Below, piece after piece: positions 1 to 64,000 of a DNA stretch of 64,000 nucleotides. Under the pieces are notes generated by a model, which was not told the DNA's origin, did no database searches, and saw nothing but the letters and a program-made list of their open reading frames with translations. Both the position numbers and the translations under genes were made by a program. How positions within the stretch are numbered: the stretch's first letter is position 1; every line of letters starts with the position of its first letter. This DNA is from an uncultured bacterium (GTDB taxonomy: Bacteria > Zixibacteria > MSB-5A5 > GN15 > FEB-12), in NCBI GenBank assembly GCA_965372795.1, contig CBDVDR010000003.1, forward strand, positions 64,001-128,000, in the 5' to 3' direction.

Positions 1-1432
1 TGCCAATGGTTGTGGAAAGTCTACGATATTAAAGCTTCTGATTGAAAAATTTAAAAATAATAAAAACTATTTAGAAGATAATCAGATTAAACAACAGGGT
101 ATAATAGAATTAAAAAAAGATATTGAGCTTTCATACCTGCCTCAAAATCTGCGAAACGACTGGACCATTGATAAAACTGAATCTGACGACTATTCGAAAA
201 TCTCTAAAGTTTCAAAGTTAAATTTAAAATACAATTTTGATGGATGTAATAATTCTATTGATAAACTTTCCGATGGGCAGCTCCAAAAGTATGCCATAAT
301 TGATACCTTAACTTCTCAAGCCGATCTGTTTTTATTGGATGAACCGACTAATTATCTTGATATAGATGGTTTGACGGCGCTTGAAGATAATCTTTTACAA
401 CTTAAGAATGACAACCGGGGCATTGTTATAGTAACTCATGACCGTACCCTGACTGATAATATTGCTGATCGGACAATTTACATATCGCAAAATGGTATCT
501 ATGAATGTCATGGGGGCTACCAAACAGCCTGGTCTTTGAAAACAAGCGATCTTGATTCAAGGAAAAATCGCGCGAAAGAAATTAAACGGCGTATAAAAAA
601 TTTACAGGAGGATGTCCGGCGAAGAAAAGGCTGGTCGAATCTCAAGGAAAAACAAAAAATCGGAGCCGGAGGTGCCAAAGCATTTATTGCCCGCAAAGCA
701 AAAAAGATGGCCAAACGGGCAATGTCTGTAAATAAAAAAGTAGAAAAAGAGATTGAAGAACTTAAGCAGGATAAAATTCTTAAGAAGCGTGATATAAATT
801 TATCCTTCCCTGACTATGAAATTAAGCATCGTAATGTTTTCACTGTTAAAAATTTATTTTTTTCATATTCAATTACAGACGATCAATCTAATAGCTTATT
901 GAATAATATTACAATTGAAGCAAGTACGAATGATAAAATTTGTTTATTGGGTTGTAACGGTGCCGGTAAATCAACGCTGTTTAAATTGATAATGGAAGAA
1001 TTGGAACCTCATGAAGGCTCGGTATATCGTCATCCTCATCTTAATATGCAGTATATCAATCAGGGATTAATAGGTTATTTTAAAAAAGAAAGATTGCTTG
1101 ATAATTTTGATGGATTAGCTGAAGAATCAAAAGTTCGTCAGTATCTTGGGGCTGCCCTGTTAAGACGTGAGAAAGTTACGGACTTAATAAAAAATTTTTC
1201 ACATGGCGAATTGATGCGAGCCGCGATTGTAAAATGTATTCTTGAAAAAACTGAATTTTTACTTCTTGATGAACCGACCAGCCAACTTGATATTGAGTCG
1301 ATAGAAGTGCTTGAAAATTTATTAGTCAATTATCAGGGCGGATTTTTAATTATCAGTCATGATCGTACGTTTGTAAGTAATGTTGCTGAGAAATTATATG
1401 TTCTTGAAAACAACATAATCAAACAGATTTAA
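1..1432 (+). CDS. ABC-F family ATP-binding protein (ribosome-associated, ARE-like linker), 5' truncated by window edge
   Basis: The frame is open from position 2 (ANGCGKST, Walker A) through LLDEPTNYLD, a basic inter-domain linker and a second ABC domain (GCNGAGKST, LLDEPTSQLD). No TM segments. Confidence 0.88.
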   Translation, partial: ANGCGKSTILKLLIEKFKNNKNYLEDNQIKQQGIIELKKDIELSYLPQNLRNDWTIDKTESDDYSKISKVSKLNLKYNFDGCNNSIDKLSDGQLQKYAIIDTLTSQADLFLLDEPTNYLDIDGLTALEDNLLQLKNDNRGIVIVTHDRTLTDNIADRTIYISQNGIYECHGGYQTAWSLKTSDLDSRKNRAKEIKRRIKNLQEDVRRRKGWSNLKEKQKIGAGGAKAFIARKAKKMAKRAMSVNKKVEKEIEELKQDKILKKRDINLSFPDYEIKHRNVFTVKNLFFSYSITDDQSNSLLNNITIEASTNDKICLLGCNGAGKSTLFKLIMEELEPHEGSVYRHPHLNMQYINQGLIGYFKKERLLDNFDGLAEESKVRQYLGAALLRREKVTDLIKNFSHGELMRAAIVKCILEKTEFLLLDEPTSQLDIESIEVLENLLVNYQGGFLIISHDRTFVSNVAEKLYVLENNIIKQI

Positions 1433-1442
1433 AATTTAAATA

Positions 1443-2339
1443 TTAAGCTTTGGTATGATGCCGGTTGTGAATCCAAATCCACTGGTCGCGATAGGTATCT
1501 ATTATTTTTTCAAGTTCCTGAGTACATTTGTGAGTAATATTGTAAACATCTTTTTCAAAATCACCCGATGGCTCTATTGTCACTTCCGGCTTGATAATAA
1601 TTTTGTATTTGTTGTTGTCGATCCTGACACACGCCATCGGAACAAAGGCTGATCCCGTTTTCAGACCGATCATTGATTGACCCACGGGAGTATTTGATGG
1701 TTTTCCAAAGAAAGGAATAAACATATTACGCACCCGCATCGAATCGGTATCAATTAGTACACCGAGGGCTTTGCCACTATTCAACCATTTAATAATATGT
1801 TTTGGGGAGTCGGTTGTGTAAAAATTAGTTAAACCCAACGAGGTTCGGTTTTCAGTTAAAATTTTATCGAGCCGTTTTTCATACATCTCTCTGCCGATAA
1901 CCGCAATGTCATAACCAAGATTTTGAATCCAGATTGCTAACAGTTCAAAATTACCAATATGCCCGGTAACTCCCACCAAACCCTTGCCGCGTTTATAAGC
2001 ACGATCAAAATGTTCCAATCCTTCTACTTCAACCAGATTTTTGATCTGAGAATGGAAGTATTTTTTAAATCTAAGCATATCAGCCAAATTCTTACCGGAA
2101 TTTATAAAGAAGTTTTTACCAATGTGATATTTTTCAGAATCAGATAGTTTATCACCATAGCAAGTGGTTAAGTTGTTAAAGACATTTTGTTGTTCTTTTT
2201 TTAAAATTTTCCAGGCAAGGATTCCAATCGTACTTCCACAGCGAATTGCCATTGAACGGGGAATGAGATTGAATATCAAAATTGTTAGTCTGACAAAGAT
2301 AACAGTTAGACTATGTTTGATGCGTTTCTTGAGTTTCAT
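1443..2339 (-). CDS. Lipid A biosynthesis acyltransferase (LpxL/HtrB-like lysophospholipid acyltransferase)
   Basis: H-x4-E motif (GHIGNFELL), PFFG, C-terminal QWIWIHNRH. Last gene of the kds cluster. Confidence 0.85.
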   Translation of the reverse strand: MKLKKRIKHSLTVIFVRLTILIFNLIPRSMAIRCGSTIGILAWKILKKEQQNVFNNLTTCYGDKLSDSEKYHIGKNFFINSGKNLADMLRFKKYFHSQIKNLVEVEGLEHFDRAYKRGKGLVGVTGHIGNFELLAIWIQNLGYDIAVIGREMYEKRLDKILTENRTSLGLTNFYTTDSPKHIIKWLNSGKALGVLIDTDSMRVRNMFIPFFGKPSNTPVGQSMIGLKTGSAFVPMACVRIDNNKYKIIIKPEVTIEPSGDFEKDVYNITHKCTQELEKIIDTYRDQWIWIHNRHHTKA

Positions 2340-2370
2340 GAAAAATATTATTATTTATTTTTAAGTAATA

Positions 2371-3336
2371 CTATACAAGTTTCGATTTTAAAATATCATG
2401 CAGATGGATAATTCCCAATAGTGAACCATCGGAATCTACTGTGGCAAGCTGAGTTATTGAGTGGTCTTCGAAGATTTTCAAGGCAGCATCCAAAACAGCA
2501 TCAGCATTGATTGTTTTAGGATTTTTCACCATGACATCACTGGCTGTAAGATTTTCAAAATTATCCTGAGTTTCAACTACTCGTCTTAAATCACCATCGG
2601 TGAAAATCCCAATCACTTTTTTACTATTATTAACAATGATTACACACCCAAGCCGTTTGGAGGTCATTTGCAAAATCATTTCTTTCATCGTAGCGTTTTC
2701 TGATACGATTGGAATTTCATCGTCGGTGTGATGGATTTCAAATATTTTTTTTAACAAACGCCTTCCCAATAGTCCCCCCGGGTGGAGTACCGCAAAATCC
2801 TGCGGTGAAAAATTACGAGCTTTTAAAAGGGCGACTGCTAAAGCATCCCCCATAACCAAAGCTGCGGTTGATGATGAGGTCGGTACGAGGTTATTAGGGC
2901 AGGCTTCTTTTTCTACTGAACAATCAAGAGGGATATCAGCGCGACGAAACATCTCCGAATCAACCGTACCACAAAGAGCTATAATTTTTATTCCAAGCCG
3001 TCTTGCAGTTGCAATCAGAAGTTCCATTTCGTTAAGCTGGCCTGATTTAGAGATCACCATGATAACATCATCGTTGCGAACCAGTCCCAGGTCGCCATGG
3101 AGAGCTTCGGCGGGATGCAGGAAAAACGAGGAGATACCGGTTGAATTGAAAGTTGCAACAATTTTATTGCCGATGAGCCCTGATTTCCCCATGCCGGACA
3201 CTATCACGCGTCCTTTGCAATCAAGAATAGTTTCAACAGCATCAATGAAATTATCATCAAGACGATCAGCTAATGATGCAACCATTTCTGATTCTATTTT
3301 GATGACTTCCTTTGCATATTCGATTAGTTTTTTCAT
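2371..3336 (-). CDS. kdsD: Arabinose-5-phosphate isomerase, KpsF/GutQ family (SIS + CBS pair)
   Basis: GMGKSGLIG, HPAEALHGDLG, EACPNNLVPTSS, HPGG, C-terminal CBS domains. Confidence 0.95.
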   Translation of the reverse strand: MKKLIEYAKEVIKIESEMVASLADRLDDNFIDAVETILDCKGRVIVSGMGKSGLIGNKIVATFNSTGISSFFLHPAEALHGDLGLVRNDDVIMVISKSGQLNEMELLIATARRLGIKIIALCGTVDSEMFRRADIPLDCSVEKEACPNNLVPTSSSTAALVMGDALAVALLKARNFSPQDFAVLHPGGLLGRRLLKKIFEIHHTDDEIPIVSENATMKEMILQMTSKRLGCVIIVNNSKKVIGIFTDGDLRRVVETQDNFENLTASDVMVKNPKTINADAVLDAALKIFEDHSITQLATVDSDGSLLGIIHLHDILKSKLV

Positions 3337-3863
3337 TTTATATAATCTACCGGATTAAAATCTTTGGCTTTGAAATAACATTCGAGGATTTCCCGAACGG
3401 CACCAACACCGCCATTTTTTTCGGTTTTATAATTTACTATTTTAAGCAGTTCCTCCGAAGAATCATTCACAGCAATAGACAGACCGACTTCTTTTGCAAG
3501 AGGGATATCAAGGATTTCGTTACCGACAAAAGCAACATCAGAGAATTCTATTTTTAATTCTTGAAGCAACGGTTTTATCATTCCGACTTTGCTTTTCTTT
3601 CCCTGAAAAACATGTTTAACACCGAGGTCTTCCATTCTGGTTATGGTAGCCGGAGAGTATCGTCCTGAAACTATGGCAAGTTCCAATCCGGTTCGCATCG
3701 CCAGAACCATGAAAAATCCATCTGAGATATTAAATTTTTTCATTTCAAATCCATCCGGACCGAAATAAATAGAATCATCAGTTAGTACGCCGTCAACATC
3801 AAGCGCCAGTAATTTTATAGTTTTAAATTTATCAATAAATTGATCTTTAGTTAATAAGCTCAT
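3333..3863 (-). CDS. kdsC: KDO 8-phosphate phosphatase (HAD family)
   Basis: LDVDGVLTD, GGVGAVRE. Lies between kdsA and kdsD. Confidence 0.93.
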   Translation of the reverse strand: MSLLTKDQFIDKFKTIKLLALDVDGVLTDDSIYFGPDGFEMKKFNISDGFFMVLAMRTGLELAIVSGRYSPATITRMEDLGVKHVFQGKKSKVGMIKPLLQELKIEFSDVAFVGNEILDIPLAKEVGLSIAVNDSSEELLKIVNYKTEKNGGVGAVREILECYFKAKDFNPVDYIK

Positions 3864-4657
3864 TCGGCAGCCTCTTTAATTTTTAAAATACTTTCCAGAA
3901 ATTCATCCATCTTCTCAAGCGGCAGCATAGCTCCCGCATCTGAAAGCGCTTCGTTTGGGTTAGGATGGGTTTCAACAAAGATGCCATCAAGACCAATCGC
4001 CATCGCAGCTTTTGCCATCGGAATTATAAATTGAGGTTGTCCGGTTGAAACGGCTCCACCGCCGCCGGGGAGTTGAAGTGAGTGAGATGCATCATAGATT
4101 ACTTTATGCCCTGATTCTTTCATTATCATAAACGATCTAAAATCGACAATCAGATTACGATAACCAAAAGAGGAACCCCGCTCGGTTAGCATGATTTTTT
4201 TACTGTCAACTTTATTAGCAATTTTTGCCATATCTTCAGGAGCAAGAAATTGTCCTTTTTTGATATTGACCCATTTTCCGGTTTCGGCAGCTTCAATGAC
4301 CAGATCAGACTGCCGGCAAAGAAAGGCTGGAATCTGGAGGATATCGGCAACTTTGGCGACACTTTTGATTTCAGATGTTTCATGAATATCGGTCAGAATT
4401 GGAAGGTCAAATTTCTTTTTTATATTTTCAAGAATTTGCAAGCCGTTATCGATACCGGGTCCGGTATATGAACCGGCTGATAAGCGGTTGGCTTTTTTGT
4501 ATGAACATTTGAAAACAAAGGGTAAGTCATATTTTTCTGCCAGAATTTTTACATGTTCGGCAACCTGAAAGCATATTTCTTCGGTTTCAATAACGCATGG
4601 TCCGGCAATCAGGAAAAATTCGCCCTTTTCGATTCGGTCTAATATTTTATTTTTCAT
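3860..4657 (-). CDS. kdsA: 3-deoxy-D-manno-octulosonate 8-phosphate synthase
   Basis: IAGPCVIE, KANR, QIPAFLCRQ, NIKKGQF, ETHPNP..ALSD. Confidence 0.97.
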   Translation of the reverse strand: MKNKILDRIEKGEFFLIAGPCVIETEEICFQVAEHVKILAEKYDLPFVFKCSYKKANRLSAGSYTGPGIDNGLQILENIKKKFDLPILTDIHETSEIKSVAKVADILQIPAFLCRQSDLVIEAAETGKWVNIKKGQFLAPEDMAKIANKVDSKKIMLTERGSSFGYRNLIVDFRSFMIMKESGHKVIYDASHSLQLPGGGGAVSTGQPQFIIPMAKAAMAIGLDGIFVETHPNPNEALSDAGAMLPLEKMDEFLESILKIKEAAE

Positions 4658-4776
4658 GTTGAGAATATAAACAATATCAGGTTTATTGTCAGTAAGGAAA
4701 TAAAACGGAATTTTTTGATAAAGTTAAGTAATGAATATCATTTGCCACGCAATCAGCCAGATGTTATAATAATCAT

Positions 4777-5718
4777 ATGGCTGAAAAGAAAATAAAAGAG
4801 TTTGCCTTAAATGATGTTATAACCGGCTTTTTTATTGTCCGTAAAGCTGATATCAGGGAATACACCAAAGGAAATTATCTAACAGCCGAACTGGGCGATA
4901 ACAGCGGCAGAATAAATGCCGTTTATTGGGAGCCGGATACCTTCTGTCTTACGGAACTTGAAGCGGGGTATGTGGTCAAAGTTCGGGGTACTGTCGGTGA
5001 ATTTCGTGATAAATTGCAGCTTACTATCGTTCGGATTCGATTAGCAACGGAAGATGAATATTCGCTTGATGAATTGCTGCCGCATTCAAAGCAAACCCAC
5101 GATGAACGAAAATCCCGTATTTTGAATCTGACTGAAAAGATCGAAAACCAATATATCAAAACGCTGGTTGAATCATTTTGGAATGATGAAAAATTCTTTG
5201 ATAAATTTCTTAAGGCTGCTGCCGGAAAACTTTGGCATCATGCCTATATCGGCGGACTGTCAGAACACAGCGCGAACCTTGCCGAGTTGGCAGTTAGAGT
5301 CTCAGTAGGGTATGAATATCTGAATAAGGATTTGCTGATCTTTGGCGGTCTGTTTCATGATATTGGAAAACTTGCAACCTACACAACCGATATGGTGATT
5401 GATTTTACTGATGAAGGTCGTTTGATCGATCATATCTGTATTGCCGATGCCTGGATTGTTGAGCGCGCCAAACTGATTGAGAATTTCCCCGACAAACTTC
5501 TAATGAAACTTCGTCATATAGTTTTATCACATCAGGGAGAATACTCAACTCCGGTAGTTCCCAAAATTCCCGAAGCCTTTGTTATTTACTACTGTGATGA
5601 GATCGACAGCAAGATGGGTGCTTTGGAACGAATTCGGGAAAAAGTCGGCGGTAAGGGCTGGTCGGATTACATCAATTTGATACAGCGTCATGTTTATTTT
5701 GGAGAGGGTGACGATTAA
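4777..5718 (+). CDS. yhaM: OB-fold + HD domain 3'-5' exoribonuclease, YhaM/Cbf1 family
   Basis: N-terminal OB fold (LGDNSGRI), HHAYIGGLSEH, HDIGK, SHQG, DEIDSKM. Confidence 0.85.
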   Translation: MAEKKIKEFALNDVITGFFIVRKADIREYTKGNYLTAELGDNSGRINAVYWEPDTFCLTELEAGYVVKVRGTVGEFRDKLQLTIVRIRLATEDEYSLDELLPHSKQTHDERKSRILNLTEKIENQYIKTLVESFWNDEKFFDKFLKAAAGKLWHHAYIGGLSEHSANLAELAVRVSVGYEYLNKDLLIFGGLFHDIGKLATYTTDMVIDFTDEGRLIDHICIADAWIVERAKLIENFPDKLLMKLRHIVLSHQGEYSTPVVPKIPEAFVIYYCDEIDSKMGALERIREKVGGKGWSDYINLIQRHVYFGEGDD

Positions 5719-5719
5719 C

Positions 5720-6460
5720 GTGGCAAACGATAATGATTCAAATATTATCTTAGAGACAAAAAATCTTACCCGCAAAGTTTCCCATAACAATTCTTATAAA
5801 AAAATTATTGATGATTTTAGTTTTTCATTTGAAAGATGCAAGGTCTATACCATCATTGGTCCATCCGGTGCCGGGAAATCTTCGTTGCTAAGACTTTTGA
5901 ACCGACTTGACGAACCGAGCGAAGGACAAGTTTTTTTTGAAGGAGAAGATTATAAATTGATCTCGCCATGTGAACTGCGTAAAAAAATCGGGTTTCTTTT
6001 TCAAACACCTCATCTTTTTGAAGGAACCGTTAAAGATAACCTCCGCTATATTGATCAAACTTTGTCTGATGAATATATCGAAAAGATCGCTAATCAAGCT
6101 CATATCAAACCTGATCTGATTGAATCGGATGCTTCTTTATTATCGGTCGGGGAGAAGCAGCGCGTTGCTCTGGCAAGGATGCTGACTTTGAATCCGGAGA
6201 TAATTTTACTGGATGAACCAACCTCGGCGCTCGATCCATCCTACACCAAAGCTATTGAAAATCTTATTAAAGAGATTGTAGACAATTGTAAGTCGACTGT
6301 GATTTTTGTCAGCCATAATCCCGAACAGGCATTGCGAATGGGTGGTGAAGGATTGTTGATGGTCAACGGCAGGCTTATTGAAAGCGGTGCGATTGAACAG
6401 TTGGTAAACAACCCTCAGTCAGAAGAGGGCAAGCAATATCAATCGAGGCAGTTAATATGA
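5720..6460 (+). CDS. ABC transporter ATP-binding protein (FetA/YbbL-like)
   Basis: GPSGAGKSS, LSVGEKQR, LLDEPTSALD. GTG start at 5720 chosen because it lies just after the yhaM stop. Paired with a FetB-type permease. Confidence 0.85.
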   Translation: MANDNDSNIILETKNLTRKVSHNNSYKKIIDDFSFSFERCKVYTIIGPSGAGKSSLLRLLNRLDEPSEGQVFFEGEDYKLISPCELRKKIGFLFQTPHLFEGTVKDNLRYIDQTLSDEYIEKIANQAHIKPDLIESDASLLSVGEKQRVALARMLTLNPEIILLDEPTSALDPSYTKAIENLIKEIVDNCKSTVIFVSHNPEQALRMGGEGLLMVNGRLIESGAIEQLVNNPQSEEGKQYQSRQLI

Positions 6461-7218
6461 CATCACCCGGTCTTGTACAAGTATTAATTTCATTTCTGTT
6501 AGTCTTTGTGGCAGTAGCTGTGACGCGGTGGTGGAAAATTCCGGTCGCAAAAGATTTATCATTCGGATCGGTGCGGGCATTTATTCAATTGATCGCGGTT
6601 GGGTATGCCTTGGAATATATTTTTGCGATGGAATCATTCTGGTTTATTAGTTTAGCATTAATGATAATGATTCTGGTCGGATCATATACAGCCGCCGGTC
6701 GAGTCAAATCTGTCTCCGGGTCATTTATAATCTGTTTTGTTGCGATATCATCCGGTTCTTTGTTAACTCTTTTTTTAATGCTGATGTTGAATATCATAAG
6801 TTTTGAAGCGCGATATATTATTCCTTTGGGCGGGATGATTATCGGTAACTCGATGAACGCCTCGTCAATATCGATTGATCGGCTATCCTCAGACCTTCGA
6901 AATAACCGGCTGGGAATAGAAACTTCGTTGTCGCTTGGGAAAACCTGGCGGTCGGCATCATCAAATTATTTGAATCAGGCAGCCAATGCCGGACTAATTT
7001 CAATATTGAATTTTGTGAAAACAGTTGGAATCGTAGCTCTGCCGGGAGCAATGACCGGGATGATTTTAGCCGGGGCTAATCCGATTGATGCTGTCTATCT
7101 TCAGATTATAGTTGTCTTCATGTTGATGTCCTCAGTTACGCTGACCTCGGTAATTTCGGTTGCCTTGACGGTTCGCAAGTTTTTCACCCGCAATCATCAG
7201 TTGTTGATAAGTTCGTGA
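6457..7218 (+). CDS. fetB: ABC transporter permease, UPF0014 FetB/YbbM family
   Basis: RAFIQLIAVGY, IIPLGGMIIGNSM, GIVALPGAMTGMILAGANP; multiple TM helices. Confidence 0.88.
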   Translation: MTSPGLVQVLISFLLVFVAVAVTRWWKIPVAKDLSFGSVRAFIQLIAVGYALEYIFAMESFWFISLALMIMILVGSYTAAGRVKSVSGSFIICFVAISSGSLLTLFLMLMLNIISFEARYIIPLGGMIIGNSMNASSISIDRLSSDLRNNRLGIETSLSLGKTWRSASSNYLNQAANAGLISILNFVKTVGIVALPGAMTGMILAGANPIDAVYLQIIVVFMLMSSVTLTSVISVALTVRKFFTRNHQLLISS

Positions 7219-7371
7219 CGGATAAGGCCTTAGGGTGGCGATTCGTAAATTCATATAATAAAAATATTAGTCTTGTCTTTTTGGAGAAAATCCATTTATT
7301 AGGGGGAGATTCCTGTGAGAATTATTTCTTACAGGTCTTATTCTGCTTTTTGCAGAAACAGAATATTACAC

Positions 7372-7458
7372 GGAGAGGTGTCCGAGTTGGCTTAAGGAGC
7401 ACGCCTGGAAAGTGTGTATAGGTAACCCCTATCCAGGGTTCGAATCCCTGCCTCTCCG
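7372..7458 (+). tRNA. tRNA-Ser (anticodon GGA), CCA not encoded
   Basis: Acceptor stem GGAGAGG/CCTCTCC; anticodon arm CACGC-CTGGAAA-GTGTG; long variable arm; T-arm CAGGG-TTCGAAT-CCCTG. Confidence 0.96.
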
Positions 7459-7649
7459 CATACAAGGTTTGTTTTACACTGGCACACTTTGGTTAGGGTT
7501 TTATCAATATTTATTATAGAAAAGTTGGGAGTAACCCACTAATCACACTATCTATCAAATTAAGTAGCTTTGTTGATGTAGATTGACAAGAACACAGAAT
7601 ATCTGTGCATTTTGATAAGTATTATTTTATGATGATTCTTACTGAACAG

Positions 7650-7678
7650 TTTGTGCCTGCATTATTTGCAGGCACAAA
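7650..7678 (-). terminator. Intrinsic terminator-like hairpin after the 197 aa gene
   Basis: TTTGTGCCTGCA-N5-TGCAGGCACAAA perfect inverted repeat, 12 bp past the stop codon. Confidence 0.7.
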
Positions 7679-7690
7679 GCAATAATAATT

Positions 7691-8284
7691 TTAGTGTGAA
7701 ATGCCAAATTTGGAAAAGTGGCTAATTTCAAAGGTTACTTTTCCTTTGAAGATTTTTGCTTCCTGCTGAAGTAGCCATTCACCTGTCTCAGGATCATGGT
7801 AATAAAGCTTTACTACCCCTTTATGTTTTGGAGCTCTTAATGCATTAAGAGAAGCAGCATTTACTATAATTTTAGCTGATGGGGAAAAGAATAAGCCATC
7901 AGGACCAAAATCGAATTCAAATACAGTAACGATGTCATGAGAGGTGCTCTTAGCAGTACAAGTTGTAATATCAATCACAACATCTTCGTTGATAGCTCCG
8001 GGTTCAAATTGGATTCTATTTTTTGGTCCGCCCCATCCAAGTTGAATTTCCCCACCATCTGCAACTGTAATAAGTCCTGAAGATTCATAGCATTTTTGAG
8101 TTTTATCTTGTTCGACAAATTTACTTGCCTGAGATAAAACAGGTCCATCAGCCAGAAGATCTGGCTGTAACGGATTTTGGCTACAACCAATAATCCCAAT
8201 TAAAGCCAAGATAATCAAAATATTAATTGGCAGAAACTTTCCTGTCAACTTTGGCTTTCTAAAAACATTGTATCTGCTATTCAT
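7691..8284 (-). CDS. Lipoprotein with ZU5-like domain ending in HFS
   Basis: Lipobox-like IIGC; GGEI..FEPGAI..FGPDGLFF..LYY..W..ISHFS pattern typical of ZU5-like folds; GGAG RBS. Confidence 0.65.
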   Translation of the reverse strand: MNSRYNVFRKPKLTGKFLPINILIILALIGIIGCSQNPLQPDLLADGPVLSQASKFVEQDKTQKCYESSGLITVADGGEIQLGWGGPKNRIQFEPGAINEDVVIDITTCTAKSTSHDIVTVFEFDFGPDGLFFSPSAKIIVNAASLNALRAPKHKGVVKLYYHDPETGEWLLQQEAKIFKGKVTFEISHFSKFGISH

Positions 8285-8331
8285 ACGATATCTCCTAAAT
8301 TAAATATTCATAATATTCTATGAATAATAGT

Positions 8332-8347
8332 AGCAAAATGATTACCA
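8332..8347 (-). promoter_or_regulatory. Candidate sigma54 promoter
   Basis: Minus strand TGGTAATCATTTTGCT = GG-N10-GC, about 50 bp upstream of the 197 aa gene. Confidence 0.5.
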
Positions 8348-8510
8348 ATTATGGGGAAAGTCCAATATTTGTCTTGTTACTCATAGTGTGCCAGTAGGTT
8401 AAAATAATAATAAATTTTTTCAATATGAAACAGGAGATTTGAAATTTTAAATGAATAGTTAAAAATATGGGATGAATCCTATATGATGTAGGGAATAGAC
8501 TTCACAAAAA

Positions 8511-11500
8511 TTAGACCATTTTACTAATTGTTTTGGAAAAATATTGATAATAACAGGAGTTGATTATTTTTTTCCAGCTATCTTTTCCGTTATCGATAAT
8601 GTATTGATGACTGATGTCTGAGATAATCCTGTTGGCTTTGTCTTTAAATGAGTTGTCATTTTCATAAAGCCGTACTGAAGACTTCAAAATTAACTCAAAA
8701 ACATTCTGTTGCTGGCCATATGAAAGTGTTTCGTGATAACAACTAATGGCGTCGGATAGGTTGTTCCTCAAGCGATTTGTTTCTCCTTTAATAAAACCAA
8801 TTTCGTTCATAACGAGAATTGAATTAATACTAACCGCTTTTTCCATGGTTTGATCAATTAGGTAATTGATTTCATCTAGATACCGCTCTCCAATAAACAG
8901 TCTACACAAACCTATTGCTGAGCGCATGAAATATTCTGATGAATCAATTTCGTTTGCAAGCTTAATAGCTTCCTTATATTTAATTTTCGCTTTATCAATA
9001 TTTCCGGTATAGAATAAAACCTCACCCAAACGAATCTGACATTCGGCAAAGAGCTCTTTGTCATCAACTTCTTTTGCGAACTTAATTACTTCGAGAAATT
9101 TCGCTTCGGCATCTTCATGCTTCCCTTCGATTAAATCAATATCGCCCAGATTCCCAATTACATAATTGTGGGCATGCGTATCATTAAGTCGGGTAAATAT
9201 TTTGTCAGCGTGTAAGATTAGTTTTCGGGATGAACTGAAACGGCCCAGAATTTTTTGTATGCTTGACAGATTTCCGGAAACATAAGCCTCATCGCGGCGA
9301 TCGCCAATCTGTTTTGTTATTTCCAGAGCATGTCTCATTAATTGTTCGGCTTCCAAAAAATCTCCCTGCTCCCATTTAATTATAGCTAAATTATTAGATG
9401 TTTGTGAATGTACAATCATCCCATTGACATCTTTTCCATATTGTAAACTAAGTTCATAATTTTCTGCTGCCTCATTAAGTTTTCCTTCACCCCACAATGC
9501 CAGACCAAGTTTATTATAAGCATCAGACAGACCTTGGTAATCATCGATGTCTTTGTAAGAATTAATAGATTGTTGGCAACACTCTTGAGCCATTGTAAAA
9601 TTCCCGGAACGCCTCTCTACTTCGGCTAGTATTGTATGAATCCGAGCTGTCAATTTAGAATAATCTTGAATATCTGGGTATTTTAATACGTTTTCTAAAG
9701 CTTCCCGGCATTCATTATATTTTGATTGTTGCCAATCGAGTTGTGCTTTTTCAATAATTGCCGATGTTTTTTGGGAATCGTTATTATCTTTCTCAGCTAA
9801 TTCCTTCCAGGATTTTATCAACTTGTATGCCTTGTCCAAATCACCTTCCAAAACAAGGTATGAACTATAACTCTCATAGTAGTTATAAATATCAGAAGTT
9901 TGGATATCGTTATGTTCTATTGATTCGAGCGAGACTTCACATTGTTTAAACATACGTGATGCTTCACTAAGAGAGAATAGACGGAGAGCATCTTTAGCAG
10001 TTATGAGTGAAAAGGTATATGCTTTCTGCCATTGCTTGGATTTGAAGTAATGATTTGCCAATACTGCAGGAGAGAATGTTGCTTCAGATGATTCGTAGTA
10101 ATTGGCCACTTTCCTATGAGAAGTCAGTAGAAATGATTCGGGAAGGCAAGAGTAAATTATTGTTTGGAATTTTTTATCTGCGAAACTGAATAGTCTGTTT
10201 TCAGAATCGTACTCCAATACTTCATCCTTTTCCAAATTATCAAGCTTATTCCTCAAAGCATTCTTATCTTTATTATCAGTGGTGGTGCTTAATGCGTCCA
10301 AGCTGAACATAGTTTCAAATACAGCAGCCGATTTCAGCAATCTCTTATCAAGTTCGGGTAAAAGATCGAATCTCGAAAGATATATGTCATTAATGTTGGC
10401 AGGTATTTCTGCATCATCAAATGACTCAATTAATTCATACTTGCCAGTAAAGCTGTTTAGTTCAAGTTTGTCCTGTTTATGTAGATGATTAATAAACTCG
10501 GATATGAATTGAGGATTACTTTTCGATATATCGACTAGTTTTTCTGTAAGTTCTAATTCTCTTTTGCCATCACCAAATTGATTTTTAAAATAACTCATCC
10601 ATTCACTGTCAGTGGGTGGGGCTAATTTTAGATGCGTTATTTTTGTGTTCGATAGTTTGCCGATATTCGTATCATCTCTTAAAATTAGGATGAAAATTCC
10701 AGGAAATTGTTTAGGCGAATTTAACAGATGAAGAAGAAACTGTCTTGAATAGTCATTAATTTGATCAAAATCATCAATGATGACAACAACTGGATCAGTA
10801 ACAATTGAAGCTGTCAGCATGCTATAGAGTCCAATGGTCTTCTGATTTTTTTGTTTTTGTGATAAACCTTTACTCCAAATATTATCTTCAACTGGAACAT
10901 CAATAAAATCGCCGATCAGGGGAAGCCATTTTGATTCTATAATTTCAATTGCAAAATCTTTAAGTGATTGATAATGTTTTTTTTGAAAAATCGAGAATAG
11001 GTCATTGAGTAATTTTTTAAGAATCCAGTTTTCACCATATAGAAATGAACGACGTCCCTCAATTGTTATAGAGGGGATTTCATCATTACTTCTGATTGCA
11101 CTTTCAACCAGTGTGCTTTTTCCAACGCCAGCCTCACCGGTAATAACCATTCTCTTAATTTGCGATAAAGGAGTGGGGCTCATAAACCTTTTTAATTGTT
11201 GGTATTCTGTTTTCTGACCGATGATAGTATCGCTTTCGGTATGGCAACTTATCAGTTCGATGATCTCCCGAAATTGATGACATAAAACTTCATTACCGAT
11301 TCCCTTGAGAGATAATTTTTTATTATCAGTTTTGATATTTTCTGGTAGTATCATTCGTAGCTCATTATCTATCAGAACCTGTCCCCAAGATGCGTTAGCC
11401 ATTAATCGTGCGGACATATTAGCTGCCTCACCCATGACAGTATATTCTTTTCGTTTATCTGTTCCAACATCACCACAAAACAGCGAGCCGTTCGCAAGTC

Positions 11501-12566
11501 CAATTTTCAGGTCAAAATCAACATCAATAAGTCCCAGTAATTTTGTGGCACAATGCAAAGCATTCAGTTCATCATCTTCACGCTTTTTAGGAGCACCGAA
11601 TAAAACCAGTAATTTATGACCGTCATAAAAGGGATCAATTCGGGTGATACTCCCGCCGCTTTGAGATATGATTTCAAAAACAGATAAGAGCTTTTTATTG
11701 ATTAATTTTATTTCGTAATCAGCTTGTTCCAATTCATGGTTAACAGATGATCTAAAGTTGGCAAATAGAACCGTCACATCACGAAATTCGGATTGTGAAA
11801 TTTTCATTTTGGAAGTTATTTTGGCTCTTTCTATAAGGTCTTTAGGAAGATACTGTTCGAGTCGCACATCGTGATACATTTCTTCTTCTGAAGATGTTTG
11901 TTTGGAAATGAATATGTCCTTAGAAAACTCTTCAGTATTCTCCAAGAGATAGAAACCATCTTCTACTTGAGATAGTGAGTCATATTGTGGTAACACGCAG
12001 GCAAGATTTTTTCCTATAACCATTTGATTTATTTTGGCAAGGTCACAGGCGTGCATAACATCAGTAATCATTGAACCATAAGGTTCTGCTTCCAATCTAT
12101 AATTTACTTTACCCATTGATGCCAGACTAAAGGAACCTATCTCTGCTCCAATATGAATTTTTAAAGGAGAGTTTTGTAAATCTGATGAAGTCTTATTCAA
12201 ATTTTCGACAGTGCTTAGGGCATGATGAAAAAACTTAGTTATATCAACCGTTTTTGGAAAATATATCCAAACGGCATCTCCGGCAAACTTGAGAATATCT
12301 CCCTGATAATGAAATATCAAATCTGAGACTGATTTAAAAAACTCATTAAGAATATGTGTCAATTTTTCAGGACCAAGTTTTTTATCAATGGATAATTTGC
12401 GAGTAAGCTCTGTGAATCCGGAAGCATCCAGACAGGCTACAATGCCTTCATGGTGAGTGAAATTGTGAAACTTTCCCGATAGGGAATTACTATACCACTC
12501 TATTAATATCTGAGGTAGATGAGGATTAACAAATGCCTTCGCATTGGAAATTTGTTTAACCACCAT
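8511..12566 (-). CDS. Class III adenylate/guanylate cyclase (two cyclase domains) + STAND-type ATPase + TPR repeats
   Basis: LDASGFTELT, GDILKFAGDA, LFGAP, EYTVMGEAANMSARLM; Walker A GEAGVGKST and Walker B VIIDD; C-terminal TPRs. Confidence 0.88.
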   Translation of the reverse strand: MVVKQISNAKAFVNPHLPQILIEWYSNSLSGKFHNFTHHEGIVACLDASGFTELTRKLSIDKKLGPEKLTHILNEFFKSVSDLIFHYQGDILKFAGDAVWIYFPKTVDITKFFHHALSTVENLNKTSSDLQNSPLKIHIGAEIGSFSLASMGKVNYRLEAEPYGSMITDVMHACDLAKINQMVIGKNLACVLPQYDSLSQVEDGFYLLENTEEFSKDIFISKQTSSEEEMYHDVRLEQYLPKDLIERAKITSKMKISQSEFRDVTVLFANFRSSVNHELEQADYEIKLINKKLLSVFEIISQSGGSITRIDPFYDGHKLLVLFGAPKKREDDELNALHCATKLLGLIDVDFDLKIGLANGSLFCGDVGTDKRKEYTVMGEAANMSARLMANASWGQVLIDNELRMILPENIKTDNKKLSLKGIGNEVLCHQFREIIELISCHTESDTIIGQKTEYQQLKRFMSPTPLSQIKRMVITGEAGVGKSTLVESAIRSNDEIPSITIEGRRSFLYGENWILKKLLNDLFSIFQKKHYQSLKDFAIEIIESKWLPLIGDFIDVPVEDNIWSKGLSQKQKNQKTIGLYSMLTASIVTDPVVVIIDDFDQINDYSRQFLLHLLNSPKQFPGIFILILRDDTNIGKLSNTKITHLKLAPPTDSEWMSYFKNQFGDGKRELELTEKLVDISKSNPQFISEFINHLHKQDKLELNSFTGKYELIESFDDAEIPANINDIYLSRFDLLPELDKRLLKSAAVFETMFSLDALSTTTDNKDKNALRNKLDNLEKDEVLEYDSENRLFSFADKKFQTIIYSCLPESFLLTSHRKVANYYESSEATFSPAVLANHYFKSKQWQKAYTFSLITAKDALRLFSLSEASRMFKQCEVSLESIEHNDIQTSDIYNYYESYSSYLVLEGDLDKAYKLIKSWKELAEKDNNDSQKTSAIIEKAQLDWQQSKYNECREALENVLKYPDIQDYSKLTARIHTILAEVERRSGNFTMAQECCQQSINSYKDIDDYQGLSDAYNKLGLALWGEGKLNEAAENYELSLQYGKDVNGMIVHSQTSNNLAIIKWEQGDFLEAEQLMRHALEITKQIGDRRDEAYVSGNLSSIQKILGRFSSSRKLILHADKIFTRLNDTHAHNYVIGNLGDIDLIEGKHEDAEAKFLEVIKFAKEVDDKELFAECQIRLGEVLFYTGNIDKAKIKYKEAIKLANEIDSSEYFMRSAIGLCRLFIGERYLDEINYLIDQTMEKAVSINSILVMNEIGFIKGETNRLRNNLSDAISCYHETLSYGQQQNVFELILKSSVRLYENDNSFKDKANRIISDISHQYIIDNGKDSWKKIINSCYYQYFSKTISKMV

Positions 12567-12915
12567 AAATATATATCCTGATGACTAAAAGTGTCATAAT
12601 ATGAATAGCCTGATCCAAATAATAAGCTTGCTTGCTGTTATTAAATTTCTGGGACTTAATAAAATCCTGAATCCAATGAATTACATAAACGCCTACCATT
12701 ACCAGAAGTGTTGTCAGGCTCATGAAGCTATTATTCTCATGAAGGCTAAGTCCATACGCCAGAAATAAAGTCAGAACAATAATGTAAATTAATACATGCA
12801 AAGACAAAAATACTTTTGATTTGCCCTTGTTCTTAGCCATATTATCCGACTGTAGGGCAAAGTCGCCTATATAGTGTCCAAATAATAAAATGAGTAGTAA
12901 ATCCGGCACAATCAC
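12556..12915 (-). CDS. DUF3307-type membrane protein
   Basis: HYIGDFALQ, HVLIY, HWIQD, DQAIH motif series in a small 4-TM protein. Confidence 0.8.
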   Translation of the reverse strand: MIVPDLLLILLFGHYIGDFALQSDNMAKNKGKSKVFLSLHVLIYIIVLTLFLAYGLSLHENNSFMSLTTLLVMVGVYVIHWIQDFIKSQKFNNSKQAYYLDQAIHIMTLLVIRIYIYGG

Positions 12916-12924
12916 TCCATCAAT

Positions 12925-14397
12925 TTACGGTAAACGAATTATAATAACTGGGTAATTATCTTTATTATTTTCTATCACAAATTCTCCCTCATGATGATGA
13001 ATTATCTGCTCAATATAATCCCAGCCAAAAATGCTATACTGGTTTAAAGCTTTTCTGACATTTTCAGGTTCCAAAATAGCAAGATGGGGAATAATTCTGA
13101 TTTCAGAAAATCTACTATCCGGCGAACGGCATAAGTCGATTTTTATTGAATATTGAATATCCTTTTCTAAGTTGAGCAAAGCGTCCGAAGCCGAGTTTAG
13201 TAAACTAAATATCATATTCTGAAGTGATACCTCATTCATATGAACTCGACTCGGAAAATCTTTATGCACATCCAGACTAAATTCAATATTTTCAACTTCC
13301 TTCATCGACTGCCAATGTTTCAGAATGGTCTTCATCAAAACACGAATATCTATAAATGTAAAATTTGATTCTGTTTTATAAGTGTCAACTAAATGACGGG
13401 AATCATTTTTCAGATCCATGATAGTGCAGTTGACTTCTCGATTGGAACTTTCGATACCTTTGGTATCGTTATCTGAAATATCTTTTGACAAATTATCAAT
13501 ATTACTTTTGAGGATATCTATCTCGACAAAAAACTGTTTAGCCAATTCATAGGTAGATTGCTTGGTATTTAAATACCGGTCTTCAATTGCTTTAATACTT
13601 GTAAATCCCGAAATTTCTGTCAAGTCCTGTCCCATTACGAGATAGAGTAATTCGTCTCTATAGGTTGTTAAAATGGTACAGGTCAAAAACGCCGGAAATT
13701 CCTCGCCGACCCGCAAGCCGTTTACTTTACCACTCCAGGTGTTTTGCAATTCCTGCTGACAGTCTGAAAAATTGAAATGACTGAAAAGGTCATCAATTTT
13801 ATATTTTTTATCTTTATTGAGGCCAAATATCCTGATGGCTGACTTATTCATATTAAAAATGTCGCCAGATTTAGTTACGAGAAGAATTGCTGATGGTGAT
13901 TGATCAATTACCGAATCAAGAAAACAGTTGAGTTCATTCAATCTTTGATTGGTTTCCGTTAGCTCAAGATTATTCTTCTCAAGATCCATTACTCTTGATG
14001 AATCAGACTCGCGTAGCTTGTTACTTAAACTCTCTAGGACATTTATTGCAAATGAGGGTTTTTCCTTGATGATTTTTTCAAAATTACTCTTGGTTATCTC
14101 CAGAACTTCACAAGCAGTCTTGGATATGACAGATGCAAATCGTGGAGACTCTTCAACCAAGGCCATCTCGCCAATGAATTCACCGGCACTACGAGTTGCA
14201 ATTGTTACTGGCTGGTTTGTTTCTGAGCTTAATTTAGTGATTTTAACATCGCCCCTAAGGATTAATAACATGGTAGTACCAATATTACCCTCAGAAAATA
14301 TTATATCACCCGGACTGTATTTCGAGTATTTTCCGGCTAACTTAACCAGAAATAAATCAAGTGTGGAATTTTCCAACCAAGTTTCTTCATTATTCAT
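12925..14397 (-). CDS. cNMP-binding + PAS + degenerate histidine-kinase-like protein
   Basis: GEFIGEMALVEESPRFASV (cNMP), coiled coil, PAS-like IDQSPSAILL. The HATPase-like tail lacks a clear H-box and G-boxes. Confidence 0.75.
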   Translation of the reverse strand: MNNEETWLENSTLDLFLVKLAGKYSKYSPGDIIFSEGNIGTTMLLILRGDVKITKLSSETNQPVTIATRSAGEFIGEMALVEESPRFASVISKTACEVLEITKSNFEKIIKEKPSFAINVLESLSNKLRESDSSRVMDLEKNNLELTETNQRLNELNCFLDSVIDQSPSAILLVTKSGDIFNMNKSAIRIFGLNKDKKYKIDDLFSHFNFSDCQQELQNTWSGKVNGLRVGEEFPAFLTCTILTTYRDELLYLVMGQDLTEISGFTSIKAIEDRYLNTKQSTYELAKQFFVEIDILKSNIDNLSKDISDNDTKGIESSNREVNCTIMDLKNDSRHLVDTYKTESNFTFIDIRVLMKTILKHWQSMKEVENIEFSLDVHKDFPSRVHMNEVSLQNMIFSLLNSASDALLNLEKDIQYSIKIDLCRSPDSRFSEIRIIPHLAILEPENVRKALNQYSIFGWDYIEQIIHHHEGEFVIENNKDNYPVIIIRLP

Positions 14398-14484
14398 ATA
14401 TCAATTATCGACAATATCTTAGGGATAATTAGTGAATAATCATTTGAGTAACTTCAAGACTTCAACAGATAAAGGAGAACAATT

Positions 14485-14715
14485 ATGTTTGAAGACTATT
14501 AGTTGCCATAATAATTGTATGTGTCTTAATACCTCTTTCTTTGTTGGCTACACTTTCACCAGCTTCACACCCTCTTTTCGATGACTATGCCGTTCATGAA
14601 ATACACTTGACTTTTCATCAAATTGATTGGTGAGATTCGCTTGTAATTAACTACGAAGGTTATTCAGATCAACCATACTTAGAAGCGGAATTCAGCTGGG
14701 TTGATATCAACCAAA
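14485..14715 (+). pseudogene. N-terminal remnant of a secreted protein resembling CotH-family N-termini
   Basis: AAGGAG RBS + ATG, then a frameshift. The shifted frame reads signal peptide then HPLFDDYAVHEIHLTFHQIDW*DSLVINYEGYSDQPYLEAEFSW, with an in-frame TGA. Confidence 0.55.
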
Positions 14716-14790
14716 GCGAGTAGTTATCCAAGCTGGAGTCCGTATGTTTATATCTTGAATAATCCATTGAAGAATAATGATCCAGATAGA
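14716..14790 (+). pseudogene. RHS repeat-associated core remnant
   Basis: Translates as SYPSWSPYVYILNNPLKNNDPD, matching the RHS core end motif PYxYxxNNPxxxxDPxG. Confidence 0.6.
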
Positions 14791-14846
14791 GCCTATACGG
14801 TAAATTATAGACGTGCTTTGCTATCAAATGGGCGTTTTGAGACTAT

Positions 14847-15019
14847 TTTTTCTAACAATTTTCTAACAAACTACTTCACTGAAGTTAACTCAACTTGATC
14901 GAACTTAACCCAACTTGACTCTACTTAAGGTTTCACATTTCATCTGATTACGGCTATTTTTATGCCATTCAAGAAGTTGTCGAAAATGCCATGCGTCGAA
15001 TCCCTGCCTCTCCGCATAC
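14847..15019 (+). repeat. att-like island end, copy 1: CTAACAA direct repeats + tRNA-Ser 3' fragment
   Basis: 14996-15019 is identical to 7440-7463 (TCGAATCCCTGCCTCTCCGCATAC). The upstream ~150 bp is homologous to 19113-19252. Confidence 0.85.
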
Positions 15020-15105
15020 TTCGTATGTTTTACACTGGCGAAACAGGTCAGGGCTTTTTCATGCTTAAAATCATATAAGTTCGATATGTCTCCCAAGTAG
15101 CCGCT
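15015..15105 (+). repeat. ~90 bp module, near-identical to 16306-16398
   Basis: CATAC.TCGTATGTTTT.C.CTGGCGAAA...TCAGGGCTTTTTCATGCTT.AAATCATATAAGTTCGATATGT.TCC.AAGTAG..CGCT occurs at both places. Confidence 0.85.
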
Positions 15106-15369
15106 TTATTTAATAAGCTTTATTAATTTGATAATTCCCCAAATTATTATTAAGATTTTTCATAATTATATGTTAGATATCTGTCCAAAATTCTTCCCTT
15201 TTTAATATTTCATTTTAAAAGGTTTACAATTGGTAGAGAATAAATTACGTTGAAAATCTAGATTTTGTTAGAGGTTAATTCACCTAAGAATTATTTTCTC
15301 AACCACAAAATGCAGAAGAGTACCCATGCTAAGCAACAGGGTATAGTACGAGGGTATATAAATGTAAAC

Positions 15370-15391
15370 TGTCGAGTGATATTACTCGACA
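15370..15391. promoter_or_regulatory. Operator-like palindrome upstream of the nitroreductase gene
   Basis: TGTCGAGT-N6-ACTCGACA. Confidence 0.4.
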
Positions 15392-15414
15392 ATAATTTAT
15401 ATGAAAGGGAGGTT

Positions 15415-16125
15415 ATGAAAAATCCAATCTATTTTCTTTTGATTACACTTATGTGTGGATATTGTCTTTCATTTTCTCAAGATGCAAACTCTCAAAAATC
15501 TGAGATTGTCAAATTACCCCAGCCGAAATATGACAGTGATATTTCAGTTGAAAAAGCCCTATTAAATCGGCGTTCCATCAGGTCATATTCGCAAACGCCA
15601 ATGACAATTGAACAAATTTCACAGCTTTTGTGGTCGGCGTATGGTATTACTAAAATAGATAGTTCTCAAGAATACTATCGAGGTGGTTTTAGAACAGCAC
15701 CTTCGGCAGGAGCACTGTATCCATTGGAAATCTATATTGTTGCCGGAAATGTTTCCGGATTGCAAAAAGGAATATACAAGTACAATTCTGTCAAACATCA
15801 TCTTGAAATGGTTGTATCCAGCGATAAAAGAGATGAACTCAGTAAAGCAATCGTTAAAGGCTACAGGATTCAAGAATCCTCTGTCGTAATAATTTACTCA
15901 GCAATATTTGAAAGAACAACGCAAAAATACGGACAGCGAGGTAGAGAGCGATATGTTTGGATTGAAGCCGGTCATTCAGCACAGAATTTGTATTTACAAT
16001 CGTATGCTTTGGGGGTTGGGATGTGTGTCAACGGAGCTTTTAATGATGAAGTTATTAGTGAAGTTTTGCAGCTTCCTGTAGGAGAAGAACCTGTTTATCT
16101 TATTACGGTGGGAGTTAAAAAATAA
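15415..16125 (+). CDS. SagB/ThcOx-family nitroreductase-fold dehydrogenase with N-terminal signal-like segment
   Basis: RRSIRSY, SQLLWSAYG, RTAPSAGALYPLE, EAGHSAQNLYL. ATG at 15415 follows GGGAGG. Confidence 0.88.
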   Translation: MKNPIYFLLITLMCGYCLSFSQDANSQKSEIVKLPQPKYDSDISVEKALLNRRSIRSYSQTPMTIEQISQLLWSAYGITKIDSSQEYYRGGFRTAPSAGALYPLEIYIVAGNVSGLQKGIYKYNSVKHHLEMVVSSDKRDELSKAIVKGYRIQESSVVIIYSAIFERTTQKYGQRGRERYVWIEAGHSAQNLYLQSYALGVGMCVNGAFNDEVISEVLQLPVGEEPVYLITVGVKK

Positions 16126-16211
16126 TCCTAACTTTTTTGATAAACAATACAGGTATATTGAAACCTAAACCTATAATTTCACGAAAGTTAGATATATATC
16201 ACAAGTTCCCC

Positions 16212-16310
16212 GCCATTAAATAATGGCTTTATCAAAATCAATATGATTTCTATGTATTTACTTTTCAGCAAATATAAAAGTTCGATATGTATCCCAAGTA
16301 GCCCGCATAC
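16212..16310 (+). repeat. ~100-110 bp module (GCCATT..AATGGC ... GTTCGATATGTATCCCAAGTAGCCCGCATAC); other copies at 18194-18297 and 19270-19373
   Basis: Direct sequence comparison. The latter two copies align along their whole length; this copy shares both ends. Confidence 0.75.
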
Positions 16311-16450
16311 ATCGTATGTTTTTCCCTGGCGAAATTTGATCAGGGCTTTTTCATGCTTGAAATCATATAAGTTCGATATGTATCCAAAGTAGCCCGCTAA
16401 TAAAGATTGCAGGTGTTTAATAATTGATATAAATTAAAGATGAGAGTTAA

Positions 16451-16479
16451 ATGGCAGGATCACAGGGATCCTGCCCTAT
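16451..16479 (-). repeat. REP-like hairpin type 1 (GTAG-GGCAGGATC-CCTGT-GATCCTGCC on minus strand); copies at 19421-19450, 21225-21254, 21373-21402
   Basis: Four copies of GATGGCAGGATCACAGGGATCCTGCCCTAC or close variants. Confidence 0.8.
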
Positions 16480-16511
16480 TTGAACTGGATAACCTTAAAC
16501 TAAAAAAAACT

Positions 16512-16886
16512 ATGAAAAACGAGAACAAACAAGATGAACGTATTGCAAAAATGATATTTGCTTCTGTATATCCACATTATCTTAATAAAATCGAGAAAAA
16601 AGGCAGAACAAAAGAAGAATTGCATCAAGTAATTGAGTGGTTAACCGGTTTTGACGAAAAAAAATTACAAAAGCTCGTTGAAAAAAAGGTAACTTTTGAA
16701 ATATTTTTTAAGAATGCTAATTTAAATTCTAATGCTCACCTTATTACTGGTGTTATCTGCGGTTATCGCGTGGAAGAAATCAAAAATCCGTTAACGCAAC
16801 AAGTAAGATATTTGGATAAGTTGATAGATGAATTGGCGAAAGGCCGAAAGATGGAGAAGATTTTGCGAGTTGATTCGAATATCTGA
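16512..16886 (+). CDS. DUF2200 family protein
   Basis: [52 protein letters not shown]. Start moved to ATG 16512 because the upstream extension overlaps a repeat. Confidence 0.88.
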
Positions 16887-16990
16887 TTAATGATTGGATA
16901 ACATTATAATTCAATTTCATAAGCTATACATAATCTATTAAATATAGCAGCTTACAAAATCAACTCTTTTGAATACATTCCACTCCGCAT

Positions 16991-17158
16991 ACTTCGTCAC
17001 GGTGAGTATGAATTCCCACAGTTCAATTTCAAGTACTTTAGATTAGTTGACATCAGGAAATGGGTTGCTTAAAATTGATAAGGATTATGAATGGTAAATG
17101 GGATAGATAGTAAGGGGCAGACGAGCACACGAAGTGTGGTTGGCGTCTGCCGCCCACG
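16991..17158 (+). repeat. 168 bp module ending in REP-like hairpin type 2; near-identical copy at 18360-18527, partial copy at 21265-21371
   Basis: ACTTCGTCACGGTGAGTATG...GGGGCAGACG..CGTCTGCCGCCCACG present at all sites. Confidence 0.9.
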
Positions 17159-17186
17159 GAAATCGTTATTATCTCGGAGGAAACAA

Positions 17187-18161
17187 TTGAAAGCTATCGT
17201 ACGCACCAAATACGGATCGCCGGATGTACTTGAACTACGGGAAATTGATAAGCCCGATCTGATGGACAATCAAGTACTCATAAGAGTGCATGCGGCGGCG
17301 GTGAACCCACTTGACTGGCACGTTCTTCGTGGCGAACCGTTTCTGGTACGACTAATGGGCTTTGGACTCCTGAAACCGAAACACCAGATACTCGGTGCCG
17401 ACATGGCTGGCCGGGTTGAGGCTGTTGGCAAGAATGTAATTCAGTTTAAGGCGGGTGACGAAGTCTTTGGCTCGAGCATGGGTGGATTTGCAGAATATGC
17501 GTGTGTTCGCGAGGACAAATTGGTGCTGAAGCCGACAGCCATGACTTTTGAGCAGGCGGCGGCCGTGCCATTAGCGGGAATTACGGCGTTACAGGCTCTT
17601 CGTGATCACGGACGACTGCAATCAGGACAACATGTCTTGATCAATGGCGCATCCGGTGGAGTGGGGACATTTGCGATACAGATAGCTAAGGTGCTAGGAG
17701 CGCAAGTAACCGGAGTGTGTAGCGGAAAAAACTTCGAGATGGTTCGGTCGATTGGCGCAGATCACCTGGTAGATTATAATAAAGAAGACTTCTGGTTGAG
17801 CGGGAAGGTGTACGATCTGATCGTAGACAATGCCGCATTTCATTCAATACGAAAGCCTCTGCGCGTGCTAAAAGCAACCGGTATATATGTCGGAGTTGGC
17901 GGTTCTTCATCAACTTCGAGTATTCTACAATCGCTGATTTTCAATCCTCTTATTGCAAGGATGAAGGATCGAAAAGTTATTTCATTTATGGCGAACCTGA
18001 ATCAGTTAGATTTGGTCTTCATAAAGGAGCTTTTGGAGGCCGGCAAAATAACGCCTGTAGTAGATAGGAAGTACCCTTTGAGTGAAACTCCTGAGGCACT
18101 ACGATATGTTGAAAAAGGACACGCACGAGGAAAAGTAGTCATTACCTTTGATGAGAAATAA
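17187..18161 (+). CDS. NAD(P)-dependent alcohol dehydrogenase / quinone oxidoreductase (MDR superfamily)
   Basis: AAAVNPLDW, VLINGASGGVGTFAIQIAK, GHARGKVVI. TTG start follows GGAGG. Confidence 0.9.
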   Translation: MKAIVRTKYGSPDVLELREIDKPDLMDNQVLIRVHAAAVNPLDWHVLRGEPFLVRLMGFGLLKPKHQILGADMAGRVEAVGKNVIQFKAGDEVFGSSMGGFAEYACVREDKLVLKPTAMTFEQAAAVPLAGITALQALRDHGRLQSGQHVLINGASGGVGTFAIQIAKVLGAQVTGVCSGKNFEMVRSIGADHLVDYNKEDFWLSGKVYDLIVDNAAFHSIRKPLRVLKATGIYVGVGGSSSTSSILQSLIFNPLIARMKDRKVISFMANLNQLDLVFIKELLEAGKITPVVDRKYPLSETPEALRYVEKGHARGKVVITFDEK

Positions 18162-18592
18162 CAGCAAAATTTTCTGAGAGTGAGGTCCACCCCGCCATTT
18201 TAAATGGCATGACCTGACGGCATATTGATAATGCTGTTTTTATATGTGAAAAATCCAACTATGTTGGTTCGATATGTATCCCAAGTAGCCCGCATACTTC
18301 GTATGCTTGATTCCTTCGGACTGCGGGGAGATATTTTATTAGAAATATGAATTTGAGAAACTTCGTCACGGTGAGTATGGATTCCCACGGTTCAATTTCA
18401 AGTACTTTAGATTAGTTGACAACAGGAAATAGGTTGCTTAAAATTGATAAGGAATATGAATGGTTGATGGGATAGATAGTAAGGGGCAGACGAGCACACG
18501 AAGTGTGGTTGACGTCTGCCGCCCACGAAATGTTAGTAGAGGAATTAATCGTGCACTTAATGGGGAATTTAATAAAATTGAGATAATTATTT

Positions 18593-19048
18593 ATGACTAA
18601 AATAAGAATTGTTTTAATGATGATCTTTTTATCAATGCTTATCTCTTGCAGTAAAAAGCAAGTTGTTTTAAAGACAAAAATCGATAGATATCATTTTACT
18701 GTTATAAGGGAGCATATGCCTTTAACCGTTGATGATAATCTTTTTTTATTTGTATCGACAAATAATTATTATGATCTAGATATTATTAATCAGACTAAAT
18801 TTATTGAAGCAGAAATAGCAGATTCAATGTCAGTTATTAAATTAGATAATGATTCATTCAGGGTTTATTTGTATGTTTATGGGCATATGTGGGTAGAACC
18901 TAAAGAATCCTTAAAGATGTCTTTGGAGGAGTATGAGAAATCTTTACCATTGATACCAGTAGATTCGATAGATCTAAATCTTAGAACAAACCCCAAAACA
19001 ATTAAATGGAATTTTGAAGATACTTGGGAAAAAAGAAAGAAAATCTAA
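18593..19048 (+). CDS. Hypothetical lipoprotein
   Basis: Signal peptide with LISC lipobox; 151 aa. Confidence 0.6.
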   Translation: MTKIRIVLMMIFLSMLISCSKKQVVLKTKIDRYHFTVIREHMPLTVDDNLFLFVSTNNYYDLDIINQTKFIEAEIADSMSVIKLDNDSFRVYLYVYGHMWVEPKESLKMSLEEYEKSLPLIPVDSIDLNLRTNPKTIKWNFEDTWEKRKKI

Positions 19049-19112
19049 AATTACATTCCTTTCTCATAGGTTTGGTCAGAAGCCGTGTGCACCTGACAAT
19101 TCTAATTTTTAC

Positions 19113-19272
19113 TTTTTCTAACAATTTTCTAACAAACTACTTCGCTGAAGTTAACTCAACTTGATCCAACTTGACTCTACATAACATTCTGAAACTCATC
19201 GCATTACGCGTAATATGATGCAGTTCAAAAAGTTACAGAAAATACCGCATGGCGAATCCCTGCCTCTCTGCC
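19113..19272 (+). repeat. att-like island end, copy 2, ending in tRNA-Ser 3' fragment
   Basis: TTTTTCTAACAATTTTCTAACAAACTACTTC.CTGAAGTTAACTCAACTTGATC..., then CGAATCCCTGCCTCTC (19253-19268) + TGCCA. Confidence 0.85.
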
Positions 19273-19794
19273 ATTATAAATGGCTTGACCTGGCAGCATA
19301 ATTAAGATACAGTTTTTTTATGAGATATATCCAACTATGTTGGTTCGATATGTATCCCAAGTAGCCCGCATACTTCGAATGTTTGATATAAACTTTAATA
19401 TATATTCGAGATGATTTTTTGATGGCAGGATCACAGGGATCCTGCCCTACTTGAGCTAATTGAACTTATAAAGACATACCTGTAAAATCTACTCTGAAAT
19501 TATTAATTTCTTTTATGCAAAATGACAATAATGACACCTTTGTAACATAGGTTATATTGGTCGCATATAATATTTGGATAAGGTAGAGTTCTATTAAAAT
19601 AAAATAATATAGAATAAGTTTTGTCAGCCTCTGTTCTTTCATCGATGTCACACAAAATAATAACTAATGCAGGCAATGTTATAACGAAACAATTATTCAA
19701 AGTAGTATGAGTAAATACCCACAATTTGGTAATGAAAATATGACAAAATTATTAAAAAGTAAAAAGAGATAGCTAATTATCAGGAGGTATTGCT

Positions 19795-20283
19795 ATGGGT
19801 TGGTTCACAAAGATTTTTTCTGGAAGCGTTGGCACATTAGTTGAAAAAGTTGGGGGAGTGGTTGATGGTTTTCATCTAAGTGGAGAAGAAAAACAGAAAT
19901 TCAAAGTTGAGATGGAGGCTTTACTTCAAAAACGAGATTCTGAAATTGAAGAGACAATAAGAACGCAATTACAAGCAAAAGAAAGAATTCTGGTTGCTGA
20001 ATTAACTCAGGGTGACAGTTATACTAAACGTGCCCGTCCCACCGTTGTCTATGCCGGATTAGGCTTTATTTTCTATATTTATTGTTTAGTACCTGTTGTT
20101 GCGCAAATTTTTAATGCACAAATGCCTATGATGGAACTTCCCACCGCCTTTTGGGCAGGTTGGTCGGGAATTGTGGCAACCTGGAGTATAGGCCGAACCG
20201 TGGAAAAAAGAGGTGGCGGGAATCGAGTTACCAGAGCAATAACAGGCAGTCGTCTTTTTGATGATGATGCGCCCGAAGGATAA
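19795..20283 (+). CDS. Holin-like protein (3TM / gene-transfer-release holin family)
   Basis: N-terminal amphipathic helix, S.EEK, GDSYTKRARP, TM segments, GRTVEKR; AGGAGG RBS; directly upstream of an amidase. Confidence 0.75.
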   Translation: MGWFTKIFSGSVGTLVEKVGGVVDGFHLSGEEKQKFKVEMEALLQKRDSEIEETIRTQLQAKERILVAELTQGDSYTKRARPTVVYAGLGFIFYIYCLVPVVAQIFNAQMPMMELPTAFWAGWSGIVATWSIGRTVEKRGGGNRVTRAITGSRLFDDDAPEG

Positions 20284-20291
20284 ATTTTATT

Positions 20292-21119
20292 TTGATAATT
20301 AAAGATCATAAACTGGAAGGTGATAAAGTCACTTATCAAGGGTCGCCAAATTTTGGAGCCAAATTTGATAATAATGATCTGGATACAATAATAATTCATT
20401 ATACGGCAGGTTCATCGGCGGAGTCATCAGTTAGAACGTTATGTAACCCAGATTCAAAATCCTCGGCACATCTGGTAATAGGTCGGAACGGTTCAATATT
20501 TCAATTAGTACCCTTTGATACTATATCCTGGCACGCTGGCAAAAGTAGTTATTCCGGCCGTCATGGTTTCAATAAGTATTCTATTGGGATTGAAATAGAT
20601 AATGCCGGAAAATTATCACACAGCGGTGATAAGTATGTTTCCTGGTTTGGGAAGAATTATAAAGAAAATGAAGCCTTAAAAGCTATTCATAAAAATGAAA
20701 CAGAATCCGGTTATTGGCATATTTATAATGAAATCCAACTCAGCTTGGTTCAGGAAATTTGTTCGCTTCTTATAAGTAACTATGGAATTAAAAGTATTTT
20801 AGGTCATGATGAAGTCTCACCGGGGCGAAAAATAGATCCCGGTCCTGCCTTTCCAATTGATAAAATAAGAGAACATTTACTTTTTAGTGATCGCAGTAGT
20901 GATCGCCCGATTGAAGTCCCTATCAATAAAAACCAAGGAATAATTACAGCATCTAAATTGAATTGCAGATCAGAACCATATATTAGTTCCAAAATTGTTA
21001 GGGAACCTCTATCGAAAGGTGATATTGTTGAGATTCTTCATGAAAGTGATGGCTGGTATAAGATAGAATCCAAAATTTATGTCTGGGTAAAGAAGGATTA
21101 CGTCAAAACTATAAAATAG
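20292..21119 (+). CDS. N-acetylmuramoyl-L-alanine amidase (Amidase_2) with C-terminal SH3b
   Basis: IIIHYTA, SAHLVI, WHAG, SIGIEI, GHDEVSPGRKIDPG; SH3-like LNCRSEP...GWYKI. No signal peptide. Confidence 0.92.
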   Translation: MIIKDHKLEGDKVTYQGSPNFGAKFDNNDLDTIIIHYTAGSSAESSVRTLCNPDSKSSAHLVIGRNGSIFQLVPFDTISWHAGKSSYSGRHGFNKYSIGIEIDNAGKLSHSGDKYVSWFGKNYKENEALKAIHKNETESGYWHIYNEIQLSLVQEICSLLISNYGIKSILGHDEVSPGRKIDPGPAFPIDKIREHLLFSDRSSDRPIEVPINKNQGIITASKLNCRSEPYISSKIVREPLSKGDIVEILHESDGWYKIESKIYVWVKKDYVKTIK

Positions 21120-21487
21120 ATTAGTTTCGTCTAAATTGTAAAATCTAATCAAACAGGTTGTGTCTGGGAATCCCTCATTAAGATTGCAGGTGTTTACAAT
21201 TAATACAAATTCAAGAAAAATAAAGATGGCAGGATCACAACGATCTTGTCCAACTTGGAATGATCTTTAGATTAGTTAACAACAGGAAATGGGTTACTTA
21301 AAATTGATAAGGATCATTAATGGTGATGGGATAGATAGAAAGGGGCAGACGAGGTCGTCTGCCGCCCACGGAGATGGCAGGATCACAGGGATTCTGCCCA
21401 ACTTGGAATGATCTGTAAAGTCAATTATTACAAAAGATCACATCTTAAATTCAAATAACTTCATATAAAATTAGACTTCGTGATTCA

Positions 21488-21542
21488 GGAACGATTGTTC
21501 CCCGTTAGTTCATCGAAATCACAATATCTGAACGATAGTTCA
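21488..21542. promoter_or_regulatory. Two GAAC-N4-GTTC palindromes (candidate activator UAS or LexA-type boxes)
   Basis: GGAACGATTGTTCC at 21488-21501 and TGAACGATAGTTCA at 21529-21542, 41 bp apart. Confidence 0.55.
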
Positions 21543-21572
21543 TTTCCTGTTCATGTGTACCAACAACTTACC

Positions 21573-21589
21573 TTGGCACAGTTTCTGCA
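21573..21589 (+). promoter_or_regulatory. Sigma54 (-24/-12) promoter
   Basis: TTGGCACAGTTTCTGCA = TGGCAC...GG-N10-GC, upstream of an operon whose downstream neighbour is a GAFTGA activator. Confidence 0.75.
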
Positions 21590-21747
21590 TAGTTAACTGT
21601 AAATGTTAACACTAAACAAAATCAAATTATCACACAGGGAGGGTAAGGAATGGTAGAACTTTCGAAAGGGTGATTATTAAAATCGCCAATGAATGTAGGG
21701 AATAAATTTTTGAACAATAAAACAAACTAATGTGAAAGGATTTTATT

Positions 21748-22395
21748 ATGCATGATTTGGATCAGGTCTCATTGGAAATGGATGATTACGAAACAGAGTA
21801 TCTTGAAGATGATGCTGAAAATTTTGCTGATGAGTATGGTTTTGATGATGAGAGTCCCTTTGATGATGCAGAAGAGATGGAGTTAGCTTCTGAGTTGTTA
21901 TCTGTATCAAACGATGAAGAATTGGAATATTTCCTGGGTAGTCTCATCAAGCGAGTATATCGCGGTGTTAAGAAAGTTGCCAGAAGTCCAATTGTCAGAG
22001 CTATTGCAAAGGTAGCAAGACCGCTGGTCAAGAAAGCATTGCCATGGGCTGGCCGCGCAGTGGGAACCTATTTTGGTGGACCTGCCGGTGGTGCTCTTGG
22101 TGGAAGATTGGCATCGTTTGCAGCCTCTAAATTAGAAATTGATCTGACCGGACTTACTCAGGAAGAAGCAGAATTTGAAGTTGCCCGTAAGATGGTAAAA
22201 TTGATTGGTGCTGCGGCTAAGAAAGCTGCTACTATGCCTCAAACAGGATCACCCGCTGCGGTTGCATCTACTGCTATAAAATCAGCTGCTAAGAAAATCG
22301 CTCCCGGTTTAGTACAAAGTGCTCATAAAGCATTTGGATCAAGAAGCGGTCGCTGGGTTCGTCATGGACGTAAAATTATCATCCACGGAGCATAA
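21748..22395 (+). CDS. Hypothetical protein: acidic N-terminal leader + cationic amphipathic / glycine-zipper region
   Basis: Residues 1-61 have 26 D/E and no K/R. The next ~68 residues have 14 K/R, no D/E, and GGPAGGALGG. C-terminal SGRWVRHGRKIIIHGA. AAAGGA RBS. Confidence 0.85.
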   Translation: MHDLDQVSLEMDDYETEYLEDDAENFADEYGFDDESPFDDAEEMELASELLSVSNDEELEYFLGSLIKRVYRGVKKVARSPIVRAIAKVARPLVKKALPWAGRAVGTYFGGPAGGALGGRLASFAASKLEIDLTGLTQEEAEFEVARKMVKLIGAAAKKAATMPQTGSPAAVASTAIKSAAKKIAPGLVQSAHKAFGSRSGRWVRHGRKIIIHGA

Positions 22396-22406
22396 GGAAT
22401 TATCAA

Positions 22407-23756
22407 TTGATACGCAATTCTTCAAAATATCTCTTGGATCAAGAAGCTCACGCTCTTTTATCACGACTTGATAGTGTAAAGCCGTTTTCTATGCACATGC
22501 CGATGGTCATGGCGGCGGCTATATCTCCAGCGGCTATGTCGGCGATAGAAAACATGATTCAAGTTCAGGGTAAGCGATTGAGGACGATGATCAAATCTTT
22601 TATCATCTGGTTAAAATCATCAGAAGGTCAAAGATCATCTCCTCAAATAGCCCAAAAGAAATTCACACTGTTGAGATTACGCTTTGGCATTATCTTGTCG
22701 CAGTTTGATATCTTTGCGGAAGCTGTTACCCAGCGAAGTGAACATGAGTATGGAGTGAGTTTATCGGCTTTGGATGTTCTTGCCGAGGATGCTTTGAAGA
22801 TTGACGGGTTCAGTTTTGATGAACCACCGATGATTTGTTATTTGGATCGTGGTTTGGGTGCGGCAATTCGCCGCGCCCAGACTAAGTTACCGGGTGGCAC
22901 TAAAAATCCGGTTTCTATTATCCGTGTTCCGCGTGAAAGAATGATCGGATCTGCTGTTGCCAGTTCGATTGTTCATGAAGTTGGCCATCAAGCGGCAGCA
23001 ATATTGGATCTTGTACCGGCTGTTAAGAAAACTTTTTCTAAAATGGTGGCACAGGATAAACAACATGCTGATATATGGTCAGTTTATCAACGATGGACTT
23101 CAGAAATGCTTGCCGATTTTTGGAGTGTGGGAAAAGTAGGCATTACCGGTTGTTTGGGCATTATGTCTGTTGTCAGTCTGCCCCGACCATTGGTATTCCA
23201 TTTTTCCGAACGTGACGTACATCCAACCCCCTGGTTAAGAGTCAAGCTTAGCTGTGCAATGGGTAATCTATTATACCCTCATCCTCAATGGATGAAATTA
23301 GCCGGTATGTGGGAAGAATTGTTTCCATTGGATGGACTTGATTCAAAAGTACGTCTCAAAATTGAACGGTTACAACGCTTTATTCCTCAAGTTGTATCTT
23401 TGATTGGGAGCCATAAATGTAATAAATTAAATGGGAAACAATTAAAAGAAATAATGCCTGTCGAGTCCCGACAACCAGATCAGTTACTTTCCAGATTTTC
23501 AAAATGGAAAGGACAGACGCAACTGATGAACGAAGATCCTCCGACCTTAACATTTGCTGTAATTGGGCAGGCGAAATTCAACAGACTATTAAACCCGATG
23601 GATGAAAGTCCTCTTTTAGACAGCATTTTTAAGTACTGGGCGTTGAAAAGGGCAATCAATACCGGGCGAAAATGTACTATGGGAGACTTACAGACGAAAA
23701 AAATGAATAATCGTGAGTATATGTTATCTAGAAAGGAGATTAACTATGCCAATTGA
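22407..23756 (+). CDS. Hypothetical protein with HExxH zincin-like motif
   Basis: IVHEVGHQ followed by SEMLADFW (possible third Glu ligand), and HPTPWLRV. Confidence 0.75.
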   Translation: MIRNSSKYLLDQEAHALLSRLDSVKPFSMHMPMVMAAAISPAAMSAIENMIQVQGKRLRTMIKSFIIWLKSSEGQRSSPQIAQKKFTLLRLRFGIILSQFDIFAEAVTQRSEHEYGVSLSALDVLAEDALKIDGFSFDEPPMICYLDRGLGAAIRRAQTKLPGGTKNPVSIIRVPRERMIGSAVASSIVHEVGHQAAAILDLVPAVKKTFSKMVAQDKQHADIWSVYQRWTSEMLADFWSVGKVGITGCLGIMSVVSLPRPLVFHFSERDVHPTPWLRVKLSCAMGNLLYPHPQWMKLAGMWEELFPLDGLDSKVRLKIERLQRFIPQVVSLIGSHKCNKLNGKQLKEIMPVESRQPDQLLSRFSKWKGQTQLMNEDPPTLTFAVIGQAKFNRLLNPMDESPLLDSIFKYWALKRAINTGRKCTMGDLQTKKMNNREYMLSRKEINYAN

Positions 23757-25638
23757 ACTTATTTACTCGTCAGGACCATTTTTTGAAGAGGAGATCTTTG
23801 AGATTGTGATCTCAGGTCATGAAAGTGGGAATGAGTATAATATAATCGTTGAAGGACCTTCAAAAAGTTTAAAATGGGAATGGACTCAGAATTCCGGGAG
23901 ATTTGATTGGCCCAGGATTGATAGTTCCGGAAATAATACCCAGGATTTAATTGGCACTCAAATCCCAATTGCAACTTTTAAGTCAAATTATGGTGCTTAT
24001 GCACCTGCGGGTTCTTATCAGGTTACAGTCCAATTAATAGATAAAAAGGCAAGAAATAAAGCGTCTAAAATTATTGAAACTATTGTAAGCGACTTTCAGA
24101 TTCAGATTCAATTGCCACCCACGAATGTTCAACCTCCGGCACAGGCGAATGCAGCAATTGATGCCATGCAAAATATTAATTCTACATTAGAAAAGGCTGG
24201 AAGTACACGTTTGCTTCCTCCGGGGCATGAAGTCACTGAGAATTTAGCCCTATGGGGGGTGATTAAAGGATCGGTTATTGAATTTGATAAACTTGAGAAA
24301 AAGCTGCTTGAAGTAATGTGTAATGAACAAATAAATGATCATGAAAATGATCATGATAAAATTCCCGAAAAAATTACTTCAAAACGCCAGTCGTTAAAAG
24401 ATATTAATTTAGCTAAAAATTTAAGCAATAATAAAGATCGAACCAATAAAGATATTTATTGGGATGCGAATTCTTATGAAACATTAAAAAATCAAACCGA
24501 TATTTTTCTGCTTGAAGAAGTTGGTTCCGAATGGGATGTTAAAAAAATAGCTGAAGTAATTCAAAAGAAGCTCAAGAAATATATTGACCATCCATCAGTC
24601 ATTTCGGAATCAAAAATCCAGGAATGGATTGAAAATTATAAGTGTGAAAACCTTGATTGCTATGTATTTCCATATCTTTGTGACATCAAAGAAGTCAAAG
24701 ATATGCCTGAGCCGGATGAATCAAACTGTAAGGGGGTTTTACAACAAAGAATGTGTCATCCCTTATTAGTTGAGCTAATCTGGTGTTATTGGCATGAAGA
24801 ATCAATGCTTTCTCAGGCAATGAAAGCAATCAACTTGCGTTTTCAAAATAAACGTATGAAAAAGGGTCCTGATGCGCTTAGTGCTCTGAATACAAATCCT
24901 TTAAGAAAGTTAAGCAATCTTCTCTGGGGTCATATTCAAGAAGAACAAAAACGCTTAACAGTAAAAAGGAGAGCATACGAGTATGACCATCATTATGGTA
25001 TAACATTGCATGGTGATGCGGTTGGAACATTTATGCCGGCCGATAGTCGTACCAGATTTCTTGAATCATTTCATCGCTTACTTCATCTTTGTACTAACTT
25101 TTACAAAGAATTTGATGATATGACAATTCAGGCTGACGGATTTCCAATTAAAAGCGCCTTGCGTGAAGTTCACATGAATCTCGCCGAAGGTGCTCATAAT
25201 CAATATGGTGATATGCCCTGGATTGCAAAAAGAGAAATGCTAATTGAACAATTTATACTTTCCCGTCCGGAAATGAGAGAATTTTTGGGTGGCAGAGTGA
25301 TGGTTCCTTATAAAGAAGGATGGATGGAAGCAGTTGACACTATGAAACGTTTACAGGGGTGGACTGATACCAGTGTCGAACAATTTGCCTCACTGGGACG
25401 CCTTGGTGAACAAATTATACTTTCAATTCGATATGGAAACTGGAATGCAGAAGGAATTAATGCTGATCATGCTTACCAATGGGCAGCCTTTTGGAGAGAT
25501 GAAATTCAGGATTATATCCACTCTTACCGGTCTGTGTCAGGTGTTGATTTAACTGAACCAAGTCAGGTGGATGGAACTCAACCATCGGTCCATCTAAAAA
25601 CCAGATTAGATGCCCAACAAAAGAAAGTTGCCGGTTAA
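23746..25638 (+). CDS. Hypothetical protein (variable N-terminus, W/H/Y-rich C-terminal domain)
   Basis: Long ORF; ATG 23746 follows AAAGGAG. C-terminal ~290 aa contain ELIWCYWHEE, RRAYEYDHHYG, EGAHNQYGD. Confidence 0.8.
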   Translation: MPIELIYSSGPFFEEEIFEIVISGHESGNEYNIIVEGPSKSLKWEWTQNSGRFDWPRIDSSGNNTQDLIGTQIPIATFKSNYGAYAPAGSYQVTVQLIDKKARNKASKIIETIVSDFQIQIQLPPTNVQPPAQANAAIDAMQNINSTLEKAGSTRLLPPGHEVTENLALWGVIKGSVIEFDKLEKKLLEVMCNEQINDHENDHDKIPEKITSKRQSLKDINLAKNLSNNKDRTNKDIYWDANSYETLKNQTDIFLLEEVGSEWDVKKIAEVIQKKLKKYIDHPSVISESKIQEWIENYKCENLDCYVFPYLCDIKEVKDMPEPDESNCKGVLQQRMCHPLLVELIWCYWHEESMLSQAMKAINLRFQNKRMKKGPDALSALNTNPLRKLSNLLWGHIQEEQKRLTVKRRAYEYDHHYGITLHGDAVGTFMPADSRTRFLESFHRLLHLCTNFYKEFDDMTIQADGFPIKSALREVHMNLAEGAHNQYGDMPWIAKREMLIEQFILSRPEMREFLGGRVMVPYKEGWMEAVDTMKRLQGWTDTSVEQFASLGRLGEQIILSIRYGNWNAEGINADHAYQWAAFWRDEIQDYIHSYRSVSGVDLTEPSQVDGTQPSVHLKTRLDAQQKKVAG

Positions 25639-25655
25639 AAGGAATAAGAAAATAG

Positions 25656-26762
25656 ATGCTGGATTTTACTTCGGCTCTTTATCTGGGAATGAAGCACCCG
25701 AGCTGGTCTCTGCCATCATGGGACCAGCTTACTTTGGGTGTTCCGGGAATTCTTTATGAGCCGCCAATTGTAACCAAATTATCTGGTGAACTATCAAGAC
25801 TAATTGGTTGTAGATGCGCAACTTTTGCACCCTCAACCTTACATCTCTTTTGGGATTTGTTTAACTCGCTCCGAGCCTACAATGTAAAAATATTTTATGA
25901 TTCCGGAATTTACAATATTGCACGGTGGGGAATAGAGCGGGCTGAATATAAAGGTATTAAAGCCTTTCAATTTTCGCATCATGATCTGTTCTCTCTGCGA
26001 CTATTGCTTCAGGAACAAATTAGTGGAAGGTGCAAGCCGATAATAGTTTGTGATGGTGTTTGTCCGACCTGCGGAGATTATGCTCCCCTTAATGATTATT
26101 ATGAAATCATTCGGGATTTTGGAGGACAATTGATAATTGATGATACCCAGGCATTGGGAATTTTGGGGAAATCTCCTTCGGGAAGTAATCCTTTTGGACA
26201 CGGAGGGGGTGGCAGTTTGCAATATCATAATATCGGAGGACCGGAAATTGTTGTAATCGGATCTTTGGCAAAAGGTTTTGGTGTACCGGCGGCTGTGATG
26301 GCATCAGGAAAAAAAATGATGAAAAATTTTAAAAATAAAAGTAAAACCAATATTAGCTGCAGTCCGGCATCATTGGCGGATTACAGCGCAATTTCACGAG
26401 CCTTGATATTGAATAAAAATTGCGGTGAAAAACTCAGAACAAAACTTTTAAGAAATATCATCTTCTTCAATACTATTATAAATAAAAATTCAAACCTGTC
26501 TGATAATATATTTCCAATTCAATCCATCAATTTTCAAAATAATAACATGGCTTATGATACGTTTTTACAACTTAAGCAATCAGGAATAACAACTGTTTTG
26601 AGTGAAAATGAATTTAAAAATCCCTGTATCAAATTATTAATTACATCATCGCATACTCAAAAAGAGTTATATAAAACAGCTTCAATAATAAATAAAATTA
26701 TGAATCGAAATTCTTACCATTTTCAAAGTAGCGGAGGGTTGTATGGCAGTGTGTCGATGTAA
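25656..26762 (+). CDS. PLP-dependent alpha-oxoamine synthase family (BioF/KBL/SPT-like), divergent
   Basis: LDFTSALYLG, FSHHD, IIDDTQALG (canonical DEAH), GSLAKGFG (PLP-binding lysine). Confidence 0.8.
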   Translation: MLDFTSALYLGMKHPSWSLPSWDQLTLGVPGILYEPPIVTKLSGELSRLIGCRCATFAPSTLHLFWDLFNSLRAYNVKIFYDSGIYNIARWGIERAEYKGIKAFQFSHHDLFSLRLLLQEQISGRCKPIIVCDGVCPTCGDYAPLNDYYEIIRDFGGQLIIDDTQALGILGKSPSGSNPFGHGGGGSLQYHNIGGPEIVVIGSLAKGFGVPAAVMASGKKMMKNFKNKSKTNISCSPASLADYSAISRALILNKNCGEKLRTKLLRNIIFFNTIINKNSNLSDNIFPIQSINFQNNNMAYDTFLQLKQSGITTVLSENEFKNPCIKLLITSSHTQKELYKTASIINKIMNRNSYHFQSSGGLYGSVSM

Positions 26763-27969
26763 TAAAAGACAAAATGAATTTTTAGATGATGAGTGGATTG
26801 GAAGTTATAACCTGGAGCAATATAATATTCTGAATAAACAACAAATAGATCCGGAAATATTGTTATCTGAAAATGAGTTTACCGAAACGGAGATGTCCAA
26901 TGAATCAGAAGATGAATTAGAAAATGAATTTGCAATTACAAATGAGATATCATCAACTCGCAACCGTACTTATGTGAAATGGGTTCAACATTCTCTAAAT
27001 AAAATATTGGGCATAAGACTTGGGGTCGATGGCATTTATGGAAGAAATACAAAACAAGCATTAAAATATTTTCAAACATTTGCAGGTATTTCTGTTGACG
27101 GGATTGTTGGCTCTCAAACAGAAAAAGCACTTACTGAATATAGTACTATAAAAAAGCCAGTTGCTATATCTTCATCCCGTTCACATCAAGTTGATTCAGT
27201 TCGTTGGTGTCCTGTAAAAAGTAAAAGAGCAACTTTGAAATGCACATCTCCCGGAACAAAAAAATGTCCAGCTATATCAAAATTATTATGTGTACCTCAT
27301 ATCAATCAAATCCCACTTGAGTATGTCTCAGGAGTAGGGGTTGATCGCAAAACAGGTTTGCAGGTTATTACTCGCAGAACAACAAGGACAAATTTCAAAA
27401 TGACGTCCGGTGTATATAAAGGATTGGCTGGATTTGTGATATATATGAAGAAATTTGGAATACCGGTTGAAGCAATACTATCTCAAGGGGCGCATCTTTG
27501 CCGCTGTGTCGGTAGAACTAACAGATTATCACAACACTCATATGGCAATGCGTTTGATTTTGCCGGAGTCAGATGGGCACTGATAAACAAACCTCCCAGT
27601 CGTTTAAGGGAAACAATCGTTCATAATTATTGGAATATAGAGCAACGCGGGCTGCTCAGGAGGATAAATGCATGCCTCCGTTTAAACTTCAGTCTGGTTC
27701 TTGATTATAATTATAACTCCGATCATTTTTCTCATTTTCATGTCGAGGCGGGGAGTGGTATGAACCCCCGAAGCAGGAGTACGATCCTATTTGTTCAAGA
27801 GGCGCTTGGACATATTCTTCAACGAGATATATCTGTTAATGGGAGGATGGATGCTTATACCCAGCAGGCGATAATTGATTATTCCGGGAATGATGAAAGT
27901 GTAATTTCCAACAGCACTGAATTAAATAGTATTTTCAAAAACTTGTTTTCAGAAATTGCTGCCGGATAG
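26743..27969 (+). CDS. Peptidoglycan-binding + extensin-like (LAS/M15-type) peptidase protein with acidic leader
   Basis: WVQHSLN..VDGIYG..T..A...FQ..VDGIVG (PG_binding_1); CR..LSQHSYGNAFDF and HFSHFH; second PG-binding-like segment at the C-terminus. Confidence 0.8.
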   Translation: MAVCRCNKRQNEFLDDEWIGSYNLEQYNILNKQQIDPEILLSENEFTETEMSNESEDELENEFAITNEISSTRNRTYVKWVQHSLNKILGIRLGVDGIYGRNTKQALKYFQTFAGISVDGIVGSQTEKALTEYSTIKKPVAISSSRSHQVDSVRWCPVKSKRATLKCTSPGTKKCPAISKLLCVPHINQIPLEYVSGVGVDRKTGLQVITRRTTRTNFKMTSGVYKGLAGFVIYMKKFGIPVEAILSQGAHLCRCVGRTNRLSQHSYGNAFDFAGVRWALINKPPSRLRETIVHNYWNIEQRGLLRRINACLRLNFSLVLDYNYNSDHFSHFHVEAGSGMNPRSRSTILFVQEALGHILQRDISVNGRMDAYTQQAIIDYSGNDESVISNSTELNSIFKNLFSEIAAG

Positions 27970-27994
27970 AAACAATATTTATGAATGACTCAGC

Positions 27995-28759
27995 ATGATA
28001 AATTTAAATAAAAATTCAAAAAATATCCCAGTCATAGATTCTCATTGTCATTTTGGATCTGGTGAAGGCTTAACCCACCATTGGAACACAAGGGCAAATT
28101 TAAGCAAGTATAAACCCAGAGCAAGAGCTGCCGGAATAATTCGCACTGTTTTATTCCCGGTTATTACTACCGATTGTTTAAAAGCAAACAGAGAAGTTGG
28201 TCTGTTTATTAAAAAAAATCCAAATAAGTATTTTGGTTTTGCTATGATTCATCCCGTCATTGATAAAAATAGAGTGTTCAAAATGATTGAAGAATCGGTT
28301 GTGAAATTTGGTTTTTGTGGAATTAAAGTTCATCGCCATAGCGGTAGTATTACCAGAGAAATCTGTGAAGTTGCTCAATATTTTTCGATACCAATATTAT
28401 ATGATGTGATGGATGATGCCGGGTCGATTGAATTTTTTGCAAATGAATATCCGGAGGTGAATTTTATTATACCTCATCTAAGTTCTTTTGGAAATAATTG
28501 GAAAGCTCAAAAAAGTTTTATTCCATATCTGACAGAATACCCTAATGTGTTTACTGATTCTTCAGGTGTTCAATGGTTTGATTTGTTGAAGGAAGCTTTT
28601 GAAAAAGCTGGTGCTGAAAAAATACTTTTTGGTTCGGACGGTCCCTGGCTACACCCTGCTGTTGAACTTTCGAAAATAATGTTGTTAACAACAAATCGGG
28701 AAATGTTATATTTAATGTTAATTCAAAATATTCTCAGACTTACAAATCAAAAACTATAA
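27995..28759 (+). CDS. Amidohydrolase family protein (Amidohydro_2)
   Basis: IDSHCH, GIKVH, PHL, DSS, KILFGSDGP. Confidence 0.88.
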   Translation: MINLNKNSKNIPVIDSHCHFGSGEGLTHHWNTRANLSKYKPRARAAGIIRTVLFPVITTDCLKANREVGLFIKKNPNKYFGFAMIHPVIDKNRVFKMIEESVVKFGFCGIKVHRHSGSITREICEVAQYFSIPILYDVMDDAGSIEFFANEYPEVNFIIPHLSSFGNNWKAQKSFIPYLTEYPNVFTDSSGVQWFDLLKEAFEKAGAEKILFGSDGPWLHPAVELSKIMLLTTNREMLYLMLIQNILRLTNQKL

Positions 28760-28797
28760 TAATTTATTCTTTGTAAAAAAAATATTGCTTCAAAATT

Positions 28798-30240
28798 TTA
28801 ACTAATAATATTTTTTAGGGTTTCATATTTTTTTTCAAGCTGTTGTGCCCATCGTTTTGAGCACTGCAGTTGATTGGCCGCATCCGAAAGTATTTTTTCC
28901 TTTTTAATCTGATTTCCATTTTGTTTTTTAAGTACATCATTTATTACAATTTGCAAAGCCATCTCTCTGATTTTTTCAATTATAAGTGTCAGTCCATTAC
29001 CGCTAAATAGTGCCCGTCTTAAAGAGGATTCCAAATCTCTATCGGGCCAAAGGATATCCTCTTCTGAATCACTTAGAAAATCCTCTTCAGGGATACAACC
29101 AATTGATAGAAGGGTTCTGTCACTTGCAAGATGAGCAATTTTGAGAACCAGATGTTTTAATTCTCTAACATTTCCGGGATAATTTCTGTTATATAAAAAA
29201 TCCATCACATGTTGATCTAAAACAAACGCCGTAGATTTATTATTGAACTGATTTAGAAAATGCTCTACTAGCAATAAAATATCATCTCTCCGTTCACTTA
29301 GAGAAGGTAATTTGAATAACCAGTTTGTGATGCGAAAATATAAATCGCTTCGAAAATTCCCCTGAGCAACATCCTTTTTGATATCTCTATTAGTTGCACT
29401 AATTAATCTAAATTTGGTTTTTCTCCAAACACTTGAACCGACTCTTTGATATGTTCCCTCCTGCATTACGCGTAATAGTTGAGACTGCAACGTCAGCGGT
29501 AAATCACCTATTTCATCTAAAAATAGGGTGCCTCCATTAGCAATTTCAAAAGCACCTTTTCTTGAGTTTACAGCTCCTGTAAAAGCTCCTCTTTCATGTC
29601 CAAAAAATTCACTGCCAGAAAGTTCGGGGACAATAGTGGTGCAGTCTAAAATTACATATTTACCTTTATTTTGTTTGGGATCCAAATCGTGAATTAGATT
29701 GGCAATTACTTCTTTTCCTGTCCCGCTTTCGCCGGTTATCAAGATCGAATCCAGAGTAAAATAAGCAACCTCTACAACTTTTCTAATTACATTTTTCCAT
29801 AGTTTATTATTACCAATAACGGCATTTTTTGAACAAGAAATTTTTAAAAGCTCTTCAACTTTTGACCAGCGTTTTATTCTATAAAATATCTCATCTGGTG
29901 TAATAGATTCTGATTCCCAGGATAAAAAATCTACCGATCCGGCACGAACAACTTTTTTTGCAAACTGATAATTTTGTTTATTATCCTTCAGCCCTATAAC
30001 CAGTACGCTTGAGTATATTTGCAAACTGCTAATAGTGGTGAATAATTCGTCATTTAGATCATCACAAAATAAAACATTTAAACAGTTATCACTTACAGTT
30101 AATTGTTTTGTAGATTCAATCTCTTCCAAACCAAATTTAAGGAATTTGTTACGAACAATATTTTCAATCAAACTATTTGGTTTACAAAAAAAATGAAGTT
30201 TGATGATAAATAAATTATTATATGAAAACAATAAACACAT
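28798..30240 (-). CDS. Sigma54-dependent transcriptional activator (bEBP) with degenerate receiver-like N-terminus
   Basis: [41 protein letters not shown]; atypical C-terminal HTH. Confidence 0.92.
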
Positions 30241-30893
30241 AATCTATTTCGTTTATTTAATTATTCTTTGAACAATCTTAGTTATGAATTCTAGTTGCGT
30301 TGTTAACGTCACCATACTATATACGCTGCCTATTATCAATTGATTATGAAAAAAAAATATAAAATGAATAGATATTGTCTATAATAAAAAAGAATGAAAT
30401 GTCATTGGATGAACTAAAATGTTCAGTGATTTTGTGTGTCGATGAATTTTACTTGAGCCAGTATTTTCTTACTGAAAATGTTGAGTGTGATTGTTATTTT
30501 GGACTTTCAGTTCAGATATTTATTGTCAAATAATATTATTTTAATAAATATTATAATAGAATGACAAAATTGACACCATTGCAAATTATATTACTCTATA
30601 TAAATTGAATAATATCGTTTAACATAGAATTGCATAAGTAATATTCTATAATGCCAATATCCATTGGCCTTCCTAAATTTTAATTTTCGAAATTGTATTT
30701 AAATCGTTAACCCAAAATCTATTTTTTAGAGGTTTTGCAAAGCATCAATAAATATGAATTTCATATCAGAGCTCATACGAGAAAGGTATGTCTTTGATTA
30801 ACATAACACTAGGATGTTATAACATTTAAACATGGAGGTAGTTGCATTTATTGATTAACAGCAGTTTTTAAACTTTTTGTAGGGAGTCAAGAA

Positions 30894-33596
30894 ATGTACA
30901 AAAAAATGTTTCTTGTATTGTTTTTTGTGGTGATTCTTGCTATGTCGGTAATTGCCGATAAAGACACCAAACAATCATGGGCGGCATCACCGTGCGCCAC
31001 TTGTCAAATTGATATCCCCGAAGTAACAACTATTCATGACCAGTTAGGATATGGAATTATGTCCGACCACATCGTAACTGGTAGTTCCAGCGGGATATTT
31101 GCATCTTATGTCGATGTTTCATTTAGAATTCCAGATACAGATGCATCAGTCACCATTAATTTCCGGGAAGTGTACTTATTTGATGCAACTTATACTGTAA
31201 GTCAAGAATCAGTTGATGGATATGATTGGTTTCATATCCATATTACATCACATGCTCGAATATATGACGATACACCAATATTCAGATTTCAGGTTGTTAA
31301 AATGGGTTGTGTAGCTGAAACGCATGATCTTCCAATTGAGCTCGCACAATCTTCTTTTGGGCAAAACCAATTTGGTGTCTCCGGTGATACATACACAATT
31401 GGTATTAAAAACAATGGAGCTCAAAAGATTGAAGAACCTAATGTATATGTCCATGTAATTCCGGATGGTGAAGACTGGACTTATATATATGAGAGTTATG
31501 TCGGTGCCATAGTAAGTGTGCCTGTTTATTTCCAATGTAATCTTGATTACCCGGGTGGATTTGAAGTAACAGTCTCTCATAATACTAATTTAATTTTTGA
31601 TTCATGGACCCCCTCCTATTACTCCTACAATGCAACTGTAGATGCATCAGTAGAGGGTGAAGTGACATTCACTATGGGTCCAAATTCACTTAGCGTGACC
31701 GAGCCGGATTTTCCTGATACTAGATTTTTAACAATTGATTTTAAAATTGACGATGATGTAACCCCAGGCTCGGAGTTTTATTTAGGAATAGTTGAAGACT
31801 ACAGGTTTACTACTTGTGACGATTATGAATATTTCGATCATTATGATCAGGATGTTGTTAGGGTAAATACAGCACTTGAAGAGATTACTGTTAAGTTGCA
31901 AAGTATGGCAGTATATAATGATGATATGGGTTTTGCGTGGGGTGTATCAATCAATACGCCGGTTCCTATTAAAACTGATGCTCCTGATGAGGAGTATAAT
32001 ACAAGATTCTCAGTGAACGAATCAGATTTTGAACATACTGAATTCAAACATGTTACTCCGACTTATTCATTTTCAGGTGGTGTAATAAACTGGATTGGGA
32101 TGCATTCGTTTGGAGCCTACAAAGGAATGGGTGAAGATCCAAATCAAGCGTCGAATGTGATTTCTCCGACTGACTATACTTTTGAATATATTGGCAGTAT
32201 GAATCTTGATCCGGTATCAAATGGAACGGATTATATTGATTTTAATACATCAGATCCTGGCTACAATTATACAAAGGTAAAATATACAGATCATATAATT
32301 GATCAAACAAATGGATTGAGCTTTGATGACGGTTATATAACTGTTAGAAGCCATTGTACAAACTGCGGTGGTGGTGGTGGTTGTCCAACGCTATATATAT
32401 GGGATGGTTTAGGTTATGCTCTTGAGAATCCGATTTTAACCTATTCTCAGTATCAGGTAGATCCTATAGCTCAGGACGATTATTATCAGCTGTCAAATAT
32501 TGTTGAAAAAGACGGTTATTATAATATTCAGATTCGTGAGTATCGTGATGAGATAACATTCCTTGATCAAGCTGAGCTAATTGTTGCCAATTATCCCCTT
32601 GATTCGGATATTGGAATTAGTACTGAGGGAATGATTTATGCTAAGAAAGAGCCAATTGAACCAATCGCAGCATTTGATGAATGGAATAACGATTTATTGC
32701 CGTTAGTTTCAAAAATGGATGGTTCCTTGTTTGAAGCTGATGAACCGGGTTCATTGATTTTGACCTATCCAAATCCAAATTATGGAAAGCAGATGAGTCA
32801 AAATAAAGGTTATGCTTTAGGTAATACACCTCCTACACCAAAAGCAAAGAAATTCGTCGATTCAGATTTCAAGATTTATGGAGAAAATGTATATTCCGAA
32901 ATAGAGGATATCAACGGTAATTGGCATTATCTTGGCGGTACTGCACCGCGTTCATATGAAACTCAGACAACAAGTTGGCTTGCTGATGCTGATGATTATG
33001 ATCTGGGTGAGACATTCCGGATTAGAATTTCCTGGCAAATTGGTTATAAAGTTGATCAGCAAGCACTTGCGGTTACTGAGCCGGCGAATGTTACCCAACA
33101 TCGCTTGATGCCAATTGAAGCAGATCATACCCGGGTTGGAAAGATTGCAAACAGTTTGAATTCAACCGATGGGGATATTATCACACTTTCACCGGGTGAA
33201 ACCATTGATCTGAAATTTGAAGTTCCGGAAACCTCAAATATTGAAGGTTATGGACAGAAGTTCTTTTTCAAAGCAAATGGTTACTATCGTGCTTTCAAAT
33301 TTGAAGATGGCGTACCGGATAGTTTTGAACTGTTTGATAATTATCCGAACCCATTTAATCCGATAACCAATATAAGATTCTCGGTACCAAAGACAGGCGA
33401 AATATCGCTTGCAGTCTTTAATCTTTTAGGGCAGAAAGTAAAAACTTTGCATGAAGGAGAGATTGATGCCGGTAATCACACTATTCAATGGTCTGGCGAC
33501 AATGATAATAATCAGCAGGTCGCAAGTGGTGTATATTTCTATAAACTAATTACAAAGGATTTTGAGCAGAGTAAGAAGATGGTTCTCTTAAAGTAG
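30894..33596 (+). CDS. Large secreted protein with cohesin-like region and C-terminal FlgD/T9SS-like sorting domain
   Basis: Signal peptide; VSVPVY..GFEVTV cohesin-like strand pattern; GGGGGCPTLYIWDG; NYPNPFNP...VFNLLGQKV...ASGVYFYKL...KKMVLLK. Confidence 0.8.
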   Translation: MYKKMFLVLFFVVILAMSVIADKDTKQSWAASPCATCQIDIPEVTTIHDQLGYGIMSDHIVTGSSSGIFASYVDVSFRIPDTDASVTINFREVYLFDATYTVSQESVDGYDWFHIHITSHARIYDDTPIFRFQVVKMGCVAETHDLPIELAQSSFGQNQFGVSGDTYTIGIKNNGAQKIEEPNVYVHVIPDGEDWTYIYESYVGAIVSVPVYFQCNLDYPGGFEVTVSHNTNLIFDSWTPSYYSYNATVDASVEGEVTFTMGPNSLSVTEPDFPDTRFLTIDFKIDDDVTPGSEFYLGIVEDYRFTTCDDYEYFDHYDQDVVRVNTALEEITVKLQSMAVYNDDMGFAWGVSINTPVPIKTDAPDEEYNTRFSVNESDFEHTEFKHVTPTYSFSGGVINWIGMHSFGAYKGMGEDPNQASNVISPTDYTFEYIGSMNLDPVSNGTDYIDFNTSDPGYNYTKVKYTDHIIDQTNGLSFDDGYITVRSHCTNCGGGGGCPTLYIWDGLGYALENPILTYSQYQVDPIAQDDYYQLSNIVEKDGYYNIQIREYRDEITFLDQAELIVANYPLDSDIGISTEGMIYAKKEPIEPIAAFDEWNNDLLPLVSKMDGSLFEADEPGSLILTYPNPNYGKQMSQNKGYALGNTPPTPKAKKFVDSDFKIYGENVYSEIEDINGNWHYLGGTAPRSYETQTTSWLADADDYDLGETFRIRISWQIGYKVDQQALAVTEPANVTQHRLMPIEADHTRVGKIANSLNSTDGDIITLSPGETIDLKFEVPETSNIEGYGQKFFFKANGYYRAFKFEDGVPDSFELFDNYPNPFNPITNIRFSVPKTGEISLAVFNLLGQKVKTLHEGEIDAGNHTIQWSGDNDNNQQVASGVYFYKLITKDFEQSKKMVLLK

Positions 33597-33610
33597 GACC
33601 TTTTAATATT

Positions 33611-33642
33611 ACAGTAGTAGGAGTTAATACTCCTGCTACTGT
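33611..33642 (+). terminator. Hairpin (terminator or transcript-stabilising) after the 900 aa gene
   Basis: ACAGTAGTAGGAGT-TAAT-ACTCCTGCTACTGT. Confidence 0.6.
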
Positions 33643-33681
33643 TAAAATTATGAGTAACGATAAAATTTTATTGGGATAGTT

Positions 33682-35334
33682 ATGCAGATAGAAAGATTCA
33701 TCGATAGTAAAAAATTAAAATTAACAGTTTTATTTCTAACTGTATTATTTTTAATGCCGTTAACATTTACAAATGCCGGATCACTTGTGAGTCGTGATGA
33801 TTTTATTGTGTTTGATACTTCACTTAGAGTATCTCTTGAAAATTATACGTGGTTATGTAGTTCCATAGATAGTTCAGGTAATATATATCAGAGCAATGCC
33901 GTTGATGTCGATTCGTCGATATATAGTTATTTTTATGGGCAGTTCAATAATTTTGATTCGTATGGAAACCAATTACAACAGGTTACTAATTATCTTCCTT
34001 ATGATAAGATTGACACCAATTGGTCAGTTCAGGGGCGTTATTTTTGCCATACCAATGATAATTTATTAACATGTTTAATTGGAAAACAAAAACCTAATTT
34101 GGATATTGAATATTCTCAAGCCTTTGTTTATTTGCTCGATAAGAATGGAAATAATTTTATAGAGCCTCAATGTTTGGACTGTGATTTACCTACTTTGGCA
34201 GAAGGTCATTACCATGCAGTTCCTTATGGGGGTATGAATAATAATAATGTCTTTGGAGCAGCCTGGAGATTGTATGTTTATCCTCCGAATTATTATGAAT
34301 CGATAAATGTCCGATTGTACTATCCCGATAGTGACAGTTTATCTCCGATAATTGATCCAAAGCAATTAGTTCAACCTATAATCGGTATCCCTGGGTATGA
34401 AGATGATGATTATATGACTTATCAAAGTCCCGATATGAAAGTAGCCGATGATGGAAGCTTTGCAGTTGCCTGGATGCCGAATCATAACACTCGTGAAAAG
34501 TTTATTTATTATGTTGTTTATAATGCTGACTATACTCAGAAGTCTGAAGTGATGATTGCAAACTGTAAAAGTGGTATACCGTATGAACCTGAGTATTTGC
34601 ATAGAATAAGAATGTGTATGGAAGCTGATGGAGATTTTTATATATCCTGGTTGGCTGAACAGGCTACACCGACAATTTCTAACAGGAGTCATGTATGGAT
34701 GCGCGGTTTCAATAGTGATGGAACTCCAAAATATGATCCGATTAGAGTGAATGATTGTGATTCCTTGTGGTTAACAATGTTTGATGAGATTCAGTCCTAT
34801 ATCGTTTGTGATGATAGTGGTAATGTAGTTGTTTCCTGGGCTGATAGTCGAGATTTCCCTTATGATGAGCATGGCAAACCACGTAATGTTTATATCCAGA
34901 AGATTAATAAAGATGGTGATCTGGTTGGTTTAAACCAGAGGATTAATAATGTTAATGGTTCAGCGATTGGTGGAGATGCTGCAAATTGTGCCATCAATAA
35001 TTCGGGACAAGTTATGATTAGTTGGCGTAATAATGCAGAAGTATTTCCACGATTATGTGGTCAATTGATGCCATTTGATAGTATAGGGAATTTCGTGTCT
35101 GGTGATATAAATTATGATATGACGGCTGGTATTTCAGATATTACAACATTTGTTGATTACCTTTTTCTTGGCAGCAGCATCTCTTTTTGGCCAAGAGGGC
35201 TGGTTGATTTTAACGGTGATGATACTCATGGGAATATTTCCGACTTAACTTATCTGATATCGTATTTTTTTCAGAATGGGTTATCACCTGTGATACCTGA
35301 AACAGGTATTAGAGCAAACCCTGGAAAATTTTAG
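33682..35334 (+). CDS. Secreted beta-rich protein with C-terminal dockerin-like duplicated motif
   Basis: Signal peptide; repeated DG.F..(A/S)W blades; GDINYD..ISDIT.FVDYLF and DFNGD..NISDLTYLISYFF. Confidence 0.75.
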   Translation: MQIERFIDSKKLKLTVLFLTVLFLMPLTFTNAGSLVSRDDFIVFDTSLRVSLENYTWLCSSIDSSGNIYQSNAVDVDSSIYSYFYGQFNNFDSYGNQLQQVTNYLPYDKIDTNWSVQGRYFCHTNDNLLTCLIGKQKPNLDIEYSQAFVYLLDKNGNNFIEPQCLDCDLPTLAEGHYHAVPYGGMNNNNVFGAAWRLYVYPPNYYESINVRLYYPDSDSLSPIIDPKQLVQPIIGIPGYEDDDYMTYQSPDMKVADDGSFAVAWMPNHNTREKFIYYVVYNADYTQKSEVMIANCKSGIPYEPEYLHRIRMCMEADGDFYISWLAEQATPTISNRSHVWMRGFNSDGTPKYDPIRVNDCDSLWLTMFDEIQSYIVCDDSGNVVVSWADSRDFPYDEHGKPRNVYIQKINKDGDLVGLNQRINNVNGSAIGGDAANCAINNSGQVMISWRNNAEVFPRLCGQLMPFDSIGNFVSGDINYDMTAGISDITTFVDYLFLGSSISFWPRGLVDFNGDDTHGNISDLTYLISYFFQNGLSPVIPETGIRANPGKF

Positions 35335-35716
35335 ACTAATTTTAAGATTGATATAGATCGGCGCTATGTTTTAGTTTATTCGTAATTACAAAAATTCATG
35401 AGATTTATTCCATATTTATAATAAGGTCTGATAAAGTGTACCCTTGTACTGATTTTAATCAATGTTACTAAATTATTGAATCAGCTATCCGGGTTATGAT
35501 AATAGTTGCTATTTATAATATGTTTATTAAGATATCTCTGTGATTATTAAAAAGTATTAAATATTGTATTTATAAATTGAAATAATCCCTTTACAATTCC
35601 TCCCTTTTTTAATTTCTTGGTATGATAAGTATTAAACAATTCTATAAACGCATAATGAACGAATGTGTAAAATATTGGTACTTTACTATTCTTGGAAATA
35701 GATTTAAAGGTGATAA

Positions 35717-38700
35717 TTGAAAGATAACGAGTTAACAAATTACGATCTTCTTGAACTGTTAAATGAAAATGGTAATTTCCAATCCTGGAAAGCAATCAAT
35801 AGAAAGACAAACAGATTATGTTTTCTTAAGTGCTCGTTAAATAATAGCGATCTACAACTTACCAATAAGTTTCTTACTAAATCATATAATCATCAAAAAG
35901 ATATTAGTCATCCACAAATTGTTACGGCTCAATCAAAGAGAATTGAAGAGGGAAGATGCATTGTTGAATATCCTTATCTTGAACCTAATGATTGGATGCA
36001 GCTATCATGTGAAAGATTTAGAAACAATCCCATAAAAGTCCTTACTCAAATTGCATGTATATTAGATTATATTCATTCTTATAATTTGGTTCATTGCGAT
36101 ATTAAGTTTGATAATATTTTTATTAATTCTTCAGATCAAATCAAACTCATTGATCTCGACTTTTTAGTAGCGGCTAATTCAAAACCGCAAGGCTTACTAA
36201 TTGGGACTCCAACCTTTATTCCTCCGGAAATTGAAACCAATGATATAATTCTTACACAATCAGATAATTATTCTCTGGGCAAACAGATTGAAAAGGCTTT
36301 GGATACACCGGCAAGCGATCTTAATATTTCGAAAGAGTTGTTTACTAATATTAAATCATTTTCAGAATGTCTGCTTAATACTGATCCCTGGAACAGATCT
36401 AACAATTTAATTGAAACACTTTATAAATGTAATTTAATAGACAGTAAAACTTATCAGACATTTTTAAGAGATCTACTGATTGATATACTTAATTCTGAAT
36501 TGATTAAAAGCAAATTAACTGATGTTAATGTAACTCCCGAATCAATAATTTCAATCCTCAATAAAAAGAAAATTATTATTCCAACCCCTGAAATTGTTCA
36601 TAATCTAATTGATGCTTATAAACATAATGCCTCTAATACAAAAAATACACTCATATCGTATCTTGAAGAAACAAAAATTATAAAATTAGAATCATACTGG
36701 CATTTACAAAACGATGATAACCAGTTATTTGATTTTCTTATTGAACTTAAAAACCTATCAGGAGGGGAATTAAATAAGGACTCTCTAATCTTAAACTCCC
36801 CTGATTCACTTGAACAAAAAATTGAGCTTATTCAGAATTCTACTTCAGAGGAAGATAAATATTTTAAACTCTTCGCCACTCAACAAATAATTGATAATTA
36901 TTTTAATTTGAATAATTTTGACAATAATATAATAAAAAAATACTTATTGGAATTTACTCAACAGGCGATATCGCTTAATCGGTTAAAATTAGCCTTAGAA
37001 TATTATGAAAAATTGGGTAATATCTGCGAACTATCATTAGATGCTCAAATTGAACGGATTGTCATTTCAATTCTTTTAGGTGAACTGGATAATGCAAAAA
37101 ATATTATCAAAGAGTTGGAAAATAATACAAGCGATCAAATTCGTTTAGATATTTATAAAGCCTGGTTATATGCTATCACCGGCAAAATGTCTGATGCTAT
37201 CGATGTGATTGAGGAAATTTTAAATATACCTAAGAGTGAAATTACACCGAAAAACTACATTAGCTCCAATTATGTTTATGCCATAATTCACTGGATGAAA
37301 GGTGATTATGAAAAGGCTCTGAAATTTTTATTGATCTCCTTTGAAAAATCAAAAAATTCTGAATCCAAATATAACATAGTGTCTATTGCTTCGTCATTAG
37401 CAATCCTTTTTGGGGATATCGGAGATTTTAATGAATCAATTAAATATTGCAAATTAGCAATTAAAGAAGCCATTACACCATTAGACTTAATTCGCGTTCA
37501 ACATATTTATATAACATTAGGATATGCTTATACACGTATTTCAGACTTTTCAAAAGCACAATTTTGGTTAGAAAAATATCATCATTTGCAACTCTATTAT
37601 TTTAGTGGAACCCGTTTAGTCTCATACTCATTAGCGAAAGGGTTTAATTATTCAACACAAAGTAATTTTCTTGAGAGTAAAAACTTACTAATTGAGGCAA
37701 TCAACTTATCAAACCAATTCATGGATTTTAAGAATTACGGAAAGGCGTATTATAATCTTTCTATAAATGAGATGGAGTCTGGTAACTTTTCTAAATGTAA
37801 GTATTATTTGAAAGAAGCAAATACGATATTCACAAAATCAAAAGATGACGCTTCTGTTAAAGAGTTAGAAATTATTTCTGTATTGAATTATTATTTTAAT
37901 AATGAAGGTAATATCAATAATCTACATTCCATAATTGATTCTCTAATTCGATTTAATTGTAACTATGTTTTATGTTTATGCTATTTTCATCAAATCCTAA
38001 ATGATTGTAAAATTGAGGAAATTCAAAAGTCTATAACGAACTTGTTTGAACAAAAAGCATATCTTAAAACTTCGGATGTCCCTTTGTTTAAAGTTTTATA
38101 TGAATTGGGGTACTCCATAAAAGATACTGGGAATCTTGAACAGTTTATTAATGTTTTAAAGAAATGTTATAGAATTCTATCTGCTGCTTCGCAGAAATTT
38201 CTTTCAGCTTTGCTTGCTAAAAAGATTTCAGAACTTTATGAATCATCTAATAAGAATAAACATGCCATTAATTATTTAAATGAAGCGAGGAAAAATTTTG
38301 TTTCATTAAAAAATGAAACTGCACTTCATAAAATTGATGATAAACTTTCTTTGTTAAAGAATTTTAATCAAACTAATAATAATTATTTGGAACATTTATC
38401 AAGTATTTCAAAGATTATAAAAGATATAGAAAATTATAACAGTTCTTTAAGCAAGCTTTTGGAATTTGCTGTTGATCAGACTGGTGCGGAAAGAGGCGTT
38501 CTGTTCAGATGCAATGAAGAAAATAAGCTTCAAATCATCGCATCTGTTAATTGTCACTTTGATAATCTTGAAGATATAAAAGATTTTAGCTTACAGGTTC
38601 CAACAAAAAGTACGGAAGAATTTAAAGCTGTGATTATTGCTAATGCCTTGGATGATAAAAGAACAAAAAAATATGAAAGTATTATTCAAAATAATATCCT

Positions 38701-39832
38701 CTCTATTATTTCAATCCCTATTACTTTTGAAGATAATGTTATAGGAGTTTTGTATCTTGATCATCACACGATCCCCGAATTATTTGATAAGGAAGATATC
38801 TTATTTATTAATTCAATTTCGAATATCATTGCAATAATGTTAAATACAATTATTAAATATAAAACTATCAAAGGACTAAAAGAACAATACCAGCAAATAT
38901 CTGACACATCAATCAACTCGAATTTTATCAGTAGAAATAATGAGATTAAACTTATTCTCGATCGAATACCATCAATTGTTCGTTCAAATAAACCGGTTTT
39001 AATAATTGGTGAGAGTGGGACCGGTAAAGAAATTATCTCTCAATTAATTTATGAGGAAAGTTTAAGAAAAGATAAACCATTTCTAAAAATCAACTGCTCG
39101 GCTATTTCTGCCTCAATGATCGAAAGTGAACTATTTGGTGTTGCTCAAAATGTCGCAACCGGAGTCAAGGAGAGAGAGGGTAAACTATCTGCTGCTGACA
39201 CCGGTACATTACTTTTTGATGAAATTGGGGATATGTCCTTTGATCTGCAATCCAAACTACTTAGAGCAATTGAATATCAGGAGTTTGAAAAAGTCGGCAG
39301 TAACCGAACAATTTATACTGACATACGATTTTTGTATGCGACCAATAAAAATTTGAAAGATTTAATTAGATTAGGCGAATTTCGTGAAGACTTATTTTAC
39401 AGGATTTCTACAATTACGATAAATATTCCTCCGTTACGAGAAAGAAAAGAAGATATTGAGCTTTTAATAAAACATTTTTTATCAAACTCTGAAAATCCAA
39501 AGAAAAATCCTATTATTTTACTTGAGGCATTAAAATGTTTAATAGCCTATGACTGGCCAGGTAATGTTAGAGAATTAAAGGGTGTGATTGATAGTTTATG
39601 TGTGATCTATGCCAGCCTTGAAATTGATAAGAATAAATTGCCCGAACATATTCTAAATTATATTCCTGATAAAAGCTATGAAAATGAAAATGAAATTGAA
39701 TTTGAAAAAGCAAAAATTGAAAACGCTTTTATAAGAAATAATGGCAATCAATTGAAAACCGCTAAAGAACTAGGTATCCCCAATTCGACTTTAAGATATA
39801 AAATTAAAAAATACCATATCAAAATAAAATAA
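35717..39832 (+). CDS. Ser/Thr kinase-like + TPR + GAF + sigma54 AAA+ + Fis-HTH regulator
   Basis: HCDIKFDNI, GTPTFIPPE; TPR region; GAF (GAERG, IGVLYLD); [41 protein letters not shown] loop is replaced by NVATGV. Confidence 0.88.
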   Translation: MKDNELTNYDLLELLNENGNFQSWKAINRKTNRLCFLKCSLNNSDLQLTNKFLTKSYNHQKDISHPQIVTAQSKRIEEGRCIVEYPYLEPNDWMQLSCERFRNNPIKVLTQIACILDYIHSYNLVHCDIKFDNIFINSSDQIKLIDLDFLVAANSKPQGLLIGTPTFIPPEIETNDIILTQSDNYSLGKQIEKALDTPASDLNISKELFTNIKSFSECLLNTDPWNRSNNLIETLYKCNLIDSKTYQTFLRDLLIDILNSELIKSKLTDVNVTPESIISILNKKKIIIPTPEIVHNLIDAYKHNASNTKNTLISYLEETKIIKLESYWHLQNDDNQLFDFLIELKNLSGGELNKDSLILNSPDSLEQKIELIQNSTSEEDKYFKLFATQQIIDNYFNLNNFDNNIIKKYLLEFTQQAISLNRLKLALEYYEKLGNICELSLDAQIERIVISILLGELDNAKNIIKELENNTSDQIRLDIYKAWLYAITGKMSDAIDVIEEILNIPKSEITPKNYISSNYVYAIIHWMKGDYEKALKFLLISFEKSKNSESKYNIVSIASSLAILFGDIGDFNESIKYCKLAIKEAITPLDLIRVQHIYITLGYAYTRISDFSKAQFWLEKYHHLQLYYFSGTRLVSYSLAKGFNYSTQSNFLESKNLLIEAINLSNQFMDFKNYGKAYYNLSINEMESGNFSKCKYYLKEANTIFTKSKDDASVKELEIISVLNYYFNNEGNINNLHSIIDSLIRFNCNYVLCLCYFHQILNDCKIEEIQKSITNLFEQKAYLKTSDVPLFKVLYELGYSIKDTGNLEQFINVLKKCYRILSAASQKFLSALLAKKISELYESSNKNKHAINYLNEARKNFVSLKNETALHKIDDKLSLLKNFNQTNNNYLEHLSSISKIIKDIENYNSSLSKLLEFAVDQTGAERGVLFRCNEENKLQIIASVNCHFDNLEDIKDFSLQVPTKSTEEFKAVIIANALDDKRTKKYESIIQNNILSIISIPITFEDNVIGVLYLDHHTIPELFDKEDILFINSISNIIAIMLNTIIKYKTIKGLKEQYQQISDTSINSNFISRNNEIKLILDRIPSIVRSNKPVLIIGESGTGKEIISQLIYEESLRKDKPFLKINCSAISASMIESELFGVAQNVATGVKEREGKLSAADTGTLLFDEIGDMSFDLQSKLLRAIEYQEFEKVGSNRTIYTDIRFLYATNKNLKDLIRLGEFREDLFYRISTITINIPPLRERKEDIELLIKHFLSNSENPKKNPIILLEALKCLIAYDWPGNVRELKGVIDSLCVIYASLEIDKNKLPEHILNYIPDKSYENENEIEFEKAKIENAFIRNNGNQLKTAKELGIPNSTLRYKIKKYHIKIK

Positions 39833-40005
39833 TACTCCTTAATTATTACAATTAACAGAAAATTGACAACTTGTTAGTTTGTCCTATCTCGTTACTATTG
39901 CATGATTTAATAAATAGTTTGCAAATAGTGTTGTCAATAATATACTAAAATCAAATAAATTATTTCGGTCCTAAAATCATAAGTACTTATCAAATATAAT
40001 ATTAG

Positions 40006-40021
40006 CGGCATTGAGATTGCT
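40006..40021 (+). promoter_or_regulatory. Candidate sigma54 promoter for the small secreted peptide
   Basis: CGGCATTGAGATTGCT = GG-N10-GC with TTGC, 60 bp upstream of ATG 40081. Confidence 0.65.
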
Positions 40022-40080
40022 CTCATTTGCTCGGCATACTCTTTGTAATACTCACTATTAAACAAACATTAGGAGGTATT

Positions 40081-40317
40081 ATGAAATCCAAACAATCACT
40101 TTCAATCATCACTTTAATGACAATTTTCATTCTTGTTATAAGTGCAGTTATTCCTTTTTCTGCCCATGCTGATGGTATGGGGGGAAATCCGCCACCGCCA
40201 AAAGATACATCTGGAATTAATTCTATGACCATTCCTGATTCATCGGGTGAAATAACAAACCCTGACGATGAAAGTTATCTTCTTGATATCATTAATATAT
40301 TACTAATTACATTATAA
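40081..40317 (+). CDS. Small secreted protein (78 aa; signal peptide, then DGMGGNPPPP)
   Basis: AGGAGG RBS; signal peptide ending AHA; hydrophobic C-terminal helix. Confidence 0.7.
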   Translation: MKSKQSLSIITLMTIFILVISAVIPFSAHADGMGGNPPPPKDTSGINSMTIPDSSGEITNPDDESYLLDIINILLITL

Positions 40318-40325
40318 GGAATTAT

Positions 40326-40928
40326 GTGGGTAATATTTCTAAAATTATCAGACTTCTAAAGTTATTTTACACCCGTAATTTAGTCACAATTGATGAAATA
40401 ATTAATCTATGTGATATTAATAGAAGAACGGCATTTCGTTATCTAAATGAAATGTCTGAAGCAAATATCCCATTATATTATGATAATAATCTAATGGGAT
40501 ATAAAATCAGAGATTTTGGCAGTAAATTTAATACAAACATGTCACTTTCAGAAGTAGCCTTGATTGTATTTTCACTCAAAAATATTTCTTCTGAAATCAA
40601 TCAAAATTATGAAACCGATTTTGAAAAAGCATTAAATGAATTATTAATTACAAATGAGAATGCTGAATTCAATATTGATAAAGTATCAGAGATATATGAA
40701 AATGATAAAATTGATACTGAAGAAACTTCAGTACAATTAACAAATTTCCTGGTAAATCTTGCAATTGACTATAATAGAAGTCTTAAAATATTTATTGGAG
40801 AAGAATTATCGATCAAAATAAAAGAGCCAAGATTAATTTTCGAAAAAGAATGGAATATAACCGAATCTAAAATTGAGAAGCAAAAACTCTTTAAAATTAA
40901 AAATATTCAAAAAATTCAAATAATTTGA
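40326..40928 (+). CDS. HTH transcriptional regulator (YafY/WYL-type N-terminal wHTH, degenerate WYL-like tail)
   Basis: RLLKL..TIDEI...CDINRRTAFRYLNEMSEANIPL...GY; tail ..KEPRLIF..W....FKIKNI. Confidence 0.65.
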   Translation: MGNISKIIRLLKLFYTRNLVTIDEIINLCDINRRTAFRYLNEMSEANIPLYYDNNLMGYKIRDFGSKFNTNMSLSEVALIVFSLKNISSEINQNYETDFEKALNELLITNENAEFNIDKVSEIYENDKIDTEETSVQLTNFLVNLAIDYNRSLKIFIGEELSIKIKEPRLIFEKEWNITESKIEKQKLFKIKNIQKIQII

Positions 40929-40983
40929 TATTTTTTTATATTCTAATAATAGATTACAACAAAATAATTTTTATTGTTCAAAC

Positions 40984-40997
40984 TGACAAAAATGTCA
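40984..40997. promoter_or_regulatory. Palindrome TGACA-N4-TGTCA (related site at 30562-30578)
   Basis: TGACAAAAATGTCACCA versus TGACAAAATTGACACCA (15/17 identical). Confidence 0.4.
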
Positions 40998-41135
40998 CCA
41001 ATGTAATCTAAAATACAAACATTACACTTTAGGTAGTGTAATGTTTGAGTAATATCACTGTCAAAAGCAGCTCTAAAATAAATATTGGTCAATTTGATTG
41101 TTATTATAGGTTAACGGGAAACGATAAATTCCGGG

Positions 41136-42113
41136 GTGGTAGTGGCAAAATTTTTCAAATATTTTAGTCTATTCGTACTCTTTTTGGGTCTAGCAGTAGT
41201 AGCTCAAGCTGATTTTCATTTGTTTATGCCTGATGGTCAGCCGCAAAATTTCCCTGTTAAAGTTTTTGTAACTTACGATATAACCGATAGTATGAATCCT
41301 AATTTGAGCCTGTTGAATAAAGAGTCTGTTGGAGGTTCATTAACAAAATCAAAATTATACTCGCCCATACATATTATTAGAAATCAAACTTGGCTTGAAG
41401 AAATAGAGGGCACTCAATCTTCCTTCAAGGGTACACTGTTGCTTTTTGATTTAGCTGACAACAAACTTAGATTTTACGAAACACTAAGTCGAGTCGTTCC
41501 GTTATTGATCTGGTATGAAGAAAAAGATGGAGCTTTAGAAGAGAAGAAACTGATTTCATTAAACGAGGTTTATATCGGGAATAGAAATTCCTCAATTTTC
41601 TATACGATTGTACTTTTTCTGCTTCTAAATGGCATCATATTAATTTTATGTAAAAAGGCAAAAAAATCACCTTCAGAATTTTTAAAAGATAATAATAACA
41701 GGTTTTCATTATCCAGAGTTCAGATTGCTGCCTGGACATTTGCCATCGCCTTTATTGTTACAGTTTTTGGGCTTATGAATTTATCGATTGATTCTATTCC
41801 GGAAACATTAATTGTATTGATGGGGCTTTCTTTTGTTACCGGTGGTGTTAGCGCCCATATCTCTGATGATAACGATAAATCGGCAGTCTCTTTAGGACTA
41901 TCAGATATCCTTTGTGTTTATAAAGATGGAGAAAACCGGCTTGATATTCCTCGTGCCCAGATGTTTATCTGGACCGGTGTTGTGCTGGCATTGTTTTTTA
42001 CCAAAAGTCTATATGATGGAATTTTATGGGAAGTTCCATGGCAAATGGTAGCTTTGATGGGAATAAGTCAAGCAGCTTATCTTAATCCAAAATTCAAAGG
42101 GAAAAATAAATAA
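41136..42113 (+). CDS. Hypothetical membrane protein with duplicated RxQxxxWT helical hairpin
   Basis: Signal peptide, soluble domain, then SLSRVQIAAWT...LMGLS and DIPRAQMFIWT...LMGIS. Confidence 0.7.
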   Translation: MVVAKFFKYFSLFVLFLGLAVVAQADFHLFMPDGQPQNFPVKVFVTYDITDSMNPNLSLLNKESVGGSLTKSKLYSPIHIIRNQTWLEEIEGTQSSFKGTLLLFDLADNKLRFYETLSRVVPLLIWYEEKDGALEEKKLISLNEVYIGNRNSSIFYTIVLFLLLNGIILILCKKAKKSPSEFLKDNNNRFSLSRVQIAAWTFAIAFIVTVFGLMNLSIDSIPETLIVLMGLSFVTGGVSAHISDDNDKSAVSLGLSDILCVYKDGENRLDIPRAQMFIWTGVVLALFFTKSLYDGILWEVPWQMVALMGISQAAYLNPKFKGKNK

Positions 42114-42579
42114 CTGTTAATTGAGAAAAACAAATAAAGTGAAAATTTAAGTTTATTGAAAAAATAGTTTAGAAATTGTTTCATCTGTTTGATGCAACAA
42201 GAATACTAAATCCTTTATGTTTTGTAGGAGCATTATTCAATAAGGGTAGGTCAAAACCGATGTGATTTTGACAACATGACAATACCTCTCTTTTTGAGAG
42301 GTTGACACGGGTCAAGCTGACCAATATAACATAAGAATCCTTTAGTTATAAGCAATTATGTTATATAGAGCATCTGGTTAAGCAGGTCTTCCTGACCTGC
42401 CTTTGTTGAAATTAAATTTACAAACCACACGACTTCGATATATGATAGTAAAAGTCTGACTAATTAGTTTTTTTTAAACTTGTTTAGCTGATTTGACAAC
42501 TCTATTTTAATCCAACAAAAATTGTTATTTAACATTCTTATTAACATCATGAAAGAAAACATCTATTTAGGAGGTTACT

Positions 42580-43140
42580 ATGACTTCTTTGTTTGATTTA
42601 TGGATTCCAATAATTGTGTCAAGTGTGTTTGTCTTTGTGGTAAGTTCAATTATTCATATGTTTGTGAATTATCACAAGACAGATTATGGGAAGATTCCCA
42701 AAGAAGATGAAGCAATGAATGCTCTTCGTAATGCAGAAATCCCGCCGGGTGACTATGTTATACCGTTTGCCGGAACGACTAAAGAAATGGGGTCAGAAGA
42801 ATATATTGAAAAATGCAATAAGGGTCCGGTTGTATTTATGACAGTTTTGAAAAACGGTCCGCCATCGATGGGTGGAAGTTTGGTGATGTGGTTTATATCC
42901 TCTGTTATAATCAGTATTTTTGCCGCATATATTGGAAGCAGAGCGCTTGGGGTTAATCCATATTATTTGGATGTCTTTCGTTTTGTTGGATGTTCTGCTT
43001 TTATGGGGTATTCATTAGGACATTTACAGTATTCAATTTGGTATAAAAAATCATGGTGTGCGACAGTTAAAAATATGTTAGATGGCTTAATTTATGCCTT
43101 GGTAACTGCTGGAACATTTGGATGGCTGTGGCCAAAATGA
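42580..43140 (+). CDS. Hypothetical integral membrane protein
   Basis: AGGAGG RBS; four hydrophobic segments; ends FGWLWPK. Confidence 0.75.
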   Translation: MTSLFDLWIPIIVSSVFVFVVSSIIHMFVNYHKTDYGKIPKEDEAMNALRNAEIPPGDYVIPFAGTTKEMGSEEYIEKCNKGPVVFMTVLKNGPPSMGGSLVMWFISSVIISIFAAYIGSRALGVNPYYLDVFRFVGCSAFMGYSLGHLQYSIWYKKSWCATVKNMLDGLIYALVTAGTFGWLWPK

Positions 43141-43146
43141 AATAGG

Positions 43147-43176
43147 AAGGCAGGAGAAATTTCTCCTGCCTTTTCT
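43147..43176 (+). terminator. Intrinsic terminator
   Basis: AAGGCAGGAGAAATTTCTCCTGCCTT followed by a T-rich tail. Confidence 0.8.
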
Positions 43177-43521
43177 TAAAAATTCATAAAGTGTAATGAT
43201 AATAAAATAACTGTATTATTAGAATCAATTGATTGGACAAGTAATCAGTTGTAAGTTCAGAAAAGACACATACAGGGGTATCGATGCCAACTTATAATGA
43301 CAGAAAAATATATTTATTTATAGTTTAGTCCTACTTATTTAAAGAATGATTATACATGTAATTGTAGAATAAATAATTATTCAAATTATTTATTAAAATT
43401 CAAGCATATTACAATTTCAACAAGTTATGTTGTGACAATTCTGACTTTCTCCTTGTGAGAGTAATCAAATATGTCTATTTTTCTAATTCAAAATTAATAA
43501 TGGGTTTTTACTGGAGGAATC

Positions 43522-45015
43522 ATGAAATTTGTAAAATGGTCATTACTGCTAATCTTCGTACTATTGGCAATCACTTGTACCAAACAAGTCGATCAAGCCG
43601 AGTTCACCGTTGATAAATTTAAAGAACAATATAGAGCTATTGAAGATGAAGTTCTTGTAATAAACCTTTGCAAAGATTTCATGGAATACTCTGATGATAT
43701 TGACGCTGTTCGTGAGGCACAAAGTACCTGGCGTGAAATGGATGAAGAAGGTGTTAAGGAATTCACAACAAAACTAAGTGATGCTAATAAGAGCTCAGCT
43801 AAATATTTGTATTTGAAGGGTCGTGTTACCGAATCGCCGGTAGAACAGATCAAAATCGGACGTGAAGTTATAACCCTTGATCCAAATTGGGCGTATGGAT
43901 ACCGACTTACTCTGGCAACTTACAGTCAGAAACTATTTAACGGTGAGAGTGATAATGAGTTCTATAATGAGCTTGAAGGGATGCTTGCTGCTGATGCCGG
44001 TTTATTTACAAAAGTAATCGAAGTAGATTCTACCCAGACATATACTTTTCAATTTTTGGCAGACTACCAAATTTTTACAAAAGATTTTAACGGATTAATT
44101 GAAACTCTCAATAAAGGCAAAGCGCTGGAACAAAGTTGGCCAAGCGGTTTTGATTATGGTATCGCCTATGCTGGCTTGGGTGAATTTGATGGCGCAAAAA
44201 AAGCTGTTGAAGAAGAAGTTGATAAAAAAATCGCTGAAGGGTGGCCAAAAGAAAATCGTGAGGCATATATTGCCCGTTATTATTCGAATGCTTTAAGTAC
44301 TGTTGGAGCATTTGATGAAGCAATTAAATTCAAGAAAAGCAAACAGGGCTATGCTAAAGACATGGGTGCTTTGTATGATCTCGCTTGTACCTACTCATTA
44401 AAGGGCGATGCTGACCAAGCCTTTTCATTTTTGAATAAAGCTGTTAAGAACGGATGGGATCAGGTAAGACATACAAATACGGATACAGATCTTAAATCTC
44501 TTCATGATGACAGTCGCTGGACAGGCTTTGTTTCCAAAGTGGAAGCAAATTGGGATAGTGGCAAAGATAATAGAAAAATTGAAGCTCTTAGTGATAAAGT
44601 ATCTGAAGATGCACCCAAGTGGGCGCTTGAAGATGTTAACGGACAGATTATTAATATTGATGATTTAAAAGGCAATGTCATAGTTTTGGATTTCTGGGCA
44701 ACCTGGTGCGGACCTTGTCGTATGGCAATGCCGGAGATTGATGCTTTTGTTAAAGAAGATGCTAAAGAAAATGTAAAAGTGTTTTCAATCAATGTTTGGG
44801 AAAAGGGAAAATCAAAGCCGGCAAAATTTATGACTGAAAATAATTACAATATGATTTTGTTATATGGCAGTAATGATCTTGCCAAAGAATATGGCATCAG
44901 CGGAATTCCATTTTTATGTGTCATTGATAAAGAAGGTAAGATTAGATACAGACATACCGGTTACAGTGATGGATTACGGGAAAACCTTAACTGGTGGACT
45001 GACGACCTGCTTTAA
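43522..45015 (+). CDS. TPR + TlpA-type thioredoxin lipoprotein
   Basis: LAITC lipobox; YDLACTYSL TPR; DFWATWCGPC. Confidence 0.88.
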   Translation: MKFVKWSLLLIFVLLAITCTKQVDQAEFTVDKFKEQYRAIEDEVLVINLCKDFMEYSDDIDAVREAQSTWREMDEEGVKEFTTKLSDANKSSAKYLYLKGRVTESPVEQIKIGREVITLDPNWAYGYRLTLATYSQKLFNGESDNEFYNELEGMLAADAGLFTKVIEVDSTQTYTFQFLADYQIFTKDFNGLIETLNKGKALEQSWPSGFDYGIAYAGLGEFDGAKKAVEEEVDKKIAEGWPKENREAYIARYYSNALSTVGAFDEAIKFKKSKQGYAKDMGALYDLACTYSLKGDADQAFSFLNKAVKNGWDQVRHTNTDTDLKSLHDDSRWTGFVSKVEANWDSGKDNRKIEALSDKVSEDAPKWALEDVNGQIINIDDLKGNVIVLDFWATWCGPCRMAMPEIDAFVKEDAKENVKVFSINVWEKGKSKPAKFMTENNYNMILLYGSNDLAKEYGISGIPFLCVIDKEGKIRYRHTGYSDGLRENLNWWTDDLL

Positions 45016-45031
45016 GAATTATTTATTCTGG

Positions 45032-45064
45032 AAAAGGCGGGGGTTGCTACTCCCGCCTTTTTTT
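45032..45064 (+). terminator. Intrinsic terminator
   Basis: AAAAGGCGGG..CCCGCCTTTTTTT. Confidence 0.8.
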
Positions 45065-45095
45065 AGGGTAAGGAAATATTCAATAAAGGTGTAAT

Positions 45096-45620
45096 ATGCA
45101 AAACGATATGATTTGGTTTGACAGGAAATTCAGTTTTGATTTACCTCTTGAGATGTATCCGATGATTTTAGAGCGATTAAAAGGGACACCCGCGAGGATT
45201 GAAGAAAAAGTATCAACGTTATCCTTTGAACTTCTATCTAACCGCTATGCAGACAAATGGTCAGTACAGGAACATGTTGGGCATCTGTTTGATTTGGAAT
45301 CTTTATGGATAGGGAGGGTGGAAGACTTCTTGAGCAAGGCAGAATACTTGCGTCCGGCTGATTTTAAAAATAAAAAGACTCATGAAGCCAACCATAATAG
45401 AACCCAGCTTGTAGAATTGTTATCAAAGTTTCGGGCTGAACGAGGAAATTTAATCAAAGGGCTTGAAAAATTTACAGGCAAAGGAGCGGGGATAACTTCA
45501 CTCCATCCTCGGCTTGATCAGCCAATGAGGGTTATCGACATGGCATATTTTATAGCCGAACATGACGACCACCACTTATCAAAAATGACAGATCTTATTA
45601 GGGTAGGTTTTATCTCTTAA
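45096..45620 (+). CDS. DinB family protein
   Basis: WSVQEHVGHL..E; EHDDHH. Confidence 0.85.
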   Translation: MQNDMIWFDRKFSFDLPLEMYPMILERLKGTPARIEEKVSTLSFELLSNRYADKWSVQEHVGHLFDLESLWIGRVEDFLSKAEYLRPADFKNKKTHEANHNRTQLVELLSKFRAERGNLIKGLEKFTGKGAGITSLHPRLDQPMRVIDMAYFIAEHDDHHLSKMTDLIRVGFIS

Positions 45621-45740
45621 AAAAATATTATTATTCAGACTTGGATGTATCTTTCTTAAATATATATAATATGGAATAAATTGACAATATTATAGAATAT
45701 TGTATATTATTTGTATCTCATATCAGAATACGAGGAAAAA

Positions 45741-47717
45741 ATGAAGAAGATATTGATAATATTTGTCATTTTTATTTTAATAAGTCCTGCAGTCATTAGC
45801 GATGTCATTCCGACTCCATATTTTGCAACATTTTACGGGCAAATTTACATAGGAACTATTAATGCAGAAGTAGGAACAGTGGTTGATGCCTATGATCCGG
45901 ATGGCGTGCATTGCGGTTCCTTTACTGTTGAAACAGTTGGACAGTTTGGAATGATGGCTGTATACGGTGATGATCTCTACTCCACTGTATTTATTGATGA
46001 AGGAGCAATTGATGGGGATGTTATAACATTCTTCATTAACGGTAGAGAGGCTAGTCTCTTGTCTGGAAATCCAATCTGGTATGATCAAGCTCTTAATAAT
46101 ATACATCTTGCTGTGCTGGCTCCTGCTCCGATAGTTAATTATACTACTCCTCTTGCAAATTCGATCTCAGTAGCATCTGACGCTCAGGTTTCTATCACAT
46201 TTGAAGAGGCGATTGACAGCGCATCTTTTAATAGTTCTACCTTTTTAGTAAGGTCCGAACAACTTGGATATCTTGACGGTACCTTTGGATTCTCAGTTGA
46301 TAATCGTACTGTATTTTTTAACCCACTTGATAATTTTATTCCCGGTGATTTGATCAATGTAATTATCACAGATGAAGTGACAGCTTATATGGGCGATAAT
46401 CTTGCAAATGGATATTCGTGGACATTCACTGTCGCAACTGATGCAGGTTATGGAACGTTTACTGATAAACAGAATATGAATGTTGGCAATTATCCTCGAG
46501 CAGTGAAGATTGCTGATTTTAATGGAGATGGTAATCCTGATCCTGTTGTGATGAATAGTGATTCAAATAATTTATCGGTATTCTTTAATGATGGTAATAA
46601 AAATTATTCAAAAGTTAATTTTGATTATAATTCCGGTGGAATTTATGGTATTGATTTTGTAGTCCTTGATATTGAAAATGATGGTGATATCGATATGGTC
46701 GTAGGGAATGAAACTTCAGAATATTGGTCATTTCTAACTTTGCTTATAAATGATGGTACCGGTAATTTTACTTTGGAATATCACAATGGGCTGGGCATGT
46801 CTCCTGCTGCAATGGAAGTTGCTGATTTTAACAACGATGGTTTTTTCGATTTAGCTATTTGTAACAACTCTACTTTTTCAATTCTATTTAATAATCAAAT
46901 TGGCGGTTTTCAAGATGTAATAAATTATACTTCTGGTCAGTATGCTCGCTCGATTACAACAGGTGATTATGATAATGACGGAGATATTGATATAGCAATT
47001 GGAAGAGTATCATTTAACATCATTGATGTTTATCGTAACAATGGTGATGGAACTTTTGGAGATGTCGAGAACTATGACTCATATTTTAGTTCTCTTGGTA
47101 TTCATTCTGCAGACTTTAACAATGATCAATATCTAGATCTGGTGAGTGCGATTGAAACCGGTGAGTACATGGGATATGTTGCGAGTTTATTAAATCTAGC
47201 AGGTGAGTCTTTTTTAATAGATGAAATTTTGTATATGAACTGGGGTGCATCTTTCTCAGTTATTTCTGGAGATTGGGATAATGATGGTGATTTGGATCTT
47301 GCTGCAACAACAGATGAAAATAAAATTGGTATTATTCCAAATGATGGTTTGGGTAATTTTGGCGATATTCAATTTATTGACGTTGGGCAATATCCTCGTG
47401 ATTTAGCAAGAGCAGATTTGGATAAGGATGGTGATCTAGATATAGTTTGCGTTAACAACGGTTCAAACTCCATAACAATTTTATATAATGATCCAAATAT
47501 TTCGTGTTGTGAATTTCGAGGTGATTTAAATAATGATTTTGAGATAGGGATAGCTGACTTAACATTCTTTGTTGATTATATGTTTATAAACGGAGATTCG
47601 CCAGATTGTCTTGATGAAGCTAATACTGATGGAGAGAGTGAAATTGATATCTCAGATTTGATGCATCTTGTTAATTATTTATTCCAGAATGGTCCTTCGC
47701 CATTACCATGTGATTAA
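45741..47717 (+). CDS. Secreted Ig-like + FG-GAP repeat protein with C-terminal dockerin-like domain
   Basis: Signal peptide; Big_5-like domain; repeated ADFNxDG..D; CCEFRGDLNND..IADLTFFVDYMF. Confidence 0.85.
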   Translation: MKKILIIFVIFILISPAVISDVIPTPYFATFYGQIYIGTINAEVGTVVDAYDPDGVHCGSFTVETVGQFGMMAVYGDDLYSTVFIDEGAIDGDVITFFINGREASLLSGNPIWYDQALNNIHLAVLAPAPIVNYTTPLANSISVASDAQVSITFEEAIDSASFNSSTFLVRSEQLGYLDGTFGFSVDNRTVFFNPLDNFIPGDLINVIITDEVTAYMGDNLANGYSWTFTVATDAGYGTFTDKQNMNVGNYPRAVKIADFNGDGNPDPVVMNSDSNNLSVFFNDGNKNYSKVNFDYNSGGIYGIDFVVLDIENDGDIDMVVGNETSEYWSFLTLLINDGTGNFTLEYHNGLGMSPAAMEVADFNNDGFFDLAICNNSTFSILFNNQIGGFQDVINYTSGQYARSITTGDYDNDGDIDIAIGRVSFNIIDVYRNNGDGTFGDVENYDSYFSSLGIHSADFNNDQYLDLVSAIETGEYMGYVASLLNLAGESFLIDEILYMNWGASFSVISGDWDNDGDLDLAATTDENKIGIIPNDGLGNFGDIQFIDVGQYPRDLARADLDKDGDLDIVCVNNGSNSITILYNDPNISCCEFRGDLNNDFEIGIADLTFFVDYMFINGDSPDCLDEANTDGESEIDISDLMHLVNYLFQNGPSPLPCD

Positions 47718-49222
47718 AATGATTCCAAAATCTTATTAGCCTGATTACGAATAAAGGCATAATTCAAATTATTATTACCGTTAAATGAAGCTGCCATCTG
47801 GTAATATTTCATAGAATTATCTTCATCGCCAAGCCCTTTATAAGCTTCAGCTATGCGGAAAAAGTTATATGGGTTTTGTTCGTTAGTTTGAAGTAATTCA
47901 TTGATAGCCTTTTTGTAGTCTTTTTCAGCCAATGCAATCAAACCATATAATAGATGAGCCTGCTTCAATTGAATCGCATTCTCAAAAATAGTTGCCCGTG
48001 ACTTAAATTTAGCAACTCTTGTTTTTGCCCGATCAAGTTTCCCATGAGCAATAAATATTTGGGCGCTGTTGAATAGATGGGTTTGTTTTGAAACATCTTT
48101 AACAGCTTTTGAAAGTGATGAGTTTTGTACTAAATTTAAAGAGATATCAAATCTATCTTGTGCTTTTTGATAAAATCCGAATTCACGAAAAATATTTCCG
48201 ACAAATATTAAATCATTTGCCATTGAAGCAGTATCATTAATGCTCATAGCAATATCAAATTGTCTTTTTAATATTGCCAATGCCTTTTTATATTTTCCTT
48301 CATCAATATAAGCTATTGCAGTTGCGGCTAAGGCTGCTCGACGCTGGCCGTCATCGGTGGAGGCATCAAACATTTCCTGAAGTTCATTATGGGCTGATTC
48401 ATAGTCACCCATAAGAATAAAATTTGTGGCAACCCCGGTATATGATATTACAAAATTATTATTTACTTCAATCGCTTTACGGTAATTTTCAATAGATTCT
48501 TCGAATTTTCCAACTTTCATTAATAACTCAGCATAGGAGTCATAAGGGTTGGGGTCGTCCGGTATCAATGTAATATATTTTTCAAAAGCAAATTCAGCCT
48601 CATCATAATTGCCCAGAAAACGATATGAGTATCCAAGCTGATTATACGGTTGTGAAAATTCGGGATTGATGTTGACGGCGATATTGTATTCGGCAATAGC
48701 TTTATTATAATTCTGTTGACCGAAATAAAAATTTCCTAATAAATTATGAGCCCGTTCATCTTTTGGATACATTTGTATTAGTTTTTGCAAATGTTCCTTT
48801 TGTTTTGCTATATCACGGCTTATAGCTCCGGCTTCAAAGCTAAGAATAATTTGTTGTTCACCCTCAGAAACGTTCTCTAATAAATTAAGAGCCTGATTGA
48901 AGCTTGAGAAGAAACTCTTTATAGAAGGTTGAGCAAAAGCTAAATTAAGATGAGCCAGTGCAAACTCGGGATCTGCTTCCAAAGCTTTTAAAAAATATTC
49001 TTTTGATTCTTGAAATCGCAATTTATCCGCTAAATCTCGGCCAATAATAAAATGTTGTCGAGCAGCTTCTGATGAAGTCGTAATAGGTATTTTAAGTTCA
49101 GGCTGTTGTGAACAACTTATGAGACTTGAAAATATTATCAGCACTAAAAAACTTAATGACCATTTAATTGATAGATTACTTTGCAAAAGAACTCCCTTAT
49201 TACATTTATATTTTATCGACAA
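47714..49222 (-). CDS. TPR repeat lipoprotein
   Basis: LISC lipobox; TTSSEAAR; multiple TPRs (AHNLLG, PYNQLG, NPYDSYAE). True start may lie downstream. Confidence 0.8.
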   Translation of the reverse strand: MSIKYKCNKGVLLQSNLSIKWSLSFLVLIIFSSLISCSQQPELKIPITTSSEAARQHFIIGRDLADKLRFQESKEYFLKALEADPEFALAHLNLAFAQPSIKSFFSSFNQALNLLENVSEGEQQIILSFEAGAISRDIAKQKEHLQKLIQMYPKDERAHNLLGNFYFGQQNYNKAIAEYNIAVNINPEFSQPYNQLGYSYRFLGNYDEAEFAFEKYITLIPDDPNPYDSYAELLMKVGKFEESIENYRKAIEVNNNFVISYTGVATNFILMGDYESAHNELQEMFDASTDDGQRRAALAATAIAYIDEGKYKKALAILKRQFDIAMSINDTASMANDLIFVGNIFREFGFYQKAQDRFDISLNLVQNSSLSKAVKDVSKQTHLFNSAQIFIAHGKLDRAKTRVAKFKSRATIFENAIQLKQAHLLYGLIALAEKDYKKAINELLQTNEQNPYNFFRIAEAYKGLGDEDNSMKYYQMAASFNGNNNLNYAFIRNQANKILESF

Positions 49223-49337
49223 TCAGCTAAATAATATAACTGCTAAACATGAGATCAAGTTTCAAATTATTATTATATAAATAGATGAAATTACACTATT
49301 TAATGATCGGATTAGAAAAAATCTGTAAAAATTGTAA

Positions 49338-50396
49338 TTACATGAATTTTTTAAAGAATTTTAAGATCCCCTGATCCCAGCCAACTCTATGAGTAATACC
49401 GGCTTTTTGAGTCAATAATTCATCTTTGTGTTCGAGATACCACTTATGTGACGTGACTAGGGCATCCTGATTTGAAAAATTTGATTTCCAACCAAGTTTG
49501 TCTTCAATCTTTTGAGTAGAAACATAAGAATCTTTATCAGCCGTTCCATAAACCCATTTATATAAAGGTGATATTTTCATAAATTCAAAAACTGCAAGGG
49601 CTCCCTTTACAAGTGGAGCCGGGGTAGGAAGAACTTTTGAGCCGTTCCCGGCAAAATCACACAATGCTCCGACATCGAGTTTAACTTTGTCGTAATGTTG
49701 AGCGCCAACATTAAAGGTATCATTGGCAACCTCCGGAGGACAGGAAGCCGCCAGTGATATGGCATCAATTAAATCAGTTACTTCCAAAAGCTGATACAAG
49801 TTTTCACCTTTTCCGATAATTGGAATTCGTTTTCCTGAATCTACCCAATCATAAAGGATTTGAAAAACTCCCAAACGAGCAGTTCCAATAAATGTTTTAG
49901 GGCGAATAATAGGAACACACATGCCCAATTCACGATATTCATGACAGATATCTTCACCCTTGATTTTACTTGTGCCGTAATGACCAACACCGATTACCGG
50001 GTCATCTTCAACCAGAGGATGTTTATCCGGAACACCGTATACAGCCGTCGAACTGATAAAAACAACCCGTTCGACATTGCATTTTTTGGCTTGCTCAAGC
50101 GTATTTCGAACGCCGTCAATATTTGTTGTATAAATTTCTTCCTTGGGCCAGAGTGGCAGTGCTGCCGCACAGTGAATGATAATATCAATTTTGTTATCTT
50201 TGATAAGGCGGTACATGCCATCCTCATCACGAACATCCTGATTCACCAGAAGCATATCATCGTTATATTCATTTTCAAAAAATGGTGCAATATCATTTAA
50301 AGCCAGAAAATCAACTCCGAATCGAGGAAGATTTTGTGCCAGATGTAATCCTAAGAAACCGGCTCCACCGGTGATCAATACGCGTTTGCCTTGCAT
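49338..50396 (-). CDS. NAD-dependent epimerase/dehydratase (extended SDR)
   Basis: ITGGAGFLG, SSTAVYG, YGTSK. Confidence 0.9.
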   Translation of the reverse strand: MQGKRVLITGGAGFLGLHLAQNLPRFGVDFLALNDIAPFFENEYNDDMLLVNQDVRDEDGMYRLIKDNKIDIIIHCAAALPLWPKEEIYTTNIDGVRNTLEQAKKCNVERVVFISSTAVYGVPDKHPLVEDDPVIGVGHYGTSKIKGEDICHEYRELGMCVPIIRPKTFIGTARLGVFQILYDWVDSGKRIPIIGKGENLYQLLEVTDLIDAISLAASCPPEVANDTFNVGAQHYDKVKLDVGALCDFAGNGSKVLPTPAPLVKGALAVFEFMKISPLYKWVYGTADKDSYVSTQKIEDKLGWKSNFSNQDALVTSHKWYLEHKDELLTQKAGITHRVGWDQGILKFFKKFM

Positions 50397-50484
50397 TTCT
50401 GAATGCTCCTTATAATAGTATTAGCTCGGAATATACGCGAAAATCGGAAATACACAAGAACTGACTTTTTGGTTATAAAAATAA

Positions 50485-50517
50485 CAAAAAAAAACGGCAG
50501 GAATAAATCCTGCCGTT
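50485..50517 (-). terminator. Intrinsic terminator after the M14 peptidase gene
   Basis: AACGGCAGGA-N-TCCTGCCGTT with an A-tract on + (U-tract on -). Confidence 0.8.
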
Positions 50518-50535
50518 AAAATAATAAAGATTATA

Positions 50536-53373
50536 TTAATATTGATTATAAGGACCCTCAGCCCGACTTCCGAACCCGGGACCATACAAAATTGCATTTA
50601 TAAATAATTTTCGCGATCCAAAGAAATAAGCTCTCATATTTGGATGTTGCGGAAATAATATCAGCTGGCCTTTGCCTTTCGATTCATGGGTTGCATAAGC
50701 GGTTTCAGCCAGTCTTTCGCGGGCTTCGTTCCATAGCAAACCTGAAATTCTTAGATTGTTATAAGTGTCAAGTCTGGCTGAAGTCACAATCGGTTTTTTT
50801 GCCATCAATGCCCGACTGCCATTGAACATAACCGGCACACTTTTACCCATTCCAAAAGTCATCCAATCTTCTTTATCAAGAATCGCATTTAGAATCACTC
50901 CACCCGGTGAGAATTTTCTCTGCCACTCATCAAGGTCTTCAAGTTCTTTCTTGGATAACTTTGGTTTATCCTCTTTCTTTTTATCTGTCTTTTTGACTTT
51001 TTCAGGATACCAAAGAGCCATCGTATCGACCGGAGGAGCTTCTGCATGTTTCACCCGATCAAGGGCTTTGTCGTAGACATCCAGTTTTTCAAGAACATTC
51101 CGTTTTGCTCTGGCTTGTGAAAGTCCGGTCGCTGAATCGGCAGCCCAGAAAGCGGCATTGCCAACACAAATTAAAGTTCCGCCCGAGTTAACCCAATTTT
51201 CGATTTTCTTTTTTGTTTGTCCGCTCAATTGTGAAGAAAGATTTCCCCACGCCGGAGGTAATATAAGAACATTATATTTGTCAATGTCAGTATAGGGCAG
51301 CGATGCGAACCTGATCAGTGAATGTGGAATTTTTAATTCTTTATCAATTGCAAACCAAAGAGCGCCAAAAGAACTAATACCGAGAGGTTCACCGGTTAAC
51401 AAGGCAACCTTAGGTTGCTTTAACATTCTGAAAGTTGGAGCCGATAAAAATGATCCCATCGAAGAACTGCCGGTATTGACTCCAAAAACATCTATGCCTA
51501 TCTCTTCTGCAATATTACTCAATAATTGAGAAGTATGATCAGGGTTGCCTCGCCGTCTTATTACCAATGATCCTGGATTAAAATTGTTTCCATCAATAGT
51601 AAATTCTTTTTCAGAGGCGTAGATCAATAGATTTTCACTAAATAGCCGATTCAGGAACAGATATGTTTTTTCGCCAACCATATTAACAACCCAGGCAAAA
51701 CTGGCCTTGGCGTTGAACATCTTTCCGGACCTTGTTGAAACTTCATCAATATTTTTCGATGAAACAGAAATTTTAGAAGTTGTCCAATAGGCTTCAATAT
51801 CATAGGCAAGTGGTACATTCCAGGTTGATACTTCATACATTTTAGTTTCATCATATTTTTCAAGTTCCCGCCGTTCCTCTTTCAAATATTCTAAATTAAG
51901 ATGCGGGTCAAATTCAAGCACAGCCTTGGCTAACGCCCCTGTTGGCTGGGCGGTCGATACAATATAAGTTCCCATTGGGAACTCTTTAGAAGATGCTGTT
52001 TTTCCGTATGAGTCGGTAGAGCTACTGACTGTAAAAGACTTCTCAGCTTGCAAAACCGCGATACCCTGATTGATTAACGATTCGATAAACTTTTTAGTCT
52101 TAAGTTCATCCTCATCCGGAATAAATAGAAATTTTAACCCTGAACGAGTTCCTTCATCAACGATTTTCTTTCGGGTTTGATAATAGTCCTCAAGTAATTC
52201 AGGACGATTATTGGCGAGTGAAAATAGATTTGTTAACGATGAGGTGAACTGATGGTTAACAGCTTCATGATAAGTTAAAAGATACCCATTAGGCTGTTTG
52301 ACAAACATCCCGTCAACCCCAGCCTGCTCATAGAGAATTCCAATTGAACCAAAATAGGTTGCCCAGGCTGATCCATAACCGGGATACCATTGTTCATGCC
52401 ATTCGCCCACGTAGTAGGGCCAACCGCGTTCATCAAAGGCAGTCGCTTGATCTTTACTGAAAACCTGCCACCATTTTCTTACATTACTTGGAGTATTATA
52501 GTTTACCGGTTCACGCGGTGGAGTGAAAAGATAATTATCACCCGTTCCCATTTCATGGGCATCAACAACCAGTTGAGGATTCCATCTTAAAATAGTTTGA
52601 AGTTTCCCTTTTGTTTCCGGCTGAGTCAGTAAAATCCAATCACGGTTTAAATCAAAAAGGTAATGATTGCCACGACCCCAGGGCCAGACACCCTGATGCT
52701 GCATGGCATGACGGTCATAGTTTGGCACCGAACTTTGATAAGTCTGAAGCATGGAGAGATATCTTTCACGACCATCAGGGTTTTGAATCGGGTCAATCAC
52801 CATTACAACATTATCCAAAAGGTGCAAGGTTACAGAATCCTGTGCGGCAGCAAGATGGTAGATCAATTGCATCGCCGCATCAACACCGGAAATTTCATCG
52901 CCGTGAATGCTATACCCCAGCCAGGCTGAAGCGGGAAGTGAGGCAGCGATTTCATTTACTTGTTTAATATTTGAGATTTGATCGGGGTTTCCCAGTTTGT
53001 TTAGTTGTAATCTAATCTCTTCGAGATTGCCAATATTATTTTCCGATGAGATTATAACATTAAAAAGATCGCGTTCCTCATGTGATTGTCCGTGAGTTTC
53101 GATGATAACTCGATCAGATGTATTGGCAATCATAATAATATATGAAACTATCTCATGATATCTTGAGGGCCATTGTCCGATTTTATTTTTAAAATGTTCA
53201 TTCGGAGCAGGAATAGCCAAGTCATAAACCGCACCGGGATAAAATGGCATTGTATCAATTACTACTTGCTTTGAATATGAAGGATGAGGAGCGGCTGTAA
53301 TGTTTCCACTAATAATAAGCAGAATCAATACTAAAAATACTGAGGTAAATGTAATTTGGCGTAGTTTTGTCAT
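50536..53373 (-). CDS. Secreted M14 zinc carboxypeptidase family protein
   Basis: Signal peptide; IHGDE, NPDGRER, DLNRDW, DAHEMG. Confidence 0.9.
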   Translation of the reverse strand: MTKLRQITFTSVFLVLILLIISGNITAAPHPSYSKQVVIDTMPFYPGAVYDLAIPAPNEHFKNKIGQWPSRYHEIVSYIIMIANTSDRVIIETHGQSHEERDLFNVIISSENNIGNLEEIRLQLNKLGNPDQISNIKQVNEIAASLPASAWLGYSIHGDEISGVDAAMQLIYHLAAAQDSVTLHLLDNVVMVIDPIQNPDGRERYLSMLQTYQSSVPNYDRHAMQHQGVWPWGRGNHYLFDLNRDWILLTQPETKGKLQTILRWNPQLVVDAHEMGTGDNYLFTPPREPVNYNTPSNVRKWWQVFSKDQATAFDERGWPYYVGEWHEQWYPGYGSAWATYFGSIGILYEQAGVDGMFVKQPNGYLLTYHEAVNHQFTSSLTNLFSLANNRPELLEDYYQTRKKIVDEGTRSGLKFLFIPDEDELKTKKFIESLINQGIAVLQAEKSFTVSSSTDSYGKTASSKEFPMGTYIVSTAQPTGALAKAVLEFDPHLNLEYLKEERRELEKYDETKMYEVSTWNVPLAYDIEAYWTTSKISVSSKNIDEVSTRSGKMFNAKASFAWVVNMVGEKTYLFLNRLFSENLLIYASEKEFTIDGNNFNPGSLVIRRRGNPDHTSQLLSNIAEEIGIDVFGVNTGSSSMGSFLSAPTFRMLKQPKVALLTGEPLGISSFGALWFAIDKELKIPHSLIRFASLPYTDIDKYNVLILPPAWGNLSSQLSGQTKKKIENWVNSGGTLICVGNAAFWAADSATGLSQARAKRNVLEKLDVYDKALDRVKHAEAPPVDTMALWYPEKVKKTDKKKEDKPKLSKKELEDLDEWQRKFSPGGVILNAILDKEDWMTFGMGKSVPVMFNGSRALMAKKPIVTSARLDTYNNLRISGLLWNEARERLAETAYATHESKGKGQLILFPQHPNMRAYFFGSRKLFINAILYGPGFGSRAEGPYNQY

Positions 53374-53467
53374 AGGTCGCTCCTTTGAATTATGATTATT
53401 TATTATAATAAAATGTGAAGTTAGTTCAGAGTAAAGCGATATTTGAATGGAAAATTAAAATGTGAAA

Positions 53468-54559
53468 TTATTTTTCTGATGTCTCCGGTGCGACAGGCAG
53501 TTCTTCATCTTCCGGGTGAAGTTTGAATTCGAAAATACGAAGCAAAGTGATAAAAAATGCGGCTATCATTGGACCGATTACGATTCCAAGAAGACCAAAA
53601 ATATAGATACCGCCTAAAATTGCAAAAAACAAAATCAGCGGATGGATTTGAGTTCGACCTGAAATTAAATATGGTCTCACGACATTATCGGTTTGACTGA
53701 TTACCAGAGTACCAATGGCAATGACCACAATTCCGGAAATGTATGATCCCCCAAGAATCAAAATCATTCCAGCCGGAACATAAATTATAAAGGCACCTAC
53801 AAATGGTATGATAGCCAGGAATGCCATAATCGCACCCCAGAAAATTGCAGATGGGATTCCTACGGCAAAAAACAGTAAACCGCCAAGCACACCTTGTAGG
53901 AGTGCAATTGCAATACCGCCATACATCGTTGCCTGTATGACTTCGCGAAGCTGTTCAAAACTTCGGTCGATTTGATCCTGAGTAAGAGGCATCAACCGCT
54001 TTATTTTGTTAATTAGTTCTTCTCCATCTTTGAAAAAATAATACATGGAAAAGATCATGAGGAAGAAATAGAACACCGCTTTGGTGCCATTGGCAATTAA
54101 CCAGCTTGTCTGACTTAGGATTGCGCTGCTGATATTGTCGATAGAATCCTTGATTATTTCCTTAGTGTCTATTTGTGATATATCATAATAAGCTGAAAGT
54201 TTTTCTTTGACTGAATTTACAATCGGAATATCAAAGGCAAGGATGTCATCTAACTCACCTTCCTGATACATGGTGTTAACTTTTGTCACCGCATCAGCAG
54301 CTTCCTGCACCAAAGCAGAAAAAAGATACCCTAAGGGTCCAATGATTAGAACGATGATTAAAAAACAGAGAATGATCGAGGCTAATCTTTTTGATTTTAT
54401 TTTTTTACAAAGCCTTTCATACAATGGGAAGAAAACGATCACCAACACCGATGCCCATGCGATGGGAACAAAAAATGGAACAATGATACGATAGAAAAGA
54501 TAGAATACGACCGCGGCAATTAGAAAAAATAAAGTTATTAATAAATATTCTCGTTTCAT
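53468..54559 (-). CDS. AI-2E family transporter
   Basis: IPFVGA, DNVVRPYLI, HPLILFFAILGG..FG..G..IGP. Confidence 0.9.
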   Translation of the reverse strand: MKREYLLITLFFLIAAVVFYLFYRIIVPFFVPIAWASVLVIVFFPLYERLCKKIKSKRLASIILCFLIIVLIIGPLGYLFSALVQEAADAVTKVNTMYQEGELDDILAFDIPIVNSVKEKLSAYYDISQIDTKEIIKDSIDNISSAILSQTSWLIANGTKAVFYFFLMIFSMYYFFKDGEELINKIKRLMPLTQDQIDRSFEQLREVIQATMYGGIAIALLQGVLGGLLFFAVGIPSAIFWGAIMAFLAIIPFVGAFIIYVPAGMILILGGSYISGIVVIAIGTLVISQTDNVVRPYLISGRTQIHPLILFFAILGGIYIFGLLGIVIGPMIAAFFITLLRIFEFKLHPEDEELPVAPETSEK

Positions 54560-54980
54560 AATTATAATTTTCGGAAAAAGTCTTCAGTTATCTACTAAAA
54601 TCATTCAAAAAATATTGTACAGAAATATTCAATTTTTAAATTTTCAGGGCAAGTACCAAATTTATAGACCCGTATACCCGATATTAAAAGATAAAAATAT
54701 CCCCGTAAAGTCTAATACAACAACAATATAACAATTATATGAGAGGGGTATATTTTCTAAGATTATTCCAGAAATATACATAATCTCCAAAAACTGTCAT
54801 TTTTTGTGTAAAAAACGAATGTGTAATAAATGATACATTTACATTATTTATTAAAAAAGTTAATCAGTTGGTATTAAGGATGTTAAGAACGGGTCGATAA
54901 TTTTATTAAGTTTAAATTAAAGGACAAAACTTGTTAAAGAGTTTTAGTCCAAGTTTCAATGACTCAAACAAGGAGTTCTT

Positions 54981-55403
54981 ATGCCAGTAAGAAAAACACG
55001 TTCCACTAAACGTACTGCTACTACACGTCGCAAAGCCGTCACAAGTCGCAGTGCTTCAACTCGTCGCGTCCACAAAGTAAATCGTCCGTGGACAAGAGAA
55101 GAAGTTTCATTCATGCGTAAATATTATCGCAAATTTGAAACTGCATGGTGTGCCCGTCAGATGGGTCGTACAGTTTATTCAGTACGTTACAAAGCCGTCG
55201 ATTTGGGTATTAAAAAAGCCAGCCCTTCCGTATGGAAAGGTAATCGTGGAACTGCCGGTTCTTTTAAAGCTTGCTGTAAAGGTCGCGTTGCTACTACTCG
55301 TAAAGCTACAACTCGTCGTTCAACAACTAAACGCACTTACCGTGCAACTTCAAAACGTCGCACTACTCGTAAAGCTGCCCCACGCAGAACTAACAGACGC
55401 TAA
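54981..55403 (+). CDS. Highly basic histone H1/protamine-like protein with central Myb/SANT-like HTH
   Basis: 29 R + 16 K versus 4 D/E in 140 aa; core PWTREEVSFMRKYY...ARQMGRTVYSVRYKAVDLGI; AAGGAG RBS; strong CGT/ACT codon bias; own terminator. Confidence 0.8.
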   Translation: MPVRKTRSTKRTATTRRKAVTSRSASTRRVHKVNRPWTREEVSFMRKYYRKFETAWCARQMGRTVYSVRYKAVDLGIKKASPSVWKGNRGTAGSFKACCKGRVATTRKATTRRSTTKRTYRATSKRRTTRKAAPRRTNRR

Positions 55404-55427
55404 ACAAATATATTTATATATTGTTTT

Positions 55428-55457
55428 AAGACCTGCCATTTGGCAGGTCTTTTTTTT
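55428..55457 (+). terminator. Intrinsic terminator
   Basis: AAGACCTGCCA-TT-TGGCAGGTCTT followed by a T-run. Confidence 0.85.
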
Positions 55458-55507
55458 GTGCTTTTTTCTGTGCTGGTTTCGTATACTTAGAAAAAATTGG
55501 AGGAGAT

Positions 55508-55855
55508 ATGCCGGTTATTAAATATAACGAAATTGACCGAACCGATGTAAATATCGAAGGGGTAAAAAGTATTACCAAAGCTCGGGTGATAACCGATGAG
55601 CACGGATGGGATGGACATTGTCTGCGGGTTTTTGTGATTGGTAAAGACGGGTTCACACCCGAACATTCGCATGACTGGGAACATGTGATTCATGTTATCA
55701 AAGGAAACGGCGAGGTTACAATTGACGGGACCAAACATGATTTGAGTGAACGGGATTTTGTTTATGTCCCGCCAAATTCGATTCATCAGTTCAAAAACCG
55801 AAATGATATGGATTTTGAATTTATTTGTATAGTCCCAAAAAAGGGTGATAATTAG
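55508..55855 (+). CDS. Cupin domain protein
   Basis: TPEHSHDWEH, YVPPNSIHQFKN. Confidence 0.9.
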   Translation: MPVIKYNEIDRTDVNIEGVKSITKARVITDEHGWDGHCLRVFVIGKDGFTPEHSHDWEHVIHVIKGNGEVTIDGTKHDLSERDFVYVPPNSIHQFKNRNDMDFEFICIVPKKGDN

Positions 55856-56060
55856 TCCCTGTAGGGTATTTATATATTACTTTGAGAATTATCATTGTAA
55901 ATTATTTCGCAGGACGGGTATCTCTTTTCATGGAGCCCTGACCAATACAGATAACAATATCAAGGTGAAAGTGCTTGCCATTCAGAAGTGGATTTTATAT
56001 ATATAATCTCAATATTTTAAAGATATACTTTGTGAAATAATCAAAGTACCGATGTTATAT

Positions 56061-56133
<73 letters not shown>

Positions 56134-56239
56134 TATTTTTATTCTGTTCAAACGAGTTAACCCAATCTGATTATATTTAACAGTAAAATATTTATTCAAT
56201 AGAATGATGATTTAACTAAATGTTCTTATAGGGGAAGTT

Positions 56240-56410
56240 ATGAAAACTAGATTTAATTTGATAATTAAATTTACTTGGTATATGATATTTGGTTCAATAT
56301 TGCTTAATTTTCATTCAATCACTTTAGCAAACAGTGTGGATTTGAACTCTCAAACATCAAATGATTATAGTAGCCATTTCAGAAACTATTCATATTCAAA
56401 AAGAAATTGA
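56240..56410 (+). pseudogene. Short ORF (56 aa) with signal-peptide-like N-terminus, probable truncated gene
   Basis: AGGGGAAG RBS; MKTRFNLIIKFTWYMIFGSILLNFHSITLA, then an early stop. Confidence 0.3.
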
Positions 56411-56501
56411 TGACGTAATTGACGAATATGGAGGGTTGCCTGATGCTTTTAGGTAAAAAGAAAATTTATTATATTGAAATAAATTAACACAAGGTGTCAA
56501 A

Positions 56502-57398
56502 TTGGAAAAGAATGAAGTAGATTTTTGTATTGAAATAAATTTTAGCAAGAATTCAGAGCAACCAAGCAGAGTTTTTCAAACAATGTCGAATCTAATAGAA
56601 TCTTTCGAAAAAATTGATGAAAATCTAATAGGTTCCATACATTCAGATTTAAAAACAGTTTTGATATTAGAGGATATTGAAAGTGGTTCTATTAGGGCAT
56701 GGTTAAGAAATAAAATCGAGAATTTAGATGATGAGATGTTAAAAAGCGGTGATTATAAGAAAATAGTTGGACATTATCTTGTAAAATCGAAGTATTACGT
56801 CATTGATTTTCTTCATGGCAAAACTAAAATATCAAGCAAAGAAGAAATAGACGAACTTCAAAATAATTTACTTCAACTAGCACAAGATACAGATATGTTA
56901 TATTTACCAAGTTATGCACCCATGAGTACTACACAATTACTTAAAAGTATTGATAATATAACAACTTCATTATCTCCTTTGTCTTCTGATGATATTGTTA
57001 CTTATTTAACAAATGACGAGAAAATAAATTTTAATCCAGAATTCAACTATATTCCTGAAGAAATTGAAGAATTGATCACCAAAGAATTAGTAACTAACGA
57101 AATTACAATTATTCTTAAAGTTAAAAAACCAGATTATCTAGGTGAGTCTCAGTGGGAATTTAAACATGGAAATAGTCCCATTAATGCTAAAATCACTGAT
57201 GTTGAGTGGTTACGCAACTTTCAACAAAGGGAAATAGATGTAAGGCCACAGGATTCAATTAAAGCTAAAGTAAAACAAATTATATGTTATGATTATGATC
57301 ATAATCCCATATCAACAAAACATGAAATAGTAAAAATCTTCCAAATAATCCGTGCAGAAAATAATGAACAGGGAGATATTTTCGAAGGCAATGATTAA
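56502..57398 (+). CDS. Hypothetical protein (cargo of tRNA-Lys unit 1)
   Basis: 298 aa ORF with LEDIESGSIRAW and LKVKKPDYLGESQWEF; no recognised domain. Confidence 0.75.
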   Translation: MEKNEVDFCIEINFSKNSEQPSRVFQTMSNLIESFEKIDENLIGSIHSDLKTVLILEDIESGSIRAWLRNKIENLDDEMLKSGDYKKIVGHYLVKSKYYVIDFLHGKTKISSKEEIDELQNNLLQLAQDTDMLYLPSYAPMSTTQLLKSIDNITTSLSPLSSDDIVTYLTNDEKINFNPEFNYIPEEIEELITKELVTNEITIILKVKKPDYLGESQWEFKHGNSPINAKITDVEWLRNFQQREIDVRPQDSIKAKVKQIICYDYDHNPISTKHEIVKIFQIIRAENNEQGDIFEGND

Positions 57399-57682
57399 CT
57401 TCAATATTATTGTTTTTGTTTTGATCATTTAGATCTTTGATGCAGGATAATTAGTAATATTATCCACACTCAACATTTAACTAGTAATAATTATATCAAT
57501 TAAGAAGAAAACAGCAACTTACTATTTTCTCCGTGCCATTTTCTTGAGACCACCGGATATTTAATTAAATATTAGTAATAAAGGAGAAGAAATGGCACAA
57601 TTATCTTTTTCCAGTCTTATAAATCAGATAGCGGATGATGGTCACGATACTGAATGTATTGAAAAGTTTCAGTTCGTGCTCT

Positions 57683-57762
57683 TAACCACCGGATCCATTA
57701 AACCAGGCTTTGCCTGTTCGATCCCTGGATGGCGTATATTTTTATTCTGTTCAAACGAGTTA
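57683..57762 (+). repeat. att-like repeat: ~33 bp element end + tRNA-Lys 3' end + downstream flank
   Basis: 57716-57762 is identical to 56113-56159 (47 bp). The upstream part matches 60202-60234. Confidence 0.9.
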
Positions 57763-58034
57763 TCGCAGACTGATTTTATTTAACAGTAAAAGATTTATAC
57801 AAACGACCAAGGATAGCTGTGGTTGTTTATTTGATGGAATTTAATTTAATCGTAGGGTAGAGTAGTATTGGAAGAGTTTTTGTCGATTGACAATAATGGT
57901 ATTATTGGTATATATACAGTGGATGGAGTAAGAGCACGCCCTATATGTACAACTTATTTTGTAACTTATCAATTGACAAACACTTACAATCTCATATATT
58001 GTAAGTGTAAAATACATTTATCATTAAGTCCATT

Positions 58035-60176
58035 ATGATTAAAAATGTAATTATTATTATTCTGACAATATGTGTATCAATCAATGCACAAAATCAATTA
58101 TCCTTAAAACAGAACTTGACTGTTCTATCCTGTCCAGATCCAAAACCGGTAATGTTTACTTTATTTGGTCCACATACAATTTCTCCCGGTGAAGTTATCG
58201 GAGACAGACTTATGGGAATAGTCGAAAATATAGGTTCTGATACAACAGGATTATTGAGTGTAGGTATATATTTTTCACAAGATTCTATCATAACAACATC
58301 AGATGATTTGTTATTATACGGAAGAGAATTTTTAGGATCCATTCCTTCTGGAGGTGCGAGCCTGATTTCATTCTATGATTCTTTATTAATTCCGGGTGAT
58401 TATCCACTTGGAACCACATATTTGGGAATTATCATTGATGATATAAATACAATTGCTGAATGTGATGAGAATAATAATGCACTTTTTATTACGCTAACGA
58501 TTTCAACGCAAGCATCATCAAAACTTTTGGTACCAACTGTGTATCCGACAATCATGGCTGCCATAGCTGCTGCGTTTCCATACGACACAATTGAAATATC
58601 AGCAGGGGAGTATGATGAAGAAATAATTATCGATAAAGATTTAGTAATAATTGGTGCTGGGCAGGAGAATACTATTCTAAAAAATTCTCTTACTGATATC
58701 CATATTATGTCTATCTCAAATGCTGAAGTAGAAATTCAAAATTTACAATTTCGCGGATGGTATACTCAACCGGATTGGTTAAGCCGGGCTATTGATGTTG
58801 AATTTAGCAATCTATCGGTTACTAATTGTCTGTTTTTTGAAATTGGTAATTATTGTATCTACTCGCAAGAGAGTATCTTGGATATTGATAATATTGAAAT
58901 GGAAGTTACTATTGGAATTAGTGATGTAGGTATCCAGTTTTGGGATTCCGAATGCAAGATAGGAAATAGCCGTGGTGGCAATAAAATAGATCATGTCTTT
59001 GATGCTCGTGGTTATTCAAGAGGGGTTATTGAAAATAATATTATTGATGGTTCAGCTATTTATTGGGGGCAGGGTATTCGAGTCATGGATAGCTCTGTAA
59101 TTTTTATCAGAAATAATGTGATAATTGGGCAGCATGATGAAAATACAGTGATCTCCGAAACAGGCCCGATCCCATCAGCTATTGCATATGATGGCCATTG
59201 GCTTGATTTCTCGTACGTAGAAATTTATAATAATATTATGCAGGGTTTTATTTATGGTTTGTATGCCGGTTCCAGATCTACTGGAAAAGTTTATAATAAT
59301 ATTATCAGCAACAATGTTATTTATGGTATCAAAACCGGTCTATTAGACAACGAAACTATTATTGATCTGGGTGGTGGTGGTTTTGCCAGTGTGGGTAATA
59401 ATTTAATCGAAAACAATGGTGACGGCAATTTTTGGAATCAAAATGCCGGTTCTGTGTCTGCTAAACATAACTATTGGGGTTCTTACGATTCTACAGTTAT
59501 TGACAACACCATTTATGATAATGAAGAAGATGTTACAGTAGGTGAAGTATACTTTATGCCTTATGGGTATTATACTAATACAGGTTCCAACGTTATGTTA
59601 GATTTAGGGAATGGAATATCGATAACTTTTAATTCCATTGTTGAAGCGGGAGTAACATCTGCAGATACGAGTAACAGTGGGCCGGAACCTCCCGAGAATT
59701 TCTTGTTGGTTCCATCTTCTCCGCCGCTATATTTTAATATTAATTCCAGTGCTGACTACTCGGGCAGTATTGAAATTTGCATTGCTTATAATGAATCTGA
59801 CATTTCTGGAAATGAATCCTTGTTACAGCTTAATAAATATTTTAATGGAGAATGGGTGGATATTACATCATCACTCGATATTTTGAACAACATTATTTGT
59901 GGTATATCATATTCACTGTCGATGTTTGTATTTGTAGAGCCGATTCTTTGTTGCAATTTATCTGGTGATGCGAACAATGATGACGAAGTAGGAATTTCCG
60001 ATCTTACATTCTTTGTTGACTATATGTTTATTCCCGGATCCCCAGGTCCTGATTGTTTCGAAGAATTTGATAACAATGGTGATTGTGAATTAGGAATCTC
60101 CGATTTAACATACTTTGTAGACTATATGTTTGTTCCAGGTTCCATACCTCCAGTAGATTGTCATGGGTGTAAATAA
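58035..60176 (+). CDS. Secreted CARDB/Ig-like + parallel beta-helix protein with C-terminal dockerin-like domain
   Basis: Signal peptide; ECDENNN; VPTVYPTIMAAI..G.Y.E; NN-rich beta-helix; CCNLSGDANND..ISDLTFFVDYMF duplicated. Confidence 0.85.
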   Translation: MIKNVIIIILTICVSINAQNQLSLKQNLTVLSCPDPKPVMFTLFGPHTISPGEVIGDRLMGIVENIGSDTTGLLSVGIYFSQDSIITTSDDLLLYGREFLGSIPSGGASLISFYDSLLIPGDYPLGTTYLGIIIDDINTIAECDENNNALFITLTISTQASSKLLVPTVYPTIMAAIAAAFPYDTIEISAGEYDEEIIIDKDLVIIGAGQENTILKNSLTDIHIMSISNAEVEIQNLQFRGWYTQPDWLSRAIDVEFSNLSVTNCLFFEIGNYCIYSQESILDIDNIEMEVTIGISDVGIQFWDSECKIGNSRGGNKIDHVFDARGYSRGVIENNIIDGSAIYWGQGIRVMDSSVIFIRNNVIIGQHDENTVISETGPIPSAIAYDGHWLDFSYVEIYNNIMQGFIYGLYAGSRSTGKVYNNIISNNVIYGIKTGLLDNETIIDLGGGGFASVGNNLIENNGDGNFWNQNAGSVSAKHNYWGSYDSTVIDNTIYDNEEDVTVGEVYFMPYGYYTNTGSNVMLDLGNGISITFNSIVEAGVTSADTSNSGPEPPENFLLVPSSPPLYFNINSSADYSGSIEICIAYNESDISGNESLLQLNKYFNGEWVDITSSLDILNNIICGISYSLSMFVFVEPILCCNLSGDANNDDEVGISDLTFFVDYMFIPGSPGPDCFEEFDNNGDCELGISDLTYFVDYMFVPGSIPPVDCHGCK

Positions 60177-60201
60177 TATAATAACTATTTAAATGATATC
60201 A

Positions 60202-60292
60202 TAACCATCGGATCCATCAACCAGGTTTTGCCTGCGAGACCCTGGATGGCGTATATTATTATTCTGTTCAAACGAGTTAACCCAATCTGATT
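60202..60292 (+). repeat. Second att-like repeat with tRNA-Lys 3' end
   Basis: TAACCATCGGATCCATCAACCAGGTTTTGCCTG, then CCCTGGATGGCGTATATT.TTATTCTGTTCAAACGAGTTAACCCAATCTGATT, matching 56120-56172. Confidence 0.9.
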
Positions 60293-60682
60293 GTAAAGAA
60301 ATAAATTGTGAGTTGGACATTCATAAATTATTAATCTTCACATTAACAAATGCGAGTTTTAACAGAAGATTTAATTCAACATCATAACTTTCCCTAAAGA
60401 TTATAACGAGAAATAAAGAGATAGATATCCATATAAATCATGTCTTATTTGTACTGTTTCCTTAAGTTTTTATTAAAAAATCCAAAATAGTTAGTGCATT
60501 AAAAATTTAATTTAATATATTCAATCCCATTGGAGTATGTTAATAATTTCACAAGCCCTATCTGAAGGACTACAACATTTTGATATCAACAGCGATTAAA
60601 ACTACTTATCCTCCAGTAATATTTATATCTTTTATAAAATTTAAAATCATTGTAATTAATAATAAAAATGTAGGGAATCATT

Positions 60683-61390
60683 ATGACAGATAATGGACAG
60701 TATGACATTAATTTTTTCAGAGCAAAAACACCACACGCCAAAGCTAATAGAAATCTAATTATAACATTAGCATTAGTTTGGGCTGTAGCTGTTTTTGGGT
60801 TTCAATTTCTTCTTATAATATTTAACGAAGAAACTCCGGAAAAATCATATACTACATTTCAGTCCTTATGGCCGGCTGTGATTGAAAATTCAGAAGCCAG
60901 CCTGGAAGACAAGCAGGAATTTTCCAAAACTCTTCTTTCTGTCTTAGGAAAAAGCTCAACTGTAACAATTGCTCATCAAACTGTTCTAAAAGAAATGTTA
61001 AGTTGGAACATTTTTACAATGGTGTCGGATTCTGATAAAACTCTTCTTACTGAGAGACCGACTGAACAAACTATTTCATTGGCGAAAGAAACAATTGGAT
61101 TAGCGTCTACTGGGTTTGATAAGATTATGGTTAATCTTTTGCCATATTCAATTGTAAAAGTAGAATCAGGTTTGCTTAAACCGGCGACTAAAGAAGCACT
61201 TCCCAAAATAATGAAATTATATCTTGTTCATAATCAAAGTGAACTAACGAATTATAATTTTATAGGATTTCCTTTTCACTACTGGTATACAGCTCAATTC
61301 TTACTAATTCTGTTTGTTGTTCTTTGTTTAATTTATGCAATATTGATTGATCGATTCAACCGCAAACATAACTTCGTTGAAGAAGTCTAA
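60683..61390 (+). CDS. DUF4212-type solute:sodium symporter small subunit with a large inserted loop
   Basis: N...I...L.VWAVAVFG and GFPFHYWYTAQF at the two ends; upstream of an SSS gene. Confidence 0.8.
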   Translation: MTDNGQYDINFFRAKTPHAKANRNLIITLALVWAVAVFGFQFLLIIFNEETPEKSYTTFQSLWPAVIENSEASLEDKQEFSKTLLSVLGKSSTVTIAHQTVLKEMLSWNIFTMVSDSDKTLLTERPTEQTISLAKETIGLASTGFDKIMVNLLPYSIVKVESGLLKPATKEALPKIMKLYLVHNQSELTNYNFIGFPFHYWYTAQFLLILFVVLCLIYAILIDRFNRKHNFVEEV

Positions 61391-61416
61391 TTTAAAAAAT
61401 ATTATGGAGAAAAAGA

Positions 61417-63093
61417 GTGAGTAACATTATAAAAATACTATTATTGGTTACTATTTTAATACTAATCTCAGGCAATATATTTGCCCAATCTGATGTTAAA
61501 CTTGAAGGTGATTTCAAATTGGGACCTGCAATAATCCTTATAATTTTGTTGGTAACCTTTATTCTTGTTGGTGTTTTCAACAGAGCAAAAGACACTTCTA
61601 CCTATTGGGCTGCCGGAAGAAAGATTTCTCCTATCGGTGCCGGCATGGCTATAGCCTCTAACTGGATGAGTGCAGCATCTTTTTTGGGGATGGCGGCAAT
61701 TATGTATGGAGCCGGATATCACGGGTTAGCCTATGTTGTCGGATGGACTGGTGGATATGTATTACTGTTAATCCTTATGGCTGGTCAGATCAGGCGATAC
61801 GGAAAATACACTGCTGCTGATTTTATAGGTGATCGTTATTACTCTACTGGACTTAGAGGATATGGTGCCGCATTAGCAATTTTCATTTCATTTTCATATT
61901 GTGTTGGTCAGTTTGCCGGAATCGGTTTAATGTTTAAATGGATTCTGGGTATTGATTATGCCTGGGCTGTTATTATCGGAGCATCCGTTGTTTTAGCTTA
62001 TACATTAATTTCAGGAATGTTGGGTGTTACGAAAAACATGCAAATTCAATATGTAATCATCATCATATCCTTTATCATCCCCTTATTTATTATCAGCTAT
62101 AAATTGGGTTACTTCTATTGGCTGCCGCAGATTGGATACGGTGCTGTTATTACTGATGTTGTAAACGGGATTGCTCCAGGAAAAGGGTTATCTGCTTTGG
62201 GGCATGATTTTGCTATCTTGCCTTCACCAGAATTTGCAATGCCATGGGATCCGGCAACAGGTAAAACAGCCTTTCAATGGATTGCTATTTGTTTCTCATT
62301 GATGGTTGGTACTGCAGGGCTTCCTCATGTAATTCAAAGATTCTATGTTGTCCCAAGAGCCAAAGATGCCAGATGGTCTGTTGTCTGGGGATTATTTTTC
62401 ATTTGCATCCTTTACTGGAGTGCACCGGTTTATTCTGCATTTGGAAAAATTTTATCAGCCCATCCCGAAGTTGGTCAGTTGAATAAAGATGCGATTGTTG
62501 TTTATACTGCCCAGTTAGCAGATGTCTTACCATTAATAGTAGGCTTCTTAGCTGCCGGGGCTATTTCTGCTGCTTTCTCTACCGTTTCAGGTCTTTTAGT
62601 TGCCGGTGCATCTGCCTTCTCTCATGACATATATTTCAAAATTATTAATCCACAGGCCTCAGAGAAGAAACAGATGTTGATGGCAAGATTGGGAACAATT
62701 TTAATGGCAGTTGCTGTTGTTACTGTCGCACTGTTAAAATTGGGATTGATCGCTCAGTTAGTAGCTGTAGCTTTCTCATTGGCAGGATGTACCATTTTTC
62801 CATTGTTTGTTCTGGGTATCTGGTGGAGTGGTTCTAACAGAGCCGGTGCCTGGGCTGGTTTGATCGCAGGTTCATCGGTGTCGCTAATTGCTCTTGTCTA
62901 CTTTGTGACTGGGAAATATGGCGTAATACTTCCGTTACAGGAAACGATAACTTACTATTTAAATGCCTGGTACTTTGCTATTTTTGGAGCCCCGATTGCC
63001 TTGATTACAAATATTATTGTTTCAAAACTATCTAAGCAAAAAACACCGCTTGAAATTAAGAAATTACTGGCAGAAAAAGTACATAATTTATAA
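61417..63093 (+). CDS. Sodium:solute symporter (ActP / VC_2705-like)
   Basis: MAIASNWMSAASFLG, VGWTGGY, GTAGLPHV..RFY, AAFSTVSGLL. Confidence 0.9.
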   Translation: MSNIIKILLLVTILILISGNIFAQSDVKLEGDFKLGPAIILIILLVTFILVGVFNRAKDTSTYWAAGRKISPIGAGMAIASNWMSAASFLGMAAIMYGAGYHGLAYVVGWTGGYVLLLILMAGQIRRYGKYTAADFIGDRYYSTGLRGYGAALAIFISFSYCVGQFAGIGLMFKWILGIDYAWAVIIGASVVLAYTLISGMLGVTKNMQIQYVIIIISFIIPLFIISYKLGYFYWLPQIGYGAVITDVVNGIAPGKGLSALGHDFAILPSPEFAMPWDPATGKTAFQWIAICFSLMVGTAGLPHVIQRFYVVPRAKDARWSVVWGLFFICILYWSAPVYSAFGKILSAHPEVGQLNKDAIVVYTAQLADVLPLIVGFLAAGAISAAFSTVSGLLVAGASAFSHDIYFKIINPQASEKKQMLMARLGTILMAVAVVTVALLKLGLIAQLVAVAFSLAGCTIFPLFVLGIWWSGSNRAGAWAGLIAGSSVSLIALVYFVTGKYGVILPLQETITYYLNAWYFAIFGAPIALITNIIVSKLSKQKTPLEIKKLLAEKVHNL

Positions 63094-63165
63094 AACTGAG
63101 AATTACTTTATAAGGATTTGAAAACGGGAACCGTCAAAACCAAAATTGCTTTTAAGGAGATAAGA

Positions 63166-64000
63166 ATGCGTAAATTTTTTACATTGCTAACAATTTTGCT
63201 TGTGATTGCAAACGCAAGTACATTGGTTGCCGAAGTAAAAATTTCAGGGGACGCTAAAATTCGTCCAAGATTGGATATCAAAGACAATGGTGAATTTGGT
63301 AACAAAACATCAAATGGTTATTATTATTATCTGGCACGTTTGAATTTAAAATCAGATATAGGCGAAGGCTGGTTTGGGCATATTCAACTTGGTAGCAATG
63401 GTTATGGCTATTTTACTGGTAAATTTGGCGACCCAATAGAATCAGGAGCATCTATACCAAGCAGTTCTTCTGTTGATGGCGCTAGTCGCGGTCCGGTTGA
63501 TTTTATGCTTGTTTATTTTGGTCGTCATACCAAAAAGCTCGGGTATATGGGTGGCTTGATGCCAGTCAATGGAATTACTAATCCGATGTTCGATTTACAC
63601 TACTATTCTGACAAAATGGTTGATGTTCCTTACTACCTCTATAGTAACAATGGAGCTTATGGATTTAGTGGATACGTTGGTTTTGAGAATGGTGGGAAAA
63701 TTAATGCATCAATCTTTGTTGATAACAATGATGGCGTCAGAACAGAAAACAGAAGTGGTGTGATAACTGAAGATATCATAGATCAATATACTTTAATGTT
63801 AGATGCTCCTCTAATCATTTCAGATTTTACAGTACAGCCGGTATTACTTTTTACAGCCGTTGTTCAGGATTCAACAGAGGCACCAATTACTTATGGTCTT
63901 AATATATCAACTCCAAAAATCGTTCTGTTTAATTTTTATGGTTCTTTTGGAATTAGTTCTCAGAAGGAAGAGGGCACTTCGGAATACAAGGCTTGGTATA
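63166..64000 (+). CDS. Probable outer-membrane beta-barrel/porin, 3' truncated by window edge
   Basis: AAGGAG RBS; MRKFFTLL..VAEVKISGDAKIRPRLD...RLNLKSDIGEGW; frame is open to the window end. Not in the supplied ORF track. Confidence 0.7.
   Translation, partial: MRKFFTLLTILLVIANASTLVAEVKISGDAKIRPRLDIKDNGEFGNKTSNGYYYYLARLNLKSDIGEGWFGHIQLGSNGYGYFTGKFGDPIESGASIPSSSSVDGASRGPVDFMLVYFGRHTKKLGYMGGLMPVNGITNPMFDLHYYSDKMVDVPYYLYSNNGAYGFSGYVGFENGGKINASIFVDNNDGVRTENRSGVITEDIIDQYTLMLDAPLIISDFTVQPVLLFTAVVQDSTEAPITYGLNISTPKIVLFNFYGSFGISSQKEEGTSEYKAWY

Follow-up and report, generated by a model that had tools for sequence, protein, structure and literature searches.

Organization of the island

The analyzed window, a 64,000 bp stretch of a contig from an uncultured bacterium, contains at 21489–30240 a putative sigma-54 promoter followed by six genes of the same strand (g1–g6) and by a convergent gene for a sigma-54 activator (Table 1). 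The six genes are tightly packed: they are separated by 11, 17 and 25 nt or overlap by 44 and 20 nt, and the convergent activator orf lies 38 nt past the sixth gene. The layout described in the earlier note, including the intact GAFTGA motif of the activator, was thus reproduced by our orf and motif scan. The same note had claimed that none of the six products has a Sec signal; in agreement with this, a crude Kyte–Doolittle scan revealed neither a hydrophobic N-terminus nor a transmembrane-grade segment in g1–g6. The island codes for no membrane translocon, no ATPase and no shell-like protein. A holin and amidase gene pair adjoins the conserved island but lies outside it.

Table 1. Location of the genes and regulatory sites of the island in the window.
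Feature	Position	Strand	Basis
Candidate distal activator-binding site, GAA-N6-TTC palindrome GAACGATTGTTC	21489..21500	.	Conserved paired palindromes
Candidate proximal activator-binding site GAACGATAGTTC	21530..21541	.	44 nt upstream of the -24 element
Putative sigma-54 promoter, TGGCAC-N5-CTGCA	21574..21589	+	Motif; position conserved upstream of the first g1 homologue
g1, 215 aa, acidic leader followed by a cationic glycine-zipper-like body	21748..22395	+	Charge and family comparison
g2, 449 aa, orphan zincin-like protein	22407..23756	+	HEVGHQ and downstream E-x3-D
g3, 641 aa (630 aa in the public gene call)	23713..25638	+	Orphan family
g4, 368 aa, divergent alpha-oxoamine-synthase-like PLP enzyme	25656..26762	+	Aminotran_1_2, bioF/Kbl-type matches
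g5, 408 aa, cargo	26743..27969	+	Acidic N-terminus; PG_binding_1 (77-130); Extensin-like_C/LAS-type peptidase (236-336)
g6, 254 aa, Amidohydro_2 metal hydrolase	27995..28759	+	Domain match
Sigma-54 activator, 480 aa	28798..30240	-	Sigma54_activat, AAA lid, GAFTGA; C-terminal helix-turn-helix

Distribution and synteny

Relatives of g3 were found in 553 species genomes, and the best 80 of these loci were used to study synteny. Counts for g1 and g2 refer to the 70 loci with enough upstream DNA, those for the activator, g4 and g6 to 54 loci. A g1 gene was located upstream of g3 in all 70 loci and g2 adjoined g3 in 69, so that the order g1, g2, g3 was retained in 69–70 of 70. The activator was convergent at the end of the island in 53/54 loci; g4 was present downstream of g3 in 42 and missing in 12, while g6, usually the last gene ahead of the activator, was found in 48 and absent from six. 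The prediction that the core would recur across phyla with variable acidic-leader cargo was thus borne out in the best 80 loci, and the loss of synteny that would have spoken against it was not observed.

In the phylum of the window g3 was detected in this genome alone (1/285), and four megaplasmids or chromids also carry it. These two observations indicate that the island of the window has been acquired horizontally. Its core is unchanged in monoderm and diderm hosts. No match to the island was found in 50,697 phage records, a result of little weight either way. By sequence comparison, the region is a copy of a gene island that is widespread, moves horizontally and brings its own regulation. 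Our literature search revealed no published description of it, and it is apparently undescribed, though present in hundreds of bacterial species. The claim that it is an inducible, self-regulated module outside any named pathway is supported by these data.

Promoter, candidate activator-binding sites and activator

By itself, the promoter motif is not significant: with up to one mismatch it has two matches in the window against 0.86 expected, and 21 of 100 shuffled sequences reach two. We take the promoter as real because of the comparison with related loci and not because of the motif count in the window. Of 72 related loci, 30 have the strict sigma-54 pattern in the 450 nt ahead of the first g1 homologue (background 0.008 per 450 nt), and 43 of 70 have a relaxed promoter with a palindrome ahead of it (background 0.03 per 4.5 kb). 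Two GAA-N6-TTC palindromes are present in 21 of the 31 strict-promoter loci and at least one in 25 (background 0.066 per 170 nt). The distance between the two palindromes of the window, 41 bp, is near the typical value of about 42 bp, which, like an offset of about 44–68 nt for the proximal site, recurs in loci from Proteobacteria, Acidobacteria, Planctomycetes, Chloroflexi and Streptomyces. Judging from this comparison, the promoter and the putative activator sites are conserved across phyla.

The true start of the activator is probably downstream of its first ATG. Its N-terminal domain is receiver-like and lacks a conserved acceptor Asp. GAFTGA is invariant in 16/16 aligned activators, Streptomyces among them. 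The best model matches are to AAA+ cores of the RtcR, PspF and NifA type (E = 2.7e-81 with the PADLOC model RtcR_PspF2; E = 1.7e-61 with the PspF-like TIGR02974), all with scores below the curated cut-offs. Across 58 loci, pairwise distances between activators follow those of g2 and g3 (r about 0.82). Six of the 80 loci, all from Actinobacteria or Chloroflexi (Streptomyces and Rhizocola among the hosts), include a sigma-54 gene; the dependence of the island on sigma-54 is so strict that in these phyla it brings its own copy. Control by sigma-54 implies very low basal expression.

Conserved proteins of the island

The products of g1, g2 and g3 have no family match in Pfam, NCBIfam, PHROGs or PADLOC. 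In the window, g1 has a net charge of -26 over residues 1–60, followed by a body of +22, and ends in a conserved motif of the G-W-R-G-I-L type. The family comprises 2613 representative clusters; among 60 single-unit representatives, 58 are charge-segregated and all 60 glycine-zipper-like, with median charges of -23 and +14. Conservation extends over the full 215 residues. Islands contain one to three g1 genes, and two to four units may be fused in one orf; two g1-like proteins of Streptomyces have a VanY domain inserted between the N- and C-terminal modules. One g1 relative gave a weak Pfam match to a type-A lantibiotic leader region (E = 1.2e-4). In the Kyte–Doolittle scan g1 contains no transmembrane-grade segment, its 19-residue hydropathy peaking at 0.84, which rules out a classical holin.

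The motifs HEVGH (HExxH) and E-x3-D of g2 are invariant in 18/18 aligned relatives. At least 4386 relatives exist, and every source name given to them is 'hypothetical' or 'uncharacterized'. None of 18 family members matched Pfam, and no PDB sequence match was obtained for g2. From its motifs, g2 is a candidate protease, and its activity and substrates are inferred in the same way.

The g3 protein consists of a variable beta-rich N-terminus and a very conserved all-alpha C-terminal domain; numerous His, Glu and Asp positions of the protein are invariant. Ig-like or carboxypeptidase-regulatory-like Pfam domains occur at the N-terminus of four of 120 relatives listed. A structure model of residues 170–641 (pLDDT 87.5, pTM 0.89) had no Foldseek match in the PDB at E ≤ 1e-3 and none in BFVD; the best VIA Z score among 48161 chains was 4.8, and PspA scored 3.4, which is noise-level. 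The modelled C-terminal domain thus appears to lack a recognised fold relative.

The g4 protein matches the Aminotran_1_2, bioF, Kbl and serine palmitoyltransferase models, far under the cut-offs (for bioF, 68.5 against 426 bits). Lys206 is invariant, and a DDTQ motif, at the position of DDAH in BioF, marks an island-specific subfamily. In g6, D-x-H-x-H and further His/Asp residues are invariant. Both enzymes retain their catalytic residues. At a guess, g3, g4 and g6 serve in an enzymatic or signalling step linked to the switch, or protect the cell itself.

Variable cargo genes

Between the core and the amidohydrolase gene lie variable genes, which encode amidases, VanY, M23, M74, CHAP, trypsin and PLD proteins. 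Of 94 variable orfs, 57 were scanned for domains: PG_binding_1 was found in 17, Amidase_2, VanY, M74, M23, CHAP or Extensin-like_C in 11, M20 peptidases in eight, trypsin in four and PLD in one; weak nuclease-like cargo is also present. In the window this position is occupied by g5, whose residues 152–408 are 38% identical to a cargo protein of a Streptomyces island.

Many cargo proteins begin with a common acidic motif, approximately FxFEaEPFE, which has no match among the families searched. A model of this leader (E < 0.2) recovered 19 orfs, 12 of them its own seeds; every hit falls within an island, on the downstream side of g3, with no hit elsewhere. In 11 of the 19 the acidic leader is followed by a cationic Arg/Pro-rich stretch. 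Such leaders can be masking pro-pieces for cationic segments or, equally possibly, a tag for non-Sec export; likewise, the products can be released by lysis of the producer or by non-Sec export. No immunity genes were identified in the islands.

Possible function of the island

Our preferred reading, held tentatively and at somewhat less than even probability, is that the island may be a tightly gated module for envelope attack or lysis. Its promoter would stay silent until some signal triggers the dedicated activator, which would bind the two palindromes and open the promoter, driving g1, g2, g3, then the optional g4, the variable cargo and g6. The polycationic glycine-zipper protein g1 would be kept harmless by its strongly acidic leader, and cell-wall hydrolases lacking export signals, many with a similar leader and Arg/Pro-rich stretch, would be made alongside. 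The zincin-like g2 would cleave off the leaders; unmasked g1 would disturb the membrane and give the hydrolases access to peptidoglycan. The producer would lyse, setting free a lytic cocktail that may also hit neighbouring cells. Against this reading, autolysis alone needs neither conserved g3, g4 and g6 nor polymorphic cargo, and g5, though acidic at its N-terminus, is not matched by the leader model. Cargo of the PLD, trypsin-like and weak nuclease-like kinds also fits antagonism, or some other role in conflict, better than self-lysis pure and simple.

A rather unlikely alternative, the reading of the earlier note, is that the island provides a novel route for non-Sec export or packaging, in which g2 and/or g3 would read the acidic motif as a sorting signal and the hydrolases and g1 would be passed outside or into a particle, leaving the producer intact and targeting competitors. 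The sharing of an N-terminal motif by cargo that is otherwise unrelated is the hallmark of a trafficking signal, the cargo polymorphism resembles interbacterial toxin systems, g1 modules tolerate enzyme insertions, the Arg/Pro-rich stretches could aid crossing of a target outer membrane, and some g3 relatives have the variable Ig-like or carboxypeptidase-regulatory-like N-terminus. However, the conserved components of the island include no membrane protein, ATPase, secretin, shell or tube protein, one core serves both monoderm and diderm hosts, and the g3 model is unlike any known transport or capsid fold. We regard as improbable that the island is an abortive-infection system whose activator senses phage and lyses the cell before phage maturation. 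The low basal expression, the patchy mobile distribution, an output that destroys the envelope and the RtcR-type matches, including RtcR_PspF2, would suit it; yet these matches come from the AAA+ core only, the receiver-like N-domain has no evident CARF, the other island proteins have no PADLOC match, a transcriptional response may come too slowly for defence, and suicide needs no cargo diversity.

Slightly more improbable is a ribosomal precursor pathway. Here g1 would be a bacteriocin-like precursor of large size, with a leader that directs its modification by g3, g4 and g6 and its cleavage by g2, and the wall hydrolases would be accessory. The style of the g1 leader, the lantibiotic-leader match, the multiple copies and fused units of g1, the intact catalytic residues of g4 and g6 and the invariant residues of g3 are consistent with it, but core peptides are hypervariable whereas g1 is conserved throughout, no transporter or known family of modification enzymes is present, and g4 and g6 are dispensable in some loci. 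A housekeeping or stress function on the producer's own wall, be it the remodelling or recycling of peptidoglycan or a Psp-like envelope stress response with g1 protecting the membrane, is suggested by the TIGR02974 match and by amphipathic g1 beside an activator, since PspA is likewise an amphipathic effector encoded beside PspF; the recurrent M20 peptidases and the amidohydrolase could process muropeptides. We set this reading aside as very doubtful. An island that 284 of the 285 genomes in the phylum of the window lack, and that is patchy elsewhere, is not housekeeping; moreover, its hydrolases have no export signals, PLD and trypsin cargo would be out of place in such a role, and the similarity of the g3 model to PspA is at noise level. 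Biotin, amino-acid or lipid metabolism around g4 is hardly conceivable despite its model matches. The sub-cut-off scores, the DDTQ subfamily embedded in the island and dispensable in 12/54 loci, and the absence of any further biotin gene effectively refute ordinary biotin synthesis, the other outcome that would have spoken against the earlier note.

Comparison with known systems

The holin–endolysin cassettes of phages and tailocins and 'type 10' secretion, which depends on a holin and a peptidoglycan hydrolase, share with the island signal-less hydrolases (amidase, LAS/VanY-type, M23, CHAP) co-expressed with a small membrane-active protein; the wall is expected to be breached and cytoplasmic proteins to be set free. 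In contrast to holins, g1 has no transmembrane helices or holin-family similarity, and the island has three conserved orphans, two enzymes, a private sigma-54 switch and acidic-leadered cargo, with no phage record match. Colicin- and pyocin-type operons, whose bacteriocins are released through lysis, resemble it in tight repression, all-or-none expression, probable sacrifice of the producer, mobile patchy distribution and polymorphic killing domains. However, the island is controlled by sigma-54 and an activator instead of SOS, its payloads are mainly wall hydrolases, and it lacks a lysis lipoprotein, receptor-binding and translocation domains and an identified immunity gene.

In antimicrobial peptide precursors with an anionic pro-piece and a cationic peptide, and in double-glycine-leader bacteriocins, a cationic membrane-active segment is offset by an acidic one at the N-terminus, as in g1; multi-unit precursors (2–4 g1 units per orf) and a dedicated protease candidate are further common features. 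Unlike them, g1 is about 215 aa long and conserved end to end, the ABC/peptidase transporter is absent and cleavage is only predicted. Polymorphic toxins with MIX or LXG (type VI/VII secretion) also combine unrelated enzymes with a short N-terminal element, at a variable position next to a conserved core, but the island has no secretion apparatus or cognate immunity genes, and its FxFEaEPFE-like motif is unmatched. Engineered Artilysins, fusions of an endolysin with a polycationic peptide, are resembled by the leader-bearing cargo in which the strongly cationic Arg/Pro-rich stretch (11/19) lies ahead of wall-binding and hydrolase domains; the island cargo, however, is natural and has an additional acidic mask, and crossing of the outer membrane is hypothetical. 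Finally, as in the PspF/PspA and RtcR-type regulons, a dedicated AAA+ activator adjoins its single target operon, but the island activator scores below the curated cut-offs, its receiver-like N-domain lacks a conserved Asp, the target genes are unrelated, and in some phyla the regulon carries its own sigma-54 gene.

Organization and distribution of the island

The island ties a dedicated activator and a sigma-54 promoter, with a sigma-54 gene where one is needed, to a fixed core of three genes (g1, g2 and g3) and to wall-directed cargo without signal peptides. The genes g1 to g6 lie on one strand with gaps of 11–25 nt or overlaps of 20–44 nt, and g1 starts about 160 nt downstream of the promoter. 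The earlier note had described, from the sequence alone, a tightly packed six-gene operon headed by a sigma-54 promoter and followed by a convergent activator gene with an intact GAFTGA motif; it had named the products as an acidic/cationic protein, an HExxH protein, a large orphan, a divergent PLP-dependent alpha-oxoamine synthase, a peptidoglycan-binding LAS-type peptidase and an amidohydrolase, and had found Sec signal peptides in none of them. It was correct in all particulars testable here. A simple hydropathy scan revealed neither an N-terminal hydrophobic stretch nor a transmembrane-grade segment in g1–g6, and g1, g2 and g3 had no match in any of four family libraries (Pfam, NCBIfam, PHROGs and PADLOC).

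Features of the island and its surroundings in the window
Feature	Position	Strand	Description
Cyclase protein and neighbor	8511-14397	-	1351-aa adenylate/guanylate cyclase + AAA_16 (STAND-like) + TPR protein, adjoining a cNMP-binding + PAS protein
Holin	19795-20283		GTA_holin_3TM, 162 aa; directly upstream of the island
Holin-amidase pair	19795-21119		holin and Amidase_2 + SH3_3 endolysin-like gene
Hairpin	21344-21363		GC-rich; between the holin-amidase pair and the island
Palindrome	21489		GAACGATTGTTC; candidate activator site
Proximal palindrome	21530		GAACGATAGTTC; candidate activator site
Sigma-54 promoter	21574-21589		TGGCAC-N5-CTGCA
Short ORF	21651-21674		7 codons, with Shine-Dalgarno-like sequence, in the 160-nt leader from the promoter to g1
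g1	21748-22395	+	215 aa; no family match
g2	22407-23756	+	449 aa; no family match
g3	23713-25638	+	641 aa (public gene call: 630 aa); no family match
g4	25656-26762	+	aminotransferase fold, nearest BioF/Kbl-type alpha-oxoamine synthases
g5	26743-27969	+	PG_binding_1 + Extensin-like_C domain
g6	27995-28759	+	Amidohydro_2 protein
Activator gene	28798-30240	-	sigma-54 activator with GAFTGA, 480 aa; convergent, 38 nt beyond g6
Secreted proteins	30894-35334		large; C-terminal sorting domains for type IX secretion; immediately downstream of the activator gene
Kinase-activator fusion	35717-39832		1371 aa; Ser/Thr kinase + TPR + GAF + sigma-54 activator AAA+ + HTH_8

When one genome was scanned for each species, g3 proved to be encoded in 553 of them; among 8000 candidates scored, 612 relatives were found at E ≤ 0.001, all named "hypothetical protein" in their sources. 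The island is spread over at least ten phyla. Synteny was analyzed in the best 80 of the 553 loci, searched with nine window proteins (the seven of the island plus the upstream holin and amidase); each feature was counted in loci with enough flanking DNA, and ORFs were called mechanically, which leaves cargo start codons uncertain. The g1 homologue was located upstream of g3 in all 70 loci and g2 was adjacent to g3 in 69 of 70, the exception (L041) being rearranged. The convergent activator was present in 53 of 54 loci, g6 in 48 and g4 in 42 of the same number. The expectation that this core should recur syntenically in other genomes together with variable acidic-leader cargo was thus borne out across phyla, many proteins of the changing cargo slot sharing a leader. 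Greedy ORF clustering revealed no other gene family common to the flanks of the 80 loci; where genomes are rich in GC, antisense ORFs contaminated the clusters.

Pairwise distances of g2, g3 and the activator were correlated (r about 0.82, 58 loci), which would fit inheritance as one unit, with a contribution of host relatedness as well. Within the phylum of the window only this genome contained g3 (1 of 285 genomes; 1 of 198 high-quality genomes). The gene was also found on four megaplasmids or chromids, and the island proteins of the window are about equally distant (40–60% identity) from copies in many phyla. Therefore, the island is foreign here and mobile in general. It had no match among 50,697 phage records.

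The holin and Amidase_2 pair was considered as a conserved part of the island and rejected: the 80 related loci contained no holin homologue, the holin occurs without the island, and a hairpin lies between the pair and the island. The holin was present in 4 of the 285 genomes of the phylum, the other three being without the island; the pair therefore represents a separate sporadic lysis module or marks a shared insertion hotspot. On the other side of the island, the proteins with type IX sorting domains are not conserved with it and indicate a host of the Fibrobacteres–Chlorobi–Bacteroidetes kind. It should be mentioned that the window also encodes an unusual kinase-activator fusion, and that the cyclase protein and its cNMP-binding neighbor may form a cyclic-nucleotide signalling pair.

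Promoter, candidate activator sites and activator

The promoter of the window has the correct spacing between the -24 GG and the -12 GC. Allowing at most one mismatch, its motif was found twice in the 64-kb window versus 0.86 matches expected, and on its own is not above chance; we consider the promoter real because of the comparison with related loci. Of 72 such loci, 30 had the strict sigma-54 pattern in the 450 nt that precede the first g1 homologue (background 0.008 per 450 nt). Upstream of strict promoters, 25 of 31 loci contained at least one GAA-N6-TTC palindrome and 21 contained two (background 0.066 per 170 nt), usually about 42 bp apart. Both palindromes of the window are candidate activator sites, the proximal one lying 44 nt ahead of the -24 element. 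A relaxed promoter and a palindrome were found together in 43 of 70 loci (expected 0.03 per 4.5 kb), and the arrangement was revealed in Proteobacteria, Acidobacteria, Planctomycetes, Verrucomicrobia, Chloroflexi and Streptomyces. Thus, the activator, its candidate sites and the promoter have travelled together.

The activator matched PF00158, the AAA+ sigma-54 interaction domain, with E 1.3e-57; the GAFTGA residues were invariant in 16 of 16 aligned sequences, and the activators of related loci form one orthologous group. RtcR-type models of PADLOC matched it through the AAA+ core only. Its N-terminal domain is receiver-like, the expected acceptor position being not conserved, and its C-terminus contains a helix-turn-helix. 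No conserved sensor kinase was found near the island by ORF clustering of the 80 loci; for this reason a ligand or partner protein is more likely to be the signal than phosphorylation.

Island-borne sigma-54 genes

In the genome of the window the sigma-54 gene is located on another contig. A sigma-54 gene inside or beside the island was found in 6 of the 80 loci, all from Actinobacteria or Chloroflexi (L047, L059, L056, L022, L075 and L076; two Streptomyces species, Rhizocola and three Chloroflexi), and a Sigma54_DBD match within the fetched locus was obtained for the two Streptomyces species and Rhizocola. Three of the four actinobacterial loci could be judged in this respect; the fourth lies on a short contig with less than 2 kb upstream of the island. 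In Streptomyces nymphaeiformis (L047) a complete sigma-54 of 447 aa, with activator-interacting, core-binding and DNA-binding domains, is encoded at positions 3385–4728 of the locus, ending 150 nt ahead of g1, side by side with the GAFTGA activator, the consensus promoter and the conserved candidate activator sites. The Streptomyces loci keep the consensus promoter, both palindromes and GAFTGA.

Actinobacteria are said to be without a sigma-54 system (PMC3162934), no sigma-54 was reported for streptomycetes, with none in 205 genomes (PMC9640686), and only 4 of 173 Actinomycetota contained it, that is, it is effectively absent there (PMC12316311). As far as the available parts of these papers go, the island contradicts the statements of the latter two. 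By its gene content, the island seems to supply a sigma-54 gene to hosts that have none.

The orphan core proteins

The acidic/cationic protein g1 has a net charge of -26 in residues 1–60 and of +22 afterwards, with a maximum 19-residue hydropathy of 0.84. It is conserved over its whole length: an MHDxDRT-like start is followed by an acidic aromatic-rich region, a helix-like motif ELxxELLxV...ELxxFLG, a Lys/Arg- and Gly-rich stretch, a second acidic motif and finally G-W-x-R-x-G-x-x-I-x-L. Its profile matched 2613 clusters at E ≤ 0.001 (1294 at E ≤ 1e-30) among 1.84 billion representatives. Among the best 150, the FLG-type motif was present in 60 of 62 single-unit proteins; 58 of these 60 were charge-segregated (medians -23 and +14), all had a small-xxx-small zipper, and 58 had the C-terminal motif. 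Many relatives consist of two to four units head to tail in one reading frame (e.g., L025:4062-7106; L064:2112-3554). The start Met-His-Asp-x-Asp-Arg-Thr is retained by every later unit, as would be expected if tandem genes had fused through loss of their stop codons or if processing took place at the unit boundary. Two Streptomyces loci have a VanY domain inserted between the N- and C-terminal modules of g1.

In g2 the sequence HEVGHQ and a downstream E-x3-D (E233, D237) were invariant in 18 of 18 aligned members, which points to a zincin-type site of HExxH and a third ligand. At least 4386 relatives were found at E ≤ 1e-20 (clusters at 90% identity), none with a Pfam domain and all named "hypothetical" or "uncharacterized" in their sources. 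No Pfam match was obtained for any of the 18 members, with the threshold as loose as E 10 in the case of the window protein, and no sequence match in PDB. The neighbors of g2 in the protein atlas were unnamed clusters, and the nearest named ones, U49 and M48, scored only 0.77.

The N-terminus of the orphan g3 varies, and dozens of residues are invariant in its C-terminal domain. Residues 170–641 gave an all-helical model from 120 sequences (pLDDT 87.5, pTM 0.89); the full-length model from 14 sequences was unusable (pLDDT 41). Foldseek searches of PDB and BFVD with the former gave no match at E ≤ 1e-3, and its best VIA-align Z among 48,161 chains was 4.8, with nothing above noise. Searches of PDB sequences with g1, g2 and g3 profiles revealed nothing meaningful, nor did the protein atlas give a usable named match for the g3 C-domain. 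A di-metal site was considered for g3, given its paired invariant ExxH and ferritin-like di-iron proteins among the weak fold matches, and was dropped.

Variable slot, leaders and accompanying enzymes

Between g3/g4 and g6 the related loci contain changing ORFs. Of 94 such ORFs extracted, 57 were scanned and 39 matched a Pfam family: PG_binding_1 in 17, a wall-hydrolase domain in 11 (four Amidase_2, two VanY, two M74, and one each of M23, CHAP and Extensin-like_C), Peptidase_M20 in eight, trypsin-like in four and phospholipase D in one. OmpA-like domains were found in several, and HNH, GIY-YIG, M35 and glucosaminidase matches were weak and below cut-off. Many cargo proteins open with a short acidic-aromatic motif, roughly M-x3-F-x-F-E-a-E-P-F-E. 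A leader model was built from 12 seed starts and run against all six frames of the 80 loci and of the window. At E < 0.2 it matched 19 ORFs, of which seven are independent and 12 are the seeds themselves, the model being partly circular. Each of the 19 lies within an island, downstream of g3, with no match outside the islands; in 11, a strongly cationic stretch rich in Arg and Pro comes between the acidic leader and the wall-binding domain.

The window's own cargo gene, g5, occupies this slot. Its product is not matched by the leader model; the net charge of its first 80 residues is -11. The Extensin-like_C domain keeps H-x6-D and H-x-H, which we take to be the LAS signature, and over its catalytic half g5 shares 38% identity with the cargo of a Streptomyces island. 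On these grounds g5 is predicted to be a signal-less peptidoglycan hydrolase with PG_binding_1 and a LAS-type domain.

In g4 the PLP lysine (Lys206) was invariant in 15 of 15 sequences, and PF00155 was above its cut-off. All 11 NCBIfam matches were far below theirs, and g4 carries an island-specific DDTQ motif in place of the BioF motif. It thus appears to be a fold-type I aminotransferase-domain protein distinct from every named equivalog (BioF, Kbl, SPT, CqsA, ALAS). The g6 product keeps D-x-H-x-H with further invariant His and Asp; both g4 and g6 are probably active enzymes.

Possible mechanism and significance

In g1, as in much of the cargo, an acidic leader is combined with a cationic segment, and g2 has a zincin motif. 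We tentatively favor a leader-masked envelope attack, unmasked by g2 and ending in lysis of the producer, a reading whose chances we put a little short of even. Acidic leaders would mask cationic, membrane-seeking parts inside the producer until g2 takes them off; unmasked g1 would then perturb the membrane and give hydrolases access to peptidoglycan, and the enzymes released by lysis might attack neighbors as well. Several points count against this reading: g1 is not a classical holin, having no transmembrane segment; g3, g4 and g6 are not explained by it; and no immunity genes were found.

A broader proposal, which we regard as possible and rather doubtful, is a portable delivery system. Here a private sigma-54 cassette, even with its own sigma factor for phyla without one, would be combined with a new N-terminal signal (about FxFEaEPFE) on natural "artilysin-like" exolysins and g1 carriers. 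The g2 zincin and the new-fold g3 would act on these proteins, so that their activation or export would depend on the leader and involve neither Sec nor Tat nor any known secretion apparatus.

Three large protein families (g1, g2 and g3) are still nameless and without a curated family, g3 also without a recognizable fold. Since they form the invariant core of the island across at least ten phyla, they represent a widespread part of bacterial biology that has yet to be explained. With the island, self-lysis under regulation, or leader-dependent protein release outside known secretion systems, becomes a hypothesis that can be tested. If the mechanism is true, the island would provide, from nature, lysins that cross the outer membrane, membrane-active proteins masked by a pro-piece, and an expression switch that is very tight and can be transplanted.

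Alternative readings and comparison with known systems

A true leader-dependent export or packaging route is unlikely; the island differs from contractile injection systems and encapsulin-type particles in that it contains no sheath, tube, baseplate or shell family, and no such genes were found among the gene clusters common to the 80 loci. We see little probability in an anti-phage suicide module: among nine proteins scanned with PADLOC, g1–g6 and the two neighboring lysis proteins had no match. A pathway for precursor modification is improbable, the modification enzymes and leader-cleaving transporter of RiPP/bacteriocin clusters being not found among the island proteins, and a function in remodelling of the own wall or in stress seems more improbable still. 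Ordinary biotin-type metabolism, one of the outcomes that the earlier note had set against its own reading, is hardly credible and was rejected on account of the g4 scores and the DDTQ motif.

No published description of the island was found in the full-text literature, including the available parts of PMC7159879, PMC3162934, PMC9640686 and PMC12316311, which does not prove its absence. The island gene names were not found in the main texts of Paraburkholderia phymatum sigma-54 transcriptome papers (the plasmid record is unannotated).

In function, the island comes closest to holin-endolysin cassettes and holin-dependent secretion, lysis-dependent bacteriocin operons, antimicrobial precursors with an anionic pro-piece, and polymorphic toxin systems with shared N-terminal elements. 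From each of them the island differs by the absence of the defining feature, be it holin, secretion apparatus, transporter or immunity pair. In the case of holin-endolysin cassettes it is the transmembrane holin that is missing, g1 having low hydropathy and no holin family match, whereas the signal-less peptidoglycan hydrolase is held in common, as g5 in the window and as varied hydrolase cargo in related loci.

Follow-up and report, generated by a model that had tools for sequence, protein, structure and literature searches.

In the precursors of animal cationic peptides, such as the prodefensins and the cathelicidins, the charge of the cationic, membrane-active part is offset by an anionic piece at the N-terminus. 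Bacterial toxins that permeabilise membranes by means of a glycine zipper include Tse4 (T6SS), TelE (T7SS) and CdzC/CdzD of Caulobacter. Holins and endolysins are associated in phage-type lysis cassettes and in the holin/hydrolase-dependent "type 10" secretion. Bacterial gasdermin, a pore former activated by a neighbouring protease, carries its inhibitory segment at one end of its own chain.

The 215-aa protein studied here is encoded in a window of 64,000 nucleotides (the whole stretch of DNA analysed) from an uncultured bacterium of the Zixibacteria. Its gene comes first in, and is the signature of, an operon that is widespread and horizontally scattered and is controlled by sigma-54 together with its activator. 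As in the prodefensins and cathelicidins, charge is balanced within one chain, which is seen in the 215-aa family as covariation across homologues. Unlike these precursors, the protein is bacterial and cytoplasmic, shows no homology to them and has neither a signal peptide nor a disulphide core; its putative "mature" part is about 150 aa long and carries a glycine zipper, and its cleavage is hypothetical. It shares with Tse4, TelE and CdzC/CdzD the GxxxGxxxG pattern in a Gly/Ala-rich segment, which is the likely membrane-active element. It differs from them in that it has no sequence match to them, its loci carry no T6SS, T7SS, T1SS or immunity gene, and its zipper segment lies below the hydrophobicity of a predicted transmembrane helix, while only the 215-aa family has the acidic mask and the sigma-54 operon.

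Signal-less peptidoglycan hydrolases that are encoded alongside a small protein without enzymatic function, their transcription being tightly controlled, recall the holin-endolysin and type 10 systems, but the 215-aa protein has no transmembrane helix and no match to a holin family. The cluster differs from phage lysis cassettes in having four extra conserved genes and in being absent from 50,697 phage records, and a phage origin was rejected on the latter ground. As in the case of bacterial gasdermin, a putative pore former adjoins a dedicated peptidase gene and appears to carry an inhibitory terminal segment in its own chain. Here, however, the model is all-helical without any PDB match, the inhibitory part would be N-terminal and electrostatic, and the putative HExxH peptidase belongs to no known family.

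Charge layout and predicted structure of the 215-aa protein

The ORF at 21748..22395 (forward strand, ATG start, 215 aa) is present as the sequence-only reading described it. It can be divided into the following parts:

21748..21852 (+): residues 1-35, M-H-D start followed by a disordered, low-complexity tail of D/E and aromatic residues; charge compensator
21853..21930 (+): residues 36-61, conserved acidic helix pair (E-E-M-E-L-A..L-L, then E-L-E-x-F-L-G) which opens each repeat module
21931..22050 (+): residues 62-101, Lys/Arg-rich amphipathic helices with 11 K/R and 0 D/E; hydrophobic moment up to 0.80
22051..22131 (+): residues 102-128, GxxxGxxxG, the glycine zipper, with invariant or almost invariant G106, G110, G111, G114 and G118
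22132..22338 (+): residues 129-197, second conserved acidic/basic helix (E-G-L-S-x-E-D-Q-E-F-E-V-A-R-type), then Ala/Lys-rich helices up to A-P-G-L
22339..22395 (+): residues 198-215 and stop, basic C-terminal beta hairpin, G-R-W-x-R-x-G-x-x-I-x-x-x-G-x

The acidic character of the N-terminus was confirmed: residues 1-61 include 26 D/E and no K/R, and a count of at least 26 D/E with no K/R in the first 61 positions never arose when the protein was shuffled 200,000 times. M1, H2 and D3 are invariant in all the 20 aligned sequences, and the MHD start occurs in 93 of 120 homologues. The abrupt switch to 14 K/R without any acidic residue holds for residues 62-128, but the segment which had been quoted for it (FLGS...LPW, residues 62-100) contains only 11 K/R. 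The GGPAGGALGG stretch was located at residues 110-119, and 118 of 120 homologues contain GxxxGxxxG. The second short acidic helix, LTQEEAEFEVAR, lies at residues 136-147, overlapping the start of the predicted helix 138-162, and is followed, as described, by an Ala/Lys-rich helical part and a predicted C-terminal beta hairpin (strands 203-206 and 209-212 in the model). G201, R202, W203, R205, G207 and I210 of this hairpin are invariant in the alignment. The hairpin motif, found in 98 of 120 homologues and in most of 111 family ORFs, stands at the very C-terminus in nearly all the homologues.

The structure model shows a helical arrangement with moderate confidence (pTM 0.57). Residues 1-33 have pLDDT values below 50, the helices 40-51 and 56-70, the columns of which are conserved in the alignment, reach 84-90, and the helices 138-162, 169-184 and 186-195 reach 83-88 up to residue 180; the zipper segment 102-128 is of low confidence. 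No transmembrane segment was predicted in the protein (maximal KD19 0.84, versus 2.17 for the adjoining GTA_holin_3TM protein) and no signal peptide either (N-terminal KD12 0.71, versus 2.8-3.6 for the exported proteins of the window).

The charges of the two parts of the chain vary together. In 118 homologues, the net charge of the leader is -27.1 ± 7.1 and that of the rest +20.4 ± 6.1, giving a sum of -6.7 ± 3.0. The more negative the leader is, the more positive is the rest, with a Pearson r of 0.91, which becomes 0.80 on 59 non-overlapping nearest-neighbour pairs. The standard deviation of the total charge is 3.0, as compared with 9.35 (minimum 7.98) in 1000 permutations. The variable tail, which ranges from 26 to 90 aa across the homologues, shows the same relationship, its net charge being correlated with the basic charge of the rest (r = 0.89). 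The idea that the acidic part neutralises the cationic one is thus supported by the covariation between leader and rest, both over all the homologues and on the independent pairs; this covariation is a new result of the present analysis. The cationic segment (median net charge +12 over 43 residues) also proved to be a conserved amphipathic helix, as had been proposed: in 97% of the 118 homologues, the amphipathicity differed from that of shuffles at p<0.05, the mean maximal hydrophobic moment being 0.79 and the mean z 3.1.

A cleavage near residue 61 is not borne out by the model, in which the switch at ELEY|FLGS sits within a single predicted helix (56-70, pLDDT about 85). In relatives in which the module is repeated 2-4 times in a single chain, E-L-x-x-F-L-G recurs in every internal module without any acidic tract. 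The fact that this motif is repeated within the modules suggests that it is a structural element rather than an obvious leader/core boundary. As a whole, the sequence-only reading is partly supported: its neutralisation, its amphipathic cationic helix and its HExxH neighbour are borne out, the cut at residue 61 is not, and the protein shows no homology to the precursors of animal antimicrobial peptides.

The sigma-54 operon and its cargo

The operon consists of a sigma-54 promoter, the 215-aa gene, the genes of an HExxH protein, of a protein of about 640 aa and of a BioF-like PLP enzyme, a variable cargo gene, an amidohydrolase gene and, convergently, the activator gene. The features around the 215-aa gene are as follows:

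19795..21119 (+): pair of genes directly upstream, 3-TM holin (GTA_holin_3TM) and Amidase_2-SH3 endolysin-like protein
21489..21541 (+): near-palindromic 12-mers GAACGATTGTTC (21489-21500) and GAACGATAGTTC (21530-21541), spaced by 41 bp and preceding the -24 element by 33-85 bp
21574..21589 (+): sigma-54 -24/-12 promoter element, TGGCAC-N5-CTGCA
22407..23756 (+): 449-aa HExxH protein, with H-E-V-G-H-Q at 190-195 and a conserved S-E-x-x-A-D-F-W including E233
23746..25638 (+): protein of about 630-640 aa, with a variable N-terminal beta sandwich and a highly conserved all-alpha C-terminal domain
25656..26762 (+): BioF/Kbl-like homologue of PLP-dependent alpha-oxoamine synthases (Aminotran_1_2), in 54 of 79 loci
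26743..27969 (+): cell-wall enzyme in the cargo slot, with an acidic N-terminus, PG_binding_1 and Extensin-like_C; endolysin PHROGs
27995..28759 (+): Amidohydro_2 / TatD-like metal hydrolase, in 38 of 79 loci
28798..30240 (-): sigma-54 enhancer-binding protein (Sigma54_activat, 1.3e-57), convergent with the operon

The description of the 215-aa gene as the first one after the promoter fits, a canonical sigma-54 element being located 174 nt upstream of its ATG. In 35 of the 79 loci, the first family gene is preceded by the same pattern at a distance of up to 400 nt, whereas the pattern is found in 33 of 2000 random 410-nt segments. The genome contains rpoN, and the gene of the activator is found in 50 of the 79 loci, nearly always on the opposite strand directly after the operon. 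The two 12-mers are candidate binding sites of this activator.

The HExxH partner was found to be the next gene in 77 of the 79 related loci, which come from many phyla. The protein is a putative zinc metallopeptidase outside all the families described. No Pfam match beyond chance was obtained with 24 of its members, the PDB profile search gave a single chance-level match (E 1.2), and in the Atlas it falls into unnamed clusters, the nearest named families, Peptidase_U49 and M48, scoring only 0.77. The prediction of a complex between this protein and the 215-aa protein scored 0.00 in two runs, in which the controls did not fold, and the score speaks neither for nor against binding.

The protein of about 640 aa is present in 70 of the 79 loci, and invariant H, E, W and Y residues abound in its C-terminal domain. 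In its model (pTM 0.64), VIA-align detected Ig/FN3-like matches (Z about 6.6) over residues 18-122 only, that is, over the N-terminal beta sandwich; nothing above 0.76 was found in the Atlas and nothing in the PDB profile search. The best Foldseek matches, to di-iron helical enzymes (E about 0.14, TM 0.10-0.16), were too weak to be of use, and the helical domain is thus left with no match in the PDB. With the BioF-like enzyme, the scores against all the NCBIfam equivalogs remain far under the cut-offs. Other gene families, the antisense shadows of the conserved operon genes set aside, are each limited to 11 of the 79 loci at most.

In the survey of the cargo slot, 59 of 68 candidate ORFs were scanned against Pfam, and 45 of them matched. 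The main families were PG_binding_1 (21), Trypsin-like (12), OmpA-like (10) and Amidase_2 (6), followed by Muramidase and M20 (2 each) and by GH25, Glucosaminidase, M23, M15, M74 and LCAT (one each). No export signal was detected in the cargo: the N-terminal KD12 of all the 68 ORFs is below 1.8, versus 2.8-3.6 for five exported proteins of the window. The cargo enzyme of the present locus likewise carries no signal peptide (N-terminal KD12 0.07) and has 16 D/E in its first 60 residues. Acidic N-termini were found in 18 of 45 cargo ORFs, as compared with 5 of 249 control ORFs. A leader common to the cargo and the 215-aa protein was considered and rejected, as the profile of the acidic helix pair did not match any of the cargo proteins, which means that the cargo and the 215-aa protein share a composition and not that motif.

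The holin/amidase pair lies outside the conserved cluster: its holin is present in none of the 79 related loci and its amidase in one, and the holin was not found in the 40 relatives searched. The pair is possibly part of the same acquired island.

Distribution and database comparisons

The family comprises about 2,600 representatives (at 50% identity) in many phyla. Tandem paralogues of the 215-aa gene occur in 29 of the 79 loci, with 1-3 copies per operon, and in one relative (P0178) a PG_binding_1 protein is apparently fused in frame to a family module. At another locus (L031), a family copy looked as if it were fused to the HExxH gene, but this was discarded: the middle of the fusion reads as an out-of-frame translation, probably due to a frameshifted assembly.

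The 215-aa gene was not found in 60 relatives of the same genus, family and order, and the GC content is 0.42 at 22-24 kb, versus about 0.35 around. The spread of the operon is patchy, and from these sequence comparisons the operon looks horizontally acquired. Only three plasmid records, of the megaplasmid/chromid type, carry the family. The carriers include Ensifer adhaerens, Saprospiraceae, Nitrosomonas, Methylococcales and Geobacter. Among those that can be cultured are Rapidithrix thailandica, Nitrosomonas halophila, Methylocapsa palsarum, Palleronia pelagia and Cupriavidus/Caballeronia strains.

No match to the 215-aa protein was obtained among the Pfam, NCBIfam, PADLOC and PHROG families; the sole match of the PDB profile search was a designed helical repeat (E 0.014), and Foldseek gave nothing in the PDB at E<=0.001 with the model. 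Weak matches to the glycine-zipper Pfam families and C19orf12 were recorded for 10 of 20 family members (best E 0.0032). Two long homologues, P0128 and P0125, exceeded the cut-off of Pfam TRI4_N (PF23135; 27.8 bits) with 30.0 and 28.0 bits over the acidic helix pair, but the 215-aa protein itself showed no match to this family at E<=0.01, only one of the 20 aligned members matched it, at E 0.085, and the matches of the long homologues may be compositional. Papers retrieved with "TRI4" dealt only with fungal trichothecenes or unrelated subjects, and the literature search for the cluster yielded nothing relevant; the cluster is not described in the accessible sections of Kaur et al. (2020; PMC7159879).

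Possible functions of the cassette

In the reading which we prefer, and to which we assign a probability of about 0.45, the 215-aa protein is a charge-masked, holin-like membrane-active protein belonging to an inducible lysis or effector-release cassette. The cationic body is made up of the predicted amphipathic Lys/Arg helices, the GxxxGxxxG zipper and the basic C-terminal hairpin. The built-in polyanionic tail, the size of which would have been tuned during evolution to the positive charge of the body, would keep it soluble and inert in the cytoplasm. When the activator fires and the operon is expressed, the mask would be removed or displaced, most simply by the HExxH metallopeptidase cutting the disordered tail, and not at residue 61. 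The unmasked body would then bind to the anionic cytoplasmic membrane, oligomerise via the glycine zipper and breach the membrane, after which the signal-less wall hydrolases, proteases or lipase could reach the cell wall. Membrane binding, oligomerisation, cleavage and the lytic outcome are what we infer here; the architecture of the protein, the operon with its promoter motif, the covariation of the charges, the amphipathicity and the lack of export signals are what we observed. In favour of this reading are the charge compensation, the cationic amphipathic helix, the zipper, the conservation of the operon with its sigma-54 motif, the variable cargo devoid of export signals and often acidic at the N-terminus, the apparent fusion in P0178 and the patchy spread.

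Several points count against this holin-like reading. Holins are defined by hydrophobic transmembrane helices, and no segment of the 215-aa protein reaches such hydrophobicity. The moderately confident helical model could correspond to a soluble fold. A 3-TM holin is already encoded just upstream, so that this genome could strictly do without another protein that breaches the membrane. A simple lysis model leaves the roles of the HExxH protein, the protein of about 640 aa, the BioF-like enzyme and the amidohydrolase unexplained, and no cleavage site can be identified.

It is also conceivable, although we think it unlikely, that the whole operon is an unrecognised system of protein release or translocation based on electrostatic masking, in which the HExxH peptidase uncaps polyanion-capped polycationic proteins and the zipper protein opens the membrane. 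The capped set would then comprise, besides the zipper protein, those wall hydrolases, proteases and lipases which are acid-tagged and signal-less. Upon the sigma-54 trigger, the uncapped zipper protein would let these enzymes through the cytoplasmic membrane, or carry them, resulting in altruistic lysis or in the killing of neighbours. The BioF-like enzyme, the amidohydrolase and the protein of about 640 aa would be further machinery.

An antibacterial glycine-zipper toxin is an unlikely alternative. The protein and its polymorphic cargo would leave the producer when part of the population lyses, or through an export route that has escaped recognition, and would hit the envelopes of neighbours from outside, while the tail would protect the producer. 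The cargo is as diverse and variable as polymorphic effector arsenals are, the distribution is patchy and seemingly due to horizontal acquisition, the glycine zipper is accompanied by a cationic amphipathic helix, and the adjoining holin-endolysin pair might serve as a release device. The carriers, moreover, include Ensifer adhaerens and Saprospiraceae, which we take to be known or suspected bacteriolytic lineages. Many other carriers, such as Nitrosomonas, Methylococcales and Geobacter, are not known antagonists, however; signal peptides are absent, and none of the genes conserved in the 79 loci resembles an immunity gene or encodes a secretion apparatus or a transporter.

The repetition of the module 2-4 times per chain, the possible fusion of a module with a cargo protein (P0178) and the moderately confident helical model would suit a non-lytic adaptor, scaffold or chaperone, binding the acid-tagged cargo and/or the protein of about 640 aa in a cytoplasmic or envelope-associated platform for packaging or export. 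The acidic/aromatic N-terminal tracts common to the cargo and the 215-aa protein, which suggest common handling, point in the same direction. We nevertheless regard this as quite improbable: the invariant glycine zipper, the strong cationic amphipathicity and the tight charge titration would be left unexplained, and no shell, ATPase or channel partner was found.

The first gene of the sigma-54 operon with a dedicated activator is pspA in the Psp system, and the 215-aa gene occupies the same position. It might therefore encode a PspA-like feedback partner of the activator or, in view of its Lys/Ala-rich helices and its strongly basic body, a protein binding nucleic acids, teichoic acids or lipopolysaccharides, with the acidic tail as an autoinhibitory mimic. 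There is little to recommend such a role, since the Foldseek search mentioned above matched the model neither to PspA/ESCRT-III nor to folds that bind DNA, and tandem paralogues and multi-module forms would be unusual for a regulator.

Lastly, the resemblance of E-L-x-x-F-L-G-[G/K/S] to the double-glycine leader consensus E-L-x-x-I-x-G-G (with an exact E-L-D-Q-F-L-G-G in some internal modules and E-L-E-x-F-L-G-[K/S/G] conserved in the alignment), a weak match to a type-A lantibiotic leader in one relative (E 0.00053, below the cut-off) and the tandem paralogues might evoke a ribosomal peptide or bacteriocin precursor whose cleavage behind the motif would precede its export or modification. This is very improbable, as the 79 loci have no C39 peptidase, ABC exporter or known modification enzyme in common, the "core" is long and shows 45-60% identity across phyla instead of being hypervariable, and the motif lies within a predicted helix and recurs inside the repeat modules.

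The cluster is unstudied, no paper on it having been found, and it contains, besides the 215-aa protein, two further conserved proteins of no known family and a sigma-54 switch. If the reading of a charge-masked, holin-like protein is true, the cassette would represent a new and widely occurring means by which bacteria breach, on command, the envelope of their own cell or that of a rival. We know of no earlier bacterial case of an acidic tail quantitatively titrated against a cationic membrane-active body, and the present one would be the first. If the electrostatic-masking reading holds, the system would be a natural counterpart of the engineered "activatable cell-penetrating peptides". The charge covariation provides a direct experimental handle: shortening the tail should switch the activity on. 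The cassette may explain regulated lysis, the release of DNA or vesicles, or antagonism in groups of environmental importance such as nitrifiers, methanotrophs, cable bacteria and rhizobia.

The 215-aa protein and its family

The ORF 21748..22395 (+) encodes a 215-aa protein matching the one quoted in the sequence-only reading, and counting confirmed that residues 1–61 comprise 26 D/E and no K/R, a block that 200,000 shufflings of its sequence never reproduced. The figure of 14 K/R proposed for the basic stretch that follows holds only over residues 62–128, residues 62–101 carrying 11 K/R and no D/E. The glycine-rich and second acidic segments, the Ala/Lys-rich part and the basic tail described in that reading were all found. 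The AlphaFold2 model, based on an input alignment of 20 homologues, has a mean pLDDT of 66.5 and a pTM of 0.57; residues 1–33 are disordered in it, and the glycine zipper is modelled with low confidence.

Features of the 215-aa protein (secondary structure as predicted in the AlphaFold2 model)
residues 40–51, predicted helix
residues 56–70, predicted helix
residues 81–97, predicted helix
residues 110–119, glycine-rich GGPAGGALGG
residues 136–147, acidic LTQEEAEFEVAR
residues 138–162, predicted helix
residues 169–184, predicted helix
residues 203–212, predicted C-terminal beta hairpin

No Pfam, NCBIfam, PADLOC or PHROG family matches the protein, nor does any solved structure, either by sequence or by fold. 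The protein is matched at E<=0.01 by 670 cluster representatives of comparable length, as well as by 68 longer proteins; in a search of 1.84 billion proteins, 2,639 representatives (50% identity) matched, including 1,203 at E<=1e-30. The family alignment shows an invariant M-H-D start, an acidic tract of D/E and aromatic residues of highly variable length, a conserved pair of acidic helices that closes with E-L-E-x-F-L-G and precedes a basic stretch, a GxxxGxxxG built from invariant glycines, a conserved second acidic/basic helix, an A-P-G-L motif and, at the extreme C-terminus, a nearly universal G-R-W-x-R-x-G-x-x-I hairpin. The long relatives carry two to four modules per chain, each extending from the acidic helix pair through A-P-G-L, with the M-H-D start and acidic tract on the first module only and the hairpin on the last only. 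Two of them narrowly exceed the Pfam TRI4_N cut-off over the acidic helix pair; this family is matched neither by the 215-aa protein nor by 19 of the 20 aligned members.

Charge balance, and the proposed cleavage and membrane interaction

The charge neutralisation proposed earlier is supported by the comparison of 118 homologues, in which the net charge of the part through the F-L-G motif (-27.1 +/- 7.1) covaries with that of the remainder (+20.4 +/- 6.1; r = 0.91), the sum being -6.7 +/- 3.0. The variable acidic tail by itself gives r = 0.89 against the basic charge, and the charge differences between 59 non-overlapping nearest-neighbour pairs are likewise correlated (r = 0.80, Spearman 0.60). 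When partners were permuted 1000 times, the SD of the total charge rose from 3.0 to 9.35, the lowest permuted value being 7.98. From this covariation and the permutation outcome it follows that the acidic tail is titrated against the basic body.

The cationic segment (median net charge +12 across 43 residues) does form a conserved amphipathic helix, as had been suggested: its mean maximal moment is 0.79 (z 3.1 vs shuffles), with p<0.05 in 97% of the 118 homologues. Cleavage at residues 61/62 found no support, since the charge switch lies inside the single predicted helix 56–70 (pLDDT about 85) and the same motif begins every internal module of the multi-module relatives, which have no acidic tract there. 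A cut, if any, is likelier in the disordered tail (about residues 1–38). No segment of the protein attains transmembrane-level hydrophobicity, and therefore any membrane action would need to be of the amphipathic or glycine-zipper type.

The conserved operon, its promoter and its variable slot

In 79 loci from collections with one genome per species, the family gene is followed by the same gene set. Among the carriers are members of Desulfobacterales, Entotheonella, Chloroflexota, Nitrospirota, Acidobacteriota, Bacteroidota, Verrucomicrobiota, Planctomycetota, Alpha-, Beta- and Gammaproteobacteria, and Actinomycetota. The gene counts are lower bounds because contig ends interrupt many loci.

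Genes following the 215-aa gene in the window, and their occurrence in the 79 loci
22407..23756 (+), HExxH protein, 77 loci
23746..25638 (+), 640-aa protein, 70 loci
25656..26762 (+), BioF-like PLP enzyme, 54 loci
26743..27969 (+), cargo protein in the variable slot
27995..28759 (+), Amidohydro_2 protein, 38 loci
28798..30240 (-), convergent sigma-54 activator, 50 loci

In 29 of the loci the 215-aa gene is present as two or three tandem paralogues; operon genes and antisense shadows aside, no other gene family is present in more than 11. In the HExxH protein, the H-E-V-G-H-Q motif is invariant and a Glu further downstream is conserved. In the 640-aa protein, an Ig-like N-domain precedes a C-terminal all-alpha domain in which H, E, W and Y are invariant at many positions and for which no match was found by sequence or fold; the top Foldseek hits are di-iron enzymes (weak, E about 0.14), and the protein may represent a new family of enzymes. 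The conserved operon proteins in the window lack a clear transmembrane helix, the highest values of the hydrophobicity score KD19 (1.79 in the BioF-like enzyme and 1.55 in the HExxH protein) lying within enzyme cores.

A canonical sigma-54 -24/-12 element (TGGCAC-N5-CTGCA, 21574–21589) lies 174 nt upstream of the ATG, and the host genome encodes sigma-54. The strict pattern occurs within 400 nt upstream of the family gene in 35 of the 79 loci, vs 33 of 2000 random segments. Two near-palindromic 12-mers, 41 bp apart (21489–21541), just upstream of the element are candidate activator-binding sites. The 628-nt intergenic region also contains a 46-nt direct repeat (21224–21269 and 21372–21417; 87% identical, 148 nt apart) and a terminator-like hairpin on the minus strand (21363–21344). 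The N-terminal domain of the activator (~130 aa) has no Pfam match and by eye looks like a receiver domain that has degenerated; the 79 loci share no conserved sensor kinase. Elsewhere in the window, 35717–39832 encodes a 1371-aa fusion of Ser/Thr protein kinase, TPR repeats, GAF, sigma-54 activator AAA+ and HTH_8 domains, an unusual domain composition for an enhancer-binding protein, and 8511–12566 (-) a 1351-aa protein that unites an adenylate/guanylate cyclase domain with an AAA_16 ATPase and long arrays of TPRs, adjoined by a cNMP-binding/PAS protein (12925–14397).

What lies between the genes for the BioF-like enzyme and the amidohydrolase varies among loci. The Pfam scan covered 59 of 68 candidate cargo ORFs, of which 45 gave matches.

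Pfam matches among cargo ORFs
PG_binding_1, 21
Trypsin-like, 12
OmpA-like, 10
Amidase_2, 6
Muramidase, 2
M20, 2
GH25, Glucosaminidase, M23, M15, M74 and LCAT lipase, 1 each

All 68 lack a hydrophobic N-terminus of the signal-peptide kind, the hydrophobicity score KD12 being below 1.8 in each, as compared with 2.8–3.6 in five exported proteins of the window. Acidic/aromatic N-termini were present in 18/45 cargo ORFs vs 5/249 control ORFs, and an acidic N-terminus followed by an Arg-rich tract in 6/45 vs 0/249. The window's own cargo, a PG_binding_1 and Extensin-like_C protein, carries 16 D/E among residues 1–60 and begins M-A-V-C-R-C. Many cargo proteins begin with C-x-C-x-x-C, often H...C-x-C-x-x-C, before an acidic/aromatic tract (14764–16428 in locus L013, 13401–15584 in L038, 6376–7374 in L040 and 16171–17262 in L061, for example), and in several an E-P-F motif occurs near residue 9; the cysteine motif may form a zinc knuckle or serve as a common recognition tag.

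Proposed function and spread

The most economical reading, to which we give a probability of about 0.45, is that the cassette is a sigma-54-inducible lysis or effector-release system with the 215-aa protein as its holin-like membrane-active component. The protein would be kept inert by its own polyanionic tail, the adjacent HExxH protein being the probable unmasking peptidase; we infer that cleavage would be followed by membrane binding, oligomerisation and a lytic outcome. It would occupy a holin-like place, although it lacks the transmembrane helix of holins, and would work similarly to charge-neutralised AMP precursors, although without a signal peptide, and to glycine-zipper membrane toxins, although without linked secretion or immunity genes in the loci. 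This model leaves the conserved 640-aa protein, BioF-like enzyme and amidohydrolase unexplained.

That the protein is a toxin deployed against neighbours is unlikely. A role as scaffold or adaptor is slightly less probable still, and one as regulator or polyanion binder is improbable. A double-glycine-type precursor is the least credible, no C39/ABC partner being present in the loci. The three core proteins fall in no described family, and a literature search for the gene cluster found no account of it. That the cassette as a whole represents a categorically new kind of release or translocation system is doubtful.

Immediately upstream of the sigma-54 promoter are genes for a GTA_holin_3TM holin and an Amidase_2-SH3 endolysin-like protein (19795–21119). 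In the related loci the holin is present in 0/79 and the endolysin-like gene in 1/79, so the pair is not kept with the cluster elsewhere; a search of 40 relatives did not turn up the holin either, and the pair may belong to the same acquired island as the cluster. The 215-aa gene was not detected in any of 60 genomes from the same genus, family and order, a set that includes these 40, GC is 0.42 at 22–24 kb of the window vs about 0.35 in the surroundings, and no member of the family occurs in 50,697 phage records, while only three megaplasmids carry one. These findings make the cluster look like an accessory island of the chromosome that spread by horizontal transfer.
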